Below are positions 1 through 55,738 of a DNA stretch of 55,738 nt, one piece after another (position 1 is the first letter of the stretch; the number at the start of each line of letters is the position of its first letter). The notes under the pieces are model-generated. The model ran no database searches, was not told the DNA's origin, and saw only the letters and a program-made list of their open reading frames with translations. The stretch is from Candidatus Dormiibacterota bacterium (lineage in GTDB: Bacteria > Chloroflexota > Dormibacteria > Aeolococcales > Aeolococcaceae). The stretch is taken from contig JBAQGL010000007.1 in the NCBI GenBank assembly GCA_049287785.1, positions 1 through 55,738 of the forward strand. Direction: 5' to 3'. Both the position numbers and the translations under genes were made by a program.

Positions 1-2
1 GC

Positions 3-2048
3 TGGAATCTCAATCGCTCACTCACGGTTCTGCGCTTCAAGGGCGGGCGCAAGAACCCGGCGCCAATCCAGCGTCTCGAATCCGACGACATCATGGGTGC
101 CGTCTTTCCCCAGCTGGTCGCCTGTCAGAACGAGAACCCCACGGGGCCGTTCGAGGCGCCCGACCATCCGCTCGTCAATCAGACGATGTACGACTGCCTG
201 CACGAGGTGATGGATGTCGACTCGCTGCGTGAGCTGGTGCTGCGCATCGAGCGAAAGGAAGTGGAGATCAGCTTCCGCGACACCGTCGAACCGTCCCCGC
301 TCGCGCACGAGATCGTCAACGGCAGGCCGTATACGTTCCTTGACGACGCGCCACTCGAGGAGCGGCGGAGTCGCGCGATCACGCTGCGGCGCGGGCTTCC
401 GGTGGAGGCGCGCGATCTCGCCGCGCTCGACCCCGAGGCGATCGCCCGCGTGCGTGCTGAGGCGACACCCGATCTTCGCGATCACGACGAACTGCACGAC
501 CTGCTGGTTTCGCTGGTGGTGACCCGGTCGGTCCCGGAGTGGACCGCCTGGTTCGATGAGCTGGTCGAGCGAGGCCGGGCGCTGTCGGTCACCAGGGACG
601 GTGACGTCTTCTGGTGCGCCATGGAGCGGGCCGCGAGCATCGACTCGCTCTGGCCGGGAGCGACGTTCGCGCCGCGTCCCGCGACATTCCCGCATGGACG
701 TGCGGCCTCGTCCCTCGACGGCGACGCGCTCGCCGCATCGATCCTGCGCGGACATCTCGAGGTGAGCGGTCCGATGACGACCGATGCCCTGTCCGATCGC
801 ACCGGGTTGCGTCGATCGGAGGTGGTAATCGCGCTTGCTGCGATCGAGGGCGACGGGTTTGTGATTCGTGGTCACTTCGACCCGGGGATCAGCGACGAGC
901 AGTGGTGCGCGCGGCGGCTGCTCGCCCGGATCCACGGGTACACGCAGCAGCGTTTGCGGCAGGAGATCGAACCGGTCACCGCGCAGGATTTCGTGCGATT
1001 CCTGCTTCGGTGGCAACGGGTTGCCCCCGGCACGCAGCGGGAGGGACGCGCCGGGGTCGCCGCGACGATCGCGCAGCTGCAGGGCTTCGAGATTCCCGCC
1101 GGCGTCTGGGAGGAGACGGTGCTGCCGAGCCGCGTGTCCGGCTATCGCAGCGCCTGGCTCGACGAGCTGTGCATGTCGGGAGAGGTCGCGTGGGCGCGCC
1201 TGAAGGTCCGCGACGAATCTGCCCTCGCCGCCCCGTCGCGAAGCAGCTCATCGGCATCGCACGCCACCCCGGTGACGCTGGTCATGCGATCCGACCTGCC
1301 GTGGCTGCTGCAGTCGGTGCGCGGCGATGCACAACCGATCGAGCCCGTGTCGGGGGCGACGCTCGATGTCCTCGAAGCCCTGCGCGAGCACGGCGCCCTC
1401 TTCACGGGCGACATCGTCACGCTCGCTCGCCGGCTCCCGAGTGAGGTCGAGAACGCACTCTGGGATGGTGTGGCCCGTGGCCTGCTCACCGCCGACGGTT
1501 TCAGTGCCGTCCGCCGCCTTCTTGTCAGTCGCGGGCTCGGGCGTTCACGACCTCACCACCGCGGACTCCGGCACGGCGTCAGCGGTTACTCGTCGGGCGA
1601 AGGCCGCTGGTCGCTCGTGCCTCGCATGCCATCGGCGGCAGAACACGACGCGCTCGCCGAGGCGATCGCAGAGCAGCTGCTGGTGCGGTGGGGAGTGGTG
1701 TTTCGCGACGTCGTCGCGCGCGAGACGATCGCCCTGCCGTGGCGCGACGTGGTGTGGGCGCTGCGTCGCATGGAAGCGCGCGGCACCGCGCGCGGCGGCC
1801 GCTTTGTCACGGGGTTCGCCGGTGAGCAGTTCGCGCTCCCGGAAGCCGTTGATCAGCTACGCAGCGTGCGCCGTCGCGAGCGCTCGGCGGAAGTGGTGCG
1901 CGTGTCGGCCACGGATCCGTTGAACGTTGCGGGCATCCTCCTGCCCGGTCCCCGCATCACGTCGGTGAGGACCAACAGCGTGGTCTTCGAGGACGGGTTG
2001 CCTGTCACAAGCGCGGAACCACGGGTCCCGGCACTCGGCTTTCGATGA
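3..2048 (+). CDS. lhr: Lhr-family ATP-dependent helicase, C-terminal part (5' end lies outside the window)
   Basis: The frame is open from nt 3 with no stop before the listed ORF at 93. The text ...IMGAVFPQLVACQNENPTG...HEIVNGRPYTFLDDAPLEERRSRAI... is typical of the DEAD-associated and C-terminal region of Lhr helicases. Confidence 0.75.
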   Translation, partial: WNLNRSLTVLRFKGGRKNPAPIQRLESDDIMGAVFPQLVACQNENPTGPFEAPDHPLVNQTMYDCLHEVMDVDSLRELVLRIERKEVEISFRDTVEPSPLAHEIVNGRPYTFLDDAPLEERRSRAITLRRGLPVEARDLAALDPEAIARVRAEATPDLRDHDELHDLLVSLVVTRSVPEWTAWFDELVERGRALSVTRDGDVFWCAMERAASIDSLWPGATFAPRPATFPHGRAASSLDGDALAASILRGHLEVSGPMTTDALSDRTGLRRSEVVIALAAIEGDGFVIRGHFDPGISDEQWCARRLLARIHGYTQQRLRQEIEPVTAQDFVRFLLRWQRVAPGTQREGRAGVAATIAQLQGFEIPAGVWEETVLPSRVSGYRSAWLDELCMSGEVAWARLKVRDESALAAPSRSSSSASHATPVTLVMRSDLPWLLQSVRGDAQPIEPVSGATLDVLEALREHGALFTGDIVTLARRLPSEVENALWDGVARGLLTADGFSAVRRLLVSRGLGRSRPHHRGLRHGVSGYSSGEGRWSLVPRMPSAAEHDALAEAIAEQLLVRWGVVFRDVVARETIALPWRDVVWALRRMEARGTARGGRFVTGFAGEQFALPEAVDQLRSVRRRERSAEVVRVSATDPLNVAGILLPGPRITSVRTNSVVFEDGLPVTSAEPRVPALGFR

Positions 2049-2057
2049 AGGCAACCG

Positions 2058-4538
2058 TCAGGTGCTCGCAGCCGGGACGGGTTCGAAGAACAGCGCAGCG
2101 GGGGTGGGCTCGGCTGGAACATCGGCCAGCGGCCACAGGAGCGTGAACTTGCTGCCGCCGCTCTCGTCGCTGTGCGCGCTGACGGTTGCGCCGTGGGCGT
2201 CGCAGAGGCGGCGCACGAGCGAGAGTCCCATGCCCATCCCGCCGTGCCGGCGCGTCCGGCTGTTGTCCTCCTGGTAGAAGCGGTCGAAGAGGCGCGGGAT
2301 GGCCTCGGCGCTGATGCCGATCCCGTCATCGACAACCTCGATGCGGCAGAGCCCCGCGCCCTTGACGGGGCCGGCGCTCACCCGGACGTGACCGCCTTTC
2401 GGCGTGAACTTCACGGCGTTGTCGATGAGAGCACGCAGCACCTGGCGGAGACGGAACGGATCGGCGCTGACAGCCGGTGAGCCGCGGACATCCACGGTGA
2501 GCTCGACGGGCAGGCCGTCCTTGAAGTGGCGCCTCACGTCATTAAATGCGTCACTGATCGCCGATGCGACGTCCACGGAAGAGATGCGCACGTCGATCGT
2601 GTCGGTGTTCACCAGTGCGAAGTCGACGACGTTCTCGACGGTCTCGCCGAGCAGCTTCACCGAGATGTCGATATCGCGCACGATCTCGAGCTTGGTGGCG
2701 TCATCCCATTTGTTCCACGCCACGTTGAGCAGCTCGATCTGTCCCTGGATGGCGAGCACCGGCGTGCGCAGCTCGTGTTGCGCCGTGTCGAGGAAGTCGC
2801 TCTTCAGCTGGTTCAACTCTTTCAGCCTGCGCACCGCCTCACGTTCCTGCTCGAGGGTTCGTGTGTTCTCCACCGCGACCGCGGCATTGTTGGCGAGGGT
2901 GATCAGCGCTCGTTCATCGCCGTCCGCGACCGGGTGCGCGGATCCCACGACCAGGACCCCGGTGAGTGCCTCCTGGAAGAGCATGGGGACGGCGATCCCA
3001 GCGCGGCCGCTCCAGTCGAGACGGACCGCGTGTCCGGCGGTCAATTCGTCCACGGGCATGGCGTCAGTCATATCGGGCATCTCCGGACCGCGGCTGCGCA
3101 GGCGGAGGAACTCAGAATCCCGTCGCGTGTAGACGGTCGCGCTCGCGGATCCACCCGCGATCGCGTCGGCGGCGCTGAGCACCGCATCCTGGAGCTGCTC
3201 GATGCCGCCGGTGGTCGTCGTCAACGCTCTGGACACCTCCTGGAGCCGGACAACGGATCCGTCGATGTGCTCGATGTAACCCGCGATCTGCTCGCGCATA
3301 CGGTTGACGCCGGCGGCGAGCCGTCCGAGCTCGTCGCGTGAGGTGACCGGAATGTCCGAGGTGTAGTCGCCGGCAGCGATCCTCTCCACGCCGCGCTCCA
3401 GACGCGACACCGGGCGGCGCACGAACCGGTCGACGAAGAGGAGCACGAGCAGGCACACCACCACCAGCGCGGTGAAGGCGATCTGCGCGATCGTCCCTTC
3501 GTCCTGGGCAGTCCCGGCGGCGAAGACCGACAGCGGCACCTCGACGCCGAGGTAGCCGGCGACCGCGGTTCCGCCGGGTGCCTCGAGCGGGACGAAGCTC
3601 CCGGCCACGGCGACACCTGCAACCGTGTAGATGGCATGTGCGGCGACCTCACCGGTCGGCGGATGCGCGACCTGCTGCGCAATGGCGGACGGTTCCGCGG
3701 ACGGCGCAGGGATGTCGGACGGGCCGGTGAACCGGACGAGGCTCGCGCCCGGACCGGTGCTGAGAAACACTGGCGTGTACCCAATGACGGGGCCATACCG
3801 GGCGAACTGCGTCTGCAGCTGCGCGCTGTACACCACCACCCCCAGGGGAGCGTTGGTCCCGCTTTGTGCGTTGAAGACGGGGACGGCCACGTCGAGGGCG
3901 GGCAGGCCACCGGCCAGCAGTTCAACGCCCTCAACGCCCGACGGGCATTCCGCTCGCAAGGCCGCGCTTGCCGCGATCGTCGCGCTCGATTGCTGGCACG
4001 CGACGGTCGTCTCGACCTTCAGCGCGTCGCGAATCGACGCCAGCGCGGCGGTGACGTGGGGGATCGAACCCGCTTCGCACGCCGCGGTCGCCGGATGGAT
4101 CGGGGCTCCGCCCGAGCCGAGGCTGTCGCACTCGCTGGTGTACAGCACGGTGCCGGCCCCGTTCAGCACGACCACCCCCAGCCCCGGAAGGTTGACGATC
4201 CGCTTGCCGGTGAACTCGGCCGCAACCAGCGCTGCCGGGTTGCTCCCGCTCAGCGCCATCTGGATCGACGACAGCGATGCGACCGCGGTCGCCGCGTACT
4301 GCGCCTGAGGCTGGATCACGCGTGAGATGAGCTCGCCCGCGACCCCGGCCCGGTTGTCCGCGTTGGAGAGTGCGCCGGCGTTGGTCTGCTGTGAGCGGCT
4401 CAACAGCAGGAAGCCGCTGACGCCGGCGATCAAGAGCGCGGTGAAGACAATCCCGCCTGCCAGCAATCGGCCGGCGAGACTGCTTCGCAGCCCAAACCTG
4501 CGGACGAAGAGGCCGCGGGCCGGTCGACGCGCGCGCAT
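2058..4538 (-). CDS. Membrane sensor histidine kinase (extracytoplasmic domain, HAMP, GAF-like, HisKA, HATPase_c); no adjacent response regulator
   Basis: N-terminal TM segment, large extracytoplasmic segment and a second TM. HAMP-like RPVSRLERGVERIAAGDY...ELGRLAAGVNRM. H-box AQHELRTPV, N-box IDNAVKFTP, G-box GGMGMGLSLVRRL. Confidence 0.85.
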   Translation of the reverse strand: MRARRPARGLFVRRFGLRSSLAGRLLAGGIVFTALLIAGVSGFLLLSRSQQTNAGALSNADNRAGVAGELISRVIQPQAQYAATAVASLSSIQMALSGSNPAALVAAEFTGKRIVNLPGLGVVVLNGAGTVLYTSECDSLGSGGAPIHPATAACEAGSIPHVTAALASIRDALKVETTVACQQSSATIAASAALRAECPSGVEGVELLAGGLPALDVAVPVFNAQSGTNAPLGVVVYSAQLQTQFARYGPVIGYTPVFLSTGPGASLVRFTGPSDIPAPSAEPSAIAQQVAHPPTGEVAAHAIYTVAGVAVAGSFVPLEAPGGTAVAGYLGVEVPLSVFAAGTAQDEGTIAQIAFTALVVVCLLVLLFVDRFVRRPVSRLERGVERIAAGDYTSDIPVTSRDELGRLAAGVNRMREQIAGYIEHIDGSVVRLQEVSRALTTTTGGIEQLQDAVLSAADAIAGGSASATVYTRRDSEFLRLRSRGPEMPDMTDAMPVDELTAGHAVRLDWSGRAGIAVPMLFQEALTGVLVVGSAHPVADGDERALITLANNAAVAVENTRTLEQEREAVRRLKELNQLKSDFLDTAQHELRTPVLAIQGQIELLNVAWNKWDDATKLEIVRDIDISVKLLGETVENVVDFALVNTDTIDVRISSVDVASAISDAFNDVRRHFKDGLPVELTVDVRGSPAVSADPFRLRQVLRALIDNAVKFTPKGGHVRVSAGPVKGAGLCRIEVVDDGIGISAEAIPRLFDRFYQEDNSRTRRHGGMGMGLSLVRRLCDAHGATVSAHSDESGGSKFTLLWPLADVPAEPTPAALFFEPVPAAST

Positions 4539-4674
4539 GGATCGAGCCTATTGGGGCGGAGGGGGCGCCGAATGGGTGACCGCTCGCAGTCCGGAAACGG
4601 GGTCGTGACGAACGATCTCGGCCGCCCGGGGGATCGGGCGTTCCGCAACGCGCTCGGAACCGTACGCTTACGGC

Positions 4675-5268
4675 ATGCCCTTTCGGCGCCGGAGGCCCAC
4701 GAGAATCGTCACGGCCGAGCCGGAGCGTACCGGCGTGGGCGCATTTCTGAAGCGCTGGATGATCCCGCTCATCGGCGCGCTCACCCCGACGGCGCTGATC
4801 GTGGTCAACATCGCGGTCTTCATCGTCAAGAACCTGCCGGAGTTCCGGATCACCATCTCGATCCTCGCCTTCGTCAGCGGGCTGATGCTCAACTCATGGG
4901 CCGGGCTGAACATCTACCGGATGCTCAAGCTGCGCCGGCCGGATCACCCCCTGGTGCACGAGCGCAACCAGGAGGTCGTGCTGGTCCTCGGCATGGCGGT
5001 GATCATCATCGCCGCGTTCCTGACGGCACTCTTCTGCTACCTCGGCCTCTCGGATTACAACCACCTGCCCAACGGGCTCACCTTCTTCACCGGGGTCCTG
5101 TCGGCGGCGGTGCCGATCCTCCTGCGTGCGGCGTTCCATCGCGGCGTTCCCAAGGGGCGCGGCGGCACTGGCCAGCAACAGATCAACACGGTTGCCGGAC
5201 TTCCGCCGAGCCCGATGCCGTTACCGCCGACATCGGCCTCGGCCCGCGACACGATCCCGAGGCGTTAA
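4675..5268 (+). CDS. Hypothetical integral membrane protein (about 4 TM segments)
   Basis: Four hydrophobic stretches (LIGALTPTALIVVNIAVFIV, ISILAFVSGLMLNSWAGL, VVLVLGMAVIIIAAFLTALFCYL, FFTGVLSAAVPILL). No recognisable motif. Confidence 0.5.
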   Translation: MPFRRRRPTRIVTAEPERTGVGAFLKRWMIPLIGALTPTALIVVNIAVFIVKNLPEFRITISILAFVSGLMLNSWAGLNIYRMLKLRRPDHPLVHERNQEVVLVLGMAVIIIAAFLTALFCYLGLSDYNHLPNGLTFFTGVLSAAVPILLRAAFHRGVPKGRGGTGQQQINTVAGLPPSPMPLPPTSASARDTIPRR

Positions 5269-5274
5269 CGAAAC

Positions 5275-5300
5275 AGGCGGGGCGCTTTCGCACCCCGCCT
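5275..5300. terminator. GC-rich hairpin between convergent genes (4675..5268 and dnaK); possible bidirectional terminator
   Basis: AGGCGGGG-cgctttcgca-CCCCGCCT gives an 8-bp perfect stem. It is followed by GTTT on the dnaK strand. The U-tract is weak. Confidence 0.45.
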
Positions 5301-5321
5301 GAGAGTCTGGGATTGGAGAGG

Positions 5322-7250
5322 TCAGACCTCTTTGAATTCGGCGTCGACGACGTCGTCCGCGCCCGCGCCTTCACCCGCTCCTTCGCCGTCGTGGGGAGCG
5401 CCGCCGTCGCCGTTGCCGGCGTGCGGCTCGCCCGATCCGGGCTGGGCCTGCTGGGTCTGGGCGTACACCGCCTCGCCGATCTTCTGGATCGACGCGGCCA
5501 GGTCGTCGTGCGCGCGCTTCATCGCGTCCGCGTCGTTACTGGCAATTGCGTCACGAACTGCCTTGACCTTGGCCTCGATATCGGTGCGCAGCTCCGCCGG
5601 CACCTTGTCGCCCGCGTCCGCGAGCGCCTTCTCGGCCTGGTACGCAAGGGCATCGGCACGGTTGCGCGTCTCCACTGACTCCGCCCGCTTGCGGTCCTCA
5701 TCGGCGTGGACCTCGGCCTCCTTGACCATGCGCTCGACCTCGTCCTTCTGGAGCGTTGTCGAACCGGTGATGGTGACCTTGTTCTCCTTGCCGGTCCCGC
5801 GATCCTTGGCACTGACGTTGAGGATGCCGTTGGCATCGATGTCAAAACCGACCTCGATCTGCGGCATGCCCCGCGGTGCCGGTGGGATGCCGTCGAGTGA
5901 GAACGTCCCGAGGATGCGGTTGTCCCGCGCCATCGGGCGCTCGCCCTGGAGCACCACGATCTCGACGGACGGCTGGCTGTCAGACGCTGTCGAGAACACC
6001 TGCGTCTTCGCGGTGGGGATGGTGGTGTTGCGCTCGATCAGCTTGGTGTTCACCTCGCCCTCGGTCATGATCCCGAGCGACAGCGGGGTTACGTCGAGGA
6101 GAAGCACGTCCTTGACCTCGCCCTTGAGCACGCCGGCCTGGATGGCAGCGCCGATCGCCACAACCTCGTCCGGGTTGACGCCGCGATGCGGGTCCTTGCC
6201 GGTAAAGCTCTTGACCAGCTCCTGGATCACCGGCATGCGTGTCGAGCCGCCGACCAGGATGACCTCATCGAGCTCCTTGGCAGTGAGCGCCGCGTCCTTG
6301 AGGGCCGCCTCGAACGGACCGCGGCAGCGCGCCGTGAGGTCCTCGGTGAGCTGTTCGAACTTGCTGCGCGTGAGGGTGATCGCAAGGTGCTTCGGGCCGG
6401 AGGCATCCGCGGTGATGAACGGCAGGTTCACCTCCGTCTCCTGACGCTGGGAGAGCTCGATCTTCGCCTTCTCGGCGGCCTCGGTGAGGCGTTGCAGCGC
6501 CTGACGGTCGCCGCGGAGGTCGATACCCTGGTCCTTCTTGAACTCGTCGGCCAGCCAGTCGACGATCCGGCGGTCGTAGTCGTCGCCGCCGAGGTGGGTG
6601 TCACCGTTGGTCGCCTTCACCTCGAAGACTCCTTCGCCAACCTCGAGGATCGAGACGTCGAACGTTCCGCCACCGAGGTCGAAGACGAGGATCTTCTCGT
6701 TCTCTTTCTTGTCGAGCCCGTAGGCGAGCGCGGCAGCGGTGGGCTCGTTGATGATGCGGACGACGTTCAGGCCGGCGATCTGACCGGCGTTCTTGGTGGC
6801 CTGCCGCTGGGCGTCGTTGAAGTACGCGGGAACGGTGATCACCGCATCGGTGACCTTCTCGCCGAGATATGCCTCGGCGTCGGTCTTGAGCTTCTGCATG
6901 ATCATCGCGGAGATCTGCTCCGGCGTGAAGTGCTCGGCGTTGATCTCCACCTCGGCGCGGCCGTCCTTGCCGGCTACCACCTTGTACGGGACCTGCTTGG
7001 CCTCGTTGCTGACCTCGCTCAGCAAGCGGCCCATGAAGCGCTTGATCGAATAGACGGTGTTTTCGGGGTTCACTGCCGCCTGGCGGCGGGCCAGCTGCCC
7101 GACCAGGCGCTCGCCGGTGCGCGTGAACGCAACCACCGACGGAGTGGTGCGGCCTCCCTCGGCGTTGGCGATGACGGTTGGTTCCCCACCCTCCATCACT
7201 GCAACCACGCTGTTGGTGGTGCCGAGGTCGATACCGACGGTTTTTGCCAT
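5322..7250 (-). CDS. dnaK: Molecular chaperone DnaK (Hsp70)
   Basis: [18 protein letters not shown]..., [12 protein letters not shown] and [11 protein letters not shown] are canonical Hsp70 signatures. Start set at the [10 protein letters not shown] Met (7250) rather than the ORF-track start at 7277. Confidence 0.97.
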
Positions 7251-7349
7251 TTTCTTGTCCTCCGGGACTGATAACACGATGCTTGATTGAGCGTCACACG
7301 AACGCTCCTATCGAATACCGCGTGCGGCCAACATGCTAAACGTAGGGGG

Positions 7350-7724
7350 ATGGATGACCCCCGTCCGATCGCGGAGCAGCTGCAGGACCTTCGCCGCCGG
7401 GCCGACGAGGACTTCCTCCACCCCGACGGCATGCGCGAGGCAGGCCGGCACCAGCTGGACCTGCCCGAGCTCGGGCTCCGAGTCAGCGTGACCCGGTCCC
7501 GCTACCCCAATCGGCCCGATGGGATCGATCAGTACGCAGTCACGCTGTCCCGGCCCGAGCTGGATCGCCCGCCGGGAAATCAGGAGGTCGAGATGGTGCT
7601 CGTGCCGGCTTTCGGCGCCGCCGCCGCCAGGGCGGTGGAACGGTCCGGCGGCTCGTCGAGGATCCGGATGTTCCGGGTACCGGCCGGGGTGCCCGACGGT
7701 CAGCCCGAACCGGCGACCTCGTAG
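7350..7724 (+). CDS. Hypothetical protein
   Basis: ORF in the dnaK-pcm gap. Start chosen at MDDPRP (ATG 7350). No motif recognised. The 3' end overlaps the pcm 3' end by 25 nt. Confidence 0.35.
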   Translation: MDDPRPIAEQLQDLRRRADEDFLHPDGMREAGRHQLDLPELGLRVSVTRSRYPNRPDGIDQYAVTLSRPELDRPPGNQEVEMVLVPAFGAAAARAVERSGGSSRIRMFRVPAGVPDGQPEPATS

Positions 7725-8326
7725 CCGTCGGCGCCGATCAACGGCACGAAGCGGCACGGACCGAGTGACTCGGTCTGCCAGCGCCCGTCGACCAGCGTGA
7801 GGCGGGTCAGCTCCTCGCCGCCGGGGTTGTCGGTGATCGGCACCACCAGCCGGCCACCCTCGACGAGCTGGCGGGCGAGCGCCACCGGAAGCCGTGGCGC
7901 GGCTGCCCCGACGGCGATCGCATCGAACGGCGCTCGCTCGGGAACGCCGAGGGTGCCGTCGCCCTCGAAGACCTCGACGTCGTAGTCGAGCCGGCGCAGA
8001 CGCTCCGCGGCCGACTGAGCCAGCGATCCAACCCGTTCGATGCTGACCACATGAGCCCCGCAAGCGGCCATCACGGCCGCCTGGTACCCGGAGCCGGTCC
8101 CCACGTCGAGCGCTCGGTCACCCTGGTGCAGCTCGAGGGCCTCGACGACGACCGCGACCATCAGCGGCTGGCTGATCGTCTGCCCCGGAGCGTCGATCGG
8201 CAGCGCCCGATCGGCGTAGGCGTGCTCGCGGTCACTCTCGAGCACGAACTCCTCCCGAGGCACGTCCGCCATGGCATGGAGCACCGCCGGCGACCGAATA
8301 CCGTGCTCGATCAGCGACGCCATCAT
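7700..8326 (-). CDS. pcm: Protein-L-isoaspartate O-methyltransferase
   Basis: GQTISQPLMVAVVVEAL...ALDVGTGSGYQAAVMA...V.SIER gives the PCMT SAM-binding motifs. Start set at MMASLIEHG (8326). Confidence 0.85.
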   Translation of the reverse strand: MMASLIEHGIRSPAVLHAMADVPREEFVLESDREHAYADRALPIDAPGQTISQPLMVAVVVEALELHQGDRALDVGTGSGYQAAVMAACGAHVVSIERVGSLAQSAAERLRRLDYDVEVFEGDGTLGVPERAPFDAIAVGAAAPRLPVALARQLVEGGRLVVPITDNPGGEELTRLTLVDGRWQTESLGPCRFVPLIGADGYEVAGSG

Positions 8327-8349
8327 GCGATCACGATCCGACGTAGCGG

Positions 8350-8775
8350 TTAGCCTCGCGGTGTGAGATCCAAATCGGGCGGCGGAGTGTCCGGAAGCTT
8401 CCAGACGATCCACTCTTTCTGCCAGCGGCGATGCAGGTCGTTTGCGGCGTCGACCGCCTCGTGGTACAGCCGCTCGAACGCCGCGACGTCGTGAGCGTCG
8501 AGCGCCGCCATCAGCGGGTCGAGATCGTCGAGGATCCACTCCTCAATATCGGTCGTGTACTTCGGCCGGGTCACCTCGCAGAGGCGAAGCAGCTTGCGCA
8601 TCTCACGGAGCTGCCAGCTTGCCAGCGGCCAGTTGGCAGCTCGCGCCGCGTAGAAGGCCTTCCAGAATCGCGCACCGATCTCGGGCATCAGTCGCGCCAA
8701 ACCGGGTTGCAGCGCCGTGAGCTGTTCGAGCTCCAGGCGCTCCGGGTTTTTGGGCTGCGCGCTGATCTCGGTCAT
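8350..8775 (-). CDS. Hypothetical protein
   Basis: Start set at MTEISAQPK (8775). The upstream part of the ORF is an Arg/Pro-rich high-GC artefact. No motif recognised. Confidence 0.45.
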   Translation of the reverse strand: MTEISAQPKNPERLELEQLTALQPGLARLMPEIGARFWKAFYAARAANWPLASWQLREMRKLLRLCEVTRPKYTTDIEEWILDDLDPLMAALDAHDVAAFERLYHEAVDAANDLHRRWQKEWIVWKLPDTPPPDLDLTPRG

Positions 8776-8840
8776 TCTGAAGATCAAGTCTACGGAGCGC
8801 GCCTCGGGAACCCGCGGGGCACGCCGCGCGTGACAGTCCC

Positions 8841-10412
8841 ATGAGTACCGCAGTCGATCGCTCGCGCTGGTCGCGGCCGCTCGTGGGGCTCGCATCGGTC
8901 GCCGTCGTCGGCGCGGGGATGGGGGCCTTCTTCGGGATCCGAGCGGTCCAGGGAGCAGGCTCTGCTCCATCCGGCGGGCAGCCGCCCGCCCGCACCGAGG
9001 CTGCGATGGCCTACGACCCTGCCAACGGTACGGTGGTGCTCTTCGGCGGTCAGAGCCGGTTCAACACGCTCCACGACACCTGGATCTGGAACGGATCGGG
9101 ATGGAGCCAGCCACATCCACGAACTGCGCCCCCTCCGCTGAGCGGTGCCCAGATGACCTATGACCCGGTTAGCCACGACGTGCTCCTGATCGGAGATCCG
9201 CAGTTCGAGAGCGTTGGCCCGATCGCGTGTTCGGCAGGGTCGGGGACTGCGTCATCCGGTTCGGTGGGTTCGAACACCACCGTCGTTCCACCGGTGGGCG
9301 CGATCCCCGCCGACGCCCCGCTGCCGAGTCCAACCGGCAAAGCCGGCCATGGCACCGTGGGGACGCCGCCGATCTGTGCCACGGTCGTATCGCAGGGTCC
9401 TGCAACGTGGTTGTGGAACGGCAGCGATTGGTCGAAGGCATCCGCGACGCCGCCGTCGATTGGCTTCGGGAACAGCGCGCTGGCGACCGACCCGGTGTCC
9501 GGGCGCGTCGTCCTCCTCCCGAGAGGTCCATTTGCGGTGCCCGCGCTCGGGGCGGCGGAGCCGGCGATCGCCTGCCCGATCCAGAATCCCGCAAGCCATC
9601 CGGTGCGCCCGACGTGCCCATGGCCGTTCGCCCCCATCGCGGCCTGGACGTGGAACGGGCACCAGTGGAAGACGATGGCGACGAGCGTCAACACGCAGTC
9701 ATTCGAGCTGTTCAATTCATCGATCGTGGACGATGCCGTCAGCGGCAAGCTGGCGACCTTCAGCGGCGGCAACGTCGCGCAACCGGTGCCGGCGCCGCTC
9801 CCGTGCACGACGTGCCTGGGTGTACCCAACGCGCTGCAGCCGTCTGCGGCAGCGACCGGCAGTGAAGCCGTCTGGACCGGCACCACGTGGCGGCAGGTGA
9901 TCACGTACAGCGGCGGTCCGGCCATGCCGGGCGCCGCACTCGTCGGCGACCCCGCAACCCACAGCGACATCGCCCTCTCGGGCAACGGGCAGACCTGGAT
10001 CTGGACCGGCGTCTGGACCCGCGCACACCCGGGCACCACTCCTCCGCTCGTAAGCGCCGCTGCCGCCGTCTTTGACGCGGCGACCGGTCAGGTGGTGGTC
10101 TTCGGCGGCGCCGGCACGACCTCGCACCAGGCCGGCCTCTACAACCAGACGTGGACGTGGGACGGCTCGAGCTGGACGCAGCGCGGCGGGAGCGCGGGTA
10201 TCTCAGTGGTCATCCCGGAGCCATCGCCGGTGAGCATTCCTCCGTGCCCGCCCGTCAACCCGGCGGCCAAGCCCGCGCAGGGAGCGCAGACATCGGCGGC
10301 GCAACCAGCCGTGGCCTGCCCGGGCGGGATCGCAGGGTCAATCGGCGGCGCTTCCGGAAGCGCGGGGAGCGTCACCGGGGTGACCACCGGGAGCGGGGCC
10401 GTCGCGCCCTGA
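8841..10412 (+). CDS. Exported Kelch/beta-propeller-like repeat protein
   Basis: N-terminal TM/signal segment (LVGLASVAVVGAGMGAFFG). Repeated blades of the form YDP..G.VVLFGG...TW.WNG..W (TWIWNGSGWSQ, TWLWNGSDWSK, WTWNGHQWKT, TWIWTGVWTR, TWTWDGSSWTQ). Confidence 0.65.
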   Translation: MSTAVDRSRWSRPLVGLASVAVVGAGMGAFFGIRAVQGAGSAPSGGQPPARTEAAMAYDPANGTVVLFGGQSRFNTLHDTWIWNGSGWSQPHPRTAPPPLSGAQMTYDPVSHDVLLIGDPQFESVGPIACSAGSGTASSGSVGSNTTVVPPVGAIPADAPLPSPTGKAGHGTVGTPPICATVVSQGPATWLWNGSDWSKASATPPSIGFGNSALATDPVSGRVVLLPRGPFAVPALGAAEPAIACPIQNPASHPVRPTCPWPFAPIAAWTWNGHQWKTMATSVNTQSFELFNSSIVDDAVSGKLATFSGGNVAQPVPAPLPCTTCLGVPNALQPSAAATGSEAVWTGTTWRQVITYSGGPAMPGAALVGDPATHSDIALSGNGQTWIWTGVWTRAHPGTTPPLVSAAAAVFDAATGQVVVFGGAGTTSHQAGLYNQTWTWDGSSWTQRGGSAGISVVIPEPSPVSIPPCPPVNPAAKPAQGAQTSAAQPAVACPGGIAGSIGGASGSAGSVTGVTTGSGAVAP

Positions 10413-10431
10413 GCCGCCACAATGGCTGGCC

Positions 10432-10908
10432 ATGGCAGATCTCGATGACGTCCGCATCGAAACCCTCGAGGATCACCAGGACGCCGACGTTCGAGCGATG
10501 CTCGTCGACCTCGCCCTCGCGGAGCAGCGGCACTACGACCATCCCGAGGAGAGCGCGGAGCAGCTGAGCGCGCGCCTCAGCACCGCTCCTCGATTCTCCG
10601 GCGAGAATCACATCCTGGTTGCCCGGTCCACGGGCGGCGAGGCGATCGGGCTCTGCTGGGTCGTGCTCTTCGACCCGGGAACCGGTCTCGAGGCGGAGAT
10701 CGCGGAGCTCTACGTCAGGCCCGGCGAGCGAGGCCAGGGCGTCGCTCGAAGCCTCATGGCCGAGGCGATGCAGCTCATCCGCACCCGCAACGTCACCTTC
10801 GCCTGCGTCTGGACTCGAGGTGACAACCAGGCTGCACTCGGCGCATACATCTCGGCCGGGTTCGCGCCGACCGAGCAGACCGTGCTCACCTGGCTCCCAC
10901 TCGAATAA
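10432..10908 (+). CDS. GNAT-family N-acetyltransferase
   Basis: The acetyl-CoA motif A region is IAELYVRPGERGQGVARSLMAEAM. Size is about 158 aa. Confidence 0.8.
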   Translation: MADLDDVRIETLEDHQDADVRAMLVDLALAEQRHYDHPEESAEQLSARLSTAPRFSGENHILVARSTGGEAIGLCWVVLFDPGTGLEAEIAELYVRPGERGQGVARSLMAEAMQLIRTRNVTFACVWTRGDNQAALGAYISAGFAPTEQTVLTWLPLE

Positions 10909-10936
10909 GTCGAGCGGCCGGGATAATAGCCGCTCC

Positions 10937-11239
10937 ATGACCCTTTCCCGCGCCGAGGTCGACCACGTCGCGACCCTCGCCCGTCTCGGCCTGAGCGATG
11001 CGGAGAAGGAACGCCTCCTCGGTGAGCTGGAGGCGATCCTCGACCACATCACGCGGCTGCAGCGGGTTGATACGTCGACGCTGGCCGAGACCGCGCAGGT
11101 CGGCGACCTCGTCAACGTCATGCGTGCCGACGTCCCCGAGGAGCCGATCGGCGCCGCAGCGGCGCTGCGCAACGCTCCCGCGACGGACGGCAGCTACTTC
11201 GTGGTTGGGGCGATCCAGGGCACGGAACTTGACGCCTAG
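10937..11239 (+). CDS. gatC: Asp/Glu-tRNA(Asn/Gln) amidotransferase subunit C
   Basis: MTLSRAEVDHVATLARLGLSDAEKERLLGELEAILDHITRLQRVDT is the classic GatC N-terminus. It lies first in a gatCAB string. Confidence 0.9.
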   Translation: MTLSRAEVDHVATLARLGLSDAEKERLLGELEAILDHITRLQRVDTSTLAETAQVGDLVNVMRADVPEEPIGAAAALRNAPATDGSYFVVGAIQGTELDA

Positions 11240-12692
11240 AACCATCACCGAGCTCGCGGCCGCGCTTCGCGACGGCAGCACGACACCACGCGCGCTCCTC
11301 GACACCGCGCTCGCGCACGTCGATCGGACCGAGAAGGACCTGAACGCGTACCTCGCGGTCACGGGCGAGCTTGGCATCGCGCAGGCCGATGCCGCTGCGC
11401 AGATGCTCGAGGAGCATCCCGACACCGCGTCCCCACTGTGCGGCATCCCGATGGCGCTCAAGGATGTGCTCTGCGTCGAAGGTATCGACACGACCGCGGG
11501 CTCGAAGATCCTGCGCGGGTTCAAGCCCCCGTACACCGGCACAGCCGTGCAGCGATTGTTCGACGCCGGCGCGGTGTGTGTCGGCAAGACCAACTGCGAC
11601 GAGTTCGCGATGGGGTCTTCCACCGAGAACTCCGCATACGGGCCGGTGGGCAACCCGTGGGACATCGAGCGCGTGCCGGGCGGGAGCAGCGGGGGAAGTG
11701 CTGCAACCGTGGCCGCGGGATCGGTGCCGTACTCACTCGGCACCGACACGGGCGGGTCGATCCGTCAGCCCGCCGCGCTGACCGGCGTGGTCGGATTCAA
11801 GCCGACCTATGGGCGCGTTTCCCGTTATGGGCTCATCGCTTTCGCGTCGTCGCTCGACCAGATCGGTCCGTTCACCCGCACCGTGGAGGACTGCGCGCTG
11901 GTCTACGCGGCGATCGCCGGCCACGATCCGCGTGACAGCACCTCGGATCCCCGCGCGGTCGAGGATCCGCTCGCATCCCTGCACGCGGGGGTTGCCGGAA
12001 TGCGCCTCGGCATCCCGCGCGAATATCTCGGCGAGGGAACCGAGCCCGGCGTTCGCGACGCCGTGCAGGCGGCCTTTCGAGTCCTCGAGGCGCAGGGCGC
12101 GACGCTGCAGGAGGTGTCGCTGCCGAGCACCGATGTTGCGCTCAGCGTCTACTACATCATCGCTCCCGCGGAGTGCTCGTCGAACCTCGCGCGGTACGAC
12201 GGCGTGCGTTTCGGGAGCCGCGTCGAGCGGCCGTCACTCACCGACATGTACCTGCAGACGCGTGGCGAAGGCTTCGGCAACGAGGTCAAGCGTCGGGTGA
12301 TGCTGGGCACCTACGCGCTCTCGAGTGGCTATTACGACGCGTACTACCGCCAGGCGCAGAAGGTCCGGACGCTCGTGAGCCAGGAATTCGATGCGGTGTT
12401 CACGGAGGTGGACGCCATCGTCTGCCCCACGTCACCGAGCGTGGCCTTTCCGATGGGATCGCGCGACGATCCGCTCTCCATGTACATGTGCGACGTGGTG
12501 ACGCTGCCGGCGAACCTCGCGGGCATTCCGGGCATCTCGGTGCCGTGCGGGTTCGTCGACGGGCTCCCGGTCGGGCTGCAGGTCATCGCTCCGCGCTTCG
12601 AGGATGCGCGCGTCCTCCAGGTGGCGCACGCATACGAGCAGGCGACCGGCTTCCACGCGGAGCTGTCGCCATACGCGAGCGCAGCCGAATGA
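11229..12692 (+). CDS. gatA: Asp/Glu-tRNA(Asn/Gln) amidotransferase subunit A
   Basis: Amidase signature GGSSGGSAATVAAG and DTGGSIRQPAA. Start inferred at TTG 11229, overlapping the gatC stop; the start is uncertain. Confidence 0.9.
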   Translation: MTPRTITELAAALRDGSTTPRALLDTALAHVDRTEKDLNAYLAVTGELGIAQADAAAQMLEEHPDTASPLCGIPMALKDVLCVEGIDTTAGSKILRGFKPPYTGTAVQRLFDAGAVCVGKTNCDEFAMGSSTENSAYGPVGNPWDIERVPGGSSGGSAATVAAGSVPYSLGTDTGGSIRQPAALTGVVGFKPTYGRVSRYGLIAFASSLDQIGPFTRTVEDCALVYAAIAGHDPRDSTSDPRAVEDPLASLHAGVAGMRLGIPREYLGEGTEPGVRDAVQAAFRVLEAQGATLQEVSLPSTDVALSVYYIIAPAECSSNLARYDGVRFGSRVERPSLTDMYLQTRGEGFGNEVKRRVMLGTYALSSGYYDAYYRQAQKVRTLVSQEFDAVFTEVDAIVCPTSPSVAFPMGSRDDPLSMYMCDVVTLPANLAGIPGISVPCGFVDGLPVGLQVIAPRFEDARVLQVAHAYEQATGFHAELSPYASAAE

Positions 12693-14170
12693 CCGAGACC
12701 GCCACGATTGCGACGGCGTTGGATCGGTACGAGGTGGTCATCGGCCTCGAGGTGCACGCGCAGCTGCTGACGCGCAGCAAGATGTTCTGCCCGTGCCCGG
12801 CGGACTACACGAATGCCGCTCCGAACGCGAACACCTGCCCGGTGTGCCTCGGACTTCCCGGTGTCCTGCCGACGATCAACCAGCAGGCCGTGGACTTCAC
12901 GGTGCGCACCGCGCTCGCATTGCACTGCGACATTCCGCCCTTCACGAAGTTCGACAGGAAGAACTACTTCTACCCGGACCTGCCCAAGGGCTATCAGATC
13001 TCGCAATACGACCTGCCCCTCTCCGTCAACGGCCTGCTCGAGTTTCCCGTCGGCGGTGAGACGGTTCGATGCGGCATCACCCGCGTTCACCTGGAGGAGG
13101 ACACGGGAACGATGCACCACGCCGGCGACGTGCTGCAGAGCGCGACCTCGTCGCTGATCGATCTCAATCGGTGCGGCGTCCCGCTCATGGAGATCGTCGG
13201 AGAGCCGGACCTGCGCACGCCGGAGGCCGCGCGCGAATACCTGGTGCGCCTGCGCCAGATCCTCACCTACATCGGGGTGAATGACGGGAACCTCGAGAAG
13301 GGATCCTTTCGCTGCGACGCCAACGTCTCCCTCCGGCCGCGGGGCCAGCACGAGCTCGGCGTGAAGGTCGAGGTCAAGAACATGAACTCATTCCGGGCCG
13401 TGCAACGGGCGCTCGAGTCCGAGATCGAGCGCCAGACCGGCGTGCTCGATGCGGGTGGAACCCTCGTGCAGGAGACGCGCGGCTGGGTCGAGGCGCAGGG
13501 GCGCACGATCTCGCAGCGCAGCAAGGAGCAGGCACACGACTACCGATACTTCCCGGAGCCCGATCTGCCGCCGCTCCGGCTGGATGCGGCGTTCGTCGAG
13601 CGGGTGCGGTCGACGCTGCCTGAGCTTCCCGAGGCCCGGGCGCATCGTTTCCAGGAGCAGTACGGGCTGACCGCGTATGACGCTGCGGTGCTCACCGACA
13701 CGCGCGACGAGGCAGACACCTATGAGACGCTCGTCGCCGCTGGAGTTCCCGCCAAACTTGCCGCCAACTGGCAGAGCGGCGATGTCGCCGCGCTGGCCAA
13801 TGAGCACCGGATGCCTCTGCAGCACAGCGGGCTGGGCATCGAGGGTCTCGCCGGCCTGCTCCGCCTCGTCGATGCCGGCACGATCAACGGGCCGACCGCC
13901 AAGGAGCTGCTCGCCGAGCTCTATGTCACCGGTGGCAATCCGGAGGCGCTGGTTCGGGATCGCGGCCTGGCCCAGGTCAGCGACACGGCCGAGCTCAGTG
14001 CGCTCGTCGATGGTGCCATCGCAGCCAACCCCGCTGCTGCGGCGGACTTCCGCGCCGGCAAGCAGCAGGCGCTTGGGCAGCTGATGCGCGCGGTCAAGGA
14101 CGCTACCGGTGGCAAGGCCGACATGCCGCTGGTGAACCGGCTGCTGCGCGATCGGCTCTCGGAGCAGTAG
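12689..14170 (+). CDS. gatB: Asp/Glu-tRNA(Asn/Gln) amidotransferase subunit B
   Basis: YEVVIGLEVHAQLLTRSKMFC, RKNYFYPDLPKGYQISQ and CDANVSLRP. The ATG at 12689 overlaps the gatA stop (ATGA). Confidence 0.95.
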   Translation: MTETATIATALDRYEVVIGLEVHAQLLTRSKMFCPCPADYTNAAPNANTCPVCLGLPGVLPTINQQAVDFTVRTALALHCDIPPFTKFDRKNYFYPDLPKGYQISQYDLPLSVNGLLEFPVGGETVRCGITRVHLEEDTGTMHHAGDVLQSATSSLIDLNRCGVPLMEIVGEPDLRTPEAAREYLVRLRQILTYIGVNDGNLEKGSFRCDANVSLRPRGQHELGVKVEVKNMNSFRAVQRALESEIERQTGVLDAGGTLVQETRGWVEAQGRTISQRSKEQAHDYRYFPEPDLPPLRLDAAFVERVRSTLPELPEARAHRFQEQYGLTAYDAAVLTDTRDEADTYETLVAAGVPAKLAANWQSGDVAALANEHRMPLQHSGLGIEGLAGLLRLVDAGTINGPTAKELLAELYVTGGNPEALVRDRGLAQVSDTAELSALVDGAIAANPAAAADFRAGKQQALGQLMRAVKDATGGKADMPLVNRLLRDRLSEQ

Positions 14171-14175
14171 CCCCG

Positions 14176-15453
14176 GTGCGTCTTGGACGCATGGTCCATG
14201 GCGGACTGTGCCTTGCCCACGACGACAACGGAGCGACGATGCTCGTCGAGGGCGGCATCCCGGGGGAGGACGTCGAGATCTCGGTCCGGTACAAGAAGGG
14301 ATCGACGTCCTTTGCCGAGGTGGTGCGGGTCATCGATGCGTCGCCGCACCGGGTCACACCACCCTGTCCGTACGTGCCGAAATGCGGCGGCTGCCAGCTC
14401 CAGCACGTTGCGTACGCGCACCAGGTCGAGCTGAAGCGCGACATCGTGCTCGACGCCCTGCACCGGCAGCACATCGAGCATCCCGCGCCGCGCATGTATG
14501 CGGTCGACGAGCCCTGGCGGTATCGCATTCGCGGTGAGTTCCACGTCATCGCCGGCACGGAGTCCACGCCGCCGGCGCTCGGGTTCAATCGCGCACGAAG
14601 CTGGCGGCCGATCGCCGTCGACGACTGCCTCATCCATCACCCTCGTATCACCACGGCACTGCCCGCGCTGCGCAAGCTCCTCGATTCCAGCGCCACAAAT
14701 GCGCTCGGCACGGTCCACCTGACCGTCGGTGAGGAGGGGCAGGAGCTGCTCATCCACGCCAAGCCTGCGAGGGGATTGGCGAGCGGTGCGCTCGACGGCG
14801 GTCTCGATCTTCCCGACGGCGGACGGGTCAGCACGACGTCGACGACGCTCCGCTGGCGGGGGATGACCTTTCGGGTCACGCCGGACGCGTTCATCCAGGT
14901 CAACTGGGCGCAGATGGACGTGCTGTACCAGTGCGTCATCGACGCGCTCGGCGGTCATGCGGGGCTGCGCGTGGTTGACGCCTACGCGGGGATCGGCGTG
15001 CTGGCGAGCTACCTCGCAGTCGAGGCGCGCGAGGTCGTGTGCATCGAGAGCAACCGCGGTGCCGCGCAGCTCGGCGTGCTCAACGCGCGCGTCAACGATG
15101 TCGCGGATCGCATGCATTTCGTGCTGTCGCCTGTGGAGGATGCCCTGCCGCGCGTCGGCGCCGCGGAGATGGCCGACCTGGTGATCCTCGATCCGCCACG
15201 TGCAGGGTGCTCGGGCCGCGTCACCGGGTGGCTCGCGCTCGCCGGCCCGGAGCGAGTGGTGTACGTCTCGTGCGATCCCGCGACCCTCGCTCGCGACCTG
15301 CACACGCTCGTCGCGTCGGGCCCCTATCGCGTGGACTCGCTCGACATCGTCGACATGTTTCCGCAGACCTATCACGTGGAGAGTGTCGTCAGGCTCAGCC
15401 GCGTCGCAGCGCCCGTCGAGGACGAGGCGGCGGAGGTTGTCGGCACCCGCTGA
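14176..15453 (+). CDS. TRAM-domain class I SAM-dependent RNA (uracil-5-)-methyltransferase, RlmD/RumA-like
   Basis: The Fe-S Cys cluster is CPYVPKCGGCQLQH. SAM motif VVDAYAGIGVL. C-terminal VILDPPRAGC...VVYVSCDPATLARD...DMFPQTYHVE. Confidence 0.85.
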   Translation: MRLGRMVHGGLCLAHDDNGATMLVEGGIPGEDVEISVRYKKGSTSFAEVVRVIDASPHRVTPPCPYVPKCGGCQLQHVAYAHQVELKRDIVLDALHRQHIEHPAPRMYAVDEPWRYRIRGEFHVIAGTESTPPALGFNRARSWRPIAVDDCLIHHPRITTALPALRKLLDSSATNALGTVHLTVGEEGQELLIHAKPARGLASGALDGGLDLPDGGRVSTTSTTLRWRGMTFRVTPDAFIQVNWAQMDVLYQCVIDALGGHAGLRVVDAYAGIGVLASYLAVEAREVVCIESNRGAAQLGVLNARVNDVADRMHFVLSPVEDALPRVGAAEMADLVILDPPRAGCSGRVTGWLALAGPERVVYVSCDPATLARDLHTLVASGPYRVDSLDIVDMFPQTYHVESVVRLSRVAAPVEDEAAEVVGTR

Positions 15454-15540
15454 GGGGTACCCTCAATACCCGCGGCGGCGGGTCGCTGCGGAGTGGTAGC
15501 GTACGTCTGTTCGTTGTCATCGTGAGACCCAGGAGGCAGT

Positions 15541-18500
15541 GTGGAGGAGCCATCCGCGACCGGCAACGAGATCGCGTCCGGAGGCTTTGCTCACCTGCAT
15601 ACGCACAGCGAGTTCTCGCTGCTCGACGGTGCGTCACGCGTCAAGGAGCTCATCGACAGCGCCAAGGCGATGGGCCAGACGGCAATCGCCATCACCGACC
15701 ACGGCGTCCTCTATGGAGCGGTCGATTTCTACGCCACCGCGCGTGCGGCAAAGATCAACCCCGTGCTCGGCTGTGAGATGTACATGGCACCGCGCTCGCG
15801 CCACGATCGCGAGGGCCGGACCGACCGCGATCCCAACCACCTCATCCTGCTCGCGCGCAACGATGCCGGCTATCGCAACCTCATCAAGCTGGTCAGTACT
15901 GCGCACCTCGAGGGCTACTACTACAAGCCCCGCATCGATCGCGAGCTGCTCGCGGAGCATGCCGAGGGTCTGATCTGCCTCTCCGCGTGTCTCGGCGGCG
16001 AGCTGCCCCAGGCGATCCTCCGTGGCGACTTGGCCGCCGCCGAGACTGTGGCTCGTGACCACGCGGAGATCTTTGGCGCCGACAACTATTTCCTCGAGCT
16101 CCAGGATCACGGCATCCCCGAGGAGGACACGGTGCGCGCCGGCCTGGTCGAGATCGCGCGTCGTACCGGCCTGCCGCTCGTCGCCACCAACGACTCGCAC
16201 TACATCAAGCCAGAGGACGCCGAGGCGCACGACATCCTGCTCTGCCTGCAGACGGGTGCGCGGCGAGAGGAGGAGAAGCGGTTCCGTTTCTCGGGCCCCG
16301 CGTATTACCTCGCGAGCACGCAGCAGATGCGCGAGCGGTTCGCGGCGTACGGGGAAGCCGTCGCAAACACCATGGCAATCGCGAATCGGTGCCACGTCGA
16401 GATTCCGCTGGGGCAGAACCTTCTACCGACGTACTCGCCGATCCCCGAAGGCCTTGATGCCGATACGTATCTTCACGAGCTGTGCGAGGCGGGTGTGCGC
16501 GAACGATACGCGGATGCGGTGAACGACGAGGTCCGCCAGCGTTTGGACATGGAGCTCGGCGTCATCCGTGAGACGGGATTCTCCGCGTACTTCCTGATCG
16601 TCTGGGATCTGATCCGGGCGGCACGGTGCGACGGTGTTCGCGTCGGCCCGGGGCGCGGGAGCGCAGCCGGTTCGGTGGTGAGCTACGTGCTCCGCATCAC
16701 CGACATCGAGCCGCTCCGGTACGGGCTCATCTTCGAGCGTTTCCTCAACCGCGAACGCGTGCAGATGCCCGATATCGACATCGATTTCGACGATCGTGGG
16801 CGCGATCGCGTCCTCACCTACGTACAGGAGAAGTACGGACGCGACCGTGTCGCGCAGATCATCACGTTCGGAACCATGGCCGCCCGAGCCGCGATCCGCG
16901 ACGTTGGACGGGTGCTCAATGTCCCCCTCCCGGATGTCGACCGGCTCGCGAAGCTGGTGCCGCAGGTGGTGAACATCACCCTGAAGCAGGCGCTCGAGGA
17001 GAGCCGCGAGCTGAAGGAGCTCTACGACCACGAGGAGTGGGCACGGCACATCATCGACAACGCGAAGCGGCTGGAGGGGATCTGCCGCAACGCGTCAACG
17101 CACGCCGCAGCCGTCGTCATCGGCTCGGAGCCGCTCGCCAATATCGTGCCGTTGCAGCGCTCGACCGCGGGCGACGGTACTGCGGTGACGCAGTACGACA
17201 TGAACGGCGTGTCGCAGATTGGACTGCTGAAGATTGATCTGCTCGGGTTGTCCAACCTGACGGTTATCGACGACGCCGCCCAGATGGTTCGGACGTACCG
17301 GGGCATCGATCTCGACATCGACCAGATTCCACTCGACGACGCCAAGACGTACGAACTCCTCGGCAAGGCCGATACGCATGGCATCTTCCAGCTCGAAGCG
17401 ACGTTCGCCAAGCGAATCCTCATGGACATGCAACCCAAGTGCCTCGAGGACATGGGCGTTGCGGTGGCGCTCAACCGTCCGGGCCCAATCGAGGGCGGCG
17501 CCACCGGAACGTGGATGCGACGCAAGCGCGGCGAGGAACCGGTGACCTACATGCTCCCCGAGCTCGAACCGATTCTCAAGGAGACATACGGAGCGATCCT
17601 CTACCAGGATCAGGTCATGAAGATCGCGTCGGCCGTCGCCGGCTTCACGCTCGGCGAAGCCGACGTTCTGCGCGCCGCGATGGGCAAGAAGGACAAGGTC
17701 AAGATGGCCAAGCAGCGCGAGCAGTTCCTGAGCGGTGCTTCCGCGCGAGGCGTCGCGGCTGAAACCGCGCTCGAGCTCTTCGAGCTCATTGCCAAGTTCG
17801 CCGGGTACGGATTCAATGGGGCGCATTCGATGGCCTACGGGCTCATCGCCTACCAGACCGCCTACCTCAAGGCGAACTACCCGCGCGAGTACATGACCGC
17901 GCTGCTCAACAGCCGCGCCGATAACTTTGACAGGCTCAAGCAATCGATTCTCGATGCGCATGCGCGCGGGCTCGTGGTCCGACCCCCGGATGTCAACCGC
18001 AGCTCATCAGCCTTCAGCCTCGGCGATGAAGCTCAGGGCGAGATTCTCTACGGGCTTCGGCACATCAAGAACGTCGGTGAGCGCGTCGCCGCGGAGATCG
18101 TTGCGGAACGTGAGGCGGCCGGTCCCTTCGTCTCACTCTTCGACCTCTGCCTGCGCGTGGCGAGCCGTGACCTCAACCGTCGCGTCGTCGAGGCGCTGAT
18201 CCGGAGCGGTGCGTGCGATTCCCTCGGCGAGCGCGGCGCGATGCTGGCAGTGCTCGACCGGGTCATCGATCGTGCGGCATCGATCCGCCGGGAGCGCGAA
18301 TCGGGTCAGACGTCCCTGTTCGGCGACACCGTGGTGTTGATCGAGCCGGTGTCGCAGGCCGCGGACGACCTTGACGGCCGCGACGTCAGCGGTCCGTTCG
18401 CGATCGCCGCCGACGAGCGGTTGAGCTGGGAGCGCGAGTTTCTCGGCATGTATCTGAGCGACCACCCGCTGCGGCGAATCGCGGGCGAGCTGCAGCAGCG

Positions 18501-19152
18501 GGTGGATACCACCATCAACGAGCTGGGAGCGCATCTCGACGGGCTCATCGTCCAGGTGGGTGGCGCGATCCGTGACATGCGCACCTTCGTGCCGCGCCGG
18601 AGCACGACCGGACAGCGGATGGCCGCATTGCAGATCGAGGACCTCACCGGCAGCGTCGAGGTCGTGGTGTTTGCTCGCGTGTTCGAGGAGTGCGTGTCGG
18701 CGTTGCGGCCGGATGCGGTGATCGTCGTGCGCGGCAAGGTCGAGGCGGGGCGCACCGTCGCCGGCGGAACGTCCACCCCCGGCGAGGAGGAAGAGCGCAT
18801 CGACCTCGAGCCGCCGCAGATCCTCGCCGAAGCCGTGTACGCGTATGACGATCCGCGCCTGGCCACCTGGCGCCGGGACAGCACCGTGCACATCAGCGTC
18901 AACGCCTCGCAGATCGGCATTCTCGGCGCACTCCGGCACGCGCTCGAGGAGCACCAGGGCGATTGCGCGGTGGTCCTCCACGTCGACTCGGGGACGAGCG
19001 TCGACGAGATCACGCTCGCCGTCGACTTCGCCGTCGAACCGTGTCCTGCGCTCGAGCGAGCCGTGGAAGTTCTGGTGGGTGACAACGCCTATCGCATCGA
19101 GATGCGTCGCGTCCGCGCGCCGGAACGGGAGCGCACAGCCGCCCGGCGCTGA
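15541..19152 (+). CDS. dnaE: DNA polymerase III alpha subunit
   Basis: PHP domain FAHLHTHSEFSLLDGA...ITDHGVLYG. Polymerase core PDIDIDF..., GLLKIDLLGL, YGFNGAHSMAYG. 1203 aa. Confidence 0.97.
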   Translation: MEEPSATGNEIASGGFAHLHTHSEFSLLDGASRVKELIDSAKAMGQTAIAITDHGVLYGAVDFYATARAAKINPVLGCEMYMAPRSRHDREGRTDRDPNHLILLARNDAGYRNLIKLVSTAHLEGYYYKPRIDRELLAEHAEGLICLSACLGGELPQAILRGDLAAAETVARDHAEIFGADNYFLELQDHGIPEEDTVRAGLVEIARRTGLPLVATNDSHYIKPEDAEAHDILLCLQTGARREEEKRFRFSGPAYYLASTQQMRERFAAYGEAVANTMAIANRCHVEIPLGQNLLPTYSPIPEGLDADTYLHELCEAGVRERYADAVNDEVRQRLDMELGVIRETGFSAYFLIVWDLIRAARCDGVRVGPGRGSAAGSVVSYVLRITDIEPLRYGLIFERFLNRERVQMPDIDIDFDDRGRDRVLTYVQEKYGRDRVAQIITFGTMAARAAIRDVGRVLNVPLPDVDRLAKLVPQVVNITLKQALEESRELKELYDHEEWARHIIDNAKRLEGICRNASTHAAAVVIGSEPLANIVPLQRSTAGDGTAVTQYDMNGVSQIGLLKIDLLGLSNLTVIDDAAQMVRTYRGIDLDIDQIPLDDAKTYELLGKADTHGIFQLEATFAKRILMDMQPKCLEDMGVAVALNRPGPIEGGATGTWMRRKRGEEPVTYMLPELEPILKETYGAILYQDQVMKIASAVAGFTLGEADVLRAAMGKKDKVKMAKQREQFLSGASARGVAAETALELFELIAKFAGYGFNGAHSMAYGLIAYQTAYLKANYPREYMTALLNSRADNFDRLKQSILDAHARGLVVRPPDVNRSSSAFSLGDEAQGEILYGLRHIKNVGERVAAEIVAEREAAGPFVSLFDLCLRVASRDLNRRVVEALIRSGACDSLGERGAMLAVLDRVIDRAASIRRERESGQTSLFGDTVVLIEPVSQAADDLDGRDVSGPFAIAADERLSWEREFLGMYLSDHPLRRIAGELQQRVDTTINELGAHLDGLIVQVGGAIRDMRTFVPRRSTTGQRMAALQIEDLTGSVEVVVFARVFEECVSALRPDAVIVVRGKVEAGRTVAGGTSTPGEEEERIDLEPPQILAEAVYAYDDPRLATWRRDSTVHISVNASQIGILGALRHALEEHQGDCAVVLHVDSGTSVDEITLAVDFAVEPCPALERAVEVLVGDNAYRIEMRRVRAPERERTAARR

Positions 19153-19164
19153 CGCCGATCAGAG

Positions 19165-19725
19165 CTAGGGAAAGATCAATCGGAAGACGATCTTGATCGC
19201 GATGATCACGATGATGTACATGATCAGCGCAGCGATCGCCGGGACGTCCAGCGCGGCGGTGGTTCCGCGACGATGCAGGGCGGCGAAAGGGGAGACCAGC
19301 GGGTTGGTCACCGACCGGATCATCTGCACCAACGGATGCCACGGGTCGGCATGGAACACCGCGAGCAGCACACGTATGAAGACGAGGATCGCAATCGCAA
19401 TTGCGACATCCACCACCACCTGCTCGATGAGCAGAGCGACGGTCTGGCCCGCGTTGATGCCGCCACCGAGGACCAGTGTCTGCAGGAGCTGCGCCACGAT
19501 GTTGATGACCACGAGCGCGAGGATCGGCGAGAAGTCGAGGCCGCTGAAGGTGGGGAGGATGCGTCGAAAGGGCGCGAGGATTGGATCGACGATGACGCGC
19601 AACCATCGAACCACCGGGTGCCACGGGCTGAGGCCGATCCATGACACAGCGATGCGCGCGATGATCAGGACCGTCAGCGCCACCTCGATGAAGCCGATGA
19701 CGTTGTAAAGAAAGAGCTGGGTCAC
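19165..19725 (-). CDS. yggT: YggT-family membrane protein with two tandem YggT-like halves
   Basis: Two repeats share the pattern ...ARI.VSW......P..R....V..P.L.PFRR..P (first half ARIAVSWIGLSPWHPVVRWLRVIVDPILAPFRRILP; second half HADPWHPLVQMIRSVTNPLVSPF). Confidence 0.7.
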   Translation of the reverse strand: MTQLFLYNVIGFIEVALTVLIIARIAVSWIGLSPWHPVVRWLRVIVDPILAPFRRILPTFSGLDFSPILALVVINIVAQLLQTLVLGGGINAGQTVALLIEQVVVDVAIAIAILVFIRVLLAVFHADPWHPLVQMIRSVTNPLVSPFAALHRRGTTAALDVPAIAALIMYIIVIIAIKIVFRLIFP

Positions 19726-20627
19726 CGAGCTGTTGCCGGCTCCTGAGCGGCGGCCGGTTCAACCGGGAAACGTTTCTCGAACCGCGAGTTGGTGCGCCGC
19801 CACAGCAGGTAGAGGAGGGGAACGCCGATCACCAGCGTCGCGATCGACGTCCATTGCGCCTCACGCAGCCCGAGTGGTCCCGGCGGCTCGCTCTTGCGAA
19901 ACTCGAACAGGATCAGCTGGCTGATCGCATACAGCGCGACGTAGACGATGGCGAGCACCCCTGGACGCACATTCCGTCGAAGCAGCACCCAGAGGATGAG
20001 CCCGATACAGATGGTTCCGAGCGCCTCGTACACCGCCGCGGGCTGATAGGCGATGCACTGGGTCCGTGTGCAGAGGCTGAACCCAGTCTGCAGGATTGCG
20101 TGTAGATTCGAGTACGCGGTCGCCCAGGGAAGGTTGCTCGGCGCACCCAGGATGTCGCCGTTGATGACGTTGCCGATGCGTCCGATCGGCTGACCAACCA
20201 CGGCGAAGATGACACCGCCGTCGAGCGCGATCCAGGGGTTGTAGCCGTAGCGCCATGCGCAGATCGCGAGGGTGATGAAGCCGGCGATGATGGCGCCGAA
20301 GAAGGCCATGCCACCCTGCCAGAACGCGATGATGTTGATGGGGTGGAGGATGTAGTTCTGCCACAGGTCGGGCTGCTGAACGACGTAGTACAACCGGCCG
20401 CCGAGCAGCCCGAAGATGATCGTCCAGACACAGATCTTCTCGGCGACCGCTTTGGGGAGCCCGCGGCGCTTCGCGTACGGAAGCACGCCGAACTGATACG
20501 CGGCAAGGAATGCCACCGCATACATGACCCCGTACCAGTGGATCGGCAGGGGCCCCAGATTCAGGACCGGGTCGACGTTGATGGTGATGAAGCCGACCGG
20601 GCCGGGGCTAACGGGCACGGCGCTCAT
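19722..20627 (-). CDS. lgt: Prolipoprotein diacylglyceryl transferase
   Basis: PIHWYGVMYAVAFLAAY..., GLLGGRLYYV, GGMAFFGAIIAG and GRIGNVINGD are Lgt signatures. Start set at MSAVPV (20627). Confidence 0.9.
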   Translation of the reverse strand: MSAVPVSPGPVGFITINVDPVLNLGPLPIHWYGVMYAVAFLAAYQFGVLPYAKRRGLPKAVAEKICVWTIIFGLLGGRLYYVVQQPDLWQNYILHPINIIAFWQGGMAFFGAIIAGFITLAICAWRYGYNPWIALDGGVIFAVVGQPIGRIGNVINGDILGAPSNLPWATAYSNLHAILQTGFSLCTRTQCIAYQPAAVYEALGTICIGLILWVLLRRNVRPGVLAIVYVALYAISQLILFEFRKSEPPGPLGLREAQWTSIATLVIGVPLLYLLWRRTNSRFEKRFPVEPAAAQEPATAR

Positions 20628-21240
20628 GATGCGGAGTTCCGGCGGCCGCATGCACCTCGAGGATGCGATAGCCGCCCTTCGACCTGACCCGTTCGACGCG
20701 ATGACCGAGACCCGCCAGCCACGCGGCGAGCGAATCGGCGCCGAGATGACGCTGGACGACCAGGGTCGCAACCGCATCCGGTTCCAGGCGGCCGATCCAG
20801 GCGAGGAGCAGTTCGTGGAGACCCTCCTTGCCGAGCCGGACCGGCGGGGTGGAGGAGACCGCGGCGAACCTGATGCCGCCTGGGACCGCGTCCGGCTCGG
20901 CGGGGACGACATTGCCCGCGCCTGCACGCTCGGCGTTGCGCGCGCAGAGGTCGAGGGCGCGGCGGTTGACATCCACCGCCCACACCCGAGCGTCCGGGTT
21001 GCGGAGCGCCACGGTGATGGCGATCGCGCCGTATCCGCATCCGACGTCGATCACCTCTCCCGGCGGGACCGCGGGCAGGCTTCGGAGCAGGAGATCGGTA
21101 CCGAAGTCGAGATGACCGTGCGCAAAGACACCGCGGTCGGTGTCGAGCTCGAAGGTCCGGTCCGGGAGCGTCACCCGGATCGTCCTCGGACGCGAGGCGA
21201 CCGCCGGATCCGGGCTGAAGTAGTGATCCTGGCCCACCAT
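20608..21240 (-). CDS. Class I SAM-dependent methyltransferase (RsmC/RlmG-like small methyltransferase domain)
   Basis: F.LDTDRGVFAHGHLDFGTDLL....GEVIDVGCGYGAIAI...AVDVN..AL......N. Start set at MVGQDHYF (21240). The 3' end overlaps the lgt start by 20 nt. Confidence 0.8.
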   Translation of the reverse strand: MVGQDHYFSPDPAVASRPRTIRVTLPDRTFELDTDRGVFAHGHLDFGTDLLLRSLPAVPPGEVIDVGCGYGAIAITVALRNPDARVWAVDVNRRALDLCARNAERAGAGNVVPAEPDAVPGGIRFAAVSSTPPVRLGKEGLHELLLAWIGRLEPDAVATLVVQRHLGADSLAAWLAGLGHRVERVRSKGGYRILEVHAAAGTPHHERRAR

Positions 21241-21262
21241 CGCAGGGTAGTAGGCTGCGCCG

Positions 21263-22435
21263 GTGAGCACGTATGACGTGGCCGTCGTCGGCCTCGGCGC
21301 TGCCGGCGCGGCGACCCTCTACCAACTGGCCCGGCGCGGGATCAGCGCCGTCGGCATCGATCGATTCTCACCCCCGCACATCTACGGGTCCACGCACGGG
21401 GACACGCGCATCACCCGCGAGGCGATCGGCGAGGGCGAGGCCTATACGCCGCTGGTCCAGCGCTCGCACGCGATCTGGCGCGAGCTCGAGGCCGAAACCG
21501 GCCTGACCCTGCTCACGCAGTGCGGCGGGCTGATCCTCGAGTCCGCGGGCGGTGGGGCAGCCGGACACCACCGTCACGAGTTCCTGGCCAGCACCATCGC
21601 CTGCGCGAATCGATATGGGATCAGGCACGAGCTGCTGAGCGCCGCCGACATCGCCGGCCGGTTCCCTCAGTTCGGGCTGGACGGTGACGAATCCGCGTAC
21701 TACGAGCCGACCGCCGGGTTCGTCCGTCCAGAGCGTTGTGTCGAGGCGCAACTGACGGTCGCGAGCCGCCTCGGCGCCGAGATCCGCCGTGACGAGCGCG
21801 TCCTCGCCGTCGAACCGTCGAGCAGCGGCGTCCGAGTGCGCACCGACCGCGGCGCCGTCGATGCCGGCAGCGCGGTGCTCGCGGTGGGCGCGTGGGTTCG
21901 CGACTTCGTCGCTGCGGAGCAGCTGCGGCTGTTCAACGTGTACCGGCAGGTCCTGCAGTGGTACGAGCTGAGGCCAGACGCGGTCGATCACACGCCGGGT
22001 GCCATGCCGGTATTCATCTGGGGGCTGAGCGACGGCAACGCGTTCTATGGTTTCCCGGCGATCGACGGCACTCGCGAGATCAAGGTGGCCAACGAACAGC
22101 TCGACACCGCAACCGGTGCCGACGACGCATCGCTCGACGTGGATCCGGACGAGCCGCGTCAGCTCTACGAGTCGCTGATCGGCAGGCGAGTCCCGGGCCT
22201 CTCGTCGCGTGTGCTGCGCGCGGTTCGGTGCCTGTACACGGTCACGCCGGACGCGAATTTCATCATCGACGACCACCCGGACCTGCCCGGCGTGCTGCTG
22301 GTCTCGCCGTGCTCGGGCCACGGGTTCAAGCACTCGGCCGGCCTCGGCGAGGCTATCGCGCAGCGCATCACGACAGGCGCGAGCGTCGCGGACCTCTCGT
22401 CGTTCCGGCTCGATCGATTCGGCGCCGCCGTCTAG
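21263..22435 (+). CDS. FAD-dependent oxidoreductase, monomeric sarcosine / N-methyltryptophan oxidase-like
   Basis: N-terminal dinucleotide fold YDVAVVGLGAAGAATLYQLARRG. C-terminal SPCSGHGFKHSAGLGE is typical of the MSOX/MTOX family. GTG start. Confidence 0.8.
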   Translation: MSTYDVAVVGLGAAGAATLYQLARRGISAVGIDRFSPPHIYGSTHGDTRITREAIGEGEAYTPLVQRSHAIWRELEAETGLTLLTQCGGLILESAGGGAAGHHRHEFLASTIACANRYGIRHELLSAADIAGRFPQFGLDGDESAYYEPTAGFVRPERCVEAQLTVASRLGAEIRRDERVLAVEPSSSGVRVRTDRGAVDAGSAVLAVGAWVRDFVAAEQLRLFNVYRQVLQWYELRPDAVDHTPGAMPVFIWGLSDGNAFYGFPAIDGTREIKVANEQLDTATGADDASLDVDPDEPRQLYESLIGRRVPGLSSRVLRAVRCLYTVTPDANFIIDDHPDLPGVLLVSPCSGHGFKHSAGLGEAIAQRITTGASVADLSSFRLDRFGAAV

Positions 22436-22752
22436 AGCTTCCGCGTCTTGACCGCGGTCCCGTAGGCGCAGATCTCGGTCCAGGTCCCACCCATCTCCGA
22501 GGTGTCGAACCGCATCGCGACGATCGAGTCGCCTCCCTTCGCCGTGGCCTCACTGCACATCCGCTCGATGACCTCCTGGCGGCTCTGCGCGAGGTTCTGG
22601 GTCATGCCCTTGAGCTCGCCGCCCATGAGTGACTTCAGGCCGGCGCCGAACTGGGAGCCGATGTTCCGGGAGCGAACCGTGAGCCCGAAGACCTCACCGA
22701 GGACCTCGGTTATCTCGTAACCGGGTAGATCGTTGGCGGTGCTGATGAGCAT
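22432..22752 (-). CDS. ybjQ: YbjQ/UPF0145-family protein
   Basis: MLISTANDLPGYEITEVLGEVFGLTVRSRNIGSQFGAGLKSLMGGELKG... is typical of the YbjQ_1 family. Start set at MLIST (22752). Confidence 0.85.
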   Translation of the reverse strand: MLISTANDLPGYEITEVLGEVFGLTVRSRNIGSQFGAGLKSLMGGELKGMTQNLAQSRQEVIERMCSEATAKGGDSIVAMRFDTSEMGGTWTEICAYGTAVKTRKL

Positions 22753-22858
22753 TGGCGTGCCTCCTGGTGAGCCTGGCATGGATCGTGCATTGCGACATCG
22801 ATAGGTGATACCAGGATGCCGCCGTCTCAGGCACGGCGACAGCGCGTGCGCCTGCTCG

Positions 22859-23509
22859 TCAGGCCTGCGCCCGGGTGCGCATCTCGCGCTCCGACTGTGC
22901 ACGCGCGGAGAACCAGGCGAGCGCTGCCGGCAGCACGAACGGGACCATCAACAGGCGCAACCAGTCCCACAGCGTGTTGCCGCGGAAGCCGGTCCAGGCC
23001 CAGTCCAGGGCGTACCCGCCGACGACCACGACGACAAAGATGGCGAGGCCCGCCAGGCCGACCACACGCCACCGAGCCTCGAAGCGCTTGTTGGTCGCAA
23101 ACCACAGTGGCAGCGACGCGACGACCACCGGCAGCGCAAGCAACTCGAGCCAGTCCCAGAGCGTGTTGCCCTTGAACCCTGTCCACCCCCAGTTGAATGC
23201 ATAGCCACCGACAATCAGAACGACGAAGGCCACCCCAACGACGCCGAAGACCACGTGCCACTCCATCATCCAGCGCTCGCGCGTCCGGTACCAGATCGGG
23301 AGCGTCGCGAGCACCACGGGCAGCACGATCACGTGGAGCAGATCCCACAGCTGGTCGCTGGGGGTCACCCCGGTCCACGACCAGTGGAACTCGTACCCGC
23401 CGAACAGCGCGATGGTCAATGCCACCACAGCGCCCGGGAGCACCCACTTGATCAAGGGCGACAGTGGTTCCTGGCGCGGTGTCGTGGCCTGGGCTCGGGC
23501 GAAATCCAT
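22859..23509 (-). CDS. Integral membrane protein built from three tandem copies of a ~65-aa two-helix module
   Basis: Three repeats each carry GGY.F.W.WTG(F/V)..(N)..LWD(W/L)L.LL..P.V...LP.W. See findings. Confidence 0.6.
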   Translation of the reverse strand: MDFARAQATTPRQEPLSPLIKWVLPGAVVALTIALFGGYEFHWSWTGVTPSDQLWDLLHVIVLPVVLATLPIWYRTRERWMMEWHVVFGVVGVAFVVLIVGGYAFNWGWTGFKGNTLWDWLELLALPVVVASLPLWFATNKRFEARWRVVGLAGLAIFVVVVVGGYALDWAWTGFRGNTLWDWLRLLMVPFVLPAALAWFSARAQSEREMRTRAQA

Positions 23510-23548
23510 GGCGGGAATGATGGCGCGCTGTGCAGGGCCCTGGTGGGA

Positions 23549-24439
23549 TCAACTCGACCGCGCCGGCCCTTCTGTAAAGGCGCTGGCGTGATCGGCGACC
23601 CAGTGGCGAAACGATCGCGTCGCCGATCCGAGGAGGTCGGACACCGTCGACGTGATGTACGCAGGCTTTCCGATCGTTGCGCCCCACGCTGTGAGCAGCA
23701 TATCCACGACCGGGCGCGGCCAGCTGCCCTCCGTCTCGCTTCGAAACTCGTCGGGCGACAGCTCCTCAAATTTGATCCGACGCCCCACGACGTCACCGAT
23801 GATGCTCACCTGCTCTGCCTGGCTCAATGACTCCGAGCCCGTGAGGACGTAGTCGCCTCCCCCATGTCCTTGCTGATACAGGGACCGCGCCGCGACGGCG
23901 GCCACGTCGCGGTCATCGACTGGTGCTGTCTCGGCAGCGCCGTACGGCCATCGGACGACACCGTCGCTGCGAATCGCCGGCGCCCACCAGAACAGCGCGT
24001 TGGACGCGAGCATCCCCGGCCGGATGATGGTCGATGGGATCCCGGCGCCCGTGATAAGCCGCTCGATATCGGCGTGGAGCACCGCCATGGGATTCGGTTG
24101 CTGGAAAAAAGGATGTGGTGTTTGGTGCGGTGATGAGAGAAGGACGACCCGCTGTGCGTAGGTAGCGAGACGCTCGACAACCGCTGAAGCAGACGCCGGC
24201 GGCGCGGTCCACACGAGGAAGACGGCACCGACACCTCGCAGGGCAGCGTCGAGCGATTCGGGCACGGTGAGGTCGCCGGTGACGACCTCGACGTCCGCCG
24301 GCAACATTGCCGCCGCATCGGTGCGATGCGCGAGGGCACGCACCGGCACGCCTGCCTCGATGAGGAGATCGACCACGAGGCCGCCAACCCGGCCTGTCGC
24401 TCCGGTGACAAGTACAGGAGACACGGGCGCCTCTGTCAT
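23549..24439 (-). CDS. NmrA-like / atypical SDR NAD(P)-binding protein
   Basis: N-terminal Rossmann motif VLVTGATGRVGGLVVDLL. About 296 aa with NmrA-like layout. Confidence 0.8.
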   Translation of the reverse strand: MTEAPVSPVLVTGATGRVGGLVVDLLIEAGVPVRALAHRTDAAAMLPADVEVVTGDLTVPESLDAALRGVGAVFLVWTAPPASASAVVERLATYAQRVVLLSSPHQTPHPFFQQPNPMAVLHADIERLITGAGIPSTIIRPGMLASNALFWWAPAIRSDGVVRWPYGAAETAPVDDRDVAAVAARSLYQQGHGGGDYVLTGSESLSQAEQVSIIGDVVGRRIKFEELSPDEFRSETEGSWPRPVVDMLLTAWGATIGKPAYITSTVSDLLGSATRSFRHWVADHASAFTEGPARSS

Positions 24440-24469
24440 AGCGCCTCTGACATGAGGTCTCTCACGCTC

Positions 24470-25528
24470 CTAGAAGTCGGTGCGCAGCCTGCGATATCGG
24501 GCAGACGGACCCTTCGTGACACTCTCCACGACACCTTCGCCGCGGAGGTCTGCGAGAACCTTCCTTATCAGGTCGTCCGACACTCCCGGGCACGCCTTCC
24601 GGACGTCCTTGATGGTGAACTCCGTGGCGATCGATGATCGAACGAAAGCGCGGATCGCTTCACTCTTGGCCCCCTTGGGACCTAGGGCACCAGTGCGCGC
24701 CTCGAACTCCTTGTACGCACGAATCAAGACGCTGAGGAGATACCGAAGCCACGGGACGGGGTCATTCTTGCCGACCTCCCAATCGGTCGTGGAGGCGGCC
24801 AAGGCCTCGTAGTACGTCTCCTTGCTATCCGCGATGATCTTCTCGACGCTTATGAAGCGCCCCACGTCGTACTCACTTCGATACAGCAGCAGCAAGGTGA
24901 GGAGGCGTGACATCCGTCCGTTTCCGTCTCGAAACGGATGGATCAGTAGGAAGTCAAGGATGTACCCGGCGGTGAGCACCAGCGGATGGTGCCTCCCGCT
25001 GGCGCTTGCCGCGTTGTATGCCTCATGCAGCAGGCGCATTTCATCTTTCGTCTTCCACGCCGGGGTCGGCTTGAAGCGGACCCTGGTAGTGCCGTCCGCA
25101 AGCTCCTCGGTCACCTCGTTATCGGCGTTCTTGTACTCACCTCCACGGCCTGGACTGAACGAGTACAGCTGCTGGTGGAACTGCAGGATCACGTTCTCGG
25201 TGAACGGGATGTGCTCAGCTTTGGTGGTGTGGATGAGATCGAGGACCAGTCGATAGCCGGCGATCTCTTCCTCCGACCGGTTCAGTGGGGTGGCCTTTTC
25301 CTCGACCAGAGCTTTGATCCTGGCCGTTGGTGCGGTGATTCCTTCGATCTCGTTGGATGCCTCCGTGCTCTGGATCCTCGCGATCTTCTTGAGAGAGTCC
25401 AACCGCTCCGGGAACTGGATCGCGAAAGCTGTCTGGCGACCCTGAGCCTGGTCGACGGCGCGAAGAAGCTCGGTTACCTCGCCAGGGATCAGCCCGAGTT
25501 TCGCCTCAATATCGCCGACCGTGCTCAC
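24470..25528 (-). CDS. Fic-family protein (AMPylase-type) with N-terminal inhibitory helix motif and C-terminal winged-helix
   Basis: Fic motif HPFRDGNGRMSRLL. Inhibitory-type motif SNEIEG ([ST]xxxE[GN]). C-terminal wHTH-like IRKVLADLRGEGVVESV. GTG start. Lower G+C than its neighbours (33/60 on line 24841). Confidence 0.9.
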   Translation of the reverse strand: MSTVGDIEAKLGLIPGEVTELLRAVDQAQGRQTAFAIQFPERLDSLKKIARIQSTEASNEIEGITAPTARIKALVEEKATPLNRSEEEIAGYRLVLDLIHTTKAEHIPFTENVILQFHQQLYSFSPGRGGEYKNADNEVTEELADGTTRVRFKPTPAWKTKDEMRLLHEAYNAASASGRHHPLVLTAGYILDFLLIHPFRDGNGRMSRLLTLLLLYRSEYDVGRFISVEKIIADSKETYYEALAASTTDWEVGKNDPVPWLRYLLSVLIRAYKEFEARTGALGPKGAKSEAIRAFVRSSIATEFTIKDVRKACPGVSDDLIRKVLADLRGEGVVESVTKGPSARYRRLRTDF

Positions 25529-25534
25529 ACCCCT

Positions 25535-25563
25535 ATATTACTAGTAGCTGGGGACTCTACCAA
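25535..25563 (-). promoter_or_regulatory. Candidate sigma70-type promoter of the Fic gene
   Basis: Read on the minus strand: TTGGTA, a 17-nt spacer, then TAATAT. The -10 ends 6 nt before the GTG start, so the mRNA would be near-leaderless. Confidence 0.4.
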
Positions 25564-25632
25564 TATAAGAGGCAACAATACGAATATGGATGCCTCTTCG
25601 GCTGGGCCAGCGGCGACCTTGCGCACCAGTCT

Positions 25633-25660
25633 ATTGGTAAGAACATTGGAACTTACCAAT
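25633..25660. promoter_or_regulatory. Perfect 9-bp inverted repeat ATTGGTAAG-N10-CTTACCAAT upstream of Fic; candidate operator
   Basis: Seen directly. Related TACCAA(T/C) copies lie at 25558-25566 (overlapping the -35) and 25674-25680. Confidence 0.5.
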
Positions 25661-25704
25661 ATGGCGCTCTTCCTACCAACTTAGCCTTGCGGTGCGATCG
25701 CCCC

Positions 25705-25762
25705 TCAGCTCGCCAGCCGTACCGGTCGCACCGCGTCGTGAAGCCCCTCAGCCTGGGGTCCG
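25705..25762 (-). pseudogene. Relic of the 3' end of a DUF2442-type gene
   Basis: 25705-25749 matches 41749-41793 (the 3' end of the island DUF2442 gene) at 41 of 45 positions. The minus strand translates ...EGLHDAVRPVRLAS* versus ...EGLHDAVRPVQRAS*. Confidence 0.6.
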
Positions 25763-25815
25763 TGCCGGGAGAGGGAGTCGAACCCTCACGAGGTTGTCCT
25801 CGGCGGTTTTTGAGA
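25763..25815. repeat. attL: 53-bp direct repeat, a partial copy of the 3' part of tRNA-Leu(CAA)
   Basis: Identical base for base to 43565-43617. The sequence diverges at 25816 (g) versus 43618 (c). No tRNA 5' half is present. Confidence 0.9.
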
Positions 25816-25929
25816 GCCCGGTCCGAGCGTTTCCGCGTGCCACCGGGGGCCGGCGCGTATTCCGCAGACCCGTCGAACGTGTCTCCGCGTGCTGCTGCGG
25901 GGTGCGGGCTGATAGCGCCGTAGGGGTAC

Positions 25930-25950
25930 GCCTAGGGGTCCTGGGCACAT
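25930..25950 (+). repeat. Pair of (G/C)TAGGGGT(A/C) motifs inside attL; candidate arm-type integrase sites
   Basis: cCGTAGGGGTACgcCTAGGGGTCc. The same motif and orientation occur as the tandem pair at 43469-43490. Confidence 0.45.
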
Positions 25951-26044
25951 CGAGACCCGTGATTGCCTCCGCCGTACCCACCGCCTGGCCGGGACGCCGA
26001 CCATTTGCGGAGACAGTCGTGCTTTGGACCTGCCCTCTGAATCG

Positions 26045-26073
26045 TTGACTCCCCCCAAGTGGGGGCGTACGAT
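26045..26073 (+). promoter_or_regulatory. Candidate sigma70-type promoter reading into the exported-protein cassette
   Basis: TTGACT, then the 17-nt spacer ccccccaagtgggggcg, then TACGAT. It lies about 290 nt upstream of the first cassette gene. Confidence 0.35.
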
Positions 26074-26368
26074 CCGGCCATGGCAGGGAGATGAGTCAGG
26101 TGCTGGCACCAGGTCGCAGCGCACATTTGGAGCTTGGATGCTGGGCGCTCATTGGCGCGCTGGGGGTAAGGGGTGGTACGCGGCCGTATGAGGTTGCGAC
26201 CCGAACGGGCAATCAGAGCGTGATGTCGCCGGGCGGCAGCGAGTTGCGGTTCTCGCCGCCGCAGAGTCGCGGCGCTCTACTCCTGTTGGCATCGCATGGC
26301 ACCGCCCCTCAGGCAATCGCGGTCATTGCAGACGAATCCGAGGACGCCAGGCGGTAAGGAGGAAGGCT

Positions 26369-27448
26369 ATGGGTTTCAAGGTCAGCGCAACCCGACGCGA
26401 GGGCGCCGGATTGCCGACGGACACCAGGAAGCCCTTATCCGACCGCTTCGCAGCGTTGTTTGTTGGCCTTATCGTCGCCCTTTCAGTGAGCTTTATCGTT
26501 TCGATTGGCACTTCGAGAACGGTGCGAGCGGCCACGGCGCCGGCCTACACCGACTCGGACTATGTCGAAAGCCTGAATTACGGCAACTGGAATTCATACG
26601 GGTGCTCTGAGGTTCAGGCTGCTACGGCAGCGCACCTGACCACGATCTCGGTGATCCTGGATTTCGGACAACCGACCGACAGTGGGGGCCATTATGGGAC
26701 GACCATCTACGGCGCCGGCACGTTCGCTGTGTGGGACAGCAACGGACTCGGGATCCGAGCAGTCATCGTCCAGTTCCTTGACGGCTACTGGAATTGCCAC
26801 ACCACTAGTAGCCCTTTTATGACGTTGATCGTCGGCGTCAGTGCCATTTACAGCAAGATCAATTACAGCACCTACGAAAATGCCTACTGGATGGGCGAGG
26901 TGGTGACTGCCGAGGACACGTGGCTGCAAAACACCGGGTATATCTCGCTGATGTACACGGATGCGGGAAGCGACACCGAGACAAGTTCATCGTATGCGAC
27001 GTACAGTTACGTGAGTTCGTATCTCGGCAAGGAGTATGCTACCGATCCGAACAACTTTATCTTTGACTTTGGGGATGCGGGTAGCTGCCCAACGGGTAGC
27101 TATTCAGCGACTGGCAAGTGCGCCAACTGGACGCAAGGACAGATTCTTGACCTTTCGTGGCAGGAGATCTACGCACTGCCGCTACCAGAGGACTACAACA
27201 CAGTCCAGGCACAGGCACAGCAATGGTATTGGCTCAGTATCGGCAGCATCCGAACTGGGGATGGCCCGATACGTTTTGACGGTGAGTTAACGCAGTATCA
27301 GGCATGTCAGCAACGGGGCGGTTGCTCGGGTACGAATAATCTTCCGAGCACGGGCTGGAGCTTTCTCTACAATGAGATTTGGTCGAACACGAGTACACGT
27401 CCAGGCGACGTGATGTGGTGGTCGGATGATATCCGATATATCGGCTAA
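26369..27448 (+). CDS. Exported protein of unknown family (cassette gene A, 359 aa)
   Basis: AAGGAGG sits 7 nt upstream of the ATG. N-terminal anchor/signal FAALFVGLIVALSVSFIVSIG..VRA-AT. The mature part is rich in Y/W/G/T/S/N. No motif recognised. Confidence 0.7.
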   Translation: MGFKVSATRREGAGLPTDTRKPLSDRFAALFVGLIVALSVSFIVSIGTSRTVRAATAPAYTDSDYVESLNYGNWNSYGCSEVQAATAAHLTTISVILDFGQPTDSGGHYGTTIYGAGTFAVWDSNGLGIRAVIVQFLDGYWNCHTTSSPFMTLIVGVSAIYSKINYSTYENAYWMGEVVTAEDTWLQNTGYISLMYTDAGSDTETSSSYATYSYVSSYLGKEYATDPNNFIFDFGDAGSCPTGSYSATGKCANWTQGQILDLSWQEIYALPLPEDYNTVQAQAQQWYWLSIGSIRTGDGPIRFDGELTQYQACQQRGGCSGTNNLPSTGWSFLYNEIWSNTSTRPGDVMWWSDDIRYIG

Positions 27449-27461
27449 GGGGGATGACGAC

Positions 27462-28088
27462 ATGAGGCCTCAACGGGTGTTCAGCTGCGGCAAGGTCGTG
27501 AAACGCCTGCTCTATGGATGCCTGGCATGCGTGGCTGCGGGGACGATGGGTGCCGTGATCGTCGCTCATGCGGGAGGCAGCAGCCGTGCCGCGCAGATCA
27601 CTGGCCCTTCGTCGTATCTGGGCTCCTTGCCAGCATCAAAGCAACCAATTGTTGACCACATGAAAGCGATGATCGCCAAGGGCAATCCGCATCCAGCCGC
27701 CCCTGATGCCAATGCCTCGAAGGCTATCACGATAGCGCCGTGCACGAGGGACCTATCGCTGTTCATCAGGGGACTCACGGCTCCGCATAGCCAGATCGAC
27801 ATCCCTAACCTCCAGAACTACGTCTTCAGCAACGAGTGGGGAGCGCCCAACGGCGCTGAGTCCGTTATGGCCGGCGCGGCGGTGAGGACCGGCGCGGGGA
27901 TCGTCAGTGTCGAGCGTTGGAATCCGCCGACCGACTGCACGCCGACAGTGGCCGTCTACCAGGCCGCGCTCGGCAGCGGAATGTTGACGATCACTCGAGT
28001 CGCCCGAGGGGTGGTTTGGCTCGATGGCGCGGGGAGCTCCGTGTGGCAGTTCAGTTTCAACAGCGACAGCTTCCAGGAAGTCCCCTAA
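27462..28088 (+). CDS. Exported protein of unknown family (cassette gene B)
   Basis: Start chosen at ATG 27462 (MRPQRV), preceded by AAGGGGGA. Hydrophobic N-terminus LLYGCLACVAAGTMGAVIVAHA. Two Cys in the mature part. Confidence 0.6.
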   Translation: MRPQRVFSCGKVVKRLLYGCLACVAAGTMGAVIVAHAGGSSRAAQITGPSSYLGSLPASKQPIVDHMKAMIAKGNPHPAAPDANASKAITIAPCTRDLSLFIRGLTAPHSQIDIPNLQNYVFSNEWGAPNGAESVMAGAAVRTGAGIVSVERWNPPTDCTPTVAVYQAALGSGMLTITRVARGVVWLDGAGSSVWQFSFNSDSFQEVP

Positions 28089-28098
28089 ACTCAACTCG

Positions 28099-28632
28099 AT
28101 GCGTTATTGGGAGGCCGTGCTAGTCACGGCCGTGGTCACGGCCGTGGTCACGGCCGTGGCTGGTTGTGGCGGCACCTCAACGCCTAGTGGGACGCCTACT
28201 CCTGCCCCGAGCGGGTCGCCTTCGGCCAGCCCTGTTCCCACGCAGAGTCCCACGCCTGCTCCCACACCTACCACGGCGCCGCTGACCGAGGGACTGTCAT
28301 GGTCTGGAGCTGCGAGTGGCAGGCTCGCACAGGCTTACACGACCTGTGCGCCAAGCAGCCCCAACCTGATTGGGCTGGACGCTACTAACAACGGTGACCA
28401 AGTTCTGATTCCGATTCACGCCGCCGGAACGGTGACTGAACCTGCGAACAACTTGAGCGTCGAGCTCTACCTGTCAACCCCGGCCAGCGGCTTCACTCTG
28501 TTCTTGGCAGTCTCAGGGACGGTTATATACACCGGCGGTGGAGACACGGGCAGCATGGACGTGAGGCTCACTCCGCAGAGCAATACCTCGACTTCCGTGG
28601 CGATTCACATGAGTGGGGCGTGGCAGTGCTAA
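28099..28632 (+). CDS. Lipoprotein of unknown family (cassette gene C)
   Basis: MRYWEAVLVTAVVTAVVTAVAGC has the lipobox VAG-C. A Pro/Thr/Ser-rich linker follows, then a ~110-aa domain ending in Cys. Confidence 0.65.
   Translation: MRYWEAVLVTAVVTAVVTAVAGCGGTSTPSGTPTPAPSGSPSASPVPTQSPTPAPTPTTAPLTEGLSWSGAASGRLAQAYTTCAPSSPNLIGLDATNNGDQVLIPIHAAGTVTEPANNLSVELYLSTPASGFTLFLAVSGTVIYTGGGDTGSMDVRLTPQSNTSTSVAIHMSGAWQC
28123..28158 (+). repeat. Perfect 3 x 12-bp tandem repeat (gtcacggccgtg) inside the lipoprotein signal peptide
   Basis: Seen directly. It encodes VTAV-VTAV-VTAV. Confidence 0.9.
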
Positions 28633-29016
28633 ACGCCGGTCTCGGCTGGCTGCACTGACCGCGGTCGCATCGGCCACAATCGCGGCGGAGGCAGAAGACC
28701 CCGATCGCGCTCAGCGGATGATGTTTGGCTGTCGGAGGGCATCGTCACTCACTTCATCTATGACCCGAATCGCGGGTCGTTGGAGCAGATCTCCGGATCC
28801 AACGTGCTGCTCTACCACGTGGATCAGTCGGCTCGACACGAGTGCTCACCGACAGGTCAGGAAGTGTCGAGGAAACAGCTACCGGGGTGGTTTCAAGACC
28901 GGCAGGGAAGTGTTAGAGGATGCCGTGCAGGGTCGGCGTGAACTCGGGCGCAACGGCGGTGGTGCCGCCGGGTACCACTGCGTGCTGGCCGGTAGCGTCC
29001 CCAACTGGGGTATGAA

Positions 29017-29376
29017 ATGGGGTACGCCCGGCGGATGAGGACACCACAGCGCGGGTGCGGCTTCCATGCTGGGGCGACCCAGCTCACGGCCCAGCGCGAC
29101 CGTGGTGGCGATCGCATCGCCAACAACGCACTCTGGCGCATCGTCATGGTGCGCCTTAGCTGTGATCAGCGCACCAAGACCTACGTCGGCCGTCTCACCG
29201 CCGAGGGAATCGCCAAGCGCGACATCATCCGCTGCCTCGACGCTACGTCCCGCGAGGTGCTCCACGGGCTCCTCGCAACACCCCCGGCATCGACGCTCAC
29301 CAGTGCTCGACAAGGTATAGGAGCATCACGATTGACTCCGGGCGGAGACAGGCGTAACGTGCAGCCGTCAAGGTAG
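29017..29376 (+). pseudogene. C-terminal fragment of an IS110-family transposase (relic)
   Basis: ...QRDRGGDRIANNALWRIVMVRLSCDQRTKTYVGRLTAEGIAKRDIIRCLDATSREVLHGLL matches the conserved IS110 C-terminal pattern (RLNRGGDRxxNxAL..I...R......T..Y..R..AEGK...E..RCLKR..AREVY). The N-terminal DEDD domain is missing. Confidence 0.6.
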
Positions 29377-29436
29377 CTGCGAGCCCCGCGCCCGCACCTG
29401 TCGAGAAGGGATCAAGACCGCCCAGCACTAGGAGGT

Positions 29437-30168
29437 ATGCGGGTGAGAGGCACCCTCGTCATCCCCTTGTCTGTTGTTATCGCATTAAGCGTGATCGGTG
29501 CTGGCTCGACACAGCCGCCGAAGGTGCTGGCTGCCTCGTGCCCTGTGCCCGTGCACTACTACGGCTGGGCGAACTCGGGCTTCGGCACAACCATCGGTAC
29601 GGCGGCAACAACGACAACCTGGAGCGCCTACTCGGTGCAGAGTAGCCCGGCCGCTTTCTCTGACGAGGCGTCATGGCTTACACAAACCACGAGCAACGGC
29701 ACCTTGGAACCTCAGGCCTCTTCCATCGAGGGGGGATTCTACAGTGGGCAGGGAGTAAACCCAGCTTGGACGACAGCGATTCTGCCGTACTGGACCGAGA
29801 CGGATGGCGGCAACGAGCACGATTACGCGGCCGATGCGCTCGGAAAAGGTACTGGCGTAACGATCTACGTCGAAGGTCACTACTCTACTCAAGCTGCGAA
29901 GGTCGAAGTCGGCGGCTATTCATTCAATCTTGGCACCTACGTGGTGAACACGCCGCGGGGCAACTACGCTCAGGGTGAGGTGGATAGCAAAAATACTTCG
30001 ATGGGGGGAGGCAGTGGCGAGAGCTTTACCCAATATTTCGAGCCGGAGTCGGCGATCGGACAGTTCGGTCTTTGGGGAGCACTCACAGTCGGCTATAACT
30101 CGCCGTTTCTTGCCTCGAGGAGTAGCAGTTCGGTCTGGTCGAACTCCGGATACGGAAGCAGTTGTTGA
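29437..30168 (+). CDS. Exported protein of unknown family (cassette gene D)
   Basis: GGAGG lies upstream; the start is ATG 29437 or GTG 29443. Signal-like LVIPLSVVIALSVIGAGS. The mature part is rich in G/T/S/Y/W. Confidence 0.65.
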   Translation: MRVRGTLVIPLSVVIALSVIGAGSTQPPKVLAASCPVPVHYYGWANSGFGTTIGTAATTTTWSAYSVQSSPAAFSDEASWLTQTTSNGTLEPQASSIEGGFYSGQGVNPAWTTAILPYWTETDGGNEHDYAADALGKGTGVTIYVEGHYSTQAAKVEVGGYSFNLGTYVVNTPRGNYAQGEVDSKNTSMGGGSGESFTQYFEPESAIGQFGLWGALTVGYNSPFLASRSSSSVWSNSGYGSSC

Positions 30169-30911
30169 GACCAACGCGCACAATCCTCGCTACAGGGGCC
30201 GGGCTAATCGCGGCGTTTGCTGCTGGTCTTATCGTTGTCCTTGCCGCAAGGCATGGCACGGTGACACCAACCACCGGCGGCACTCGAGGCAGCAATGGAT
30301 CGCCTCCCACTGGGACGATTTCCCCGCTCTCAGCACAGGCGATCTCCAGCGCGTGCGGTCTTACTCCGGCTAGTTACTTGCCCAGCCCGACTGGATTCGC
30401 GATGATTGTGAATCAGTTGGACACGCAACTTCCTCTTCACAGCGCGCCAAATGACCCCCTGATTCAGGGCTTTCTGGGCGGCCGATTTGTGGGGTATCTC
30501 AACAACGCTGTGTTGACGCCTGCCAGATTGGGATCGCCAGCGCCAACTCCGCCGACGCTTCCCCTGGCGGGTGCGGTGGTCCGTGAAGTTCCTGGAGTGC
30601 TAGAAAGGTATGAGGGGCACTATCTGTTCGCCACCGACGCCGAAGCCAGCGCAATGGCTCAGCATTTTATCGTCTCGGAAGCTAATTACTCCACTGGTCA
30701 CCGGGTGGACCTCCAACTTGCGAGAGGCTTTGTGACATTCCAAGATACTGAGGGGCCGAATGACGGTCTCCATGAGCGGGCGGTTCTCGTTTATGGAAGC
30801 ACCGGCCGGGTGGCTCTCCAGCTGTCAATTCAAGGTGGGTCCTCAACAACCCCGATGGCTCTAAGGCCGACCATCTTGGAAGCAATCGCCCGCCTGCCAT
30901 TAGCTTGTTAG
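30162..30911 (+). CDS. Membrane-anchored or exported protein of unknown family (cassette gene E)
   Basis: TTG start overlapping the gene D stop by 7 nt. N-terminal TM ILATGAGLIAAFAAGLIVVLAA, then a Pro/Thr/Gly linker and a ~190-aa domain. Confidence 0.55.
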   Translation: MLRPTRTILATGAGLIAAFAAGLIVVLAARHGTVTPTTGGTRGSNGSPPTGTISPLSAQAISSACGLTPASYLPSPTGFAMIVNQLDTQLPLHSAPNDPLIQGFLGGRFVGYLNNAVLTPARLGSPAPTPPTLPLAGAVVREVPGVLERYEGHYLFATDAEASAMAQHFIVSEANYSTGHRVDLQLARGFVTFQDTEGPNDGLHERAVLVYGSTGRVALQLSIQGGSSTTPMALRPTILEAIARLPLAC

Positions 30912-30926
30912 GTTCGAGGGAGCGGC

Positions 30927-31598
30927 ATGAACTACCGAATAGTCGGTGCGATGTTTGCAGCAACTGCGCTCGGCGCGTTGACCGCTTTGATGATCACAGG
31001 GCACCCGACTGTGCCCCTGAGGGTTAATGAGCCGGCGGTCTCGTCGATCAAGGGCGCGGCCGCGGCTGTCCCACCCTGCGCCGACCGCGAGACGGTACTC
31101 GGCACCGTAGCAGCCCTTAAGTCGGGAGCGGATCCGACCGCGCTCAGGGGCACCGCGGTTCTCACCGAGAATCCATCTATATCGGGATCGCTTGGTCAAA
31201 CGCTCGTGTTCGGTTCTAACGTTCCGACGGCCGCTTCCGACCCAGGTTCGGTAGCTGCATCAGGCACTGTTTACGCTCAGAGCTCCCGTGCGTCGTTGCG
31301 CTCGTGCGAGTACCACCTCTCAGGGAGCACAGCCGACGCCGCTTACATCGCCTTGGCCAAGGGTGAGGCAGTTGCCGACGGGTTCGCGACTTCGGCGCAG
31401 CTCGATTCGGACGCGACTCTGTACTTTGTCAGTGACGATCCAACCGATTCCGATCGGCTGATTGTCACGCTTGATACCCTTGGGGCGTCGGTGCCGCAAG
31501 CCGATGGATCGACCGATCTGCACGCTTTGAAGACTTTCTTCGCATTGATCTCGGTGGGAAGCGGTCTTGTGACTGGGACAACGTCGGGCATTTGGTAA
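30927..31598 (+). CDS. Exported protein of unknown family (cassette gene F)
   Basis: GAGGGAG lies 6 nt upstream of the ATG. N-terminal hydrophobic IVGAMFAATALGALTALMI. Two Cys in the mature part. Confidence 0.6.
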   Translation: MNYRIVGAMFAATALGALTALMITGHPTVPLRVNEPAVSSIKGAAAAVPPCADRETVLGTVAALKSGADPTALRGTAVLTENPSISGSLGQTLVFGSNVPTAASDPGSVAASGTVYAQSSRASLRSCEYHLSGSTADAAYIALAKGEAVADGFATSAQLDSDATLYFVSDDPTDSDRLIVTLDTLGASVPQADGSTDLHALKTFFALISVGSGLVTGTTSGIW

Positions 31599-31891
31599 GT
31601 CTCGACACGCCGCGCCAATGCGCTGATACGTGGCGGTTCGAAGCACGAGTGGGCGACCTGTCGATCTCACCCCTCACGCGGGTAACGCCCTGGGGGTAGC
31701 GTCGGGGTCCCAAAAGCAATCTGGCCGGCGATTTGCGTCAGGTTTCCTGAGATGCCAATACACCCTTCGAACGCCTAGCCCGCCGTCATTCTTGAGACGC
31801 TTGCCCTTGGCACGAGAGGTAACGAGTGACCCGGGGAGACGGCGGACTTCTACGCTGAGAATCGAATTCAAAAACGGCACTGAAACCCCGA

Positions 31892-31938
31892 TGGTGGAGC
31901 GGGGGAGCTCGAATCTCCGACCTCTGCCGTGCGAGGGC
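31892..31938 (-). pseudogene. tRNA-Ala(CGC)-like 3' fragment ending in CCA; no 5' half
   Basis: The minus strand reads GCGCC-CTCGCAC-GGCAG-AGGTC-GGAGA-TTCGAGC-TCCCC-CGCTCCACCA. This gives an anticodon-loop-like CTCGCAC, T-loop TTCGAGC and an Ala-like GCTCCACCA end. It is 1 nt short of a canonical T-arm/acceptor. No matching 5' acceptor strand lies upstream. Confidence 0.5.
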
Positions 31939-32286
31939 GCGGGTACGAATTCGAATACGGGACGGATTGCGAGTGCCTGTTTGGCGGTCCGCATCGAGGG
32001 GATCAATCGTCGGCCCACCAGTCCGAGTTCCTGTACGACGAGGTCCTCCACCTTGGCCGAGAGCTCCTCCAGGTTCAGATCCAGCTTCCCGGAACGTCGA
32101 TTGGGACGCGGACGTCCCCACCAGTCGACGACAATCACCTGCTGTGAGCGGGATGGGATATCGAACGACCGGCGTCGGCGCATCGCCGCGCCGCCGGTTG
32201 GCAGCTCCGGCGACACCAGGATGGGGTAACGACATCACTGGGATGGGAAGCGATAACCCGGGACACGGCGTCGGCCGAGGGTAGCC

Positions 32287-35200
32287 ATGAGCACCTCGAC
32301 GGTTCTAGTCGGCGACTCGGGGACCGGCGATCGTAGACAGAAGATCCGGTCGGCGATTGCCGATTGGAAGAAGCAGCTTCTCGACCTCTCAGGGCGGAAC
32401 GCGCTTCTGTATTTCAAGGACTACAAACTCAGTACGCTCGACCTGTCTCAGGCAAGCCCTACTGGACTCGACCGACTGCTCGCTCGCGAATGGATCTCGC
32501 TGAGCTCACTCATTGGTGTTCATGGCGACGCCAACATGTCAAAAGGTCTTCGCGCTATCCGCAAGAAGGCCCTCGAGAACTACGAAGAGCGAGGAATTCA
32601 AACCTTGTTCTTTACGTGGGGGATGGTTTCGTGGCGCCCCGAAGATGAGTCGACAAAGTCCGCCCCTCGTGCGCCTCTGCTCCTATTTCCAGCCGAACTT
32701 AAGGCCAGTGATGCGCGGGAGGACGACCACCGTATCCAGCTCGTTGGCGATCCAGCGGTCAACCCGACACTCGTTCACTACCTCACAAGTACGTTCGGTG
32801 TGAACCTCGAGATTGACAGCATCGGTACGCTGCCGGGAATCGAAGGCGAGGTGGACACTCGAGACGAGGTTGGAACCATCATCGAATGGTTCGTGCGGTC
32901 GGTCAGCGGAAAGGTCCCCGATTTCTCCTACACCGATCAGCTCACGCTCGCGAACTATGCCTACCAAAAGATGCCGATGGTTGAGGATCTGGACGCCGCA
33001 GAGGAGCTGCTGATCACCAGTGACCTGGTGGCTGCAATAGCCGGAGACAGACAGGCTCAACAGTCGTGCACGTCGTCGATCGGCGATGAGCCGCCGCCGC
33101 CCGACTACATCCCGCCTGCCGACGAGTTCCTAACGCAGGATGCTGATAGCACACAAAACGCAGCCATCAACGCGGCTGTAGCCGGGCGCAGTCTGATCAT
33201 CGAGGGCCCCCCTGGTACCGGCAAGAGTCAGACCATCGCCAACCTGATCTCCGTCTTTGTCGGACGAGGCAAGCACGTGCTGTTCGTCGCCGAGAAACGC
33301 GCCGCCATCGACGCCGTCATGTCGCGCTTGGAGCGAGTTGGCCTCTCCGATCTGGTGCTCGATCTGCACAGTGGCTCGAGGTCCAAGCGGGGCCAAGTGC
33401 AGGCACTCGAGGATCTGAGAGAGCGACACGTCGCCACGATCCCGGTGGCGCAGGCATACGCGAACGACTTAGTCGCCGCTCGGAGTCGATTGGTCGACAA
33501 CGATCGCGCGATGAATGAAGTCCGAGCTCCATGGAACGTCTCGCTTCAAGAACTGTATGGGCGAATGCTCGAGTTCGCGACATCCCAGCCGGTTGCTCAT
33601 CGTTTGTCCGCCGCAGAGACGGACGCGACCTCGGCTGAGGATGTGGGTCGCCTTGCAGACGCCGCCGGATCCTGGGCTCACGCCGGAGGATCGCTCGTCC
33701 CTCACGGCACATCGGCGTGGCGTGATGCGCAGCCACGCTCGGGTGCCGATGTGGAGGCGTGCCTTGACGCCGCTCAGCGACTCACACACGACTTGATCCC
33801 TGCCCTTGTCGTCGAACTTCAGCAGGAGTGCAGACCCTTCTTGCCCGATGCCACAGTGACGCTGGCCCGCTGCGTGCAGCTTGAGTCGTTAGCAACTCGT
33901 GCTGCGAAGCTCAGCGCGGAGGTTGTCCCCGCGTTCTACGCCATCGACCTTCCGGTATTACTCGGCGACATCTCGGCGGCGCATAAGGGGCGCATCTCCC
34001 GGCTACTGCGGACAATGACATCCGGCCGGTATCGGCTCGGTGTGCGTGTGGCGCGACGCAACCTACTCGAAAAGGCGAAGGCACCTGCTTCAGAGGTCTA
34101 CGCGGTCGTCCAGTCCGCCGAGTCGTTGCGAACTGACTGGATATCGGCCGGCGGTCAGGGCGCCCCCGAGCGGGCCGGCGGTCTCGAGCGGCTACGGACC
34201 CTGATCCGCGCAACTGGGGAGGCGATCCAGCGGATGAACGCGGTCATCCCGCAGGCCTCGCTGGACTCACGCACGCTCGCACAGCTCGACACCTGGGCGA
34301 AGTGGGTCCTGTCGGATCGAGACACGGCGGTGAGGATTCCGGCGATGAGGGAATCGGCAGCGCAGCTGCGTGCAGCTGGATTTGGCCCACTCCTCAACGA
34401 GCTCATCGCTGAGCGCGCGAGCGTGGAACGAGCTCGCGAAGCCGTCGCCCTGTGCTGGCTTCAATCGGTCCTTGGTCACATCGAGGCACATGACCCGAAC
34501 GTGCGCCATCTCGGTCGCCCCCAGCAGGACGAGGTTGCCGCGCGGTATCGCCAACTGGACCACCGACACATCGAGGCGACACCGCGCCGGATCCGGCGTC
34601 GAGCTGCCGAGGCCGCAATCCGAGCCGAAGACGTCTACCGTGAGGAGGCGCTCGCCCTGAAGGCCGCCGTCCGGAGACGTAAGGGCATTCCGCCGCTGCG
34701 CGAGATCTTCGCGCGGTCGCCAAACGTCATCACCGCTTGGGCGCCATGCTGGACGATGAGCCCCTTATTGGTCAGCCAGATGCTTCCGGCGACCGGGGTG
34801 CAGCCATTTGACCTGGTCATCTTCGATGAAGCCAGTCAGGTGCTTCCGGCTGACGCTATTCCGGCGATCGCGCGCGCAAAGCAGGCAGTCGTCGCCGGCG
34901 ATCGTCGCCAGCTTCCGCCAACCACCTTCTTTGCCACGTCGACCGACGAAGATGCCGAACCTGAGGCCGAAGAGTCCGCCGACCTCGCCTTTGTTCAGGG
35001 CTATGAGTCGGTCCTCGACGTCATGGACATCTTTCTGCCGAGCAAAGATCTGATGTGGCACTACCGCAGCGAGGACGAGCGTCTCATCGCCTTCTCTAAC
35101 GCGGAGCTCTACGGTCGACGGCTTACGACGTTCCCCGGCGTCTCCTACGATGACGTGATCCGCCACGTCGTCGTTGACCCTGAGGATGCCACCACCAGCG

Positions 35201-36336
35201 AGTCCGCTCGTGGCGAAGTCGAGGCGGTCGTTCGATTGGTGCTTGAGCACGCCGAGACCCAGCCTCAGCGGTCACTCGGTGTCATCACCATGGGTACTCC
35301 ACACAAGCTGCGCATCGACGAGGCATTGCGGCGGGCGCGAGTGTTCCGTTCTGATTTGGACGCGTTCTTCAACGACGTCGCGTCGCTGGAGCCATTCTTT
35401 GTCAAGAACCTAGAACGCGTCCAGGGCGACGAACGCGACTGCATTATCGTGAGTATCGGTTATGGCAAGGGCCCTGATGGACGCATCCTCTACAACTTTG
35501 GTCCGGTCAATAAACAAGGCGGTGAGCGTCGTCTTAACGTCGCCGTGACTCGGGCGAAGCATTCGCTCGTCCTTGTCTCGACCTTCCGCGGCGACGAACT
35601 CGACGAAGCCAAGTGCCAAACGACGGGGATGAGCTTGTTGCGCAAGTACACCCTGTATGCTGATCGCGGAGGAAAGCTCGACCGCAATGCTCCGGCGGTC
35701 GCCGAGATCAACGCGTTTGAACGCGACGTCGCCGATGCACTCACGCGGAGAGGAATGGTCCTGCACCCACAGTACGGCGTGTCGGGGTATCGCATTGATT
35801 TTGTCGTGGCCCATCCGTCAATTCCGGATCGATGGGTGTTGGCGATCGAATGTGATGGAGCGACATATCACTCGGCTCAGAGTGCGAGAGATCGCGACCG
35901 GCTGCGGCAGGAACATCTGGAGCGTCTTGGATGGAGGTTCCATAGGATCTGGTCGACCGAGTGGTTCAAGAACAAGCCCAGCGAGGTCGACCGAGCGTGG
36001 ACAGCCCTTCAGGACGCGATCAGGGCAGACGAGCCTGTTCCGCCTCTGCAGAACGTAACTCCAGCAATTCCTGATCGTGGGCTAAGTGCTGGTGTCGAGG
36101 ATCCAACGCCGCTTCGCGGCCAGAGACCCTACGTGTCCACCGGCCGTGGAATTGACTCGTACAGCGACTGGGAGATCACGAGAATAGTTCAGTGGATCAA
36201 GTCCGACAGCCGCTTGCGCTCAGAGGACGAGCTTGTCTCAGCTGTGATGGATGATCTCGGTTTCACGCGCCATGGGTCCAAGATCGTTGAACGGATCACA
36301 AGTATCATCCGCTATCTGGAAGGGCGCCCGAAGTAG
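32287..36336 (+). CDS. Large DUF4011 / Upf1-like SF1 helicase / DUF559-type PD-(D/E)xK endonuclease / DUF3320-like protein (1349 aa)
   Basis: N-terminus IADWKKQLLDLSGRNALLYFKD is DUF4011-like. Walker A GPPGTGKS (33205-33228). Motif II FDLVIFDEASQV, then VVAGDRRQLPPT, MWHYRSEDERLIAFSN, VQGDERDCIIVS and GERRLNVAVTRAK. Nuclease module GYRIDFVVAH...WVLAIECDGATYHSAQSARDRDRLRQEHLERLGWRFHRIWSTEW. Confidence 0.9.
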   Translation: MSTSTVLVGDSGTGDRRQKIRSAIADWKKQLLDLSGRNALLYFKDYKLSTLDLSQASPTGLDRLLAREWISLSSLIGVHGDANMSKGLRAIRKKALENYEERGIQTLFFTWGMVSWRPEDESTKSAPRAPLLLFPAELKASDAREDDHRIQLVGDPAVNPTLVHYLTSTFGVNLEIDSIGTLPGIEGEVDTRDEVGTIIEWFVRSVSGKVPDFSYTDQLTLANYAYQKMPMVEDLDAAEELLITSDLVAAIAGDRQAQQSCTSSIGDEPPPPDYIPPADEFLTQDADSTQNAAINAAVAGRSLIIEGPPGTGKSQTIANLISVFVGRGKHVLFVAEKRAAIDAVMSRLERVGLSDLVLDLHSGSRSKRGQVQALEDLRERHVATIPVAQAYANDLVAARSRLVDNDRAMNEVRAPWNVSLQELYGRMLEFATSQPVAHRLSAAETDATSAEDVGRLADAAGSWAHAGGSLVPHGTSAWRDAQPRSGADVEACLDAAQRLTHDLIPALVVELQQECRPFLPDATVTLARCVQLESLATRAAKLSAEVVPAFYAIDLPVLLGDISAAHKGRISRLLRTMTSGRYRLGVRVARRNLLEKAKAPASEVYAVVQSAESLRTDWISAGGQGAPERAGGLERLRTLIRATGEAIQRMNAVIPQASLDSRTLAQLDTWAKWVLSDRDTAVRIPAMRESAAQLRAAGFGPLLNELIAERASVERAREAVALCWLQSVLGHIEAHDPNVRHLGRPQQDEVAARYRQLDHRHIEATPRRIRRRAAEAAIRAEDVYREEALALKAAVRRRKGIPPLREIFARSPNVITAWAPCWTMSPLLVSQMLPATGVQPFDLVIFDEASQVLPADAIPAIARAKQAVVAGDRRQLPPTTFFATSTDEDAEPEAEESADLAFVQGYESVLDVMDIFLPSKDLMWHYRSEDERLIAFSNAELYGRRLTTFPGVSYDDVIRHVVVDPEDATTSESARGEVEAVVRLVLEHAETQPQRSLGVITMGTPHKLRIDEALRRARVFRSDLDAFFNDVASLEPFFVKNLERVQGDERDCIIVSIGYGKGPDGRILYNFGPVNKQGGERRLNVAVTRAKHSLVLVSTFRGDELDEAKCQTTGMSLLRKYTLYADRGGKLDRNAPAVAEINAFERDVADALTRRGMVLHPQYGVSGYRIDFVVAHPSIPDRWVLAIECDGATYHSAQSARDRDRLRQEHLERLGWRFHRIWSTEWFKNKPSEVDRAWTALQDAIRADEPVPPLQNVTPAIPDRGLSAGVEDPTPLRGQRPYVSTGRGIDSYSDWEITRIVQWIKSDSRLRSEDELVSAVMDDLGFTRHGSKIVERITSIIRYLEGRPK

Positions 36337-36799
36337 GCTGCACGTCCGCTCCGAACGGAGCCAGCGTCTGTCGCCCCGAAGGCGCTCTTCGTACACGCCA
36401 CCGATCAGCGTCCTGCCGAACAGCTCGACGGACAGCTGGTGACGGCGGCTAGAGCGTTATGGCCTCGCTGTGAGAGGCGATCCCGAAGGCGGCCCCGAGC
36501 ACGGTCAAGGTCGTGAGCACGACTGGCTCCTCGCCGCTGACCTGACGCTGGCGCCATGCGCGAACAGTGTCGCTGACAGTGACGATGCGGGGCGGCGTCG
36601 CCGGGACGGAAGGGGTGAGCGCTCGTGGTCATGGCGGTGTGCTCGTCAATCACGGTGTTGGTAGGCTGCACCGCCAACTTAAGGGGCGTTCTGCGAAACG
36701 GCCCCCGCTGTATGAGGATCGTCACTGTGAGCTACGCGCCGAACGCCACAACGCGGACTCCCGTGGCCGTAGCGATCCTTACATTGGACTCCCGCCCGC

Positions 36800-37600
36800 T
36801 CAGGAGGGCTCCATCCTCGGCCAACCTCTCCACGTCCAAGCGTCCAGGGCGGCCTGAACCGCGTGCTGCGCGAGGGTCGCCGACCTGAGGCTGACCTCGA
36901 CCTCGCCGTAGGAACCATCCGCGAGCGTTCCGCCGTATCGGTCGTTGATGAGCTGGTCGATTACCAGGACGCCACCGCCGGGGGCGTTGATGACGTCGTT
37001 CACGATGGGCCGAAGGTCGATTAGCTGGCCTTTGGGGCCCTTGCCCCGCACCCTGTCTTCGGGGTGGTGCGCCGAGTTGCGAACATCGACCAGCTGTGGG
37101 AACGCCTGATCGAAGGCATCGCAGGCCGCCTGCGCCGCCTGTGGTGCGCCCTCGAGGTTCCGTAGTGTTCGTAGCGTCTTCGCGATCGTGTCGAGGGCGT
37201 ACGTGAAAGCCTTGGCGTATAAGAACGGGAGTCGATGACGGTAGCTCCGCGGCACTTCGCCTGCCTCCCACCGCGCCAGCTGAACCTCGGCTCGTAGTTC
37301 CTCACTAGTGGCCATCGCCATCGACCAGGTTGTCTCGGGGTCTTTCTCCGCGCTCAGCGCGACTTCGTACTGTGCACGGACGGTCTGCTCGGCGATGTCG
37401 GGACGTCCTCGATTCCCGCGTTCGGGAGCGGCTTCCGCGCGCGACGCCACCCGTGCTTGCTCGAACAGAGCGAGGCTGATTGCGACATCGGTGAGCGCCG
37501 ATTCCAAGAGATGGAATAACGACTCGGCCTCCCGACGATCCTCGGGTGCCATATCGCCCGCGAGCCATGTGCCGGGATGCCGCAACAACAAGACGTGCAT
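36800..37600 (-). CDS. Hypothetical protein with an RNxxxH (HEPN-like) motif, downstream of and co-directional with the relaxase
   Basis: 266-aa ORF, apparently helix-rich in the N-terminal two thirds. VRNSAHH at aa 173-179 (nt 37064-37084). An alternative start lies at Met17. Confidence 0.55.
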   Translation of the reverse strand: MHVLLLRHPGTWLAGDMAPEDRREAESLFHLLESALTDVAISLALFEQARVASRAEAAPERGNRGRPDIAEQTVRAQYEVALSAEKDPETTWSMAMATSEELRAEVQLARWEAGEVPRSYRHRLPFLYAKAFTYALDTIAKTLRTLRNLEGAPQAAQAACDAFDQAFPQLVDVRNSAHHPEDRVRGKGPKGQLIDLRPIVNDVINAPGGGVLVIDQLINDRYGGTLADGSYGEVEVSLRSATLAQHAVQAALDAWTWRGWPRMEPS

Positions 37601-37684
37601 CAGTCCATTGTCGGCCGTAGGTTGGTTTTGCTGGTGAGTCGCGTGCGCCTCCAGATGTCGCGAACGTAGGCCTCACCTTCGCCG

Positions 37685-40630
37685 TTACCACGCCGTGAGC
37701 TCGGGTGACATCTCCTGCCCGCGCTCGAACTCCAGCTGCGAAGCTTCCAGCTGCGCATCGATCTCGGGGGTGAGCCAACCCGCGACGGCCTTGCCCCCGG
37801 GGTGGTTGTGCGGCCCGCCGGCGGCGTCCTCCGCCTTGATGCGGTCCACCGCGCGGGCAAGCCGCTCGTGCGCCGTCTCGTCGGACATGCCCCTCTCACG
37901 CAACCAACCGTGCGCCTGGTCGTAGGCACGCTGAGCCACGAGGCGGTCGATCTCCTCCCCGGCCTCGACCCGGGTCGCCTCCTGGGCCAGCTCGGATCCG
38001 CCGAGTATCTCGACCAGGGCACGCTGTCGATCGGTGGCCAAGTCCCGGAGGTCGTCCTCGACGGTGATCCGCTCGGTCGTCTCGTAGCGCTCCGGGTAGT
38101 CGAGCGCCGACTCCTTCAACTCGCTGCGGGTCCACGCCTGCACGGTGCGCTCCTCGGCGGATCGACTCGTTTCCTTCCAGTGCTCGACGCCGAGCGTGTC
38201 CCGCTCGGGTGGTGCGAACACCTCGTAGTAGTGGGTGGCCAGGGTGGCGCGCGACATCGCCGTGTACGCCCACTCCCGGGTGGCGCCCTCGGATCCCACC
38301 ACAAGGGCGATGTCGGCGGTCATCCCCTGTGCCTTGTGCACGGTGAGCGCGTAGCCACGGTCGATGGTGTCGTAGTGGGTGGTGTCGAGGGTCAGCTGAC
38401 GCTTGTCCGGTCGCTCCAGGGTGAGCGTCTGGCGCTCGACGTCGACCGCGGTGACCACGCCGCGGGTGCCGTTGCTGACCGCACCACTGCGTTCGTTGGC
38501 CAGGCAGATGACCCGGTCGCCGACCTGGTACTCCTTGTCGCCGACGGTCAGCGCCGGGCCGTGGACTCTCCCCTCGGCCACCGAACGGGCATGCGCCAGC
38601 TCGTTGAGGGCGGCCACCTCGTCGCGACGCCGGGCGAGAATGACCGTGTTGAGCCCGCCGGCCTCGAGCCGGGCGTGGTCCTCGATCACCTGGACCTGGC
38701 GCTCGGCCACCGAGTGGGCGTCATGGATGCGGTCGTAGCGCTCGTACTCGCGGTACGCCGCGCGCGCCTCACCGTCGCGGAGCAGCTGCAGTGTCGCCCG
38801 CTCCCAGTCGTAGTGCTGGCGGATGTTCTCGTGCAGCGCCACCCTGCCGATGTGATCGCTCAGGGTGCGCATCGGTGCGCCCGCCTCGATGGGCTGGAGC
38901 TGGAAGGGATCGCCGACCACCACGAGCTTGGCCTCGTCGCGCGCCGCCAGGGAGACCAGCTCGGCGAGTTGGCGGTCACCGAGCATCCCCGCCTCGTCGA
39001 CGACGAGGACCCCGCCGTAGGGGAGGCGCTCGACCTGGAGCTGGTGGAGTCTCGCCGCCACGGTGGTTGAGGCGATCTCCGAGCCTTCCTCGAGGAGCTC
39101 GGCGGCGCGTCCCGCCAGAGCGCAGCCGACCACCTCGACCCCGGACGCATCGAAGGCTTCGCGGCAGACCTCGAGCGCGTAGGTCTTGCCGACCCCGGCG
39201 TCCCCCTCGATGACGAGCACGCCCGCGGGGCTGAGGCAGACCTCCTGGATCATGGCCTTCTGGTCCGCGGTGAGCGTGCGACGCGTAGCCATCGCCGCAG
39301 CGACCGTGTCGGCGCGGGCCATCCCGACGCCCGCGCCGGCACGCGCCTGGGCCGTCGCCACCATGCCCCGTTCCACCGCGAGCATCTCCGGCGTGGTGTA
39401 TCGAAGGTCATGCCCGGTCTCCCTCCAGCGCAGCATCGCCTCCGGCTCGGTCTCACCCTCTCGGAGCCGGGGTGGCAGAGGCTGCACCGACTCACGGTCG
39501 GCGAGGATCCAGTCGGCGGTCGCCTCGAGCTGCTGGCGGCTCATGCCCAGAGGCGCGTGCGAGGCCACGGTACGGATGATGTCGCGGCGGGTGAAGGTCG
39601 CCTGCCGAGCGGTGAGCCCATGCACACCGAGGATGTCCACCGCGCGCTGCACGTCGAGACGCCGCGGCTCGAGCGCATCGGGCTCGCGGCCGAACACCGC
39701 CTGCACCGTCTCGCCGTCGAGTCCCACGCTCGCGGCACGCTCGTGCCAGCGGGCGAACAGATCCTCGGTGGCCGCGACCTCGTGCTTGCCCTCGCGGGTG
39801 TCGAGCGTCGCCACCTCGCGCCCCGACCGTGTGGTCACGTCATATGCAGCCGCCGCGGCGTCGATCTGGAGCGACCTACGCGAGAACTCACGCCGCTGTG
39901 CGGCGGTGACGCCGACGATGGAGAAGCAGCCCTTGCCATCGACCATGGTGGAGATCCCCAGCTCGCGAACCAGGCGGTCGCGCCACTCCGCCTGAGCGAT
40001 GGCGCCCGCAGCAGCCGCGTGCTGGTACAGCGGTTCACTGTGCAGCTGGCTCCAGCTCCCGTCGGGTCGCTGCGTCCACGTCGGGACGGTGATGTGCGTG
40101 TGCAGCTGCGGGTCGACGGTCACGATGCCGGTGGCCGGATCGGTGACCGGGCGTGCGGTGCGGTGCACGAACTCGGGCATGACCAGCTTCGCCCGAACCG
40201 CCTCGGTGGTCTTGGTCTCGGCGTTGTGCTGGCGTGCCCAGCCGGCGTTGGCCTGGAGATACTCGGCCGCCGCATGGACTCCCTCGCCGTGGATGCGCAG
40301 GATGGTGGATCTTGTGCGCTCGTCGCCGAGCGCGTAGAGGATGCTCACGTCCTTGGGTGCTGACACCGTCACGTCGAAGGCGACGACCGTCTGCCTCCGC
40401 CAGTGTTTGCCGAGCTCCTCACCCGTCCGCGGATGAGTCCCGCTGAGCACCGCGGCGAAGTCGGTGTCGGTCACCTCGCCGCGCAGACCCAATACTTCCG
40501 CACCGGGTCCGCTCCATCGTCCCGGCGACTCGCCGCGAGCGGTGTAGTACTCGAGTTGCTGCTGCGCAACCGCCTCGCGCAGGTACCGCACCGCCTGCTC
40601 GACGCTGGTGAGCTTGCCGATCGAGATCAT
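37685..40630 (-). CDS. MobF-family conjugative relaxase (TrwC/TraA-like) fused to an SF1 helicase
   Basis: N-terminal relaxase MISIGKL....A.RYL......EYYTARGESPGRW, FDVTVSAPKDVS and DPQLHTHITVPTW (His-triad region). Helicase Walker A IEGDAGVGKT, plus VVDEAGM and a C-terminal YALTVHKAQGMT. Confidence 0.9.
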   Translation of the reverse strand: MISIGKLTSVEQAVRYLREAVAQQQLEYYTARGESPGRWSGPGAEVLGLRGEVTDTDFAAVLSGTHPRTGEELGKHWRRQTVVAFDVTVSAPKDVSILYALGDERTRSTILRIHGEGVHAAAEYLQANAGWARQHNAETKTTEAVRAKLVMPEFVHRTARPVTDPATGIVTVDPQLHTHITVPTWTQRPDGSWSQLHSEPLYQHAAAAGAIAQAEWRDRLVRELGISTMVDGKGCFSIVGVTAAQRREFSRRSLQIDAAAAAYDVTTRSGREVATLDTREGKHEVAATEDLFARWHERAASVGLDGETVQAVFGREPDALEPRRLDVQRAVDILGVHGLTARQATFTRRDIIRTVASHAPLGMSRQQLEATADWILADRESVQPLPPRLREGETEPEAMLRWRETGHDLRYTTPEMLAVERGMVATAQARAGAGVGMARADTVAAAMATRRTLTADQKAMIQEVCLSPAGVLVIEGDAGVGKTYALEVCREAFDASGVEVVGCALAGRAAELLEEGSEIASTTVAARLHQLQVERLPYGGVLVVDEAGMLGDRQLAELVSLAARDEAKLVVVGDPFQLQPIEAGAPMRTLSDHIGRVALHENIRQHYDWERATLQLLRDGEARAAYREYERYDRIHDAHSVAERQVQVIEDHARLEAGGLNTVILARRRDEVAALNELAHARSVAEGRVHGPALTVGDKEYQVGDRVICLANERSGAVSNGTRGVVTAVDVERQTLTLERPDKRQLTLDTTHYDTIDRGYALTVHKAQGMTADIALVVGSEGATREWAYTAMSRATLATHYYEVFAPPERDTLGVEHWKETSRSAEERTVQAWTRSELKESALDYPERYETTERITVEDDLRDLATDRQRALVEILGGSELAQEATRVEAGEEIDRLVAQRAYDQAHGWLRERGMSDETAHERLARAVDRIKAEDAAGGPHNHPGGKAVAGWLTPEIDAQLEASQLEFERGQEMSPELTAW

Positions 40631-40957
40631 CGCGGAAACGCGTCCTGCACGAGCTTCAGCGTAGGGAGAAAACGCCTACAGAGCGCTTACTTTTTCGGAA
40701 CGTTTGATCTGGACAAAATCAGCGATGCAACTGTGTGTGTGTCAGGGTCGGCGATGCGTGTGCGCGAGGCAGTGAAGGCGGTGCAGACGGACGCGTGAAG
40801 CGGGTGTGCGTCTGTCGAAGGTGAGAGGAGAAGGCCGGCGCGCGGAGGACCGAGAGGTGATGCCGAGGAGCCTTCGGTGCGAGCAGCGCGGACCGAACTC
40901 GCGCAGCGACCGACACGGGCGCTGACCGCGAGGTGGAGTTCACAGCACGAGCGGACG

Positions 40958-41107
40958 CGACGTTCGCGAACAGCGCGACGCGCGCGAATAGCGCGGTGCG
41001 CGCGAACCTCGCGAAGTGCGCTGGACGCGCGACGTCTGCCGGAAGCGCGATGTGCGCCGGAATCGCGAGGTGCGCTGGAATCGCGATATGCGCGCAATTC
41101 GCGCGAT
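40958..41107. repeat. About eight degenerate tandem repeats of 18-20 bp (consensus GTGCGCyGGAAtCGCGAn) upstream of the relaxase gene
   Basis: Best units are 41052-41069 gtgcgccggaatcgcgag and 41070-41087 gtgcgctggaatcgcgat. Flanking units decay progressively. All six reading frames show 6-aa periodic Arg/Ser text. Confidence 0.8.
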
Positions 41108-41567
41108 CCGCTCTACTCGCATGACACGTGGAAGGCGCGAATGCCGCTAAGCAGCTTTCACCGTAGGAAGTGTGTCAACGTAGTGCGTACGCTCCCCGGG
41201 CGGATGCGTCCTGAGCCATCAGTCACCCACGTCCTGGAACCGCGGTGTCAAGTAACTCTCGGACTTTTTACATGCCGAGGCTTGCTAGAAAAATGTAGGC
41301 GCTACGTAAGCAAATACATGGCATGCTCGTGCCATGGCTATCGCCGATGTGTCGCCGGGTACCGGCTATGTGCGCGGGAATCTGCGCGCGCATCAGACGA
41401 AGCTCCCTTGGGGTTCTGATGAGCTGGTGTCTCATCAAGGAGCACCCGGGATCCATGTTGCCACGGACCCACGGCGCCAACGAGCAACGCCCACCACCCC
41501 AGTGCCCTTGCTCGAGTCGGCCGCGCCGACACCTGTTGACATTGCGCCTGCATCGACGCGCACTCCG

Positions 41568-41729
41568 ATGCTGCTCACCGTTCGCGACGTCGAAGCGGAG
41601 CTGCAACTCGGTCGTACGCGAACCTACGAGCTGTTGCGCTCGGGCTCCATTCCCGTTGTCCGCGTCGGACGCGCACTCCGCGTGCCGCGCGATGCGCTGC
41701 GCCGCTGGGTCGACGAGCAGACCGCGTGA
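41568..41729 (+). CDS. xis: Excisionase-family / MerR-like helix-turn-helix DNA-binding protein
   Basis: MLLTVRDVEAELQLGRTRTYELLRSGSIPVVRVGRALRVPRDALRRWV is the typical excisionase-type HTH. The ORF could start earlier (41334), but that extension is low-complexity. Confidence 0.75.
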   Translation: MLLTVRDVEAELQLGRTRTYELLRSGSIPVVRVGRALRVPRDALRRWVDEQTA

Positions 41730-41748
41730 CCCTTGGGTCCGAGCGGCG

Positions 41749-42000
41749 TCAGCTCGCCCGTTGTACCGGTCGCACTGCGTCGTGAAGCCCCTCCGGATCG
41801 AGGTCCGCACCGTTCGGCCACACCAGCGTGCCCAGCTCTGGATCCACGCTCACGCTGTTGAACTGAGCAATGTCACGGAGCGGCTCGAACATCTCACCCC
41901 ACAGCTCGGCGGCCAGGTCGATGTCGCCCACCATCCCGTCGCTGAACGTGAGCCGGAGACGGTACTCACCGAGGCGCTCAACGCCCGTGACCTTGACCAT
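41749..42000 (-). CDS. DUF2442-domain protein
   Basis: The 83-aa text MVKVTGVERLGEYRLRLTFSDGMVGDIDLA......F.PL.D...F..V.VDPELGTLVWPNGADLDPE matches the DUF2442 pattern. Confidence 0.75.
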   Translation of the reverse strand: MVKVTGVERLGEYRLRLTFSDGMVGDIDLAAELWGEMFEPLRDIAQFNSVSVDPELGTLVWPNGADLDPEGLHDAVRPVQRAS

Positions 42001-42009
42001 CTCCCAATC

Positions 42010-42279
42010 CTATGCGAGCGGCTCGATGGACGCCAGCGCCGTGCGTTCGATCACCCGTTGCCAGTTGTCTCGCAGCTCCTGCTCGTGCAGGGTCGCCCAT
42101 TCCATGACATGCCCAAGCGCGCGAGCGGGCAGCGAACCGTCAAGCACCACCAGCGGCTCGATCCCGATCGAAGCCTCATGCTCTCCATAGGTCGCGTGAA
42201 AGTGGGCGGCATGGTGTTGCCCGCCGGTCTCCCAGTACATGGTGATGACGATGCCGTAGAAGGCGCTGATCCGCGGCAC
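42010..42279 (-). CDS. DUF4160-domain protein
   Basis: The 89-aa text MPRISAFYGIVITMYW.......HFHA.YGEHEA matches the DUF4160 N-terminal pattern. It starts 2 nt after the integrase stop. Confidence 0.75.
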   Translation of the reverse strand: MPRISAFYGIVITMYWETGGQHHAAHFHATYGEHEASIGIEPLVVLDGSLPARALGHVMEWATLHEQELRDNWQRVIERTALASIEPLA

Positions 42280-42280
42280 G

Positions 42281-43462
42281 TCAACCCGTGGTGATCAGTC
42301 GGGTGAGCCGGTCGGCCGCGTCGTCGTGCAACTCCTGCAGGACGTCGGCGTACGTGTCGGCCGTGATGCCGATCGTGGAGTGTCCGAGCACACTGCTGAC
42401 CACCTTCAGCTCCGTCCCGCTCGCCAGCATCAGGGTCGCGGCGGCATGGCGCAAATCGTGGAAGCGACGCACGGTCAGGCCGGCTCGGCGAAGGCCCGTC
42501 TCGAACCGATGGGTCATCCCGGTCGGCTCCACCGGATGACCGGTGGGGCGCGTGAACACCAGCCCAGCGATCGGCTCGTGCCATGCCGATCCGATGTGGA
42601 GGCGAGCCTCGCGCTGCCGCTGTCGCTGGACTGCGAGCAGCTCGACCAGGGGATCGGGAATCCGCAAGGTCCGCCGAGACCGCTTCGTCTTTGGCTCGAG
42701 GATTTTGAAGAGCATCTCCGGGTCGGATCGCTGGTCACGAGGGATGCGGTGCAGTGCGCCGGTGACGCGCACCACCTTGCGCTCCAGGTCGACGTCGTCC
42801 CAGCGCAGTCCGAGGATCTCGCCCTGACGCATGCCGAGATACAGGGCCGTGCCCACGACCGCCTCGAGCTCGGTACCGCGAAAGGCGTCGAGGATCGCAC
42901 GCGCTTCCTCGGGGCGCACGGAGGCCGCCCTCGTCGCGGACACCTCGAGGGGTTCGGCCAGGGCTGCGGCGTTGCGAGCCACCGTGCCCCATCGCTGCGC
43001 GTCAGCCAGGGCCGAACGCAGGACCGCGCGGGCATGGTTGACGGTTCGAGGCGCAAGGCCGCCGGCGACCGCCTGGCGCATGGCGACGTTCACCTGCTGC
43101 GGGGTCAGCTGCGCCAGCTTGACCCTCCCCAACAGAGGAATCAGCTGGTACTTGATGAGGCTGCGGTACCGCCGCATGGTGGTCGGGCGGATGCTCGTTT
43201 GCCCCTCGATCCAGGTGCCGAGAAAGTCGCCGACCGTCTGCCGGTCGGAGGACGGTGCCACCCCGAGAGCGAGCCCGCGAATTGCCGCGTTCATCTTCGC
43301 GACCGCATCGGCGCGGCTCTTGCCGTAGAGGCTGCGCCGGACCTGGCGACCCCTCGTGTCGAAGCCGACCGTGACGCGCGCCTCCCACTGTCCCGGGCGT
43401 CGCTCTCGGATCGTCCCTTCGCCAAGCCCTCGGCGCTTGCTCGTCACCCCTTCCTCCAACAC
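42281..43462 (-). CDS. int: Tyrosine-type site-specific integrase
   Basis: N-terminus GEGTIRERRPGQWEARVTVG. Catalytic region ALYLGMRQGEILGLRWDDVDL, FHDLRHAAATLML and LGHSTIGITADTYADV (R...HxxR...Y). It lies 102 nt from the tRNA-Leu 3' end. Confidence 0.92.
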   Translation of the reverse strand: MLEEGVTSKRRGLGEGTIRERRPGQWEARVTVGFDTRGRQVRRSLYGKSRADAVAKMNAAIRGLALGVAPSSDRQTVGDFLGTWIEGQTSIRPTTMRRYRSLIKYQLIPLLGRVKLAQLTPQQVNVAMRQAVAGGLAPRTVNHARAVLRSALADAQRWGTVARNAAALAEPLEVSATRAASVRPEEARAILDAFRGTELEAVVGTALYLGMRQGEILGLRWDDVDLERKVVRVTGALHRIPRDQRSDPEMLFKILEPKTKRSRRTLRIPDPLVELLAVQRQRQREARLHIGSAWHEPIAGLVFTRPTGHPVEPTGMTHRFETGLRRAGLTVRRFHDLRHAAATLMLASGTELKVVSSVLGHSTIGITADTYADVLQELHDDAADRLTRLITTG

Positions 43463-43468
43463 CGGAAT

Positions 43469-43490
43469 CTGTAGGGGTACTGTAGGGGTA
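43469..43490 (+). repeat. Perfect 2 x 11-bp tandem repeat CTGTAGGGGTA just upstream of int; candidate arm-type integrase sites
   Basis: Seen directly. The TAGGGGT core is shared with 25931-25937 and 25943-25949. Confidence 0.5.
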
Positions 43491-43564
43491 TTGGCGTCCC
43501 GGCGTCAACCGGTGCGGTGGCTTCCGAGGCGTGCAAAATCCGCGATTTGAATTCAAAACTGGTC

Positions 43565-43617
43565 TGCCGGGAGAGGGAGTCGAACCCTCACGAGGTTGTC
43601 CTCGGCGGTTTTTGAGA
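43565..43617. repeat. attR: 53-bp direct repeat within tRNA-Leu
   Basis: Identical to 25763-25815. Confidence 0.9.
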
Positions 43618-43647
43618 CCGCTGCGTCTACCATTCCGCCACCCCGGC
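43565..43647 (-). tRNA. tRNA-Leu (anticodon CAA), 83 nt, CCA not encoded
   Basis: The minus strand folds by hand. Acceptor GCCGGGG/TCCCGGC (one G-U pair). D-loop GAATGGTAGA. Anticodon arm GCGGT-CTCAAAA-ACCGC. Long variable arm CGAGGACAACCTCGT. T-arm GAGGG-TTCGACT-CCCTC. Discriminator A. Confidence 0.9.
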
Positions 43648-43712
43648 AGGGTGGACAGCGTACCGGCTCCCGCCGGGAACCGGAGCGTCTGCTGGCGCGT
43701 ACTCTCAAATGC

Positions 43713-44288
43713 ATGGACGACGAGGCGCTCCTCGAGCGGGCACGCCGCGGCGACCGCGATGCCTTTGCAGCAATTGTCACTCGCCACCAGGATGAGCTCT
43801 ACACGATGGCACTCAGGATTCTCGGGACACCGGCCGATGCGGCCGACGTCGTTCAGGAGACGTTCCTTCGCGCTTACGTCAGGATCCCGGTGCTTCGCGG
43901 CCAGACCATCCGGGCGTGGCTCTTTCGCGTCGCCATCAACTGCAGTCACGACGTCCAGCGCCGGAGCATCCGCAGGCCGGCAGATCCGCTCGAGGACGCC
44001 GAGGGCAACATCGTGGAGCTCCCGGATCCCGATCTCGGGCCGGAGGCGACCGCCCTGGCGCGCGAGCGCGTCGCCGCGGTTCGTGAGGCTCTGCTCACGC
44101 TCCATCCCGACTTCCGAGCTGTCGTCGTCCTCCGAGACGTCAACGAATTGAGCTACGAGGAGATGTCCGCGGCCCTTCGCGTCCCGATCGGCACCGTCAA
44201 GTCCCGGCTCAACCGCGCTCGGTCGATGCTCGCCAAAGCCCTCCGCGGCACCGCCGCGGCCCCGGGCTTCGCCGAGGAGAACGCATGA
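43713..44288 (+). CDS. ECF-type RNA polymerase sigma-70 family factor
   Basis: Region 2 is DAADVVQETFLRAY...WLFRVAINCSHD. Region 4 is VVVLRDVNELSYEEMSAALRVPIGTVKSRLNRAR. No anti-sigma gene follows. Confidence 0.88.
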   Translation: MDDEALLERARRGDRDAFAAIVTRHQDELYTMALRILGTPADAADVVQETFLRAYVRIPVLRGQTIRAWLFRVAINCSHDVQRRSIRRPADPLEDAEGNIVELPDPDLGPEATALARERVAAVREALLTLHPDFRAVVVLRDVNELSYEEMSAALRVPIGTVKSRLNRARSMLAKALRGTAAAPGFAEENA

Positions 44289-45725
44289 GTAGCCCTAAGT
44301 CAAGCTGCCACCTCGAGAACGCGTTGCAGAGCACGATGTCGGGCGGGTTCATAGGCGACGCGATCGTGCCAGCAGCGCCAGATGACGCCCACCCAGGCTC
44401 GCGTAACGATGCGCGCTGCGTGGGGATGGGTCTTGCCTTTGGCGCGATGGCGCCGGTACAGGGAGTCAGCCCAAGGATTGGCCCGCACGCTGTCCTGCGC
44501 GAAGTCCACCAAGGCGTCGCGCAGCTTCTTGTGGCAGGCCCATCGGAAGGTGACCACGCGATGTTTGCCGGAACTTCGCGTGGAGGGGACCGCGCCGGCG
44601 AGAGCCGCCAGCGAGTCAGGCGTGGGAAAACGGGCTCGACAGTCACCGATCTCGGCCAACATCGCCGCGGCGCGCAGCGTGCCCGAGCGCGGCAAGCTCT
44701 GGAAGATAAAGGCATCGGGGTGCAGTGCGAGCTGCTCGGCGATGTCGGCATCGAGCGTGGCGATGGCTGCGACCAAGGTGCGCAGCACCCCGACCACCGC
44801 GAGCGTGATTCTCGCCTGCGCCTGAGCGGCGGAGGCGGTTCCAGCAGGCGCGCCCTCGAGGCGGTGCATCAGCGCCTCAGCGGGTACGCGGCCGCAATAC
44901 GCATTGGCGCGCAGCCAGGCGGCCAGGCGCTTGGTCGACAGCCAGCTGGCCTTGTCGGGGCTGGGGAAGCGCTCCAGAAAGCGCAGGCTGATGTCGCTGT
45001 CGAGGTCGCGGAAGAGGCCGACCGCGCCCGGGAAGACCAGCAAGAGGTGGGCGCGGAGTTGATTGGCGGTGGCCACCCGCGTGGCCACCAGATCCTTGCG
45101 GGCGCGCACGGCCGCTCGGAGCGCGAGCGTCTCCGGCTTGTCCGGCTCCAGGGATGGCCAGCGATGACCGTCGGTGCGCAGGCATTCGGCGAGCACGTAG
45201 GCGTCGCCGCGATCGTCCTTGTTCCCCGCCAGGCCAAAGCGGGTGCGCAATGCCTTGACCGCGCGGCTGCTCACCACGACCACTTCCAGACCGCCTGCCA
45301 TCAGCGTTTCCACGATGGGGCCATCGGGTCGCTCGATCGCCACACGGCGCGCCCCGGCGCGCGCAAAGCGAGCGCACAACTCGTGCAGCCCAGCGGCGCT
45401 GTGCGCCACCGCAAACTCGTCGAGCCTGGTGCCCGAGTCATCGACGATGCACGCGCGATGCTCGGTGCTCGCCCAATCAACAGCGCCGAATCGGCCTGTG
45501 CCATGCTCCATAACCGCCTCCTTGCTGTGTCCGCAGTGGGGAAGCACCCGGTGGTCCCCGGACGCGGCTCCTGGTTGCTCACTGATCGGCGATCTGTGTC
45601 GCTCAGCCCTAAAGCCAGTCAGCACGTCCCGGGCCACCGGTCCTCGCGGAACTCATGCTGGCCGTCGAACGGCGAGCGCGCATGGCGATGGACCGGTGGT
45701 TACCAGGGTTCCAGCCGCAACGGTG
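44289..45725 (-). mobile_element. IS110-family insertion sequence (boundaries approximate)
   Basis: A complete DEDD-type transposase gene plus about 210 nt of 5' non-coding DNA, lying between the sigma factor gene and gmk. The ends are not definable by eye because IS110 elements lack classical terminal inverted repeats. Confidence 0.7.
44300..45511 (-). CDS. IS110-family (DEDD) transposase/recombinase
   Basis: N-terminus GAVDWASTEHRACIVDD...VAIERPDG...NKDDRGDAYVLAE. C-terminus SLPRSGTLRAAAMLAEIGDCRARFP....LAALAGAVPSTRSSGK. AAGGAGG sits upstream of ATG 45511. Confidence 0.9.
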   Translation of the reverse strand: MEHGTGRFGAVDWASTEHRACIVDDSGTRLDEFAVAHSAAGLHELCARFARAGARRVAIERPDGPIVETLMAGGLEVVVVSSRAVKALRTRFGLAGNKDDRGDAYVLAECLRTDGHRWPSLEPDKPETLALRAAVRARKDLVATRVATANQLRAHLLLVFPGAVGLFRDLDSDISLRFLERFPSPDKASWLSTKRLAAWLRANAYCGRVPAEALMHRLEGAPAGTASAAQAQARITLAVVGVLRTLVAAIATLDADIAEQLALHPDAFIFQSLPRSGTLRAAAMLAEIGDCRARFPTPDSLAALAGAVPSTRSSGKHRVVTFRWACHKKLRDALVDFAQDSVRANPWADSLYRRHRAKGKTHPHAARIVTRAWVGVIWRCWHDRVAYEPARHRALQRVLEVAA

Positions 45726-45729
45726 AACC

Positions 45730-46338
45730 GTGCGGTACGGAAAGGGTGCACCAGTGAGCGCGCACGGCAGGCTCATCGTCCTGACCGGGCCGAGCGGTGT
45801 CGGCAAGGACACCGTGCTGCGCGAGCTGTTCGCCCTCGACCCGTCGCTCGAGTACTGCGTCTCGTATACGACTCGCCCGCCGCGGCCCGGCGAGATCGAG
45901 GGGGTCTCGTATTTCTTCGTCGATGAGCCGACGTTCCGGGCGATGATCGATCGCGGCGAGTTCTTCGAGTGGTCGACCGTCTACGGCGAGCTGAAGGGCC
46001 GGACGTTCGAGACGGTGAACAGGTCGATCGCCTCCGGAAAGGACACGGTCATCAAGATCGACGTCCAGGGCGCCGAGAAGGTGCGCGCCCGGACGGGCGG
46101 CGACGGGATCTACATCTTCCTGCTGCCCCCGAGCCTCGATGCGCTCGAGCAGCGGCTTATCGAGCGGGGGACCGAGGACGCGACAAGCCTCCGGGCGCGT
46201 CGCGAGCGCGCCGTCGCCGAGCTTGCCCTCAAGGACACGTACGATCATCAGGTGGTGAACGATGATGCGAGGCGCGCAGCGGAGGAGATCGAGGCGATCA
46301 TCGAGGCGGCCCGGGCGAGCCGCGGAGGCGCGGCGTGA
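45730..46338 (+). CDS. gmk: Guanylate kinase
   Basis: LIVLTGPSGVGKDTV and YCVSYTTRPPRPGEIEGVSYFFV. GTG start at 45730 or 45754. Confidence 0.93.
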   Translation: MRYGKGAPVSAHGRLIVLTGPSGVGKDTVLRELFALDPSLEYCVSYTTRPPRPGEIEGVSYFFVDEPTFRAMIDRGEFFEWSTVYGELKGRTFETVNRSIASGKDTVIKIDVQGAEKVRARTGGDGIYIFLLPPSLDALEQRLIERGTEDATSLRARRERAVAELALKDTYDHQVVNDDARRAAEEIEAIIEAARASRGGAA

Positions 46339-46904
46339 CCGGGCCGCTCGAGGGCCGTCGCGTCCTGGTCGGAGTCGGCGGCAGCGTGGCGGCATTCAAG
46401 GCCTGCCAGGTGGTGACCGATCTCCGCCGCGACGGCGCCGAGGTCAAGGTCGCGATGACCGAGGCCGCGACGCATTTCGTGACACCGACCCTGCTCCGCG
46501 CCCTCAGCGGGCATCGAGTCGCGTCCAGCATGTGGGAGGACGAGCCCACCGAGGCCGGCCACGGCATGACCCACCTCGACCTGGCGTCCTGGTGCGAGGT
46601 GCAGGTGGTCGTCGCCGCCTCGGCGGATCTCATCGCGCGTCTCGCACTGGGCCTCGCCGGTGACGCTGTGACCGCCACGGCGCTGGCCTGCCGCGCGCCG
46701 CTGTTCGTGGCGCCGGCCATGGAATCCGCCATGTGGGAGCACCCGGCGACGCAGGGCAACACGGCGACCCTGGTCGCGCGCGGAGCGCGAATCCTCGGCC
46801 CCGTGTATGGACGCCTGGCAAGCGGCCACGAGAGCTCCGGCCGAATGGTCGAGCCCGACGTGATCGTGTCCGCGGTGAGGGAGCTCCTTGTCGGCGGGGC
46901 CTGA
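46335..46904 (+). CDS. coaC: Phosphopantothenoylcysteine decarboxylase (CoaC-type flavoprotein), a separate ORF
   Basis: RVLVGVGGSVAAFKACQVVTDLRRDGAEV.V.MTEAA..FVTP is the flavoprotein motif. The GTG start overlaps the gmk stop. Confidence 0.85.
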   Translation: MTGPLEGRRVLVGVGGSVAAFKACQVVTDLRRDGAEVKVAMTEAATHFVTPTLLRALSGHRVASSMWEDEPTEAGHGMTHLDLASWCEVQVVVAASADLIARLALGLAGDAVTATALACRAPLFVAPAMESAMWEHPATQGNTATLVARGARILGPVYGRLASGHESSGRMVEPDVIVSAVRELLVGGA

Positions 46905-47559
46905 CCCCACCATCAACGGCCTGCGCTTCGTGGTCACCGCGGGTGGAACCCGAGAACCGATCGACCCGGTGCGCTTCATCGGCAATCGATCGAGCGGGAA
47001 GATGGGCAACGCGCTCGCAATGGCCGCCCTCCGTCGGGGAGCGACGGTCACGCTGGTGACCGCGGCTCCGGCGCCGGCTGTGCAACCCGGGCTCGACATC
47101 GTGGAGGTGGAAACCGCCGCCGACATGCACGACGCCGTGCGCGCCGCCCTCGCGGATGCGGACGTCCTTGTCATGGCCGCGGCCGTCGCGGACTGGCGTC
47201 CGCGCGACGTTGCGGCCAACAAGTTGAAGAAGGGGGCGGAGACCCTCACGATCGAGTTGGTCCCGACCGTGGACATCCTTCGCGCGCTGGGGGATGACGA
47301 TGTGACCAAGGACGTCTTCGTGGTGGGATTCGCCGCGGAGACGGAGCACGTGATCGACAACGCACGCGCAAAGCTCGACGCCAAAGACCTCGACCTCATC
47401 GTCGTCAACGACGTCTCCCGGGAAGGCATCGGCATGGGCGCGGACGACAACGAGGTCACCGTCATCGCCCGCGACGGCACCGTGGAGACCATCGCGCGCG
47501 CGCCCAAGAGCGATGTTGCCGATGAGATCGTGCGCATCGTCGCGAGCAGAGTGCGATGA
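46888..47559 (+). CDS. coaB: Phosphopantothenate-cysteine ligase (CoaB), a separate ORF in another frame
   Basis: VVTAGGTREPIDPVRFIGNRSSGKMG and AAAVADWRP. The only start available is TTG 46888, 17 nt inside coaC. See findings. Confidence 0.8.
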   Translation: MSAGPDPTINGLRFVVTAGGTREPIDPVRFIGNRSSGKMGNALAMAALRRGATVTLVTAAPAPAVQPGLDIVEVETAADMHDAVRAALADADVLVMAAAVADWRPRDVAANKLKKGAETLTIELVPTVDILRALGDDDVTKDVFVVGFAAETEHVIDNARAKLDAKDLDLIVVNDVSREGIGMGADDNEVTVIARDGTVETIARAPKSDVADEIVRIVASRVR

Positions 47560-49547
47560 CGTTCGCATCGGTCGTCCCGGAGACGCGCTCGCAGCTGCCC
47601 CGCGACGCGTACACCTACTCCATTCCCGACGATCTCGCCGAGCTCGTCCTCCCCGGCGTGCGGGTCGAGATCCCGTTTGGCAAGCGAACGATTCTCGGGT
47701 ACGTCGTGGACCGATCCGAGGAGACGGAATTCGCGGAAGTTCGTGCCATTGACGGCGTCATCGACGAGCCGCGGCTGATCCTCGATCACCACATCGCCCT
47801 GGCGCGCCAGATCGCGGATCGATACTGCGCGCCCCTCGGCGAGGTGCTGCGGGCGATGCTGCCGAAGGGGGTTCGCACCCGTCCGTCGCGTCGCTCCGGA
47901 CCGAGGTCGGTCTCGCGTGCGGTCGCGGAAGCCGATGTCGCCGGGCCTGCCGAATCACCGCCGACGCTCAACGACGCGCAACGCGCCGCTGTCGTCCCGC
48001 TGCTCGAGGCCATCGCAACCCGGACGCATCGGCGAGTCCTGCTGCACGGCGTGACCGGCAGTGGCAAGACCGAGGTCTATCTCGCCGGTATTGACGCGGC
48101 CCTCGCCGCGGGGCGCGGCGCGATCGTGCTGGTGCCCGAGATCGCCTTGACGCCGCAGATGATTCGCCGGTTCGCGGTGCGCTTTCCGGGTCAGATCGCG
48201 GTGGTGCACTCGGCGCTCACCGATGCAGAGCGCGCGGCCGAGTGGCGGCGCATCCGCAATGGTGAGCACTCCGTCGTCATCGGCTCACGGAGCGCCGTCT
48301 TCGCACCGGTCGTCGACCTCGGCATCGTCGTCGTCGACGAGGAGGATGCACCCGCGTACAAGCAGGATCGCGTTCCCCGCTATCACGCCGTCGACGTCGC
48401 GCTGATGCTGGGAACGCTGTGCAACGCACCGGTGGTCATGGGGAGTGCGACGCCGCGCGTCGAGAGCTTCTTCCGCGCCCACACCGGCGATCTCGAGCTG
48501 GTCACGCTCCCGGAACGCGTGAGCGGCCGTCCCCTGCCACCGATCGAGGTTGTCGACCTGCGCGATGAGTTGCAGGCGGGCAACACCAACGCGCTTTCGC
48601 TGACGCTCGATCGCGCCATGCAGGAATGTCACGCGGATGGTGGCCAGTCGATCCTCTTCCTCAACCGTCGCGGCACGTCGACGGTGGTGCTCTGCAGAAC
48701 ATGTGGCGAAGCGCTCACGTGCCGAAACTGCAGCGTCTCGCTGGTGCACCACGTGGACCGAGCAAGCTGCGACTGCCACTATTGCGGCCTGTCGATCCCG
48801 CTGCCGGCGGCGTGTCCCACGTGCGGGTCACGCACCATCCGCGCGCTCGGCATGGGCACGGAGCGTCTCGAGCGTGAGGTGCGTGAGCGCTTCCCGGCGC
48901 TGCGCCTCATCCGCATGGATCGCGACACGACGCGATCGCGTGACGCTTACTTCGACATCTACGACCGATTCCGACGCCATGAGGCTGACTGCCTCATCGG
49001 GACCCAGATGGTTGCGAAGGGTTGGGACCTCGGCAACGTGCGGCTCGTCGGCATCGTCAACGCGGACACGTCACTGCACTTCCCCGACTACCGCAGCGGC
49101 GAGCTGACCTTCTCGCTGCTGACCCAGGTCGCCGGACGCGCAGGCCGCGGCGACGAGCCGGCGCGCGTGGTGCTGCAGACCTACAGCCCGGGTCACTACG
49201 CGGTCCGGCATGCGATCACGCATGACTATCTCGGCTTTGCACGAGATGAGATCCGCGTACGGAAGGCGCTGCGATTTCCACCGTATGCCCGTCTGTGCGT
49301 CTGCACCTTCGCGCACAAGGACGACCATGAGGCCGAGATCGAGGTTCGCCGGGAGGCCCGGCGAGTGTCTGATACACTCGGAATTGGTGCCGGGCTCGAT
49401 GTCCTTGGTCCGACACCGGCGTTCCTTCACCGCCTCCGTGGCGAATACCGCTGGCAGATCACGGTGCGAGGCACAGATATCGAGAGGGCATTTCCTCACC
49501 TTCCCAGGGCTCGGGGCTGGAGCATCGACGTCGACCCCGGGGCGTGA
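47556..49547 (+). CDS. priA: Primosomal protein N' (replication restart helicase PriA)
   Basis: LLHGVTGSGKTEVY and VVDEEDAPAYKQ. Zinc-binding Cys cluster CRTCGEALTCRNCSVSLVHH...CDCHYCG...CPTCGS. Confidence 0.93.
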   Translation: MTFASVVPETRSQLPRDAYTYSIPDDLAELVLPGVRVEIPFGKRTILGYVVDRSEETEFAEVRAIDGVIDEPRLILDHHIALARQIADRYCAPLGEVLRAMLPKGVRTRPSRRSGPRSVSRAVAEADVAGPAESPPTLNDAQRAAVVPLLEAIATRTHRRVLLHGVTGSGKTEVYLAGIDAALAAGRGAIVLVPEIALTPQMIRRFAVRFPGQIAVVHSALTDAERAAEWRRIRNGEHSVVIGSRSAVFAPVVDLGIVVVDEEDAPAYKQDRVPRYHAVDVALMLGTLCNAPVVMGSATPRVESFFRAHTGDLELVTLPERVSGRPLPPIEVVDLRDELQAGNTNALSLTLDRAMQECHADGGQSILFLNRRGTSTVVLCRTCGEALTCRNCSVSLVHHVDRASCDCHYCGLSIPLPAACPTCGSRTIRALGMGTERLEREVRERFPALRLIRMDRDTTRSRDAYFDIYDRFRRHEADCLIGTQMVAKGWDLGNVRLVGIVNADTSLHFPDYRSGELTFSLLTQVAGRAGRGDEPARVVLQTYSPGHYAVRHAITHDYLGFARDEIRVRKALRFPPYARLCVCTFAHKDDHEAEIEVRREARRVSDTLGIGAGLDVLGPTPAFLHRLRGEYRWQITVRGTDIERAFPHLPRARGWSIDVDPGA

Positions 49548-50071
49548 ACGGAGACATAAGCGTGGCAGTCCTTCCCATCGTCCTGGTCTCGGACCACAAC
49601 GACGTGCTCACCACCAAGGCAATCCGCGTGCCGCGGGTTGACGATGAGATACGCCGTCTCATGGACGACATGGTCGAGACGATGTTCGAGGCCAACGGCG
49701 TCGGTCTCGCCGCCCCGCAGGTCGGGGTGTCGCTGCGGGTCATCGTGCTGCGCGTCGACAACCAGATCTATCAGCTCGCCAACCCGGAGATGGTCCGGAC
49801 CGATGGCGACCAGACCGGGTTCGAGGGCTGCCTGTCGGTGCCGGGATGGGTCGGCGAGGTCACCCGTCGCATGCGCGTCGTCGCCAAGGGCCTCAACCGT
49901 CATGGCAAGGAGGTCCGCGTCAAGGGCGACGGCCTCCTGGCCAGGGCCGTGCAGCACGAGCTGGATCACCTGGACGGCATCCTCTTCACGAGCCGGGTGA
50001 ACGAGGGGACCCTGCGCGAGGTCGAACCGGCAGAGGAGGCTGAGGAGCCCGGCGTCGTCAGCGCTGTGTGA
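49544..50071 (+). CDS. def: Peptide deformylase
   Basis: GVGLAAPQVG, EGCLSVPG and QHELDHLDG. The start is GTG 49544 or GTG 49562. Confidence 0.93.
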   Translation: MNGDISVAVLPIVLVSDHNDVLTTKAIRVPRVDDEIRRLMDDMVETMFEANGVGLAAPQVGVSLRVIVLRVDNQIYQLANPEMVRTDGDQTGFEGCLSVPGWVGEVTRRMRVVAKGLNRHGKEVRVKGDGLLARAVQHELDHLDGILFTSRVNEGTLREVEPAEEAEEPGVVSAV

Positions 50072-50988
50072 GGCTCGTCTTCTGTGGCACCGCCCTCTTT
50101 GCGGTGCCGTCGCTCAGGGCTTGCGCCGCCCATCATGAGGTCGCGGCGGTGGTCACCCGTGCGGACCGGGCCGGGAGCCGAGGACGGCCGGCGCCGCGCC
50201 CGGTGGCCGATGCAGCGCGTGACCTGGGGCTCGACCTCCTCACTCCAGCACGGATCGGCGCGCCTCAGGTGGTGGCAGACCTGCTCGCGCTCTCCCCGGA
50301 TTGCCTGGTCGTCGCCGCGTACGGCCAGATCCTCCCGCCTGCGCTGATCGACCCGCCGGGGCACGGTGCGGTCAACGTCCACGCATCGCTGCTTCCGCGC
50401 TGGCGTGGCGCATCACCCATCGCCCACGCGATCCTCGCCGGCGATTCGGAGACGGGCGTCTCGATCATGCGCATGGAAGCTGGTCTCGACACCGGGCCGG
50501 TCTATTCGATGGCGCGCGTTCCGATCGACGGTAGGGCGACGACTCCTGCGCTCACCGCCACACTCGCCGACCTGGGGGCTCGGGAGCTGGTCCCGGTGCT
50601 TGCTGCGATCGAGCGTGGGACGGCGGTCGCGACGCCGCAGCCCGAGGAGGGGGTGACGCATGCGCCGCGCCTCACCCGTTCTGACGGTTTGGTCGACTGG
50701 GCAGGGCGCTCCGCGGTCGAGGTCGATCGGATGGTGCGTGCCCTCCAGCCCTGGCCCGGCGTGCGCGCGCCGATGGACGGAGCCGACGTCCAGATCCAGG
50801 CGGGCGGCGTCGCGGAGGTCGATCCGGATGCGGCCGTTGGGGCGATCGCGCGCCGCGAGGGTGAGTCCGTGGTGATGGCGACCCGGGATGGCGGGTATCG
50901 CGTCGACCTGATCACGCCTCCCGGCAAGCGCGCCATGACGCCGGCGGCGTTCCTGCGCGGCCGGCATCACGGCGAGGCGAATCGCTGA
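50068..50988 (+). CDS. fmt: Methionyl-tRNA formyltransferase
   Basis: MRLVFCGTALFAVPSL, AVNVHASLLPRWRGASPI and TGVSIMRMEAGLDTGP. Confidence 0.93.
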   Translation: MRLVFCGTALFAVPSLRACAAHHEVAAVVTRADRAGSRGRPAPRPVADAARDLGLDLLTPARIGAPQVVADLLALSPDCLVVAAYGQILPPALIDPPGHGAVNVHASLLPRWRGASPIAHAILAGDSETGVSIMRMEAGLDTGPVYSMARVPIDGRATTPALTATLADLGARELVPVLAAIERGTAVATPQPEEGVTHAPRLTRSDGLVDWAGRSAVEVDRMVRALQPWPGVRAPMDGADVQIQAGGVAEVDPDAAVGAIARREGESVVMATRDGGYRVDLITPPGKRAMTPAAFLRGRHHGEANR

Positions 50989-51452
50989 TGCCACCGGCAC
51001 GAAAGCCAGGGGACAACACCCTCGCCGTCAATCGCCGGGCGCGCTACGAGTACAGCATCGTCGAGACGCTCGAGGCCGGCATCGAGTTGACCGGTACCGA
51101 GGTGAAGTCATTGAGGACGGGTCGCATCCAGCTGCGCGAGGGCTACGTGCGCGTGGAGAACGGGCAGGCGTGGCTGATGCAGGTGAACATCGCCTCGTAC
51201 CAGCACGGCAACCGGAACAACCCCGAGCCTGAGCGGCGCCGGCGGCTCCTGCTGCACAAGCGCGAGATCGAGTATCTCGACGGTCGCGTGCGTACCCAGG
51301 GCCTCACGATCATCCCGCTGAAGCTGTATCTGGTGCGCAACCGGGTCAAGGTCGAGATCGGGCTTGCGCGAGGCAAGAAGCTCTGGGACAAGCGCCAGGA
51401 TGTTGCCAAGCGTGACGCCGAGCGGGACATGGAGCGCGCGATCAAGCGCTGA
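50988..51452 (+). CDS. smpB: SsrA-binding protein
   Basis: NRRARYEYSI.E..EAGIELTGTEVKSLR and RRRLLLHKREI. The ATG overlaps the fmt stop (TGATG). Confidence 0.95.
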   Translation: MPPARKPGDNTLAVNRRARYEYSIVETLEAGIELTGTEVKSLRTGRIQLREGYVRVENGQAWLMQVNIASYQHGNRNNPEPERRRRLLLHKREIEYLDGRVRTQGLTIIPLKLYLVRNRVKVEIGLARGKKLWDKRQDVAKRDAERDMERAIKR

Positions 51453-51464
51453 TCGCGTTGCTGA

Positions 51465-52688
51465 TCAGCCGGTCGCGGTACGAAACTCGGTTGGCGATGG
51501 TGCGGCCTGGGACGCGGCGCTCGGACGGTTGGCCTTGATATCAGGGACGACCTGGGCTGCAAGGGCGTCGATGCGCTGGCGGAGCTCTCGCAAGCCGGTT
51601 CCGCGGGTCGCGCTCACCGCCAGCGCCGACACGCCGGCGACATCCCCGAGGCGCAGCCGGGCCGCCCGAACCTCCGAAGCGGTCAGGCGATCGATCTTGC
51701 TCAGCGCGAGGATCATCGGCTGATCGCACTCCATCGACCGTAAGGTCTCGAGCACGGTAACCAGCTGCTGCTCCGCGTCGGGGTGCGAGGCGTCGACCAC
51801 GAGACAGAGCATGTGCGCCTGGCGCACCTCCTCGAGGGTTGCGGCGAAGGCTTCGACGAGCTCCGTCGGCAGCTTCTGGATGAACCCGACCGTGTCGGTG
51901 AGGATGACCAGCTTGCCGGACGGCAATTCCAGCCGGCGGGAGGTGGGGTCCAGCGTTGCGAAGAGGAGGTCGTCGGCGAGGACCTGGCTGTGAGTGAGGA
52001 CGTTGAGCAGCGTGGACTTGCCCGCGTTCGTATAGCCGACCAGCGCGCACGATGCCAGCGGAACGTTGGTCCGAGCAGTCCGCCGCGTCCGGCGCTGGCG
52101 TTCGATCACCACCAGGCGTTCGCGCAGGCGCTTGAGCTGCTGGCGGATGAGCCGCCGGTCGACCTCGATCTGCTTCTCACCAGGACCGCCTCTCAGCCCC
52201 ACGCCGCCGCGCTGGCGCTCGAGGTGGGACCAGCCGCCGGCGAGGCGGGGGAGGAGATGCTCCAACTGCGCCATCTCGACCTGCACCCGGCCCTCGGCAG
52301 TGATCGCGCGGCGGGCGAAGATGGCAAGGATGACCTCGGTGCGGTCGAGCACTGGGACGCCCCACTCCTCCTGGAGGTTGCGCTGCTGGCGCGGTGTGAG
52401 TTGATCGTTGCAGAGCACCGCCGGGCTGTCGAGCTCGGCGAGATGGGAGGCGAAGGCAGCGACGACGCCGGAGCGGAAGAAGGTTGCGGGATGGGGTTCG
52501 CGGAGCGAGATCAGGCTCCGCTCGAGCACCTCGGTGCCGAGCGTCCGAGCCAGTTCCTCGAGCTCGTCGAGCTCGATGTCTCGCTGCTCGCGCTCGTCGC
52601 GTCCGGAGGCAGTCCCGATGACGATCACGCGCTTCAGCTTTGTGCCGACAGCCGGGTCAGCCCCAGACGGCGCGTCGAAATGGGGCAA
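51465..52688 (-). CDS. hflX: GTPase HflX
   Basis: The HflX N-domain is LIL.IFA.RA.T.EG..QVE.AQL....PRL. G1 motif ALVGYTNAGKSTL. Then DTVGFIQKLP and LSKID. Confidence 0.92.
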   Translation of the reverse strand: MPHFDAPSGADPAVGTKLKRVIVIGTASGRDEREQRDIELDELEELARTLGTEVLERSLISLREPHPATFFRSGVVAAFASHLAELDSPAVLCNDQLTPRQQRNLQEEWGVPVLDRTEVILAIFARRAITAEGRVQVEMAQLEHLLPRLAGGWSHLERQRGGVGLRGGPGEKQIEVDRRLIRQQLKRLRERLVVIERQRRTRRTARTNVPLASCALVGYTNAGKSTLLNVLTHSQVLADDLLFATLDPTSRRLELPSGKLVILTDTVGFIQKLPTELVEAFAATLEEVRQAHMLCLVVDASHPDAEQQLVTVLETLRSMECDQPMILALSKIDRLTASEVRAARLRLGDVAGVSALAVSATRGTGLRELRQRIDALAAQVVPDIKANRPSAASQAAPSPTEFRTATG

Positions 52689-52779
52689 CTAGCGGGTCAC
52701 CGGTCCGGCCATCACCTGGAGCACATGCTCAGCCTAGCAACGGCGCCCGCCGTCTGCTGAGGTTCGACGTCCCAGTGCC

Positions 52780-54024
52780 TCACATCGATGGTGCAGCGGC
52801 GGGGATCTTGAGCTGGATGAGCGCGCTCCCGGCCAGGGTGAGCCCGGCAGCGACCAGGATCGCGAAGGTGGTGGAGACGCCGAGGACCGGCCCCGCGAGC
52901 GCGGAGCCGATCGGCACGCCCGAGAAGTTCAGCGCCATCGACACTGCGAAGGCTCGACCGAACCACGCGCGTGCGGTGCGCCGCTGGCGTAGCGAGAAGG
53001 CGCTGACGCTGGAAGCCGCGTCCGCGCCGCCGGCGATTGCGATACCGATGGCGATGACTGCCAGCGACGGCACGAGGAGCGCGAGGACCGCAATACCCAT
53101 GATCGCGCCGAAGCCGGATATCGACTCGCGCTCGCGTCCTTCCGTCCGGATCCTGCCGGCGATCAGCGCCGCCGGCACCCCGGCCGCTCCCCCCAGCGCG
53201 AGAATCAGGCCGACCACCGCGGCGTTGCCGTGGAGGTGGAAGACGACCACGGGCAGCGCGACCATCACGATGCCCCACCCGACGTTGAGCGTGGAGAAAC
53301 CCATCGCGATCCATCGCAGGGTGCGATTGGTGACGACATACACGAGCCCTCGCAAGGCTTCGACCAGGATCCTGCCCGACACGTCGGCGGAGTGGGCGGG
53401 CTCACCGACCCCCTGCAGCGCGATGGCGCCGGCCACGTATCCGACAGCCGCGCCCGCCAGCGCTGCCTCGCTGCCGAGGAGTGCGATGAGCGCCCCGGCG
53501 AGCGCGGGGCCGGTGATGTTCGCGACGCCGAAGCACACGCTGTCGGCGGCGTTGCCCCGATCCCAGAGATCGCGCGGCACGATCAGTGGGAAAAACGAGC
53601 GGGCGCCGGCGATGCTCAATGTGCTCGTGAGCGAGCCCGCGACCAGGACGACGTAGAGGGCCCAGACCGGGAGCAGGTCGGCTGCGGCGAGGACCACGAT
53701 GGTGATCAGGCAGACCGCTGCCACGGTGAAGTCCAGGGTCATGAGCCGCTTGCGTCCGTGACGATCGAGCAGCGCCCCCGCGACCGGGCTCAGCAGCAGG
53801 CCGGGAAAGATGAGCAGGAAAAGGCTCACGCCGGCGACGCTCGGTGAGTGATACCGCTGCAGCGCGAAGAGAACAAGACCGACCGTCCACATCTGCGACG
53901 CCGTCCGGGTGAGCAGCGAGCTGATGAGCAGTTGCCGGAACCCGGGCAGGCGCAGCAGCCTGCGATACGTGGCGGGGGATGCGACAACGCCTTGTTCTGT
54001 GGTCATTTCGGTGGTTGTGGACAT
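52780..54024 (-). CDS. MFS transporter
   Basis: About 12 hydrophobic segments. MFS loop motif GALLDRHGRKRLM. The start is ATG 54024, or upstream at 54078. Confidence 0.8.
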   Translation of the reverse strand: MSTTTEMTTEQGVVASPATYRRLLRLPGFRQLLISSLLTRTASQMWTVGLVLFALQRYHSPSVAGVSLFLLIFPGLLLSPVAGALLDRHGRKRLMTLDFTVAAVCLITIVVLAAADLLPVWALYVVLVAGSLTSTLSIAGARSFFPLIVPRDLWDRGNAADSVCFGVANITGPALAGALIALLGSEAALAGAAVGYVAGAIALQGVGEPAHSADVSGRILVEALRGLVYVVTNRTLRWIAMGFSTLNVGWGIVMVALPVVVFHLHGNAAVVGLILALGGAAGVPAALIAGRIRTEGRERESISGFGAIMGIAVLALLVPSLAVIAIGIAIAGGADAASSVSAFSLRQRRTARAWFGRAFAVSMALNFSGVPIGSALAGPVLGVSTTFAILVAAGLTLAGSALIQLKIPAAAPSM

Positions 54025-54242
54025 GCAGGATCGCTCGAGCCCTGGGCGTGCGGCGACGTCTCGACGGTATGCACGCATCCAAGCCTAACGCCCGCGCGGT
54101 TTTTCCCGCGGATCGAACGAGGGACCGCCATGCGCGGGTCGGTGCCTGCGTGGTCGCACACTCACCCCCTGGCGACGCGGTAGGCTCGGAGGCCGCGAGC
54201 CGCACTGCGACGAGAGCGCCGCCGGCCCGCTGAGGTGTCCAG

Positions 54243-55523
54243 GTGAACGCGACCGCAAACGCGCCTGTTATCAGCGCGCCCATAGAAAACCCGTGGCATA
54301 ACGCCCAACGGCAGTTTGACGAGGCTGCTGAGTTGACCCATCTCGAATCGGGTCTTCGTGCCGTGCTCCGCGAGGTAAAGCGTCAGCTCATCGTCAGCTT
54401 CCCGGTGAAGATGGACGACGGCTCGGTGCGCGTCTTCGAAGGCTACCGCGTTCAGCACAACATGGCCCGAGGACCGGCCAAGGGCGGCATCCGGTATCAC
54501 CAGGGGGTGACCCTTGACGAGGTAAAGGCCCTCGCAATGTGGATGACCTGGAAGTGCGCGATCGCAGGATTGCCGTTCGGGGGCGCCAAGGGCGGAATCG
54601 TCGTCGACCCGAAGCAGCTCAGCGAGGGCGAGCTCGAGCGGATGACCCGGCGCTATGCGACCGAGATCAGCGTCATCATCGGCCCCGAGTACGACATCCC
54701 CGCTCCCGACGTCAACACCTCACCAAAGATCATGGCCTGGATCATGGACACGATCTCGATGGAGCAGGGGTTTTCGGTTCCCGCGGTGGTCACGGGAAAA
54801 CCACTCTCCGTGGGTGGCAGCCAGGGGCGGAACGCGGCAACCGGGCGGGGGGTGATGTTCGTTGCGCTCGAGGCCTGTGCACGCCTTGGCATCGACCCCA
54901 AGGCGTCGACCGTCGCCATCCAGGGATTCGGGAACGCCGGGTCGATCGCGGCGCGGCTCATGGCAGCGCAGGGCTTCACCATCGTGGCGGTCTCTGACAG
55001 CAGCGGCGCGGTCCACAACGCCGCCGGCCTCGACGTCGATCGGTTGATCGCACACAAGAAGTCGACAGGTAGCGTCAGCGGCTATCCCGGCGCGACCACC
55101 ATCACGGCCGGCGAGGTCCTCGAGGTTCCGTGTGTCGTGCTCGTTCCCGCCGCCCTGGAGAACCAGATCACCGGTGAGAACGCCGGGCGCATTCAGGCTC
55201 GGCTTGTCCTCGAAGCCGCCAACGGACCGATCACGCCGGACGCGGATAGCCTCCTCGAGCAGCGCGGCGTCACCGTGGTGCCTGATGTTCTCGCCAACGC
55301 CGGGGGTGTGACCGTCTCGTACTTCGAGTGGGTGCAGGATCTGCAGTCCTTCTTCTGGGATGAGGATGAGATCAACGCTCGCCTCGAGAAAGTGATGCAC
55401 CGAGCGTTTGCGGAGGTGTGGGACACCTCGAAACAGCATGGGGTATCGCTGCGCACCGGCGCGTACTTCCTGGCCATCGAGCGCGTTGCAGAGGCGACGA
55501 CCGACCGCGGCATCTATCCGTGA
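54243..55523 (+). CDS. gdhA: Glutamate dehydrogenase (Glu/Leu/Phe/Val dehydrogenase family)
   Basis: GPAKGGIRYH, LPFGGAKGG and GFGNAGS (Rossmann fold). 426 aa, GTG start. Confidence 0.92.
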   Translation: MNATANAPVISAPIENPWHNAQRQFDEAAELTHLESGLRAVLREVKRQLIVSFPVKMDDGSVRVFEGYRVQHNMARGPAKGGIRYHQGVTLDEVKALAMWMTWKCAIAGLPFGGAKGGIVVDPKQLSEGELERMTRRYATEISVIIGPEYDIPAPDVNTSPKIMAWIMDTISMEQGFSVPAVVTGKPLSVGGSQGRNAATGRGVMFVALEACARLGIDPKASTVAIQGFGNAGSIAARLMAAQGFTIVAVSDSSGAVHNAAGLDVDRLIAHKKSTGSVSGYPGATTITAGEVLEVPCVVLVPAALENQITGENAGRIQARLVLEAANGPITPDADSLLEQRGVTVVPDVLANAGGVTVSYFEWVQDLQSFFWDEDEINARLEKVMHRAFAEVWDTSKQHGVSLRTGAYFLAIERVAEATTDRGIYP

Positions 55524-55634
55524 TGTGAACGTGGCTCTGCCGTCAACCCTGCCCGTCCACGGTTGGCTGTGTGGCCTGCGGATCGACGCGGTATGATCGT
55601 CGGGCACGCTGATCTCGGACAGCTGCGTTCCCAT

Positions 55635-55738
55635 GGGGGCGTACTGGTTTCGACGGGGTCGTGGGTCGTGCGAATGCGAGTCGAGCCCCGGGCTCGTAAA
55701 ACCGGGAAAAATATACGTGCGAATAACGCACCCCTCGC
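55635..55738 (+). ncRNA. ssrA: tmRNA (SsrA), 5' part; truncated by the window end
   Basis: GGGGGCGTACTGGTTTCGACGGGG... is the canonical tmRNA 5' acceptor/tRNA-like start. ...GCGAATAACGCACCCCTCGC reads A-N-N-A-P-L-A as a plausible start of the tag ORF. Confidence 0.8.

Follow-up and report, generated by a model that had tools for sequence, protein, structure and literature searches.

A tRNA-Leu element of an uncultured Candidatus Dormibacterota bacterium carries two unrelated operons, each of three genes for exported proteins

Integrative mobilizable elements are found integrated at tRNA genes and encode a tyrosine integrase and a relaxase of the MOBF/TrwC type. TIM-barrel glycoside hydrolases – those of the clan GH-A type (GH5 mannanases and cellulases, GH53 galactanases, GH10 and GH17) and of GH18 – have an eight-unit beta/alpha fold with two glutamates just after barrel strands, canonically strands 4 and 7. 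In endolysins and autolysins, the classic layout is an Amidase_3 domain followed by a C-terminal module. The six genes described here, A to F, invite comparison with these through protein A or through the element that carries them. They are encoded at 26369–31598 on the plus strand of a 55,738-nt stretch of DNA (the window) from a metagenome-assembled genome of Candidatus Dormibacterota, an uncultured soil bacterium; the Dormibacterota are monoderm Terrabacteria. The cassette consists of two adjacent operons, A-B-C and D-E-F, each with three genes for exported proteins; the two are unrelated and conserved independently of each other.

The cassette is cargo of a ca. 17.9-kb element inserted in a tRNA-Leu(CAA) gene (43564–43648, minus strand; ARAGORN and Rfam). 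The left boundary, attL (25763–25815), directly repeats 53 bp from the 3’ part of this tRNA gene and is identical in all 53 aligned bases to attR (43564–43616), and a 22-nt core of the repeat occurs exactly twice in the window, with 0 occurrences expected. Like other integrative mobilizable elements, this one has a tyrosine integrase beside the tRNA gene (42281–43462, minus strand; Pfam Phage_integrase, E 6.8e-23, and Phage_int_SAM_3, E 1.8e-08), an excisionase-like HTH protein, distal cargo, and a 981-aa TrwC-type relaxase with an AAA_30 helicase domain (37685–40630, minus strand; Pfam E 2.9e-68 and 3.6e-50). It differs in being mosaic, and among the ORFs scanned there is no detectable gene for a coupling protein or a T4SS. 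Downstream of the cassette is a defence-type protein of 1349 aa with DUF4011, SF1 helicase and MTES_1575 nuclease domains (32287–36336, plus strand; Pfam; PADLOC PDC-S37, E 1.9e-263, and Hhe, E 8e-139).

The proposal of the initial annotation that the genes arrived recently as cargo of a mobilizable island is borne out by a second genome (L002/L050), in which positions 25763–36312 of the window recur at 99.99% identity with different genomic and element surroundings. The identity starts exactly at attL. The left 10.5 kb of the element, with the helicase/nuclease gene still accompanying the cassette, is joined there to a different integrase beside a tRNA-Ser gene; no relaxase gene lies between helicase and integrase there. 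The contrast in base composition is smaller than first estimated. G+C content is 60.2% in the cassette (55.6–62.9% in single genes) and 67.6–68.1% in the backbone, a dip of ca. 8 points rather than the 17 implied by the original figures of ca. 53% and 70%; values of 47–53% are reached only in single 60-nt lines of the cassette.

The six ORFs are consecutive, with the coordinates originally read: A (26369–27448, 359 aa), B (27462–28088, 208 aa), C (28099–28632, 177 aa), D (29437–30168, 243 aa), E (30162–30911, 249 aa, with a TTG start) and F (30927–31598, 223 aa). They are tightly packed within each triad, with B and C separated by 10 nt, E and F by 15 nt, and D and E overlapping by 7 nt. A and B had been said to abut, which is loose – there is a 13-nt gap, or an overlap of 23 nt if B starts at 27426. 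Shine-Dalgarno-like GGAGG or GAGGG motifs precede four of the genes, as had been claimed for most of them (A, B, D and F, not C or E). C and D are 804 nt apart. The transposase relic said to split two operons is found in this gap (29017–29376, plus strand), where the C-terminal ca. 110 aa only of an IS110-family transposase align, in a tblastn search of plasmids, with annotated IS110 transposase C-termini at 42–54% identity (best E 6e-14); it was undetected by Pfam and NCBIfam, and a full-length transposase ORF is absent.

Each of the six proteins has one strongly hydrophobic stretch, and in each it is N-terminal (Kyte-Doolittle 19-residue maxima of 2.07–2.63, starting at residues 5–28). From these segments all six look exported or membrane-tethered, and such a run is unlikely to arise by chance. 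Each also has a conserved cysteine pair, including B and F, for which this had been pointed out. Searches of Pfam, NCBIfam, PHROGs, PADLOC and the PDB sequences gave no match to any of them, in agreement with the initial annotation, and by their sequences the six would be new families built on a familiar logic.

Homology among the six families is not detectable, and the two triads recur separately in the diverged loci examined. At least four loci have A-B-C but lack D-E-F (L006, L011, L012, L032), and 14 have D-E-F but lack A-B-C (L009, L010 and 12 from metagenomes), with the genes arranged as D-E-F or as D-F-E. In L009 and L010 D has both an E-like and an F-like neighbour; among the metagenome loci, 8 of 12 have the former and 10 of 12 the latter. 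Ratios of dN/dS (0.24 for D, 0.27 for E, 0.21 for F) indicate purifying selection, and thus that these three are real genes. The D-E-F triad of L009 lies immediately beside a relaxase gene that is 91.6% identical to the one in the window. Insertion sequence activity would have brought A-B-C and D-E-F together within the cargo of a mobilizable element.

Protein A has a Sec-type signal peptide (c-region VRA|AT) followed by a ca. 300-aa alpha/beta domain of an undescribed family, with 17 relatives among 5.8e9 protein clusters and members in 21 GTDB species genomes, mostly Chloroflexota. It had been thought beta-rich; the AF2 model (pLDDT 78, pTM 0.77) is instead an alternating, TIM-barrel-like barrel of eight beta/alpha units. 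The Foldseek comparison that had been suggested gave, as top PDB and BFVD matches, mainly TIM-barrel glycoside hydrolases (GH5, GH53, GH18, GH10, GH17, GH35), all of them weak (TM 0.37–0.45, best E 3e-4 to 6e-4, 6–14% identity), and no sequence profile of a GH family or PDB entry was matched. The invariant positions among 23 diverse members are E204, E274 and Y276; D202 and D354 are nearly so. In the model E204 follows the fourth barrel strand and E274 the sixth, by our own count.

GH25 (Chalaropsis-type) muramidases such as Cpl-1, whose sequence was verified against the PDB, presumably share with A a D-x-E motif that ends a central barrel strand, and the Asp/Glu-bearing motifs would come in the same order along the sequence. 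Alignment of the A family with the Cpl-1 catalytic domain by hhalign gave a probability of 0.1%, and no GH25-annotated match is among the best 50 Foldseek PDB matches of A. A phage “lysozyme” of unstated family ranked 11th in BFVD (TM 0.31).

B, after an N-terminal hydrophobic anchor or signal, has two conserved cysteines and a C-terminal, beta-rich domain of ca. 90 aa that is homologous to a C-terminal extension of A in the fusion proteins P0010, P0013, P0014 and P0016 (blastp down to 1.9e-9 for P0013; hhalign probability 93%, E 3.3e-7). This covalent fusion, present in Chloroflexia, argues that the domain acts in physical partnership with A. Most loci have a B-like ORF after A, with no detectable B neighbour in the Thermanaerothrix homologues, and the domain is doubled in the two B-like genes of one locus (L017). 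C is a lipoprotein with the lipobox noted earlier, VAG|C, read directly from the sequence, then a Pro/Thr-rich linker and a ca. 115-aa domain with two conserved cysteines; a gene for Lgt is present in the window (19722–20972). The h-region of C is coded by a perfect 12-bp x3.1 tandem repeat (28123–28159). C homologues follow A-B in L006, L011, L012 and L032, and are confined to the A-B subfamily nearest the window, the Dormibacterota type.

D has a signal peptide and a ca. 205-aa domain rich in Y/W/G/T/S/N, of an undescribed family and without a match in Pfam or the PDB. The domain is probably all-beta; AF2 gave no usable model of it (pLDDT 30). Word-indexed search found five relatives, and the full HMMER search yielded 115 clusters, formed at 50% identity. 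E98 is invariant, and Q179-G-E181 and C35 are nearly so; catalysis by the Glu and the Gln-Gly-Glu is what these residues suggest. Any enzymatic role of D-E-F is read solely from such acidic residues; neither a fold nor a fusion with a known domain was found for the triad, and the neighbourhoods of the loci examined are uninformative. E has an N-terminal membrane anchor, replaced by a lipobox in some homologues, and its alignment shows conserved Cys65...Cys249 and the motifs WPLVPLxGPVV, LEVY, ER and QGG. F, with an N-terminal hydrophobic anchor or signal, has conserved Cys51...Cys127, the motifs LRSCNY and DDP, and a C-terminal Trp; only 2 related clusters were found by word-indexed search. 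D-E-F would be an orphan module of a secreted beta-rich protein and two membrane-tethered partners.

The explanation that fits best, which we give an even chance of being right, is two unrelated extracytoplasmic operons, one for a wall glycosidase-like protein and its helpers and one for a secreted protein with tethered partners. A would be a Sec-exported, TIM-barrel-like enzyme – a putative cell-wall glycosidase of an undescribed family – with E204 and E274 most likely its active site and peptidoglycan or a wall-linked glycan its most likely substrate. B would be its membrane-tethered partner, probably binding substrate or positioning the enzyme, and C a lipoprotein accessory of A-B. D would be a candidate catalytic protein, with E and F its membrane-tethered, probably disulfide-bonded partners. 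Among the functions first suggested for the cassette, an envelope-acting enzyme set is favoured, for A-B-C, by the barrel fold, the invariant acidic residues and the fusion of A to a peptidoglycan amidase in Bacillus.

An antibacterial effector with its immunity proteins is unlikely. Here A and/or D would be a secreted lytic toxin directed at competitors, and B with C, and E with F, cognate extracytoplasmic immunity proteins, as for wall-degrading effectors of the T6SS or colicin M type. Both triads place an enzyme-like secreted protein directly before small proteins tethered on the outer face of the membrane, on mobile elements beside a defence gene, and their distribution is sparse and patchy. 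However, the fusion of B with A in several Chloroflexia and its tandem duplication in L017 point to a domain with an accessory or binding role rather than to an inhibitor. Many of the loci with A-B or D-E-F are among housekeeping genes, and neither a dedicated secretion system nor a domain for toxin delivery was found.

Quite unlikely is that A-B-C opens the wall for transfer of the element, as a hydrolase comparable to CwlT, TcpG or VirB1 that digests peptidoglycan locally in conjugation or mobilization. A-B-C is on relaxase-bearing elements twice, in the window and in L006 (which carries TrwC, a TrwB-like coupling protein, ArdA, SSB and a primase), and the Bacillus fusion ties the A domain to peptidoglycan hydrolysis. 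Yet most A-B loci are chromosomal without nearby transfer genes, the closely related L009 element keeps D-E-F and a relaxase but not A-B-C, L002/L050 keeps the cassette but has no relaxase gene between the helicase and its different integrase, and the cassette is foreign in G+C content (61.2%) to the half that carries the relaxase and integrase genes (67.6%).

Non-enzymatic proteins for adhesion, an S-layer, surface exclusion or receptor masking, as also proposed initially, are improbable. All six proteins are exposed at the surface, Thr, Ser, Gly and aromatic residues abound in D and C, and the genes are on a mobile element; nothing more specific favours these roles. The proteins are small, there are no repeats, anchoring domains (SLH, LPXTG, etc.) or Pfam adhesin or S-layer matches, A and D have invariant acidic residues typical of active sites, and the phages and viral contigs searched hold no relatives. 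A single coherent module of six proteins acting together, the original reading, is largely refuted and has scarcely any chance of being right: the genes are contiguous, on one strand and all for exported products, and occur together in the window, L001, L002/L050 and L003, but those copies are 99.5–100% identical and thus reflect one event, the triads are apart in every diverged relative, a relic and a long gap divide them here, and in L009 D-E-F is preceded by IS3 with no C gene.

The closest described proteins are those likened to A. The window protein differs from bifunctional Amidase_3 hydrolases in having its own signal peptide and no amidase domain. A protein from the LM1212 plasmid of Bacillus tropicus/thuringiensis, QDF27384.1, has the classic layout, with no signal peptide, an Amidase_3 domain at residues 5–177 (E 1e-49) and then a complete A-type domain in which the invariant and near-invariant residues are all present. 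In this fusion the A domain may serve in wall binding instead of catalysis; no A domain was found in INPHARED or IMG/VR phages. From the TIM-barrel glycoside hydrolases A differs in its low TM scores and lack of a profile match, in its four conserved cysteines and family-specific motifs (ILDFG, PLPEIY, WSxDI), and in having its second glutamate after strand 6 rather than 7. It is like them in its predicted fold of eight beta/alpha units, in being secreted, and in its two invariant glutamates just after barrel strands.

The six plus-strand ORFs that the initial annotation described as one coherent module of exported proteins were recovered at precisely the same positions: A (26369-27448), B (27462-28088), C (28099-28632), D (29437-30168), E (30162-30911) and F (30927-31598), together called the cassette here. 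Their successive spacings from A to F are 13, 10, 804, -7 and 15 nt, in agreement with two tightly packed operons, A-B-C and D-E-F, though A and B, with 13 nt between them, abut only loosely. Shine-Dalgarno sequences had been reported for most of the genes; GGAGG/GAGGG-like motifs precede A, B, D and F. Scanning for promoters and terminators yielded no signal beyond that expected by chance. The ORF between the operons (29017-29376) is indeed an IS110 relic, with only the C-terminal end of an IS110-family transposase left; Pfam and NCBIfam missed it, and its identity to annotated IS110 transposases is 42-54% (best E 6e-14, tblastn against plasmids).

The six genes are not one module. The two triads separate in diverged relatives, and adjacency of all six is confined to near-identical copies of one element. 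The gene-neighbourhood comparison proposed in the initial annotation showed co-occurrence within A-B-C and within D-E-F, but not between them. A-B-C is found in that order without D-E-F at no fewer than four loci: an element with TrwC, a TrwB-like protein, ArdA, SSB and an integrase (L006), a chromosomal site beside cysS (L011), an IS3-flanked site (L012), and L032. D is found without A, B or C at 14 loci (L009, L010 and 12 further metagenome loci), accompanied by an F-like gene in 12 and an E-like gene in 10, in the order D-E-F or D-F-E. Six of the 12 metagenome loci have all three genes, four have one partner missing on a short contig, and two end within D. The neighbours of metagenome D-E-F are unrelated housekeeping genes (panC, mnmG, manC), a transposon and, once, an SLT_3-ricin lysozyme. 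Paralogy among A-F was ruled out by blastp and by all-against-all profile-profile comparison with hhalign. This is a caution that successive island genes for secreted "hypotheticals" need not form one system and may stem from two unrelated modules brought together by IS activity.

The G+C content of the cassette is 60.2% (55.6-62.9% per gene), not the ca. 53% first estimated, compared to 67.6-68.1% in the backbone; GC3 is 58-75% in cassette genes and 84-88% in host genes. The contig comes from a Candidatus Dormiibacterota MAG. Candidatus Dormibacteria live in soil, have a median G+C of 66.9% and are either sister to Chloroflexota or a class within it, in the Terrabacteria, a largely monoderm group (PMC10608941). 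Against an 85%-identical relative, dN/dS is 0.24 for D, 0.27 for E and 0.21 for F, which indicates purifying selection.

All six products begin with a hydrophobic segment, as had been claimed: each has one strong stretch, always N-terminal (Kyte-Doolittle maxima 2.07-2.63). In A, B, D, E and F, a single N-terminal window above 2.0 marks a predicted signal peptide or anchor, and AxA-type c-regions are kept among A and D homologues. By this hydropathy heuristic only, these five are predicted Sec-exported proteins. The N-terminus of C reads MRYWEAVLVTAVVTAVVTAVAG followed by cysteine, and the VAG-C lipobox noted earlier is read there directly. C is a predicted lipoprotein: the pattern [LVI][ASTVI][GAS]C follows a short n-region of positive charge and then an h-region, and the genome encodes Lgt (gene at 19722-20972); C homologues also have a lipobox, LSAC in L006 and LAGC in L011. 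The h-core of the C signal peptide (VTAVVTAVVTAV) is encoded by a perfect 12-bp tandem repeat of 3.1 copies (28123-28159), a possible slippage-prone tract.

The six families are undescribed. That none has a recognisable family was borne out by Pfam, NCBIfam, PHROGs and PADLOC, which had no match for any of the six; among PADLOC models only the neighbouring helicase-nuclease and Fic protein matched. Pfam searches were extended to numerous homologues of every protein except C, with nothing but sub-threshold noise apart from one real match, Laminin_G_3 at the N-terminus of one A homologue. PDB sequence-profile searches with the A, D, E and F families had no meaningful match.

Protein A has 17 relatives among 5.8 billion protein clusters and is found in 21 GTDB species genomes, mostly of Chloroflexota (including the cultured Thermanaerothrix daxensis and T. 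solaris) with a few Actinomycetota. Relatives were absent from the viral contigs and phage genomes searched. An AF2 model from the 17-sequence alignment (pLDDT 78, pTM 0.77) is alpha/beta, with eight beta/alpha units after the signal peptide. Foldseek searches of PDB and BFVD with this model gave weak similarity only (TM 0.37-0.45, best E 3e-4 to 6e-4), with TIM-barrel glycoside hydrolases of families GH5, GH53, GH18, GH10, GH17 and GH35 at the top of the list. In clan GH-A, barrel strands beta4 and beta7 each have one of the two catalytic carboxylates at their C-terminal end. Across 23 diverse members of the A family, G100, G139, E204, G235, C240, P273, E274 and Y276 are invariant, and D202, D354 and three further cysteines nearly so. 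E204 comes directly after the predicted strand 195-202 and E274 directly after 269-271 in the AF2 model, as judged from positions along the chain.

Sequence profiles link A to no described family: neither A nor its relatives match a GH-family profile in Pfam or NCBIfam, and three family profiles found no glycoside hydrolase in the PDB. A GH25 muramidase was considered and rejected (hhalign probability 0.1% against Cpl-1, and no GH25-annotated match among the best 50 Foldseek PDB matches). One A homologue, P0006 (L006 10001-11695), has an N-terminal Laminin_G_3 (concanavalin-like lectin/glucanase) domain and sits with B and C in an element with TrwC, a TrwB-like coupling protein, an M48 peptidase, ArdA, SSB and a primase.

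A further relative of A was found by tblastn against plasmids (E 9e-19): QDF27384.1 of Bacillus tropicus/thuringiensis LM1212. This protein lacks a signal peptide and has an Amidase_3 peptidoglycan amidase at its N-terminus (residues 5-177, E 1e-49); behind it lies an A domain, complete and with all the conserved motifs of the family. The fusion ties the A domain to the cell wall. The gene (L048 5185-6807, B. tropicus LM1212-W3 plasmid p3, CP041076.1) is flanked by IS5 copies, adjoins a second amidase and is near an Iota-toxin Ib gene; its product is annotated simply as an N-acetylmuramoyl-L-alanine amidase, with the A-like C-terminal domain of ca. 270 aa unannotated.

A is also linked to B. 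The C-terminal part of B is homologous to a C-terminal extension of ca. 200 residues in four A homologues, P0010, P0013, P0014 and P0016 (blastp down to 2e-9; hhalign 93%, E 3e-7), and a B-type ORF follows A in most genomes. At locus L017, two successive genes have two B-domain copies each. C is restricted to the A-B subfamily nearest the window. As far as the libraries searched show, both the Amidase_3-A fusion and this Rosetta-stone link between A and B are unreported. Because the B domain is fused to A and duplicated, we argue against an inhibitor and for a domain with an accessory, binding or positioning role. The A-B fusions, along with the housekeeping gene contexts, also make it unlikely that a toxin-immunity pair is encoded here. 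A-B-C would comprise a new wall glycosidase-like enzyme (A), its partner domain (B) and a lipoprotein (C).

D is more widespread than a word-indexed search suggests: that search found 5 relatives, while exhaustive HMMER found 115 clusters at 50% identity. The named members are from Dormibacteraceae and Actinomycetota MAGs, and no relative of D was found in the viral contigs, phage genomes and plasmids searched. Nearly all relatives are single-domain. The mature domain has ca. 205 residues, with E98 and G104 invariant and C35, W80, Q179, E181 and G192 nearly so; from the invariant acidic residues we would guess that D is an enzyme. An AF2 model from a 5-sequence alignment reached a pLDDT of only 30. 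An eqolisin (peptidase G1) was tried since E98-E181 are 83 residues apart, as are Q53-E136 of scytalidoglutamic peptidase, and was rejected: hhalign of 50 D sequences against that enzyme (1S2B) gave a probability of 0.6%, and there is no Pfam Peptidase_A4/G1 match. The beta-jelly-rolls of GH12 and GH11 were rejected as well (hhalign probability 0.2% each, against provisional template sequences). E has a transmembrane tether, for which some homologues have a lipobox instead; its cysteine pair (C65...C249) is conserved, and its motifs are WPLVPLxGPVV, LEVY, ER and QGG. F has C51...C127, the motifs LRSCNY and DDP, and a terminal Trp. D, E and F have no Pfam or PDB relation, and since no fold or family relation was found, D-E-F is called only a conserved, self-contained trio, predicted to be extracytoplasmic. 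With its ca. 115 unannotated clusters, it is a clean, compact target for structure-based function discovery.

Both triads lie within an element of ca. 17.9 kb bounded by 53-bp direct repeats that duplicate the 3' part of tRNA-Leu(CAA) (25763-25815 and 43564-43616). Between the repeats are the cassette, a DUF4011/SF1-helicase/MTES_1575 protein, an unassigned 266-aa ORF, a TrwC relaxase (37685-40630, minus strand), an excisionase-like HTH protein, and a tyrosine integrase (42281-43462, minus strand) beside the tRNA. The features of this sequence mark it as an integrative mobilizable element, and a mosaic one; no complete mating-pair apparatus was seen in Pfam scans of the larger ORFs. Mobility is supported by a copy in another context: 25763-36312 is 99.99% identical in ERZ25039604:contig_43981, with the match starting exactly at the att repeat. 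That contig has another left flank, with an MFS gene (homologous flank 88% identical), and the helicase is followed by a different integrase beside tRNA-Ser. At L009, D-E-F (85% DNA identity) directly abuts the relaxase gene, without the helicase, and is preceded by IS3, not A-B-C. G+C is 61.2% in the left half of the island and 67.6% in the right; a third att copy that would explain the mosaic was not found. A hydrolase that helps transfer of its element is a distinctly improbable role for A, whose distribution is mostly chromosomal and whose A-B-C triad is lacking in relatives of the element. Carriage of the triads as cargo remains the reading preferred here.

Several other features of the element and its surroundings were recorded. 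The helicase-nuclease (1349 aa, 32287-36336, plus strand) is a candidate defence protein by PADLOC (PDC-S37 E 1.9e-263, Hhe E 8e-139); it travels with the near-identical cassette copy at L002/L050 and is absent from the related L009 element. Between F and the helicase, a 180-aa minus-strand ORF (31674-32216), called as a 169-aa gene in ENA and Logan assemblies and assigned to no family, is part of the segment 31670-37685 missing from L009. Just outside attL, a Fic-domain protein (24470-25528, minus strand; PADLOC SoFic E 4e-32) is in a region of reduced G+C (59.6% over 24440-25762) that may be left over from a previous insertion at this tRNA-Leu site. L002/L050 have an MFS gene at this position, flanked by a short tRNA-Leu-end fragment (L050 168-186). 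A tandem array of ca. 7 imperfect 18-bp units with a 54-bp super-period (40956-41103), 330-470 bp upstream of the relaxase start, is a candidate oriT or iteron region. Short tandem repeats with the common core GTAGGGGTA, just inside the element ends (25916-25939, ca. 100 bp from attL, and 43469-43490, between the tRNA and the integrase start), are candidates for arm-type sites bound by the integrase. Small ORFs at 41334-41729 (plus strand), 41749-42000 and 42010-42279 (both minus strand) include the excisionase-like HTH protein (PADLOC mad1, E 1.4e-4), and the two beside the integrase may be a DUF2442/DUF4160-like pair. The 5' part of a tmRNA gene (55635-55738, plus strand; Rfam RF00023, 55 bits) is cut by the window end.

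In total, the island may carry two independent envelope-acting modules as cargo, with A-B-C a new wall glycosidase-like set; we hold this with about even confidence, its structural and genomic parts being far firmer than the functional ones. A broader proposal is tentative: A would found a new wall-acting glycoside-hydrolase family of monoderm Terrabacteria (Chloroflexota, Dormibacterota, some Actinomycetota and one Bacillus plasmid) that needs its partner B, and D-E-F would be a second undescribed extracytoplasmic enzyme with tethered partners (Dormibacterota, Actinomycetota), both occasionally mobilised as island cargo. That the products are non-enzymatic surface proteins seems very improbable, and a single six-gene system is scarcely tenable. 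To our knowledge, the cell envelopes of Chloroflexota and Dormibacterota, both abundant in soil, have hardly been studied. Should A prove to be a wall glycosidase, it would add a new hydrolase family, orphan in sequence, whose obligatory partner domain is unusual, and would offer a first handle on envelope turnover in these lineages. A secreted hydrolase with tethered accessories on an island follows a familiar logic, and the Bacillus amidase-A fusion has an endolysin- or autolysin-like architecture.

Follow-up and report, generated by a model that had tools for sequence, protein, structure and literature searches.

An uncultured soil bacterium of the Dormibacterota carries a large helicase-nuclease gene on a mobile island. 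What does this gene do? A preliminary description of the 55,738-nucleotide stretch of DNA analysed here (the window) had proposed single-gene nucleic-acid defence. The integrity of the gene, its location, its relatives and the explanations that compete with defence are considered in turn.

The gene and its product

The open reading frame in question and the features around it are listed in Table 1. A Shine-Dalgarno-like GAGGG is located 6 nt upstream of its start. The flank before it (31600-32286) showed no credible gene. Compared with the closest orthologue (locus L003), the dN/dS of the gene is 0.097 over 1346 codons, so the ORF is not due to chance. Purifying selection acts everywhere along the gene, with values below 0.2 for each region.

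Table 1. Coordinates of the helicase-nuclease gene, of the regions of its product and of the island features in the window.
Feature	Position	Strand	Evidence or remark
attL, perfect 53-bp copy of the tRNA-Leu(CAA) 3' half	25763..25815	.	Direct repeat D2; left island end
Exchangeable single-gene cassette	32268..36339	+	blastn; DNA common to both nearest copies
Complete gene	32287..36336	+	ATG-started ORF, 1349 aa; DUF4011 / SF1B helicase / Vsr-like nuclease
N-terminal region with DUF4011 (aa 1-285)	32287..33141	+	Pfam; alpha/beta model
Helicase 1A, first part (aa 286-350)	33142..33336	+	Q motif, Walker A GPPGTGKS (33205-33228), motif Ia
All-helical insert, 480 aa (aa 351-830)	33337..34776	+	AF2; between motifs Ia and II
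Helicase 1A, second part, and 2A (aa 831-1100)	34777..35586	+	AAA_11 second stretch, AAA_12
Vsr-like PD-(D/E)xK endonuclease MTES_1575 (aa 1144-1241)	35716..36009	+	Pfam 126.3 bits (GA 38.2)
C-terminal tail (aa 1246-1349)	36022..36333	+	Conserved module in the last ~64 aa; no Pfam match at E<=10, DUF3320 included
TrwC-type relaxase with AAA_30 helicase, mobilisation module	37685..40630	-	Pfam TrwC 231 bits, AAA_30 170.8 bits
Excisionase-like HTH_17 protein	41334..41729	+	Pfam HTH_17 41.3 bits
Tyrosine integrase	42281..43462	-	Pfam Phage_integrase 81.7 bits, Phage_int_SAM_3
tRNA-Leu(CAA)	43564..43648	-	ARAGORN; 3' half (43565-43617) is attR, right island end (D2)

The single polypeptide contains DUF4011 (aa 30-166, 67.2 bits, GA 22.2), AAA_11 (74.2 bits), AAA_12 (aa 969-1098, 42.9 bits) and MTES_1575, all above their Pfam gathering thresholds, which bears out the combination of DUF4011, Upf1-like SF1 helicase and Vsr-like nuclease described previously. 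Among the other families suggested for searching, DUF559 gave a marginal match in the nuclease region (21.4 bits, GA 20.6) and DUF3320 gave none in a search of the last 128 aa at E<=10.

All the motifs quoted in the preliminary description are present. Those of the helicase, namely GPPGTGKS, DEASQ, GDRRQLPP, YRSEDERLIAFSN, QGDERD and VAVTRAK, start at aa 307, 847, 871, 926, 1046 and 1085, respectively, and those of the nuclease, IDFVV, AIECDG, TYH and LGW, at aa 1170, 1186, 1193 and 1214. The SF1B motifs Q, I, Ia, II, III, IV, V and VI are all intact. Helicase residues K313, D847/E848, Q875, R927, Q1046 and R1089, as well as D1171, E1188, D1190 and H1195, which make up the catalytic D...ExD...H of the Vsr-like domain, show at least 97% conservation across 81 homologues. 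By sequence, the nearest proteins of solved structure are IGHMBP2 (E 7e-13), DNA2, Upf1 and Sen1. The first part of helicase 1A has Pfam AAA_11, AAA_30 and AAA_19 matches and residues that are invariant in homologues, and aa 268-358 matched the PDB sequences of IGHMBP2, DNA2 and Upf1. The remaining quoted helicase motifs, from DEASQ (34825-34839) onwards, are carried by aa 831-1100, where TIGR00376 (IGHMBP2 family) matched aa 838-1099 with 99.2 bits, under its equivalog cut-off.

Two confidently modelled regions of the protein showed no relative of solved structure in the fold comparison with PDB. The N-terminal region (AF2 pLDDT 86.5, dN/dS 0.083) gave a best E of 0.4 with TM<=0.19, and it is proposed to be a sensor or regulatory module. 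The 480-aa insert is modelled as all alpha (AF2 pLDDT 90.3, dN/dS 0.116) and aligns gap-free across homologues; it had no Pfam match and its best PDB fold comparison gave E 0.2.

The gene is cargo of an integrative mobilisable element

An element of 17.8 kb surrounds the gene, and the 3' half of tRNA-Leu, repeated perfectly over 53 bp, marks both ends of the element. A 19-mer of this repeat is present at the attL and attR sites only (0.04 expected), and the sole occurrences of the GTAGGGGTA motif are just inside the two island ends. With its tRNA-derived repeats, integrase, excisionase-like HTH protein and relaxase, this element is an integrative mobilisable element inserted at tRNA-Leu, with the helicase-nuclease gene as cargo. 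The ORFs that were scanned revealed no T4SS or FtsK-like transfer gene. A close host relative (DnaE 90% identical) is collinear with the window up to 22780 only, and its next ~6 kb has no match to the island region.

The mobile location had thus been recognized correctly, and so had the lower G+C of the gene, about 0.59-0.66 versus 0.67-0.72 beyond the island. Its GC3 of 0.70 is also below that of host genes (0.76-0.89) and of the integrase and relaxase genes on the island (0.84-0.88). The gene had further been placed between the relaxase module and a tRNA relic. The relic is real, but it is located 6.5 kb upstream and is not adjacent to the gene, while the relaxase gene is found 1.3 kb downstream.

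Nearest copies and neighbourhoods

The closest copies share 87-88% DNA identity with the gene and reside in two unrelated mobile contexts, with other defence genes adjoining. The sole blastn match between the window and L003 was the cassette of Table 1 (86.9%), and L004 matched at 32082-36344 (87.8%); in both, homology stops at the gene ends. The L003 copy is accompanied by an integrase and HTH_17, IS481, Multi_ubiq/ThiF/BubE and a FokI-cleavage protein, and the copy shared by L004 to L007 by an integrase, a FokI-cleavage protein, a CAP12-PCTIR TIR protein and Terminase_4. A relative at 42% adjoins BilABCD and DarT. These results demonstrated that the gene moves as a single-gene unit between mobile elements. 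It is also dispensable, since one of the two nearest copies, that of L004-L007, is frameshifted by the loss of one nucleotide near codon 110.

No conserved neighbour was revealed by clustering of neighbours, no family occurring in more than 6 of the 85 loci; the commonest one was a tyrosine integrase. The single-gene nature suggested at the outset is in agreement with this finding and with the end of homology at the gene boundaries, as is the single-gene definition of the PADLOC candidate PDC-S37. The only neighbour that looked conserved at the long-form ProA-type loci (see below) corresponded to antisense ORFs within their own N-terminal extension.

Relatives of the superfamily were found on 478 plasmid records, mostly conjugative and mobilisable plasmids. 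Relatives are not always mobile, and some lineages have semi-conserved chromosomal contexts. Defence-like and ordinary genes both occur among the immediate neighbours in 25 short-form loci. That orthologues might be core genes in a fixed context had been named as a possible refutation of defence; the nearest copies are mobile, but five Intrasporangiaceae-like loci do share local synteny beside mscL and housekeeping genes. The core genes of Pseudomonas aeruginosa include a large one that encodes DUF4011 (PMC10250203).

A short-form clade next to ProA and Hhe

The best-scoring NCBIfam family was NF058533 ('anti-phage protein ProA'), with 846.6 bits (E 4.8e-254) against an equivalog cut-off of 1500, and ProA membership was therefore rejected. 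Bona fide members among the loci (L054, L088, L077 and L072) scored 1518-2359. The top PADLOC match was PDC-S37 (E 1.9e-263, 875.7 bits over three stretches, scored without PADLOC thresholds), a score on a par with that of ProA, whose cut-off the protein misses. According to offsets in model coordinates, PDC-S37 is probably the same family as ProA. The link to Hhe drawn previously is real as kinship but not as orthology: NF042953 gave 610.9 bits (E 5.3e-183) against a cut-off of 2000, the PADLOC Hhe model gave E 8e-139, and ProA/PDC-S37 is closer. The best Hhe stretch aligned aa 691-1236 with positions 1128-1675 of the 1797-position model. Twenty-four short-form relatives were scanned, and none came up to the ProA or Hhe cut-off (best ProA E 1.5e-281).

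In a neighbour-joining tree of the helicase-2A and nuclease core, short and long forms were separated in 100 of 100 bootstraps, and the window protein fell in the short-form clade, apart from bona fide ProA. A DUF3320-like segment was detected in 37 of 46 long forms versus none of 29 short-form proteins. DUF3320 scored 57-66 bits in L072 and L088, the two ProA proteins above the cut-off that were scanned with Pfam; a local DUF3320-like HMM matched L054 but not L077. The tail of the window protein aligned with long-form C-termini (hhalign probability 95.7%, E 9e-9), and its HMM matched the extreme C-termini of short forms. Judged by its sequence, the protein belongs to a separate clade of short forms, which are about 1350 aa long and devoid of DUF3320. 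No experiment on this clade was found in the literature.

Proposed function and alternatives

The superfamily with DUF4011, SF1B helicase and Vsr-like nuclease takes in the antiphage proteins Hhe and ProA (PDC-S37). As the gene encodes a shorter cousin of these, it is a plausible defence gene rather than a new kind of system. Its kinship to PDC-S37, ProA and Hhe, the intact active sites and the purifying selection argue for this role, and so do the att-flanked island, the foreign composition and the mobility of the cassette beside other defence-type genes, the lack of a recurrent partner, the occurrence of the superfamily on plasmids and the published data on Hhe. Against it stand the failed Hhe and ProA cut-offs, the missing DUF3320, the chromosomal position of some relatives, the mixed neighbours and the frameshift in one near copy. 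Taken together, these features make it fairly probable that the gene is a self-contained single-gene helicase-nuclease defence cassette of the Hhe/ProA superfamily, carried on a mobilisable island.

Hhe, correctly described in the preliminary description as experimentally supported, acts against the phages lambda, T3, T7 and PhiV-1. This activity is abolished by a point mutation in the nuclease (E1731A in E. coli Hhe) and therefore relies on the Vsr-nuclease active site (10.1101/2022.06.16.496414). Genes of T7 DNA metabolism are candidate triggers of Hhe, a finding that suggests activation via their function and not direct recognition (PMC11482910). An anti-hhe gene is known from a phage (10.1101/2024.04.14.589459).

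A defence cassette of this kind could work as follows. With neither a methyltransferase nor another partner, the DUF4011 region and the 480-aa insert would hold the protein inactive on host DNA. The DNA metabolism of an invader would give rise to replication or recombination intermediates with ssDNA, the presumed trigger, which might let the Upf1-like motor load and move 5'->3' with ATP (K313, DE 847-848). The Vsr-like endonuclease would then cut the DNA through its four conserved residues, and cutting would stop replication of the invader, possibly at a cost to the cell. The substrate is here taken to be DNA rather than RNA. Upf1-like motors act on RNA too, which counts against regarding a DNA substrate as settled.

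The gene could instead serve the island or another element that carries it, by competing with rival plasmids or elements, by addiction-like stabilisation or by processing the element's own DNA during excision, replication or transfer. The closest contexts always have integrases or are on plasmids, the plasmid matches are mainly conjugative and mobilisable, and the TrwC relaxase is just 1.3 kb away; this relaxase already has its own helicase, however, and the cassette is exchanged between dissimilar backbones, one of them a relaxase island and the other an element that carries Terminase_4. This exchange speaks against involvement in the DNA processing of any one of them. We consider such a service unlikely, and it overlaps with defence, since anti-plasmid activity is a form of it.

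Still less likely is a cellular DNA-repair or genome-maintenance enzyme (Dna2-like, or a Vsr-like processor of nicks) that is on the island by chance. JGI pipelines label relatives 'very-short-patch-repair endonuclease', the closest solved helicases are eukaryotic genome or RNA maintenance enzymes, and the conserved chromosomal neighbourhoods of some relatives and the P. aeruginosa core gene point the same way. This explanation does not fit the patchy distribution (no copy above 48% identity in GTDB representative genomes), the loss of collinearity with the close host relative, the foreign composition, the movement of the cassette and its frameshifted near copy, or the fact that the best family matches are antiphage models.

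We give an equally small chance to the short-form clade being a mechanistically distinct immune enzyme and not merely a trimmed Hhe or ProA. The DUF4011 region and the insert, which have no solved fold relative, could together form a new type of sensor that licenses the Upf1-like motor and the nuclease on replication intermediates of the invader, or even on its RNA or R-loops, a target considered because of the kinship to Upf1, Sen1 and IGHMBP2; a DEDDh exonuclease could join as an add-on effector in some members. Finally, the frameshifted near copy and the flank devoid of credible genes might suggest a decaying, non-functional relic of imported DNA, but this is hardly credible and already largely refuted by the full length of the window copy, its intact catalytic motifs and its low dN/dS.

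Comparison with known systems

The protein has all the SF1 motifs of the Upf1-like SF1B helicases (IGHMBP2, Upf1/NAM7, DNA2 and Sen1) but differs from them in its 480-aa insert and its DUF4011 N-terminal region. DNA2 likewise joins an SF1B motor to a PD-(D/E)xK-type nuclease; that of the window protein is of another type, Vsr-like and C-terminal. Nhi and Mokosh (MkoA/MkoC) are alike in concept, with an SF1-type helicase and a nuclease in antiphage defence. Membership of either, considered previously, was rejected: the PADLOC Nhi model had no match at E<=0.01, and MkoA (95.8 bits) and MkoC (74.3 bits) matched helicase segments only.

Hhe, a system of Gao et al. 2020 (NF042953, PADLOC PDLC02194), also unites DUF4011, an SF1 helicase and a Vsr-like nuclease in one polypeptide, although its model has 1797 positions and the alignment is good for the C-terminal 40% only. 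ProA proteins are longer as well (1600-2230 aa). Their insert is also longer, they often have ~350 additional aa at the N-terminus, and those scanned with Pfam have the C-terminal DUF3320 that the window protein lacks. ProA nevertheless shows the same domain order, DUF4011, a split SF1B helicase with a large helical insert and the MTES_1575 nuclease, and, like the window gene, it appears to be a single-gene system.

Domain architecture of the helicase-nuclease gene

The gene of interest starts with ATG, is preceded by a GAGGG element 6 nt upstream, and encodes a protein with DUF4011, helicase and Vsr-like nuclease regions (Table). Scans for promoters and terminators around it gave nothing above shuffled expectation. 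All ten motifs (10/10) quoted in the preliminary description were recovered in the same order and at the same positions; their key residues are invariant in a 24-sequence homologue alignment and at least 97% conserved in an 81-sequence one. A PDB sequence search returned IGHMBP2 (7e-13), followed by DNA2, Upf1/NAM7 and Sen1. As these matches are confined to Upf1-like SF1B helicases, the earlier label "Upf1-like helicase" is correct; the search found these generic helicases and no solved Hhe or ProA relative. DUF3320, which had been listed alongside the other domains, is absent, the last 128 aa giving no Pfam match at E≤10, and was rejected as the identity of the C-terminal tail. The last 64 aa form a different conserved module, which could likewise be detected at the very C-terminal end of some of the larger ProA-type relatives (long forms, 1500-2270 aa).

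Features of the window and domains of the encoded protein
Feature	Position	Strand	Remark
DnaE	15541-19152		
ORF with internal repeats	22859-23509		216 aa
Diverged 43-nt repeats	22989-23412		three copies, ~190 nt apart
Fic-domain gene	24470-25528	-	PADLOC SoFic, 109.9 bits
45-nt segment	25705-25749		91% identical to DUF2442 gene 3' end (41749-41793)
attL, 53-bp perfect repeat of tRNA-Leu 3' half	25763-25815		
GTAGGGGTA	25920-25928, 43471-43479, 43482-43490		9-mer
Left cargo block	26369-31598	+	no Pfam or PADLOC match
Three consecutive cargo ORFs	29437-30168, 30162-30911, 30927-31598		hydrophobic, signal-peptide-like N-termini
Gene of interest	32287-36336	+	1349 aa
TrwC relaxase-helicase	37685-40630		
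Degenerate 18-nt tandem array	40956-41103		~5-7 copies
HTH_17 excisionase-like gene	41334-41729		
DUF4160/DUF2442 gene pair	41749-42279	-	directly beside integrase
Tyrosine integrase	42281-43462		
tRNA-Leu(CAA)	43564-43648	-	
ECF sigma factor ORF and IS110-family transposase	43596-45637		directly outside tRNA-Leu
DUF4011	aa 30-166		Pfam-A, 67.2 bits
AAA_11	two stretches		Pfam-A, 74.2 bits
AAA_12	aa 969-1098		Pfam-A, 42.9 bits
MTES_1575, Vsr-like restriction endonuclease	aa 1144-1241		Pfam-A, 126.3 bits
DUF559			Pfam-A, 21.4 bits (marginal)

Relationship to Hhe and ProA

Against the PADLOC models, the protein scored 875.7 bits (E 1.9e-263) with the single-gene candidate PDC-S37 and 462.3 bits with Hhe. 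The NCBIfam model of ProA gave 846.6 bits (cut-off 1500), and true ProA proteins from GTDB genomes scored 1518-2359 bits. The preliminary description had named Hhe as a supported antiphage system: the kinship is real and the support is published, but the NCBIfam Hhe score of 610.9 bits, against a cut-off of 2000, does not make the protein a member. The score pattern was the same in 24/24 relatives of similar length. Nhi and Mokosh, also named there, do not apply, the PADLOC Nhi model having no match in the protein and the MkoA and MkoC matches (95.8 and 74.3 bits) spanning helicase segments only.

Both Pfam-scanned proteins passing the ProA cut-off (from relatives' loci L072 and L088) have DUF3320 after the nuclease, whereas the window protein has none; with a local DUF3320 HMM, the domain was found in 37/46 long forms and in none of 29 short forms, the clade of about 1350 aa. 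In a neighbour-joining tree of helicase 2A and the nuclease core, short and long forms split in 100/100 bootstraps and the window protein grouped with the short forms. Model scores, DUF3320 distribution and tree thus place the protein, on sequence grounds, as kin of both named families and a member of neither. The PDC-S37 model has 1550 columns; its offset in the alignment to the window protein is lower than that of the ProA model by about 356, at a similar score, which suggests that it may represent the ProA family without the N-terminal extension.

Hhe confers protection from lambda, T3, T7 and PhiV-1; its activity is lost on a point mutation in the Vsr domain (10.1101/2022.06.16.496414). 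An anti-hhe gene is known from phage (10.1101/2024.04.14.589459), and T7 DNA-metabolism genes behave as Hhe triggers (PMC11482910). Our literature search found no source paper for ProA or PDC-S37.

The 17.8-kb island and its host

The tRNA-Leu gene and the attL repeat enclose the gene of interest, a block of ORFs without family match, a tyrosine integrase, an excisionase-like gene and a TrwC relaxase. A 19-mer from the repeat was found at the two repeat sites only (0.04 expected). By its repeats and gene content, the island is an integrative mobilisable element, in agreement with the mobile position proposed earlier; no transfer apparatus was detected among its scanned ORFs. Only three copies of the 9-mer GTAGGGGTA are present in the whole 55.7-kb window (0.04 expected), each no more than about 160 bp inward of one of the island ends. 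As a candidate arm-type site for integrase binding, it suggests that the element is still excision-competent.

G+C content is 0.58-0.66 and GC3 0.59-0.76 in the gene and the left cargo block; in host genes, integrase and relaxase, GC3 is 0.76-0.89. The lower G+C noted earlier is therefore genuine, and the island backbone looks host-adapted and the cargo imported. The tRNA relic of the preliminary description exists at attL, which is the only one; the candidate directly upstream of the gene (~31885-31950, resembling a tRNA 3' end) was rejected, with no ARAGORN call, no Rfam match at E≤1 and chance matches at E≤10. The upstream antisense ORF 31674-32216 had no Pfam match, and its reading as a transposase fragment is unsupported. 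DnaE is 87-88% identical to Candidatus Dormibacterota MAG proteins, so the window belongs to this phylum and not to the actinomycete-like host previously implied.

The DUF4160/DUF2442 pair resembles a small two-gene module of toxin-antitoxin type. The 18-nt array, which also scores with period lengths of 27 and 54 nt, occupies non-coding DNA that separates the start of the relaxase gene from the excisionase-like gene, and could be an oriT or iteron region.

Synteny with the close relative L092 is kept over 5550-22780 and then breaks, so that the whole 22.8-45.6 kb stretch is a variable region; no clean empty att site was found in L092, whose next genes differ from the window's right flank. On that flank, the predicted start of the ECF sigma factor ORF overlaps the tRNA. 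An earlier, related island, once inserted at this tRNA-Leu site and since stripped of its integrase end, seems to have left behind the 45-nt segment between the Fic gene and attL; in that case the Fic gene, just outside attL, may be leftover cargo. The 43-nt units inside ORF 22859-23509 indicate that it encodes an internally repeated protein, which has no family match.

Relatives and their genomic settings

More than 6600 database proteins matched the window protein at E≤1e-10, of which all but three close ones (90, 88 and 70% identity) are at about 42%. The DUF4011 region alone recovered 3164 clusters at 50% identity (E≤1e-3). GTDB genomes gave at least 594 matches, none above 48% identity, in many bacterial phyla and some archaea, and most short-form relatives come from Actinomycetota. 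Long forms were found in 478 plasmid records; among phage records, an 11-kb metagenomic contig holds the single match of nearly full length, and Liberibacter phages hold two short partial ones.

The 90% copy (L003) lies near an integrase with HTH_17, IS481, a Multi_ubiq/ThiF/BubE set and a FokI-cleavage protein, and the 88% copy (L004-L007) near an integrase, a FokI-cleavage protein, a CAP12-PCTIR TIR protein and a Terminase_4 gene. The DNA shared with these loci is limited to 32268-36339 and 32082-36344, respectively; since homology ends at the gene limits, the gene moves as a bare cassette, here between unrelated mobile elements. That it serves the mobile element in a selfish role is less well supported than defence.

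A 1-nt deletion near codon 110 (around L004:9938, window ~32614) splits the 88% copy into two ORFs, one of 137 aa with DUF4011 and one of 1219 aa. Of the six contigs on which this protein is recorded, the four shown, from four JGI samples, all have the split, so this looks like a real frameshift and not a sequencing error.

When all ORFs within 7 kb were clustered across 85 loci, no family was present in more than 6, the commonest being a tyrosine integrase. A 6-locus "partner" beside long-form genes was an artefact: its members are antisense ORFs lying within the part of these genes that encodes the ProA N-terminal extension. The genes within 3 kb of 25 short-form loci are of mixed kinds. Those of a defence-like or mobile type include an SLFN-type helicase, N6_Mtase, PDDEXK_13, Fic, RNase_T and a transposase; the ordinary gene mscL occurs at five (Flexivirga, Nostocoides, Terrabacter, Angustibacter and an uncultured actinomycete MAG), which have overlapping neighbour-gene clusters in common. 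A 42% relative adjoins BilABCD and DarT, and a 41% relative has an integrase and a free-standing RNase_T gene next to it. The core genes of P. aeruginosa include a large DUF4011 gene that flanks a defence hotspot (PMC10250203). A cellular repair enzyme is, again, a less well supported explanation than defence for the present gene.

In five short forms (P0030, P0031, P0051, P0072 and P0112) a DEDDh (RNase_T) exonuclease follows the C-terminal tail as a fusion (aa 1395-1547 in P0072), and at L010/L011 it is a separate gene (8297-9445) directly upstream of the relative. The exonuclease seems to be an optional accessory that recurs.

Selection and predicted structure

Compared with the L003 orthologue, dN/dS was 0.097 over 1346 codons: 0.083 for the DUF4011 region, 0.013 for helicase 1A, 0.116 for the insert, 0.045 for helicase 2A, 0.088 for the nuclease and 0.186 for the tail. 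Constraint on the uncharacterised regions is as strong as that on the catalytic ones. Beside these values, decaying DNA is a less well supported reading than a defence gene.

AlphaFold2 models built with family alignments were confident for aa 1-290 (alpha/beta, pLDDT 86.5) and aa 345-835 (all helical, pLDDT 90.3). Foldseek searches of the PDB up to April 2026 gave nothing significant for the DUF4011 region (best E 0.4) or the helical insert (best E 0.2), with TM≤0.25 for both. A BFVD fold search gave a single marginal match, probably a fragment of a homologue.

Proposed function and relation to known systems

The best-supported interpretation is that the gene is a single-gene helicase-nuclease defence cassette working like Hhe and ProA. 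Its anatomy, selection and mobility are direct results of this analysis; we infer its function, substrate and trigger. The SF1B motor would load onto invader DNA intermediates and the Vsr-like nuclease would cut, with DUF4011 and the helical insert gating the activity.

To our knowledge, the Hhe/ProA superfamily as a whole is still without mechanism and structure, and the 1349-aa form, having neither DUF3320 nor the N-terminal extension, would, as a minimal form, lend itself to biochemistry and cryo-EM. The gene opens no new category of system. If the proposed defence role is true, Hhe/ProA-type single-gene immunity gains a compact clade that stands apart in the phylogeny and is common among soil Actinomycetota, Acidobacteriota and Chloroflexota-related bacteria, and reaches the uncultured phylum Dormibacterota.
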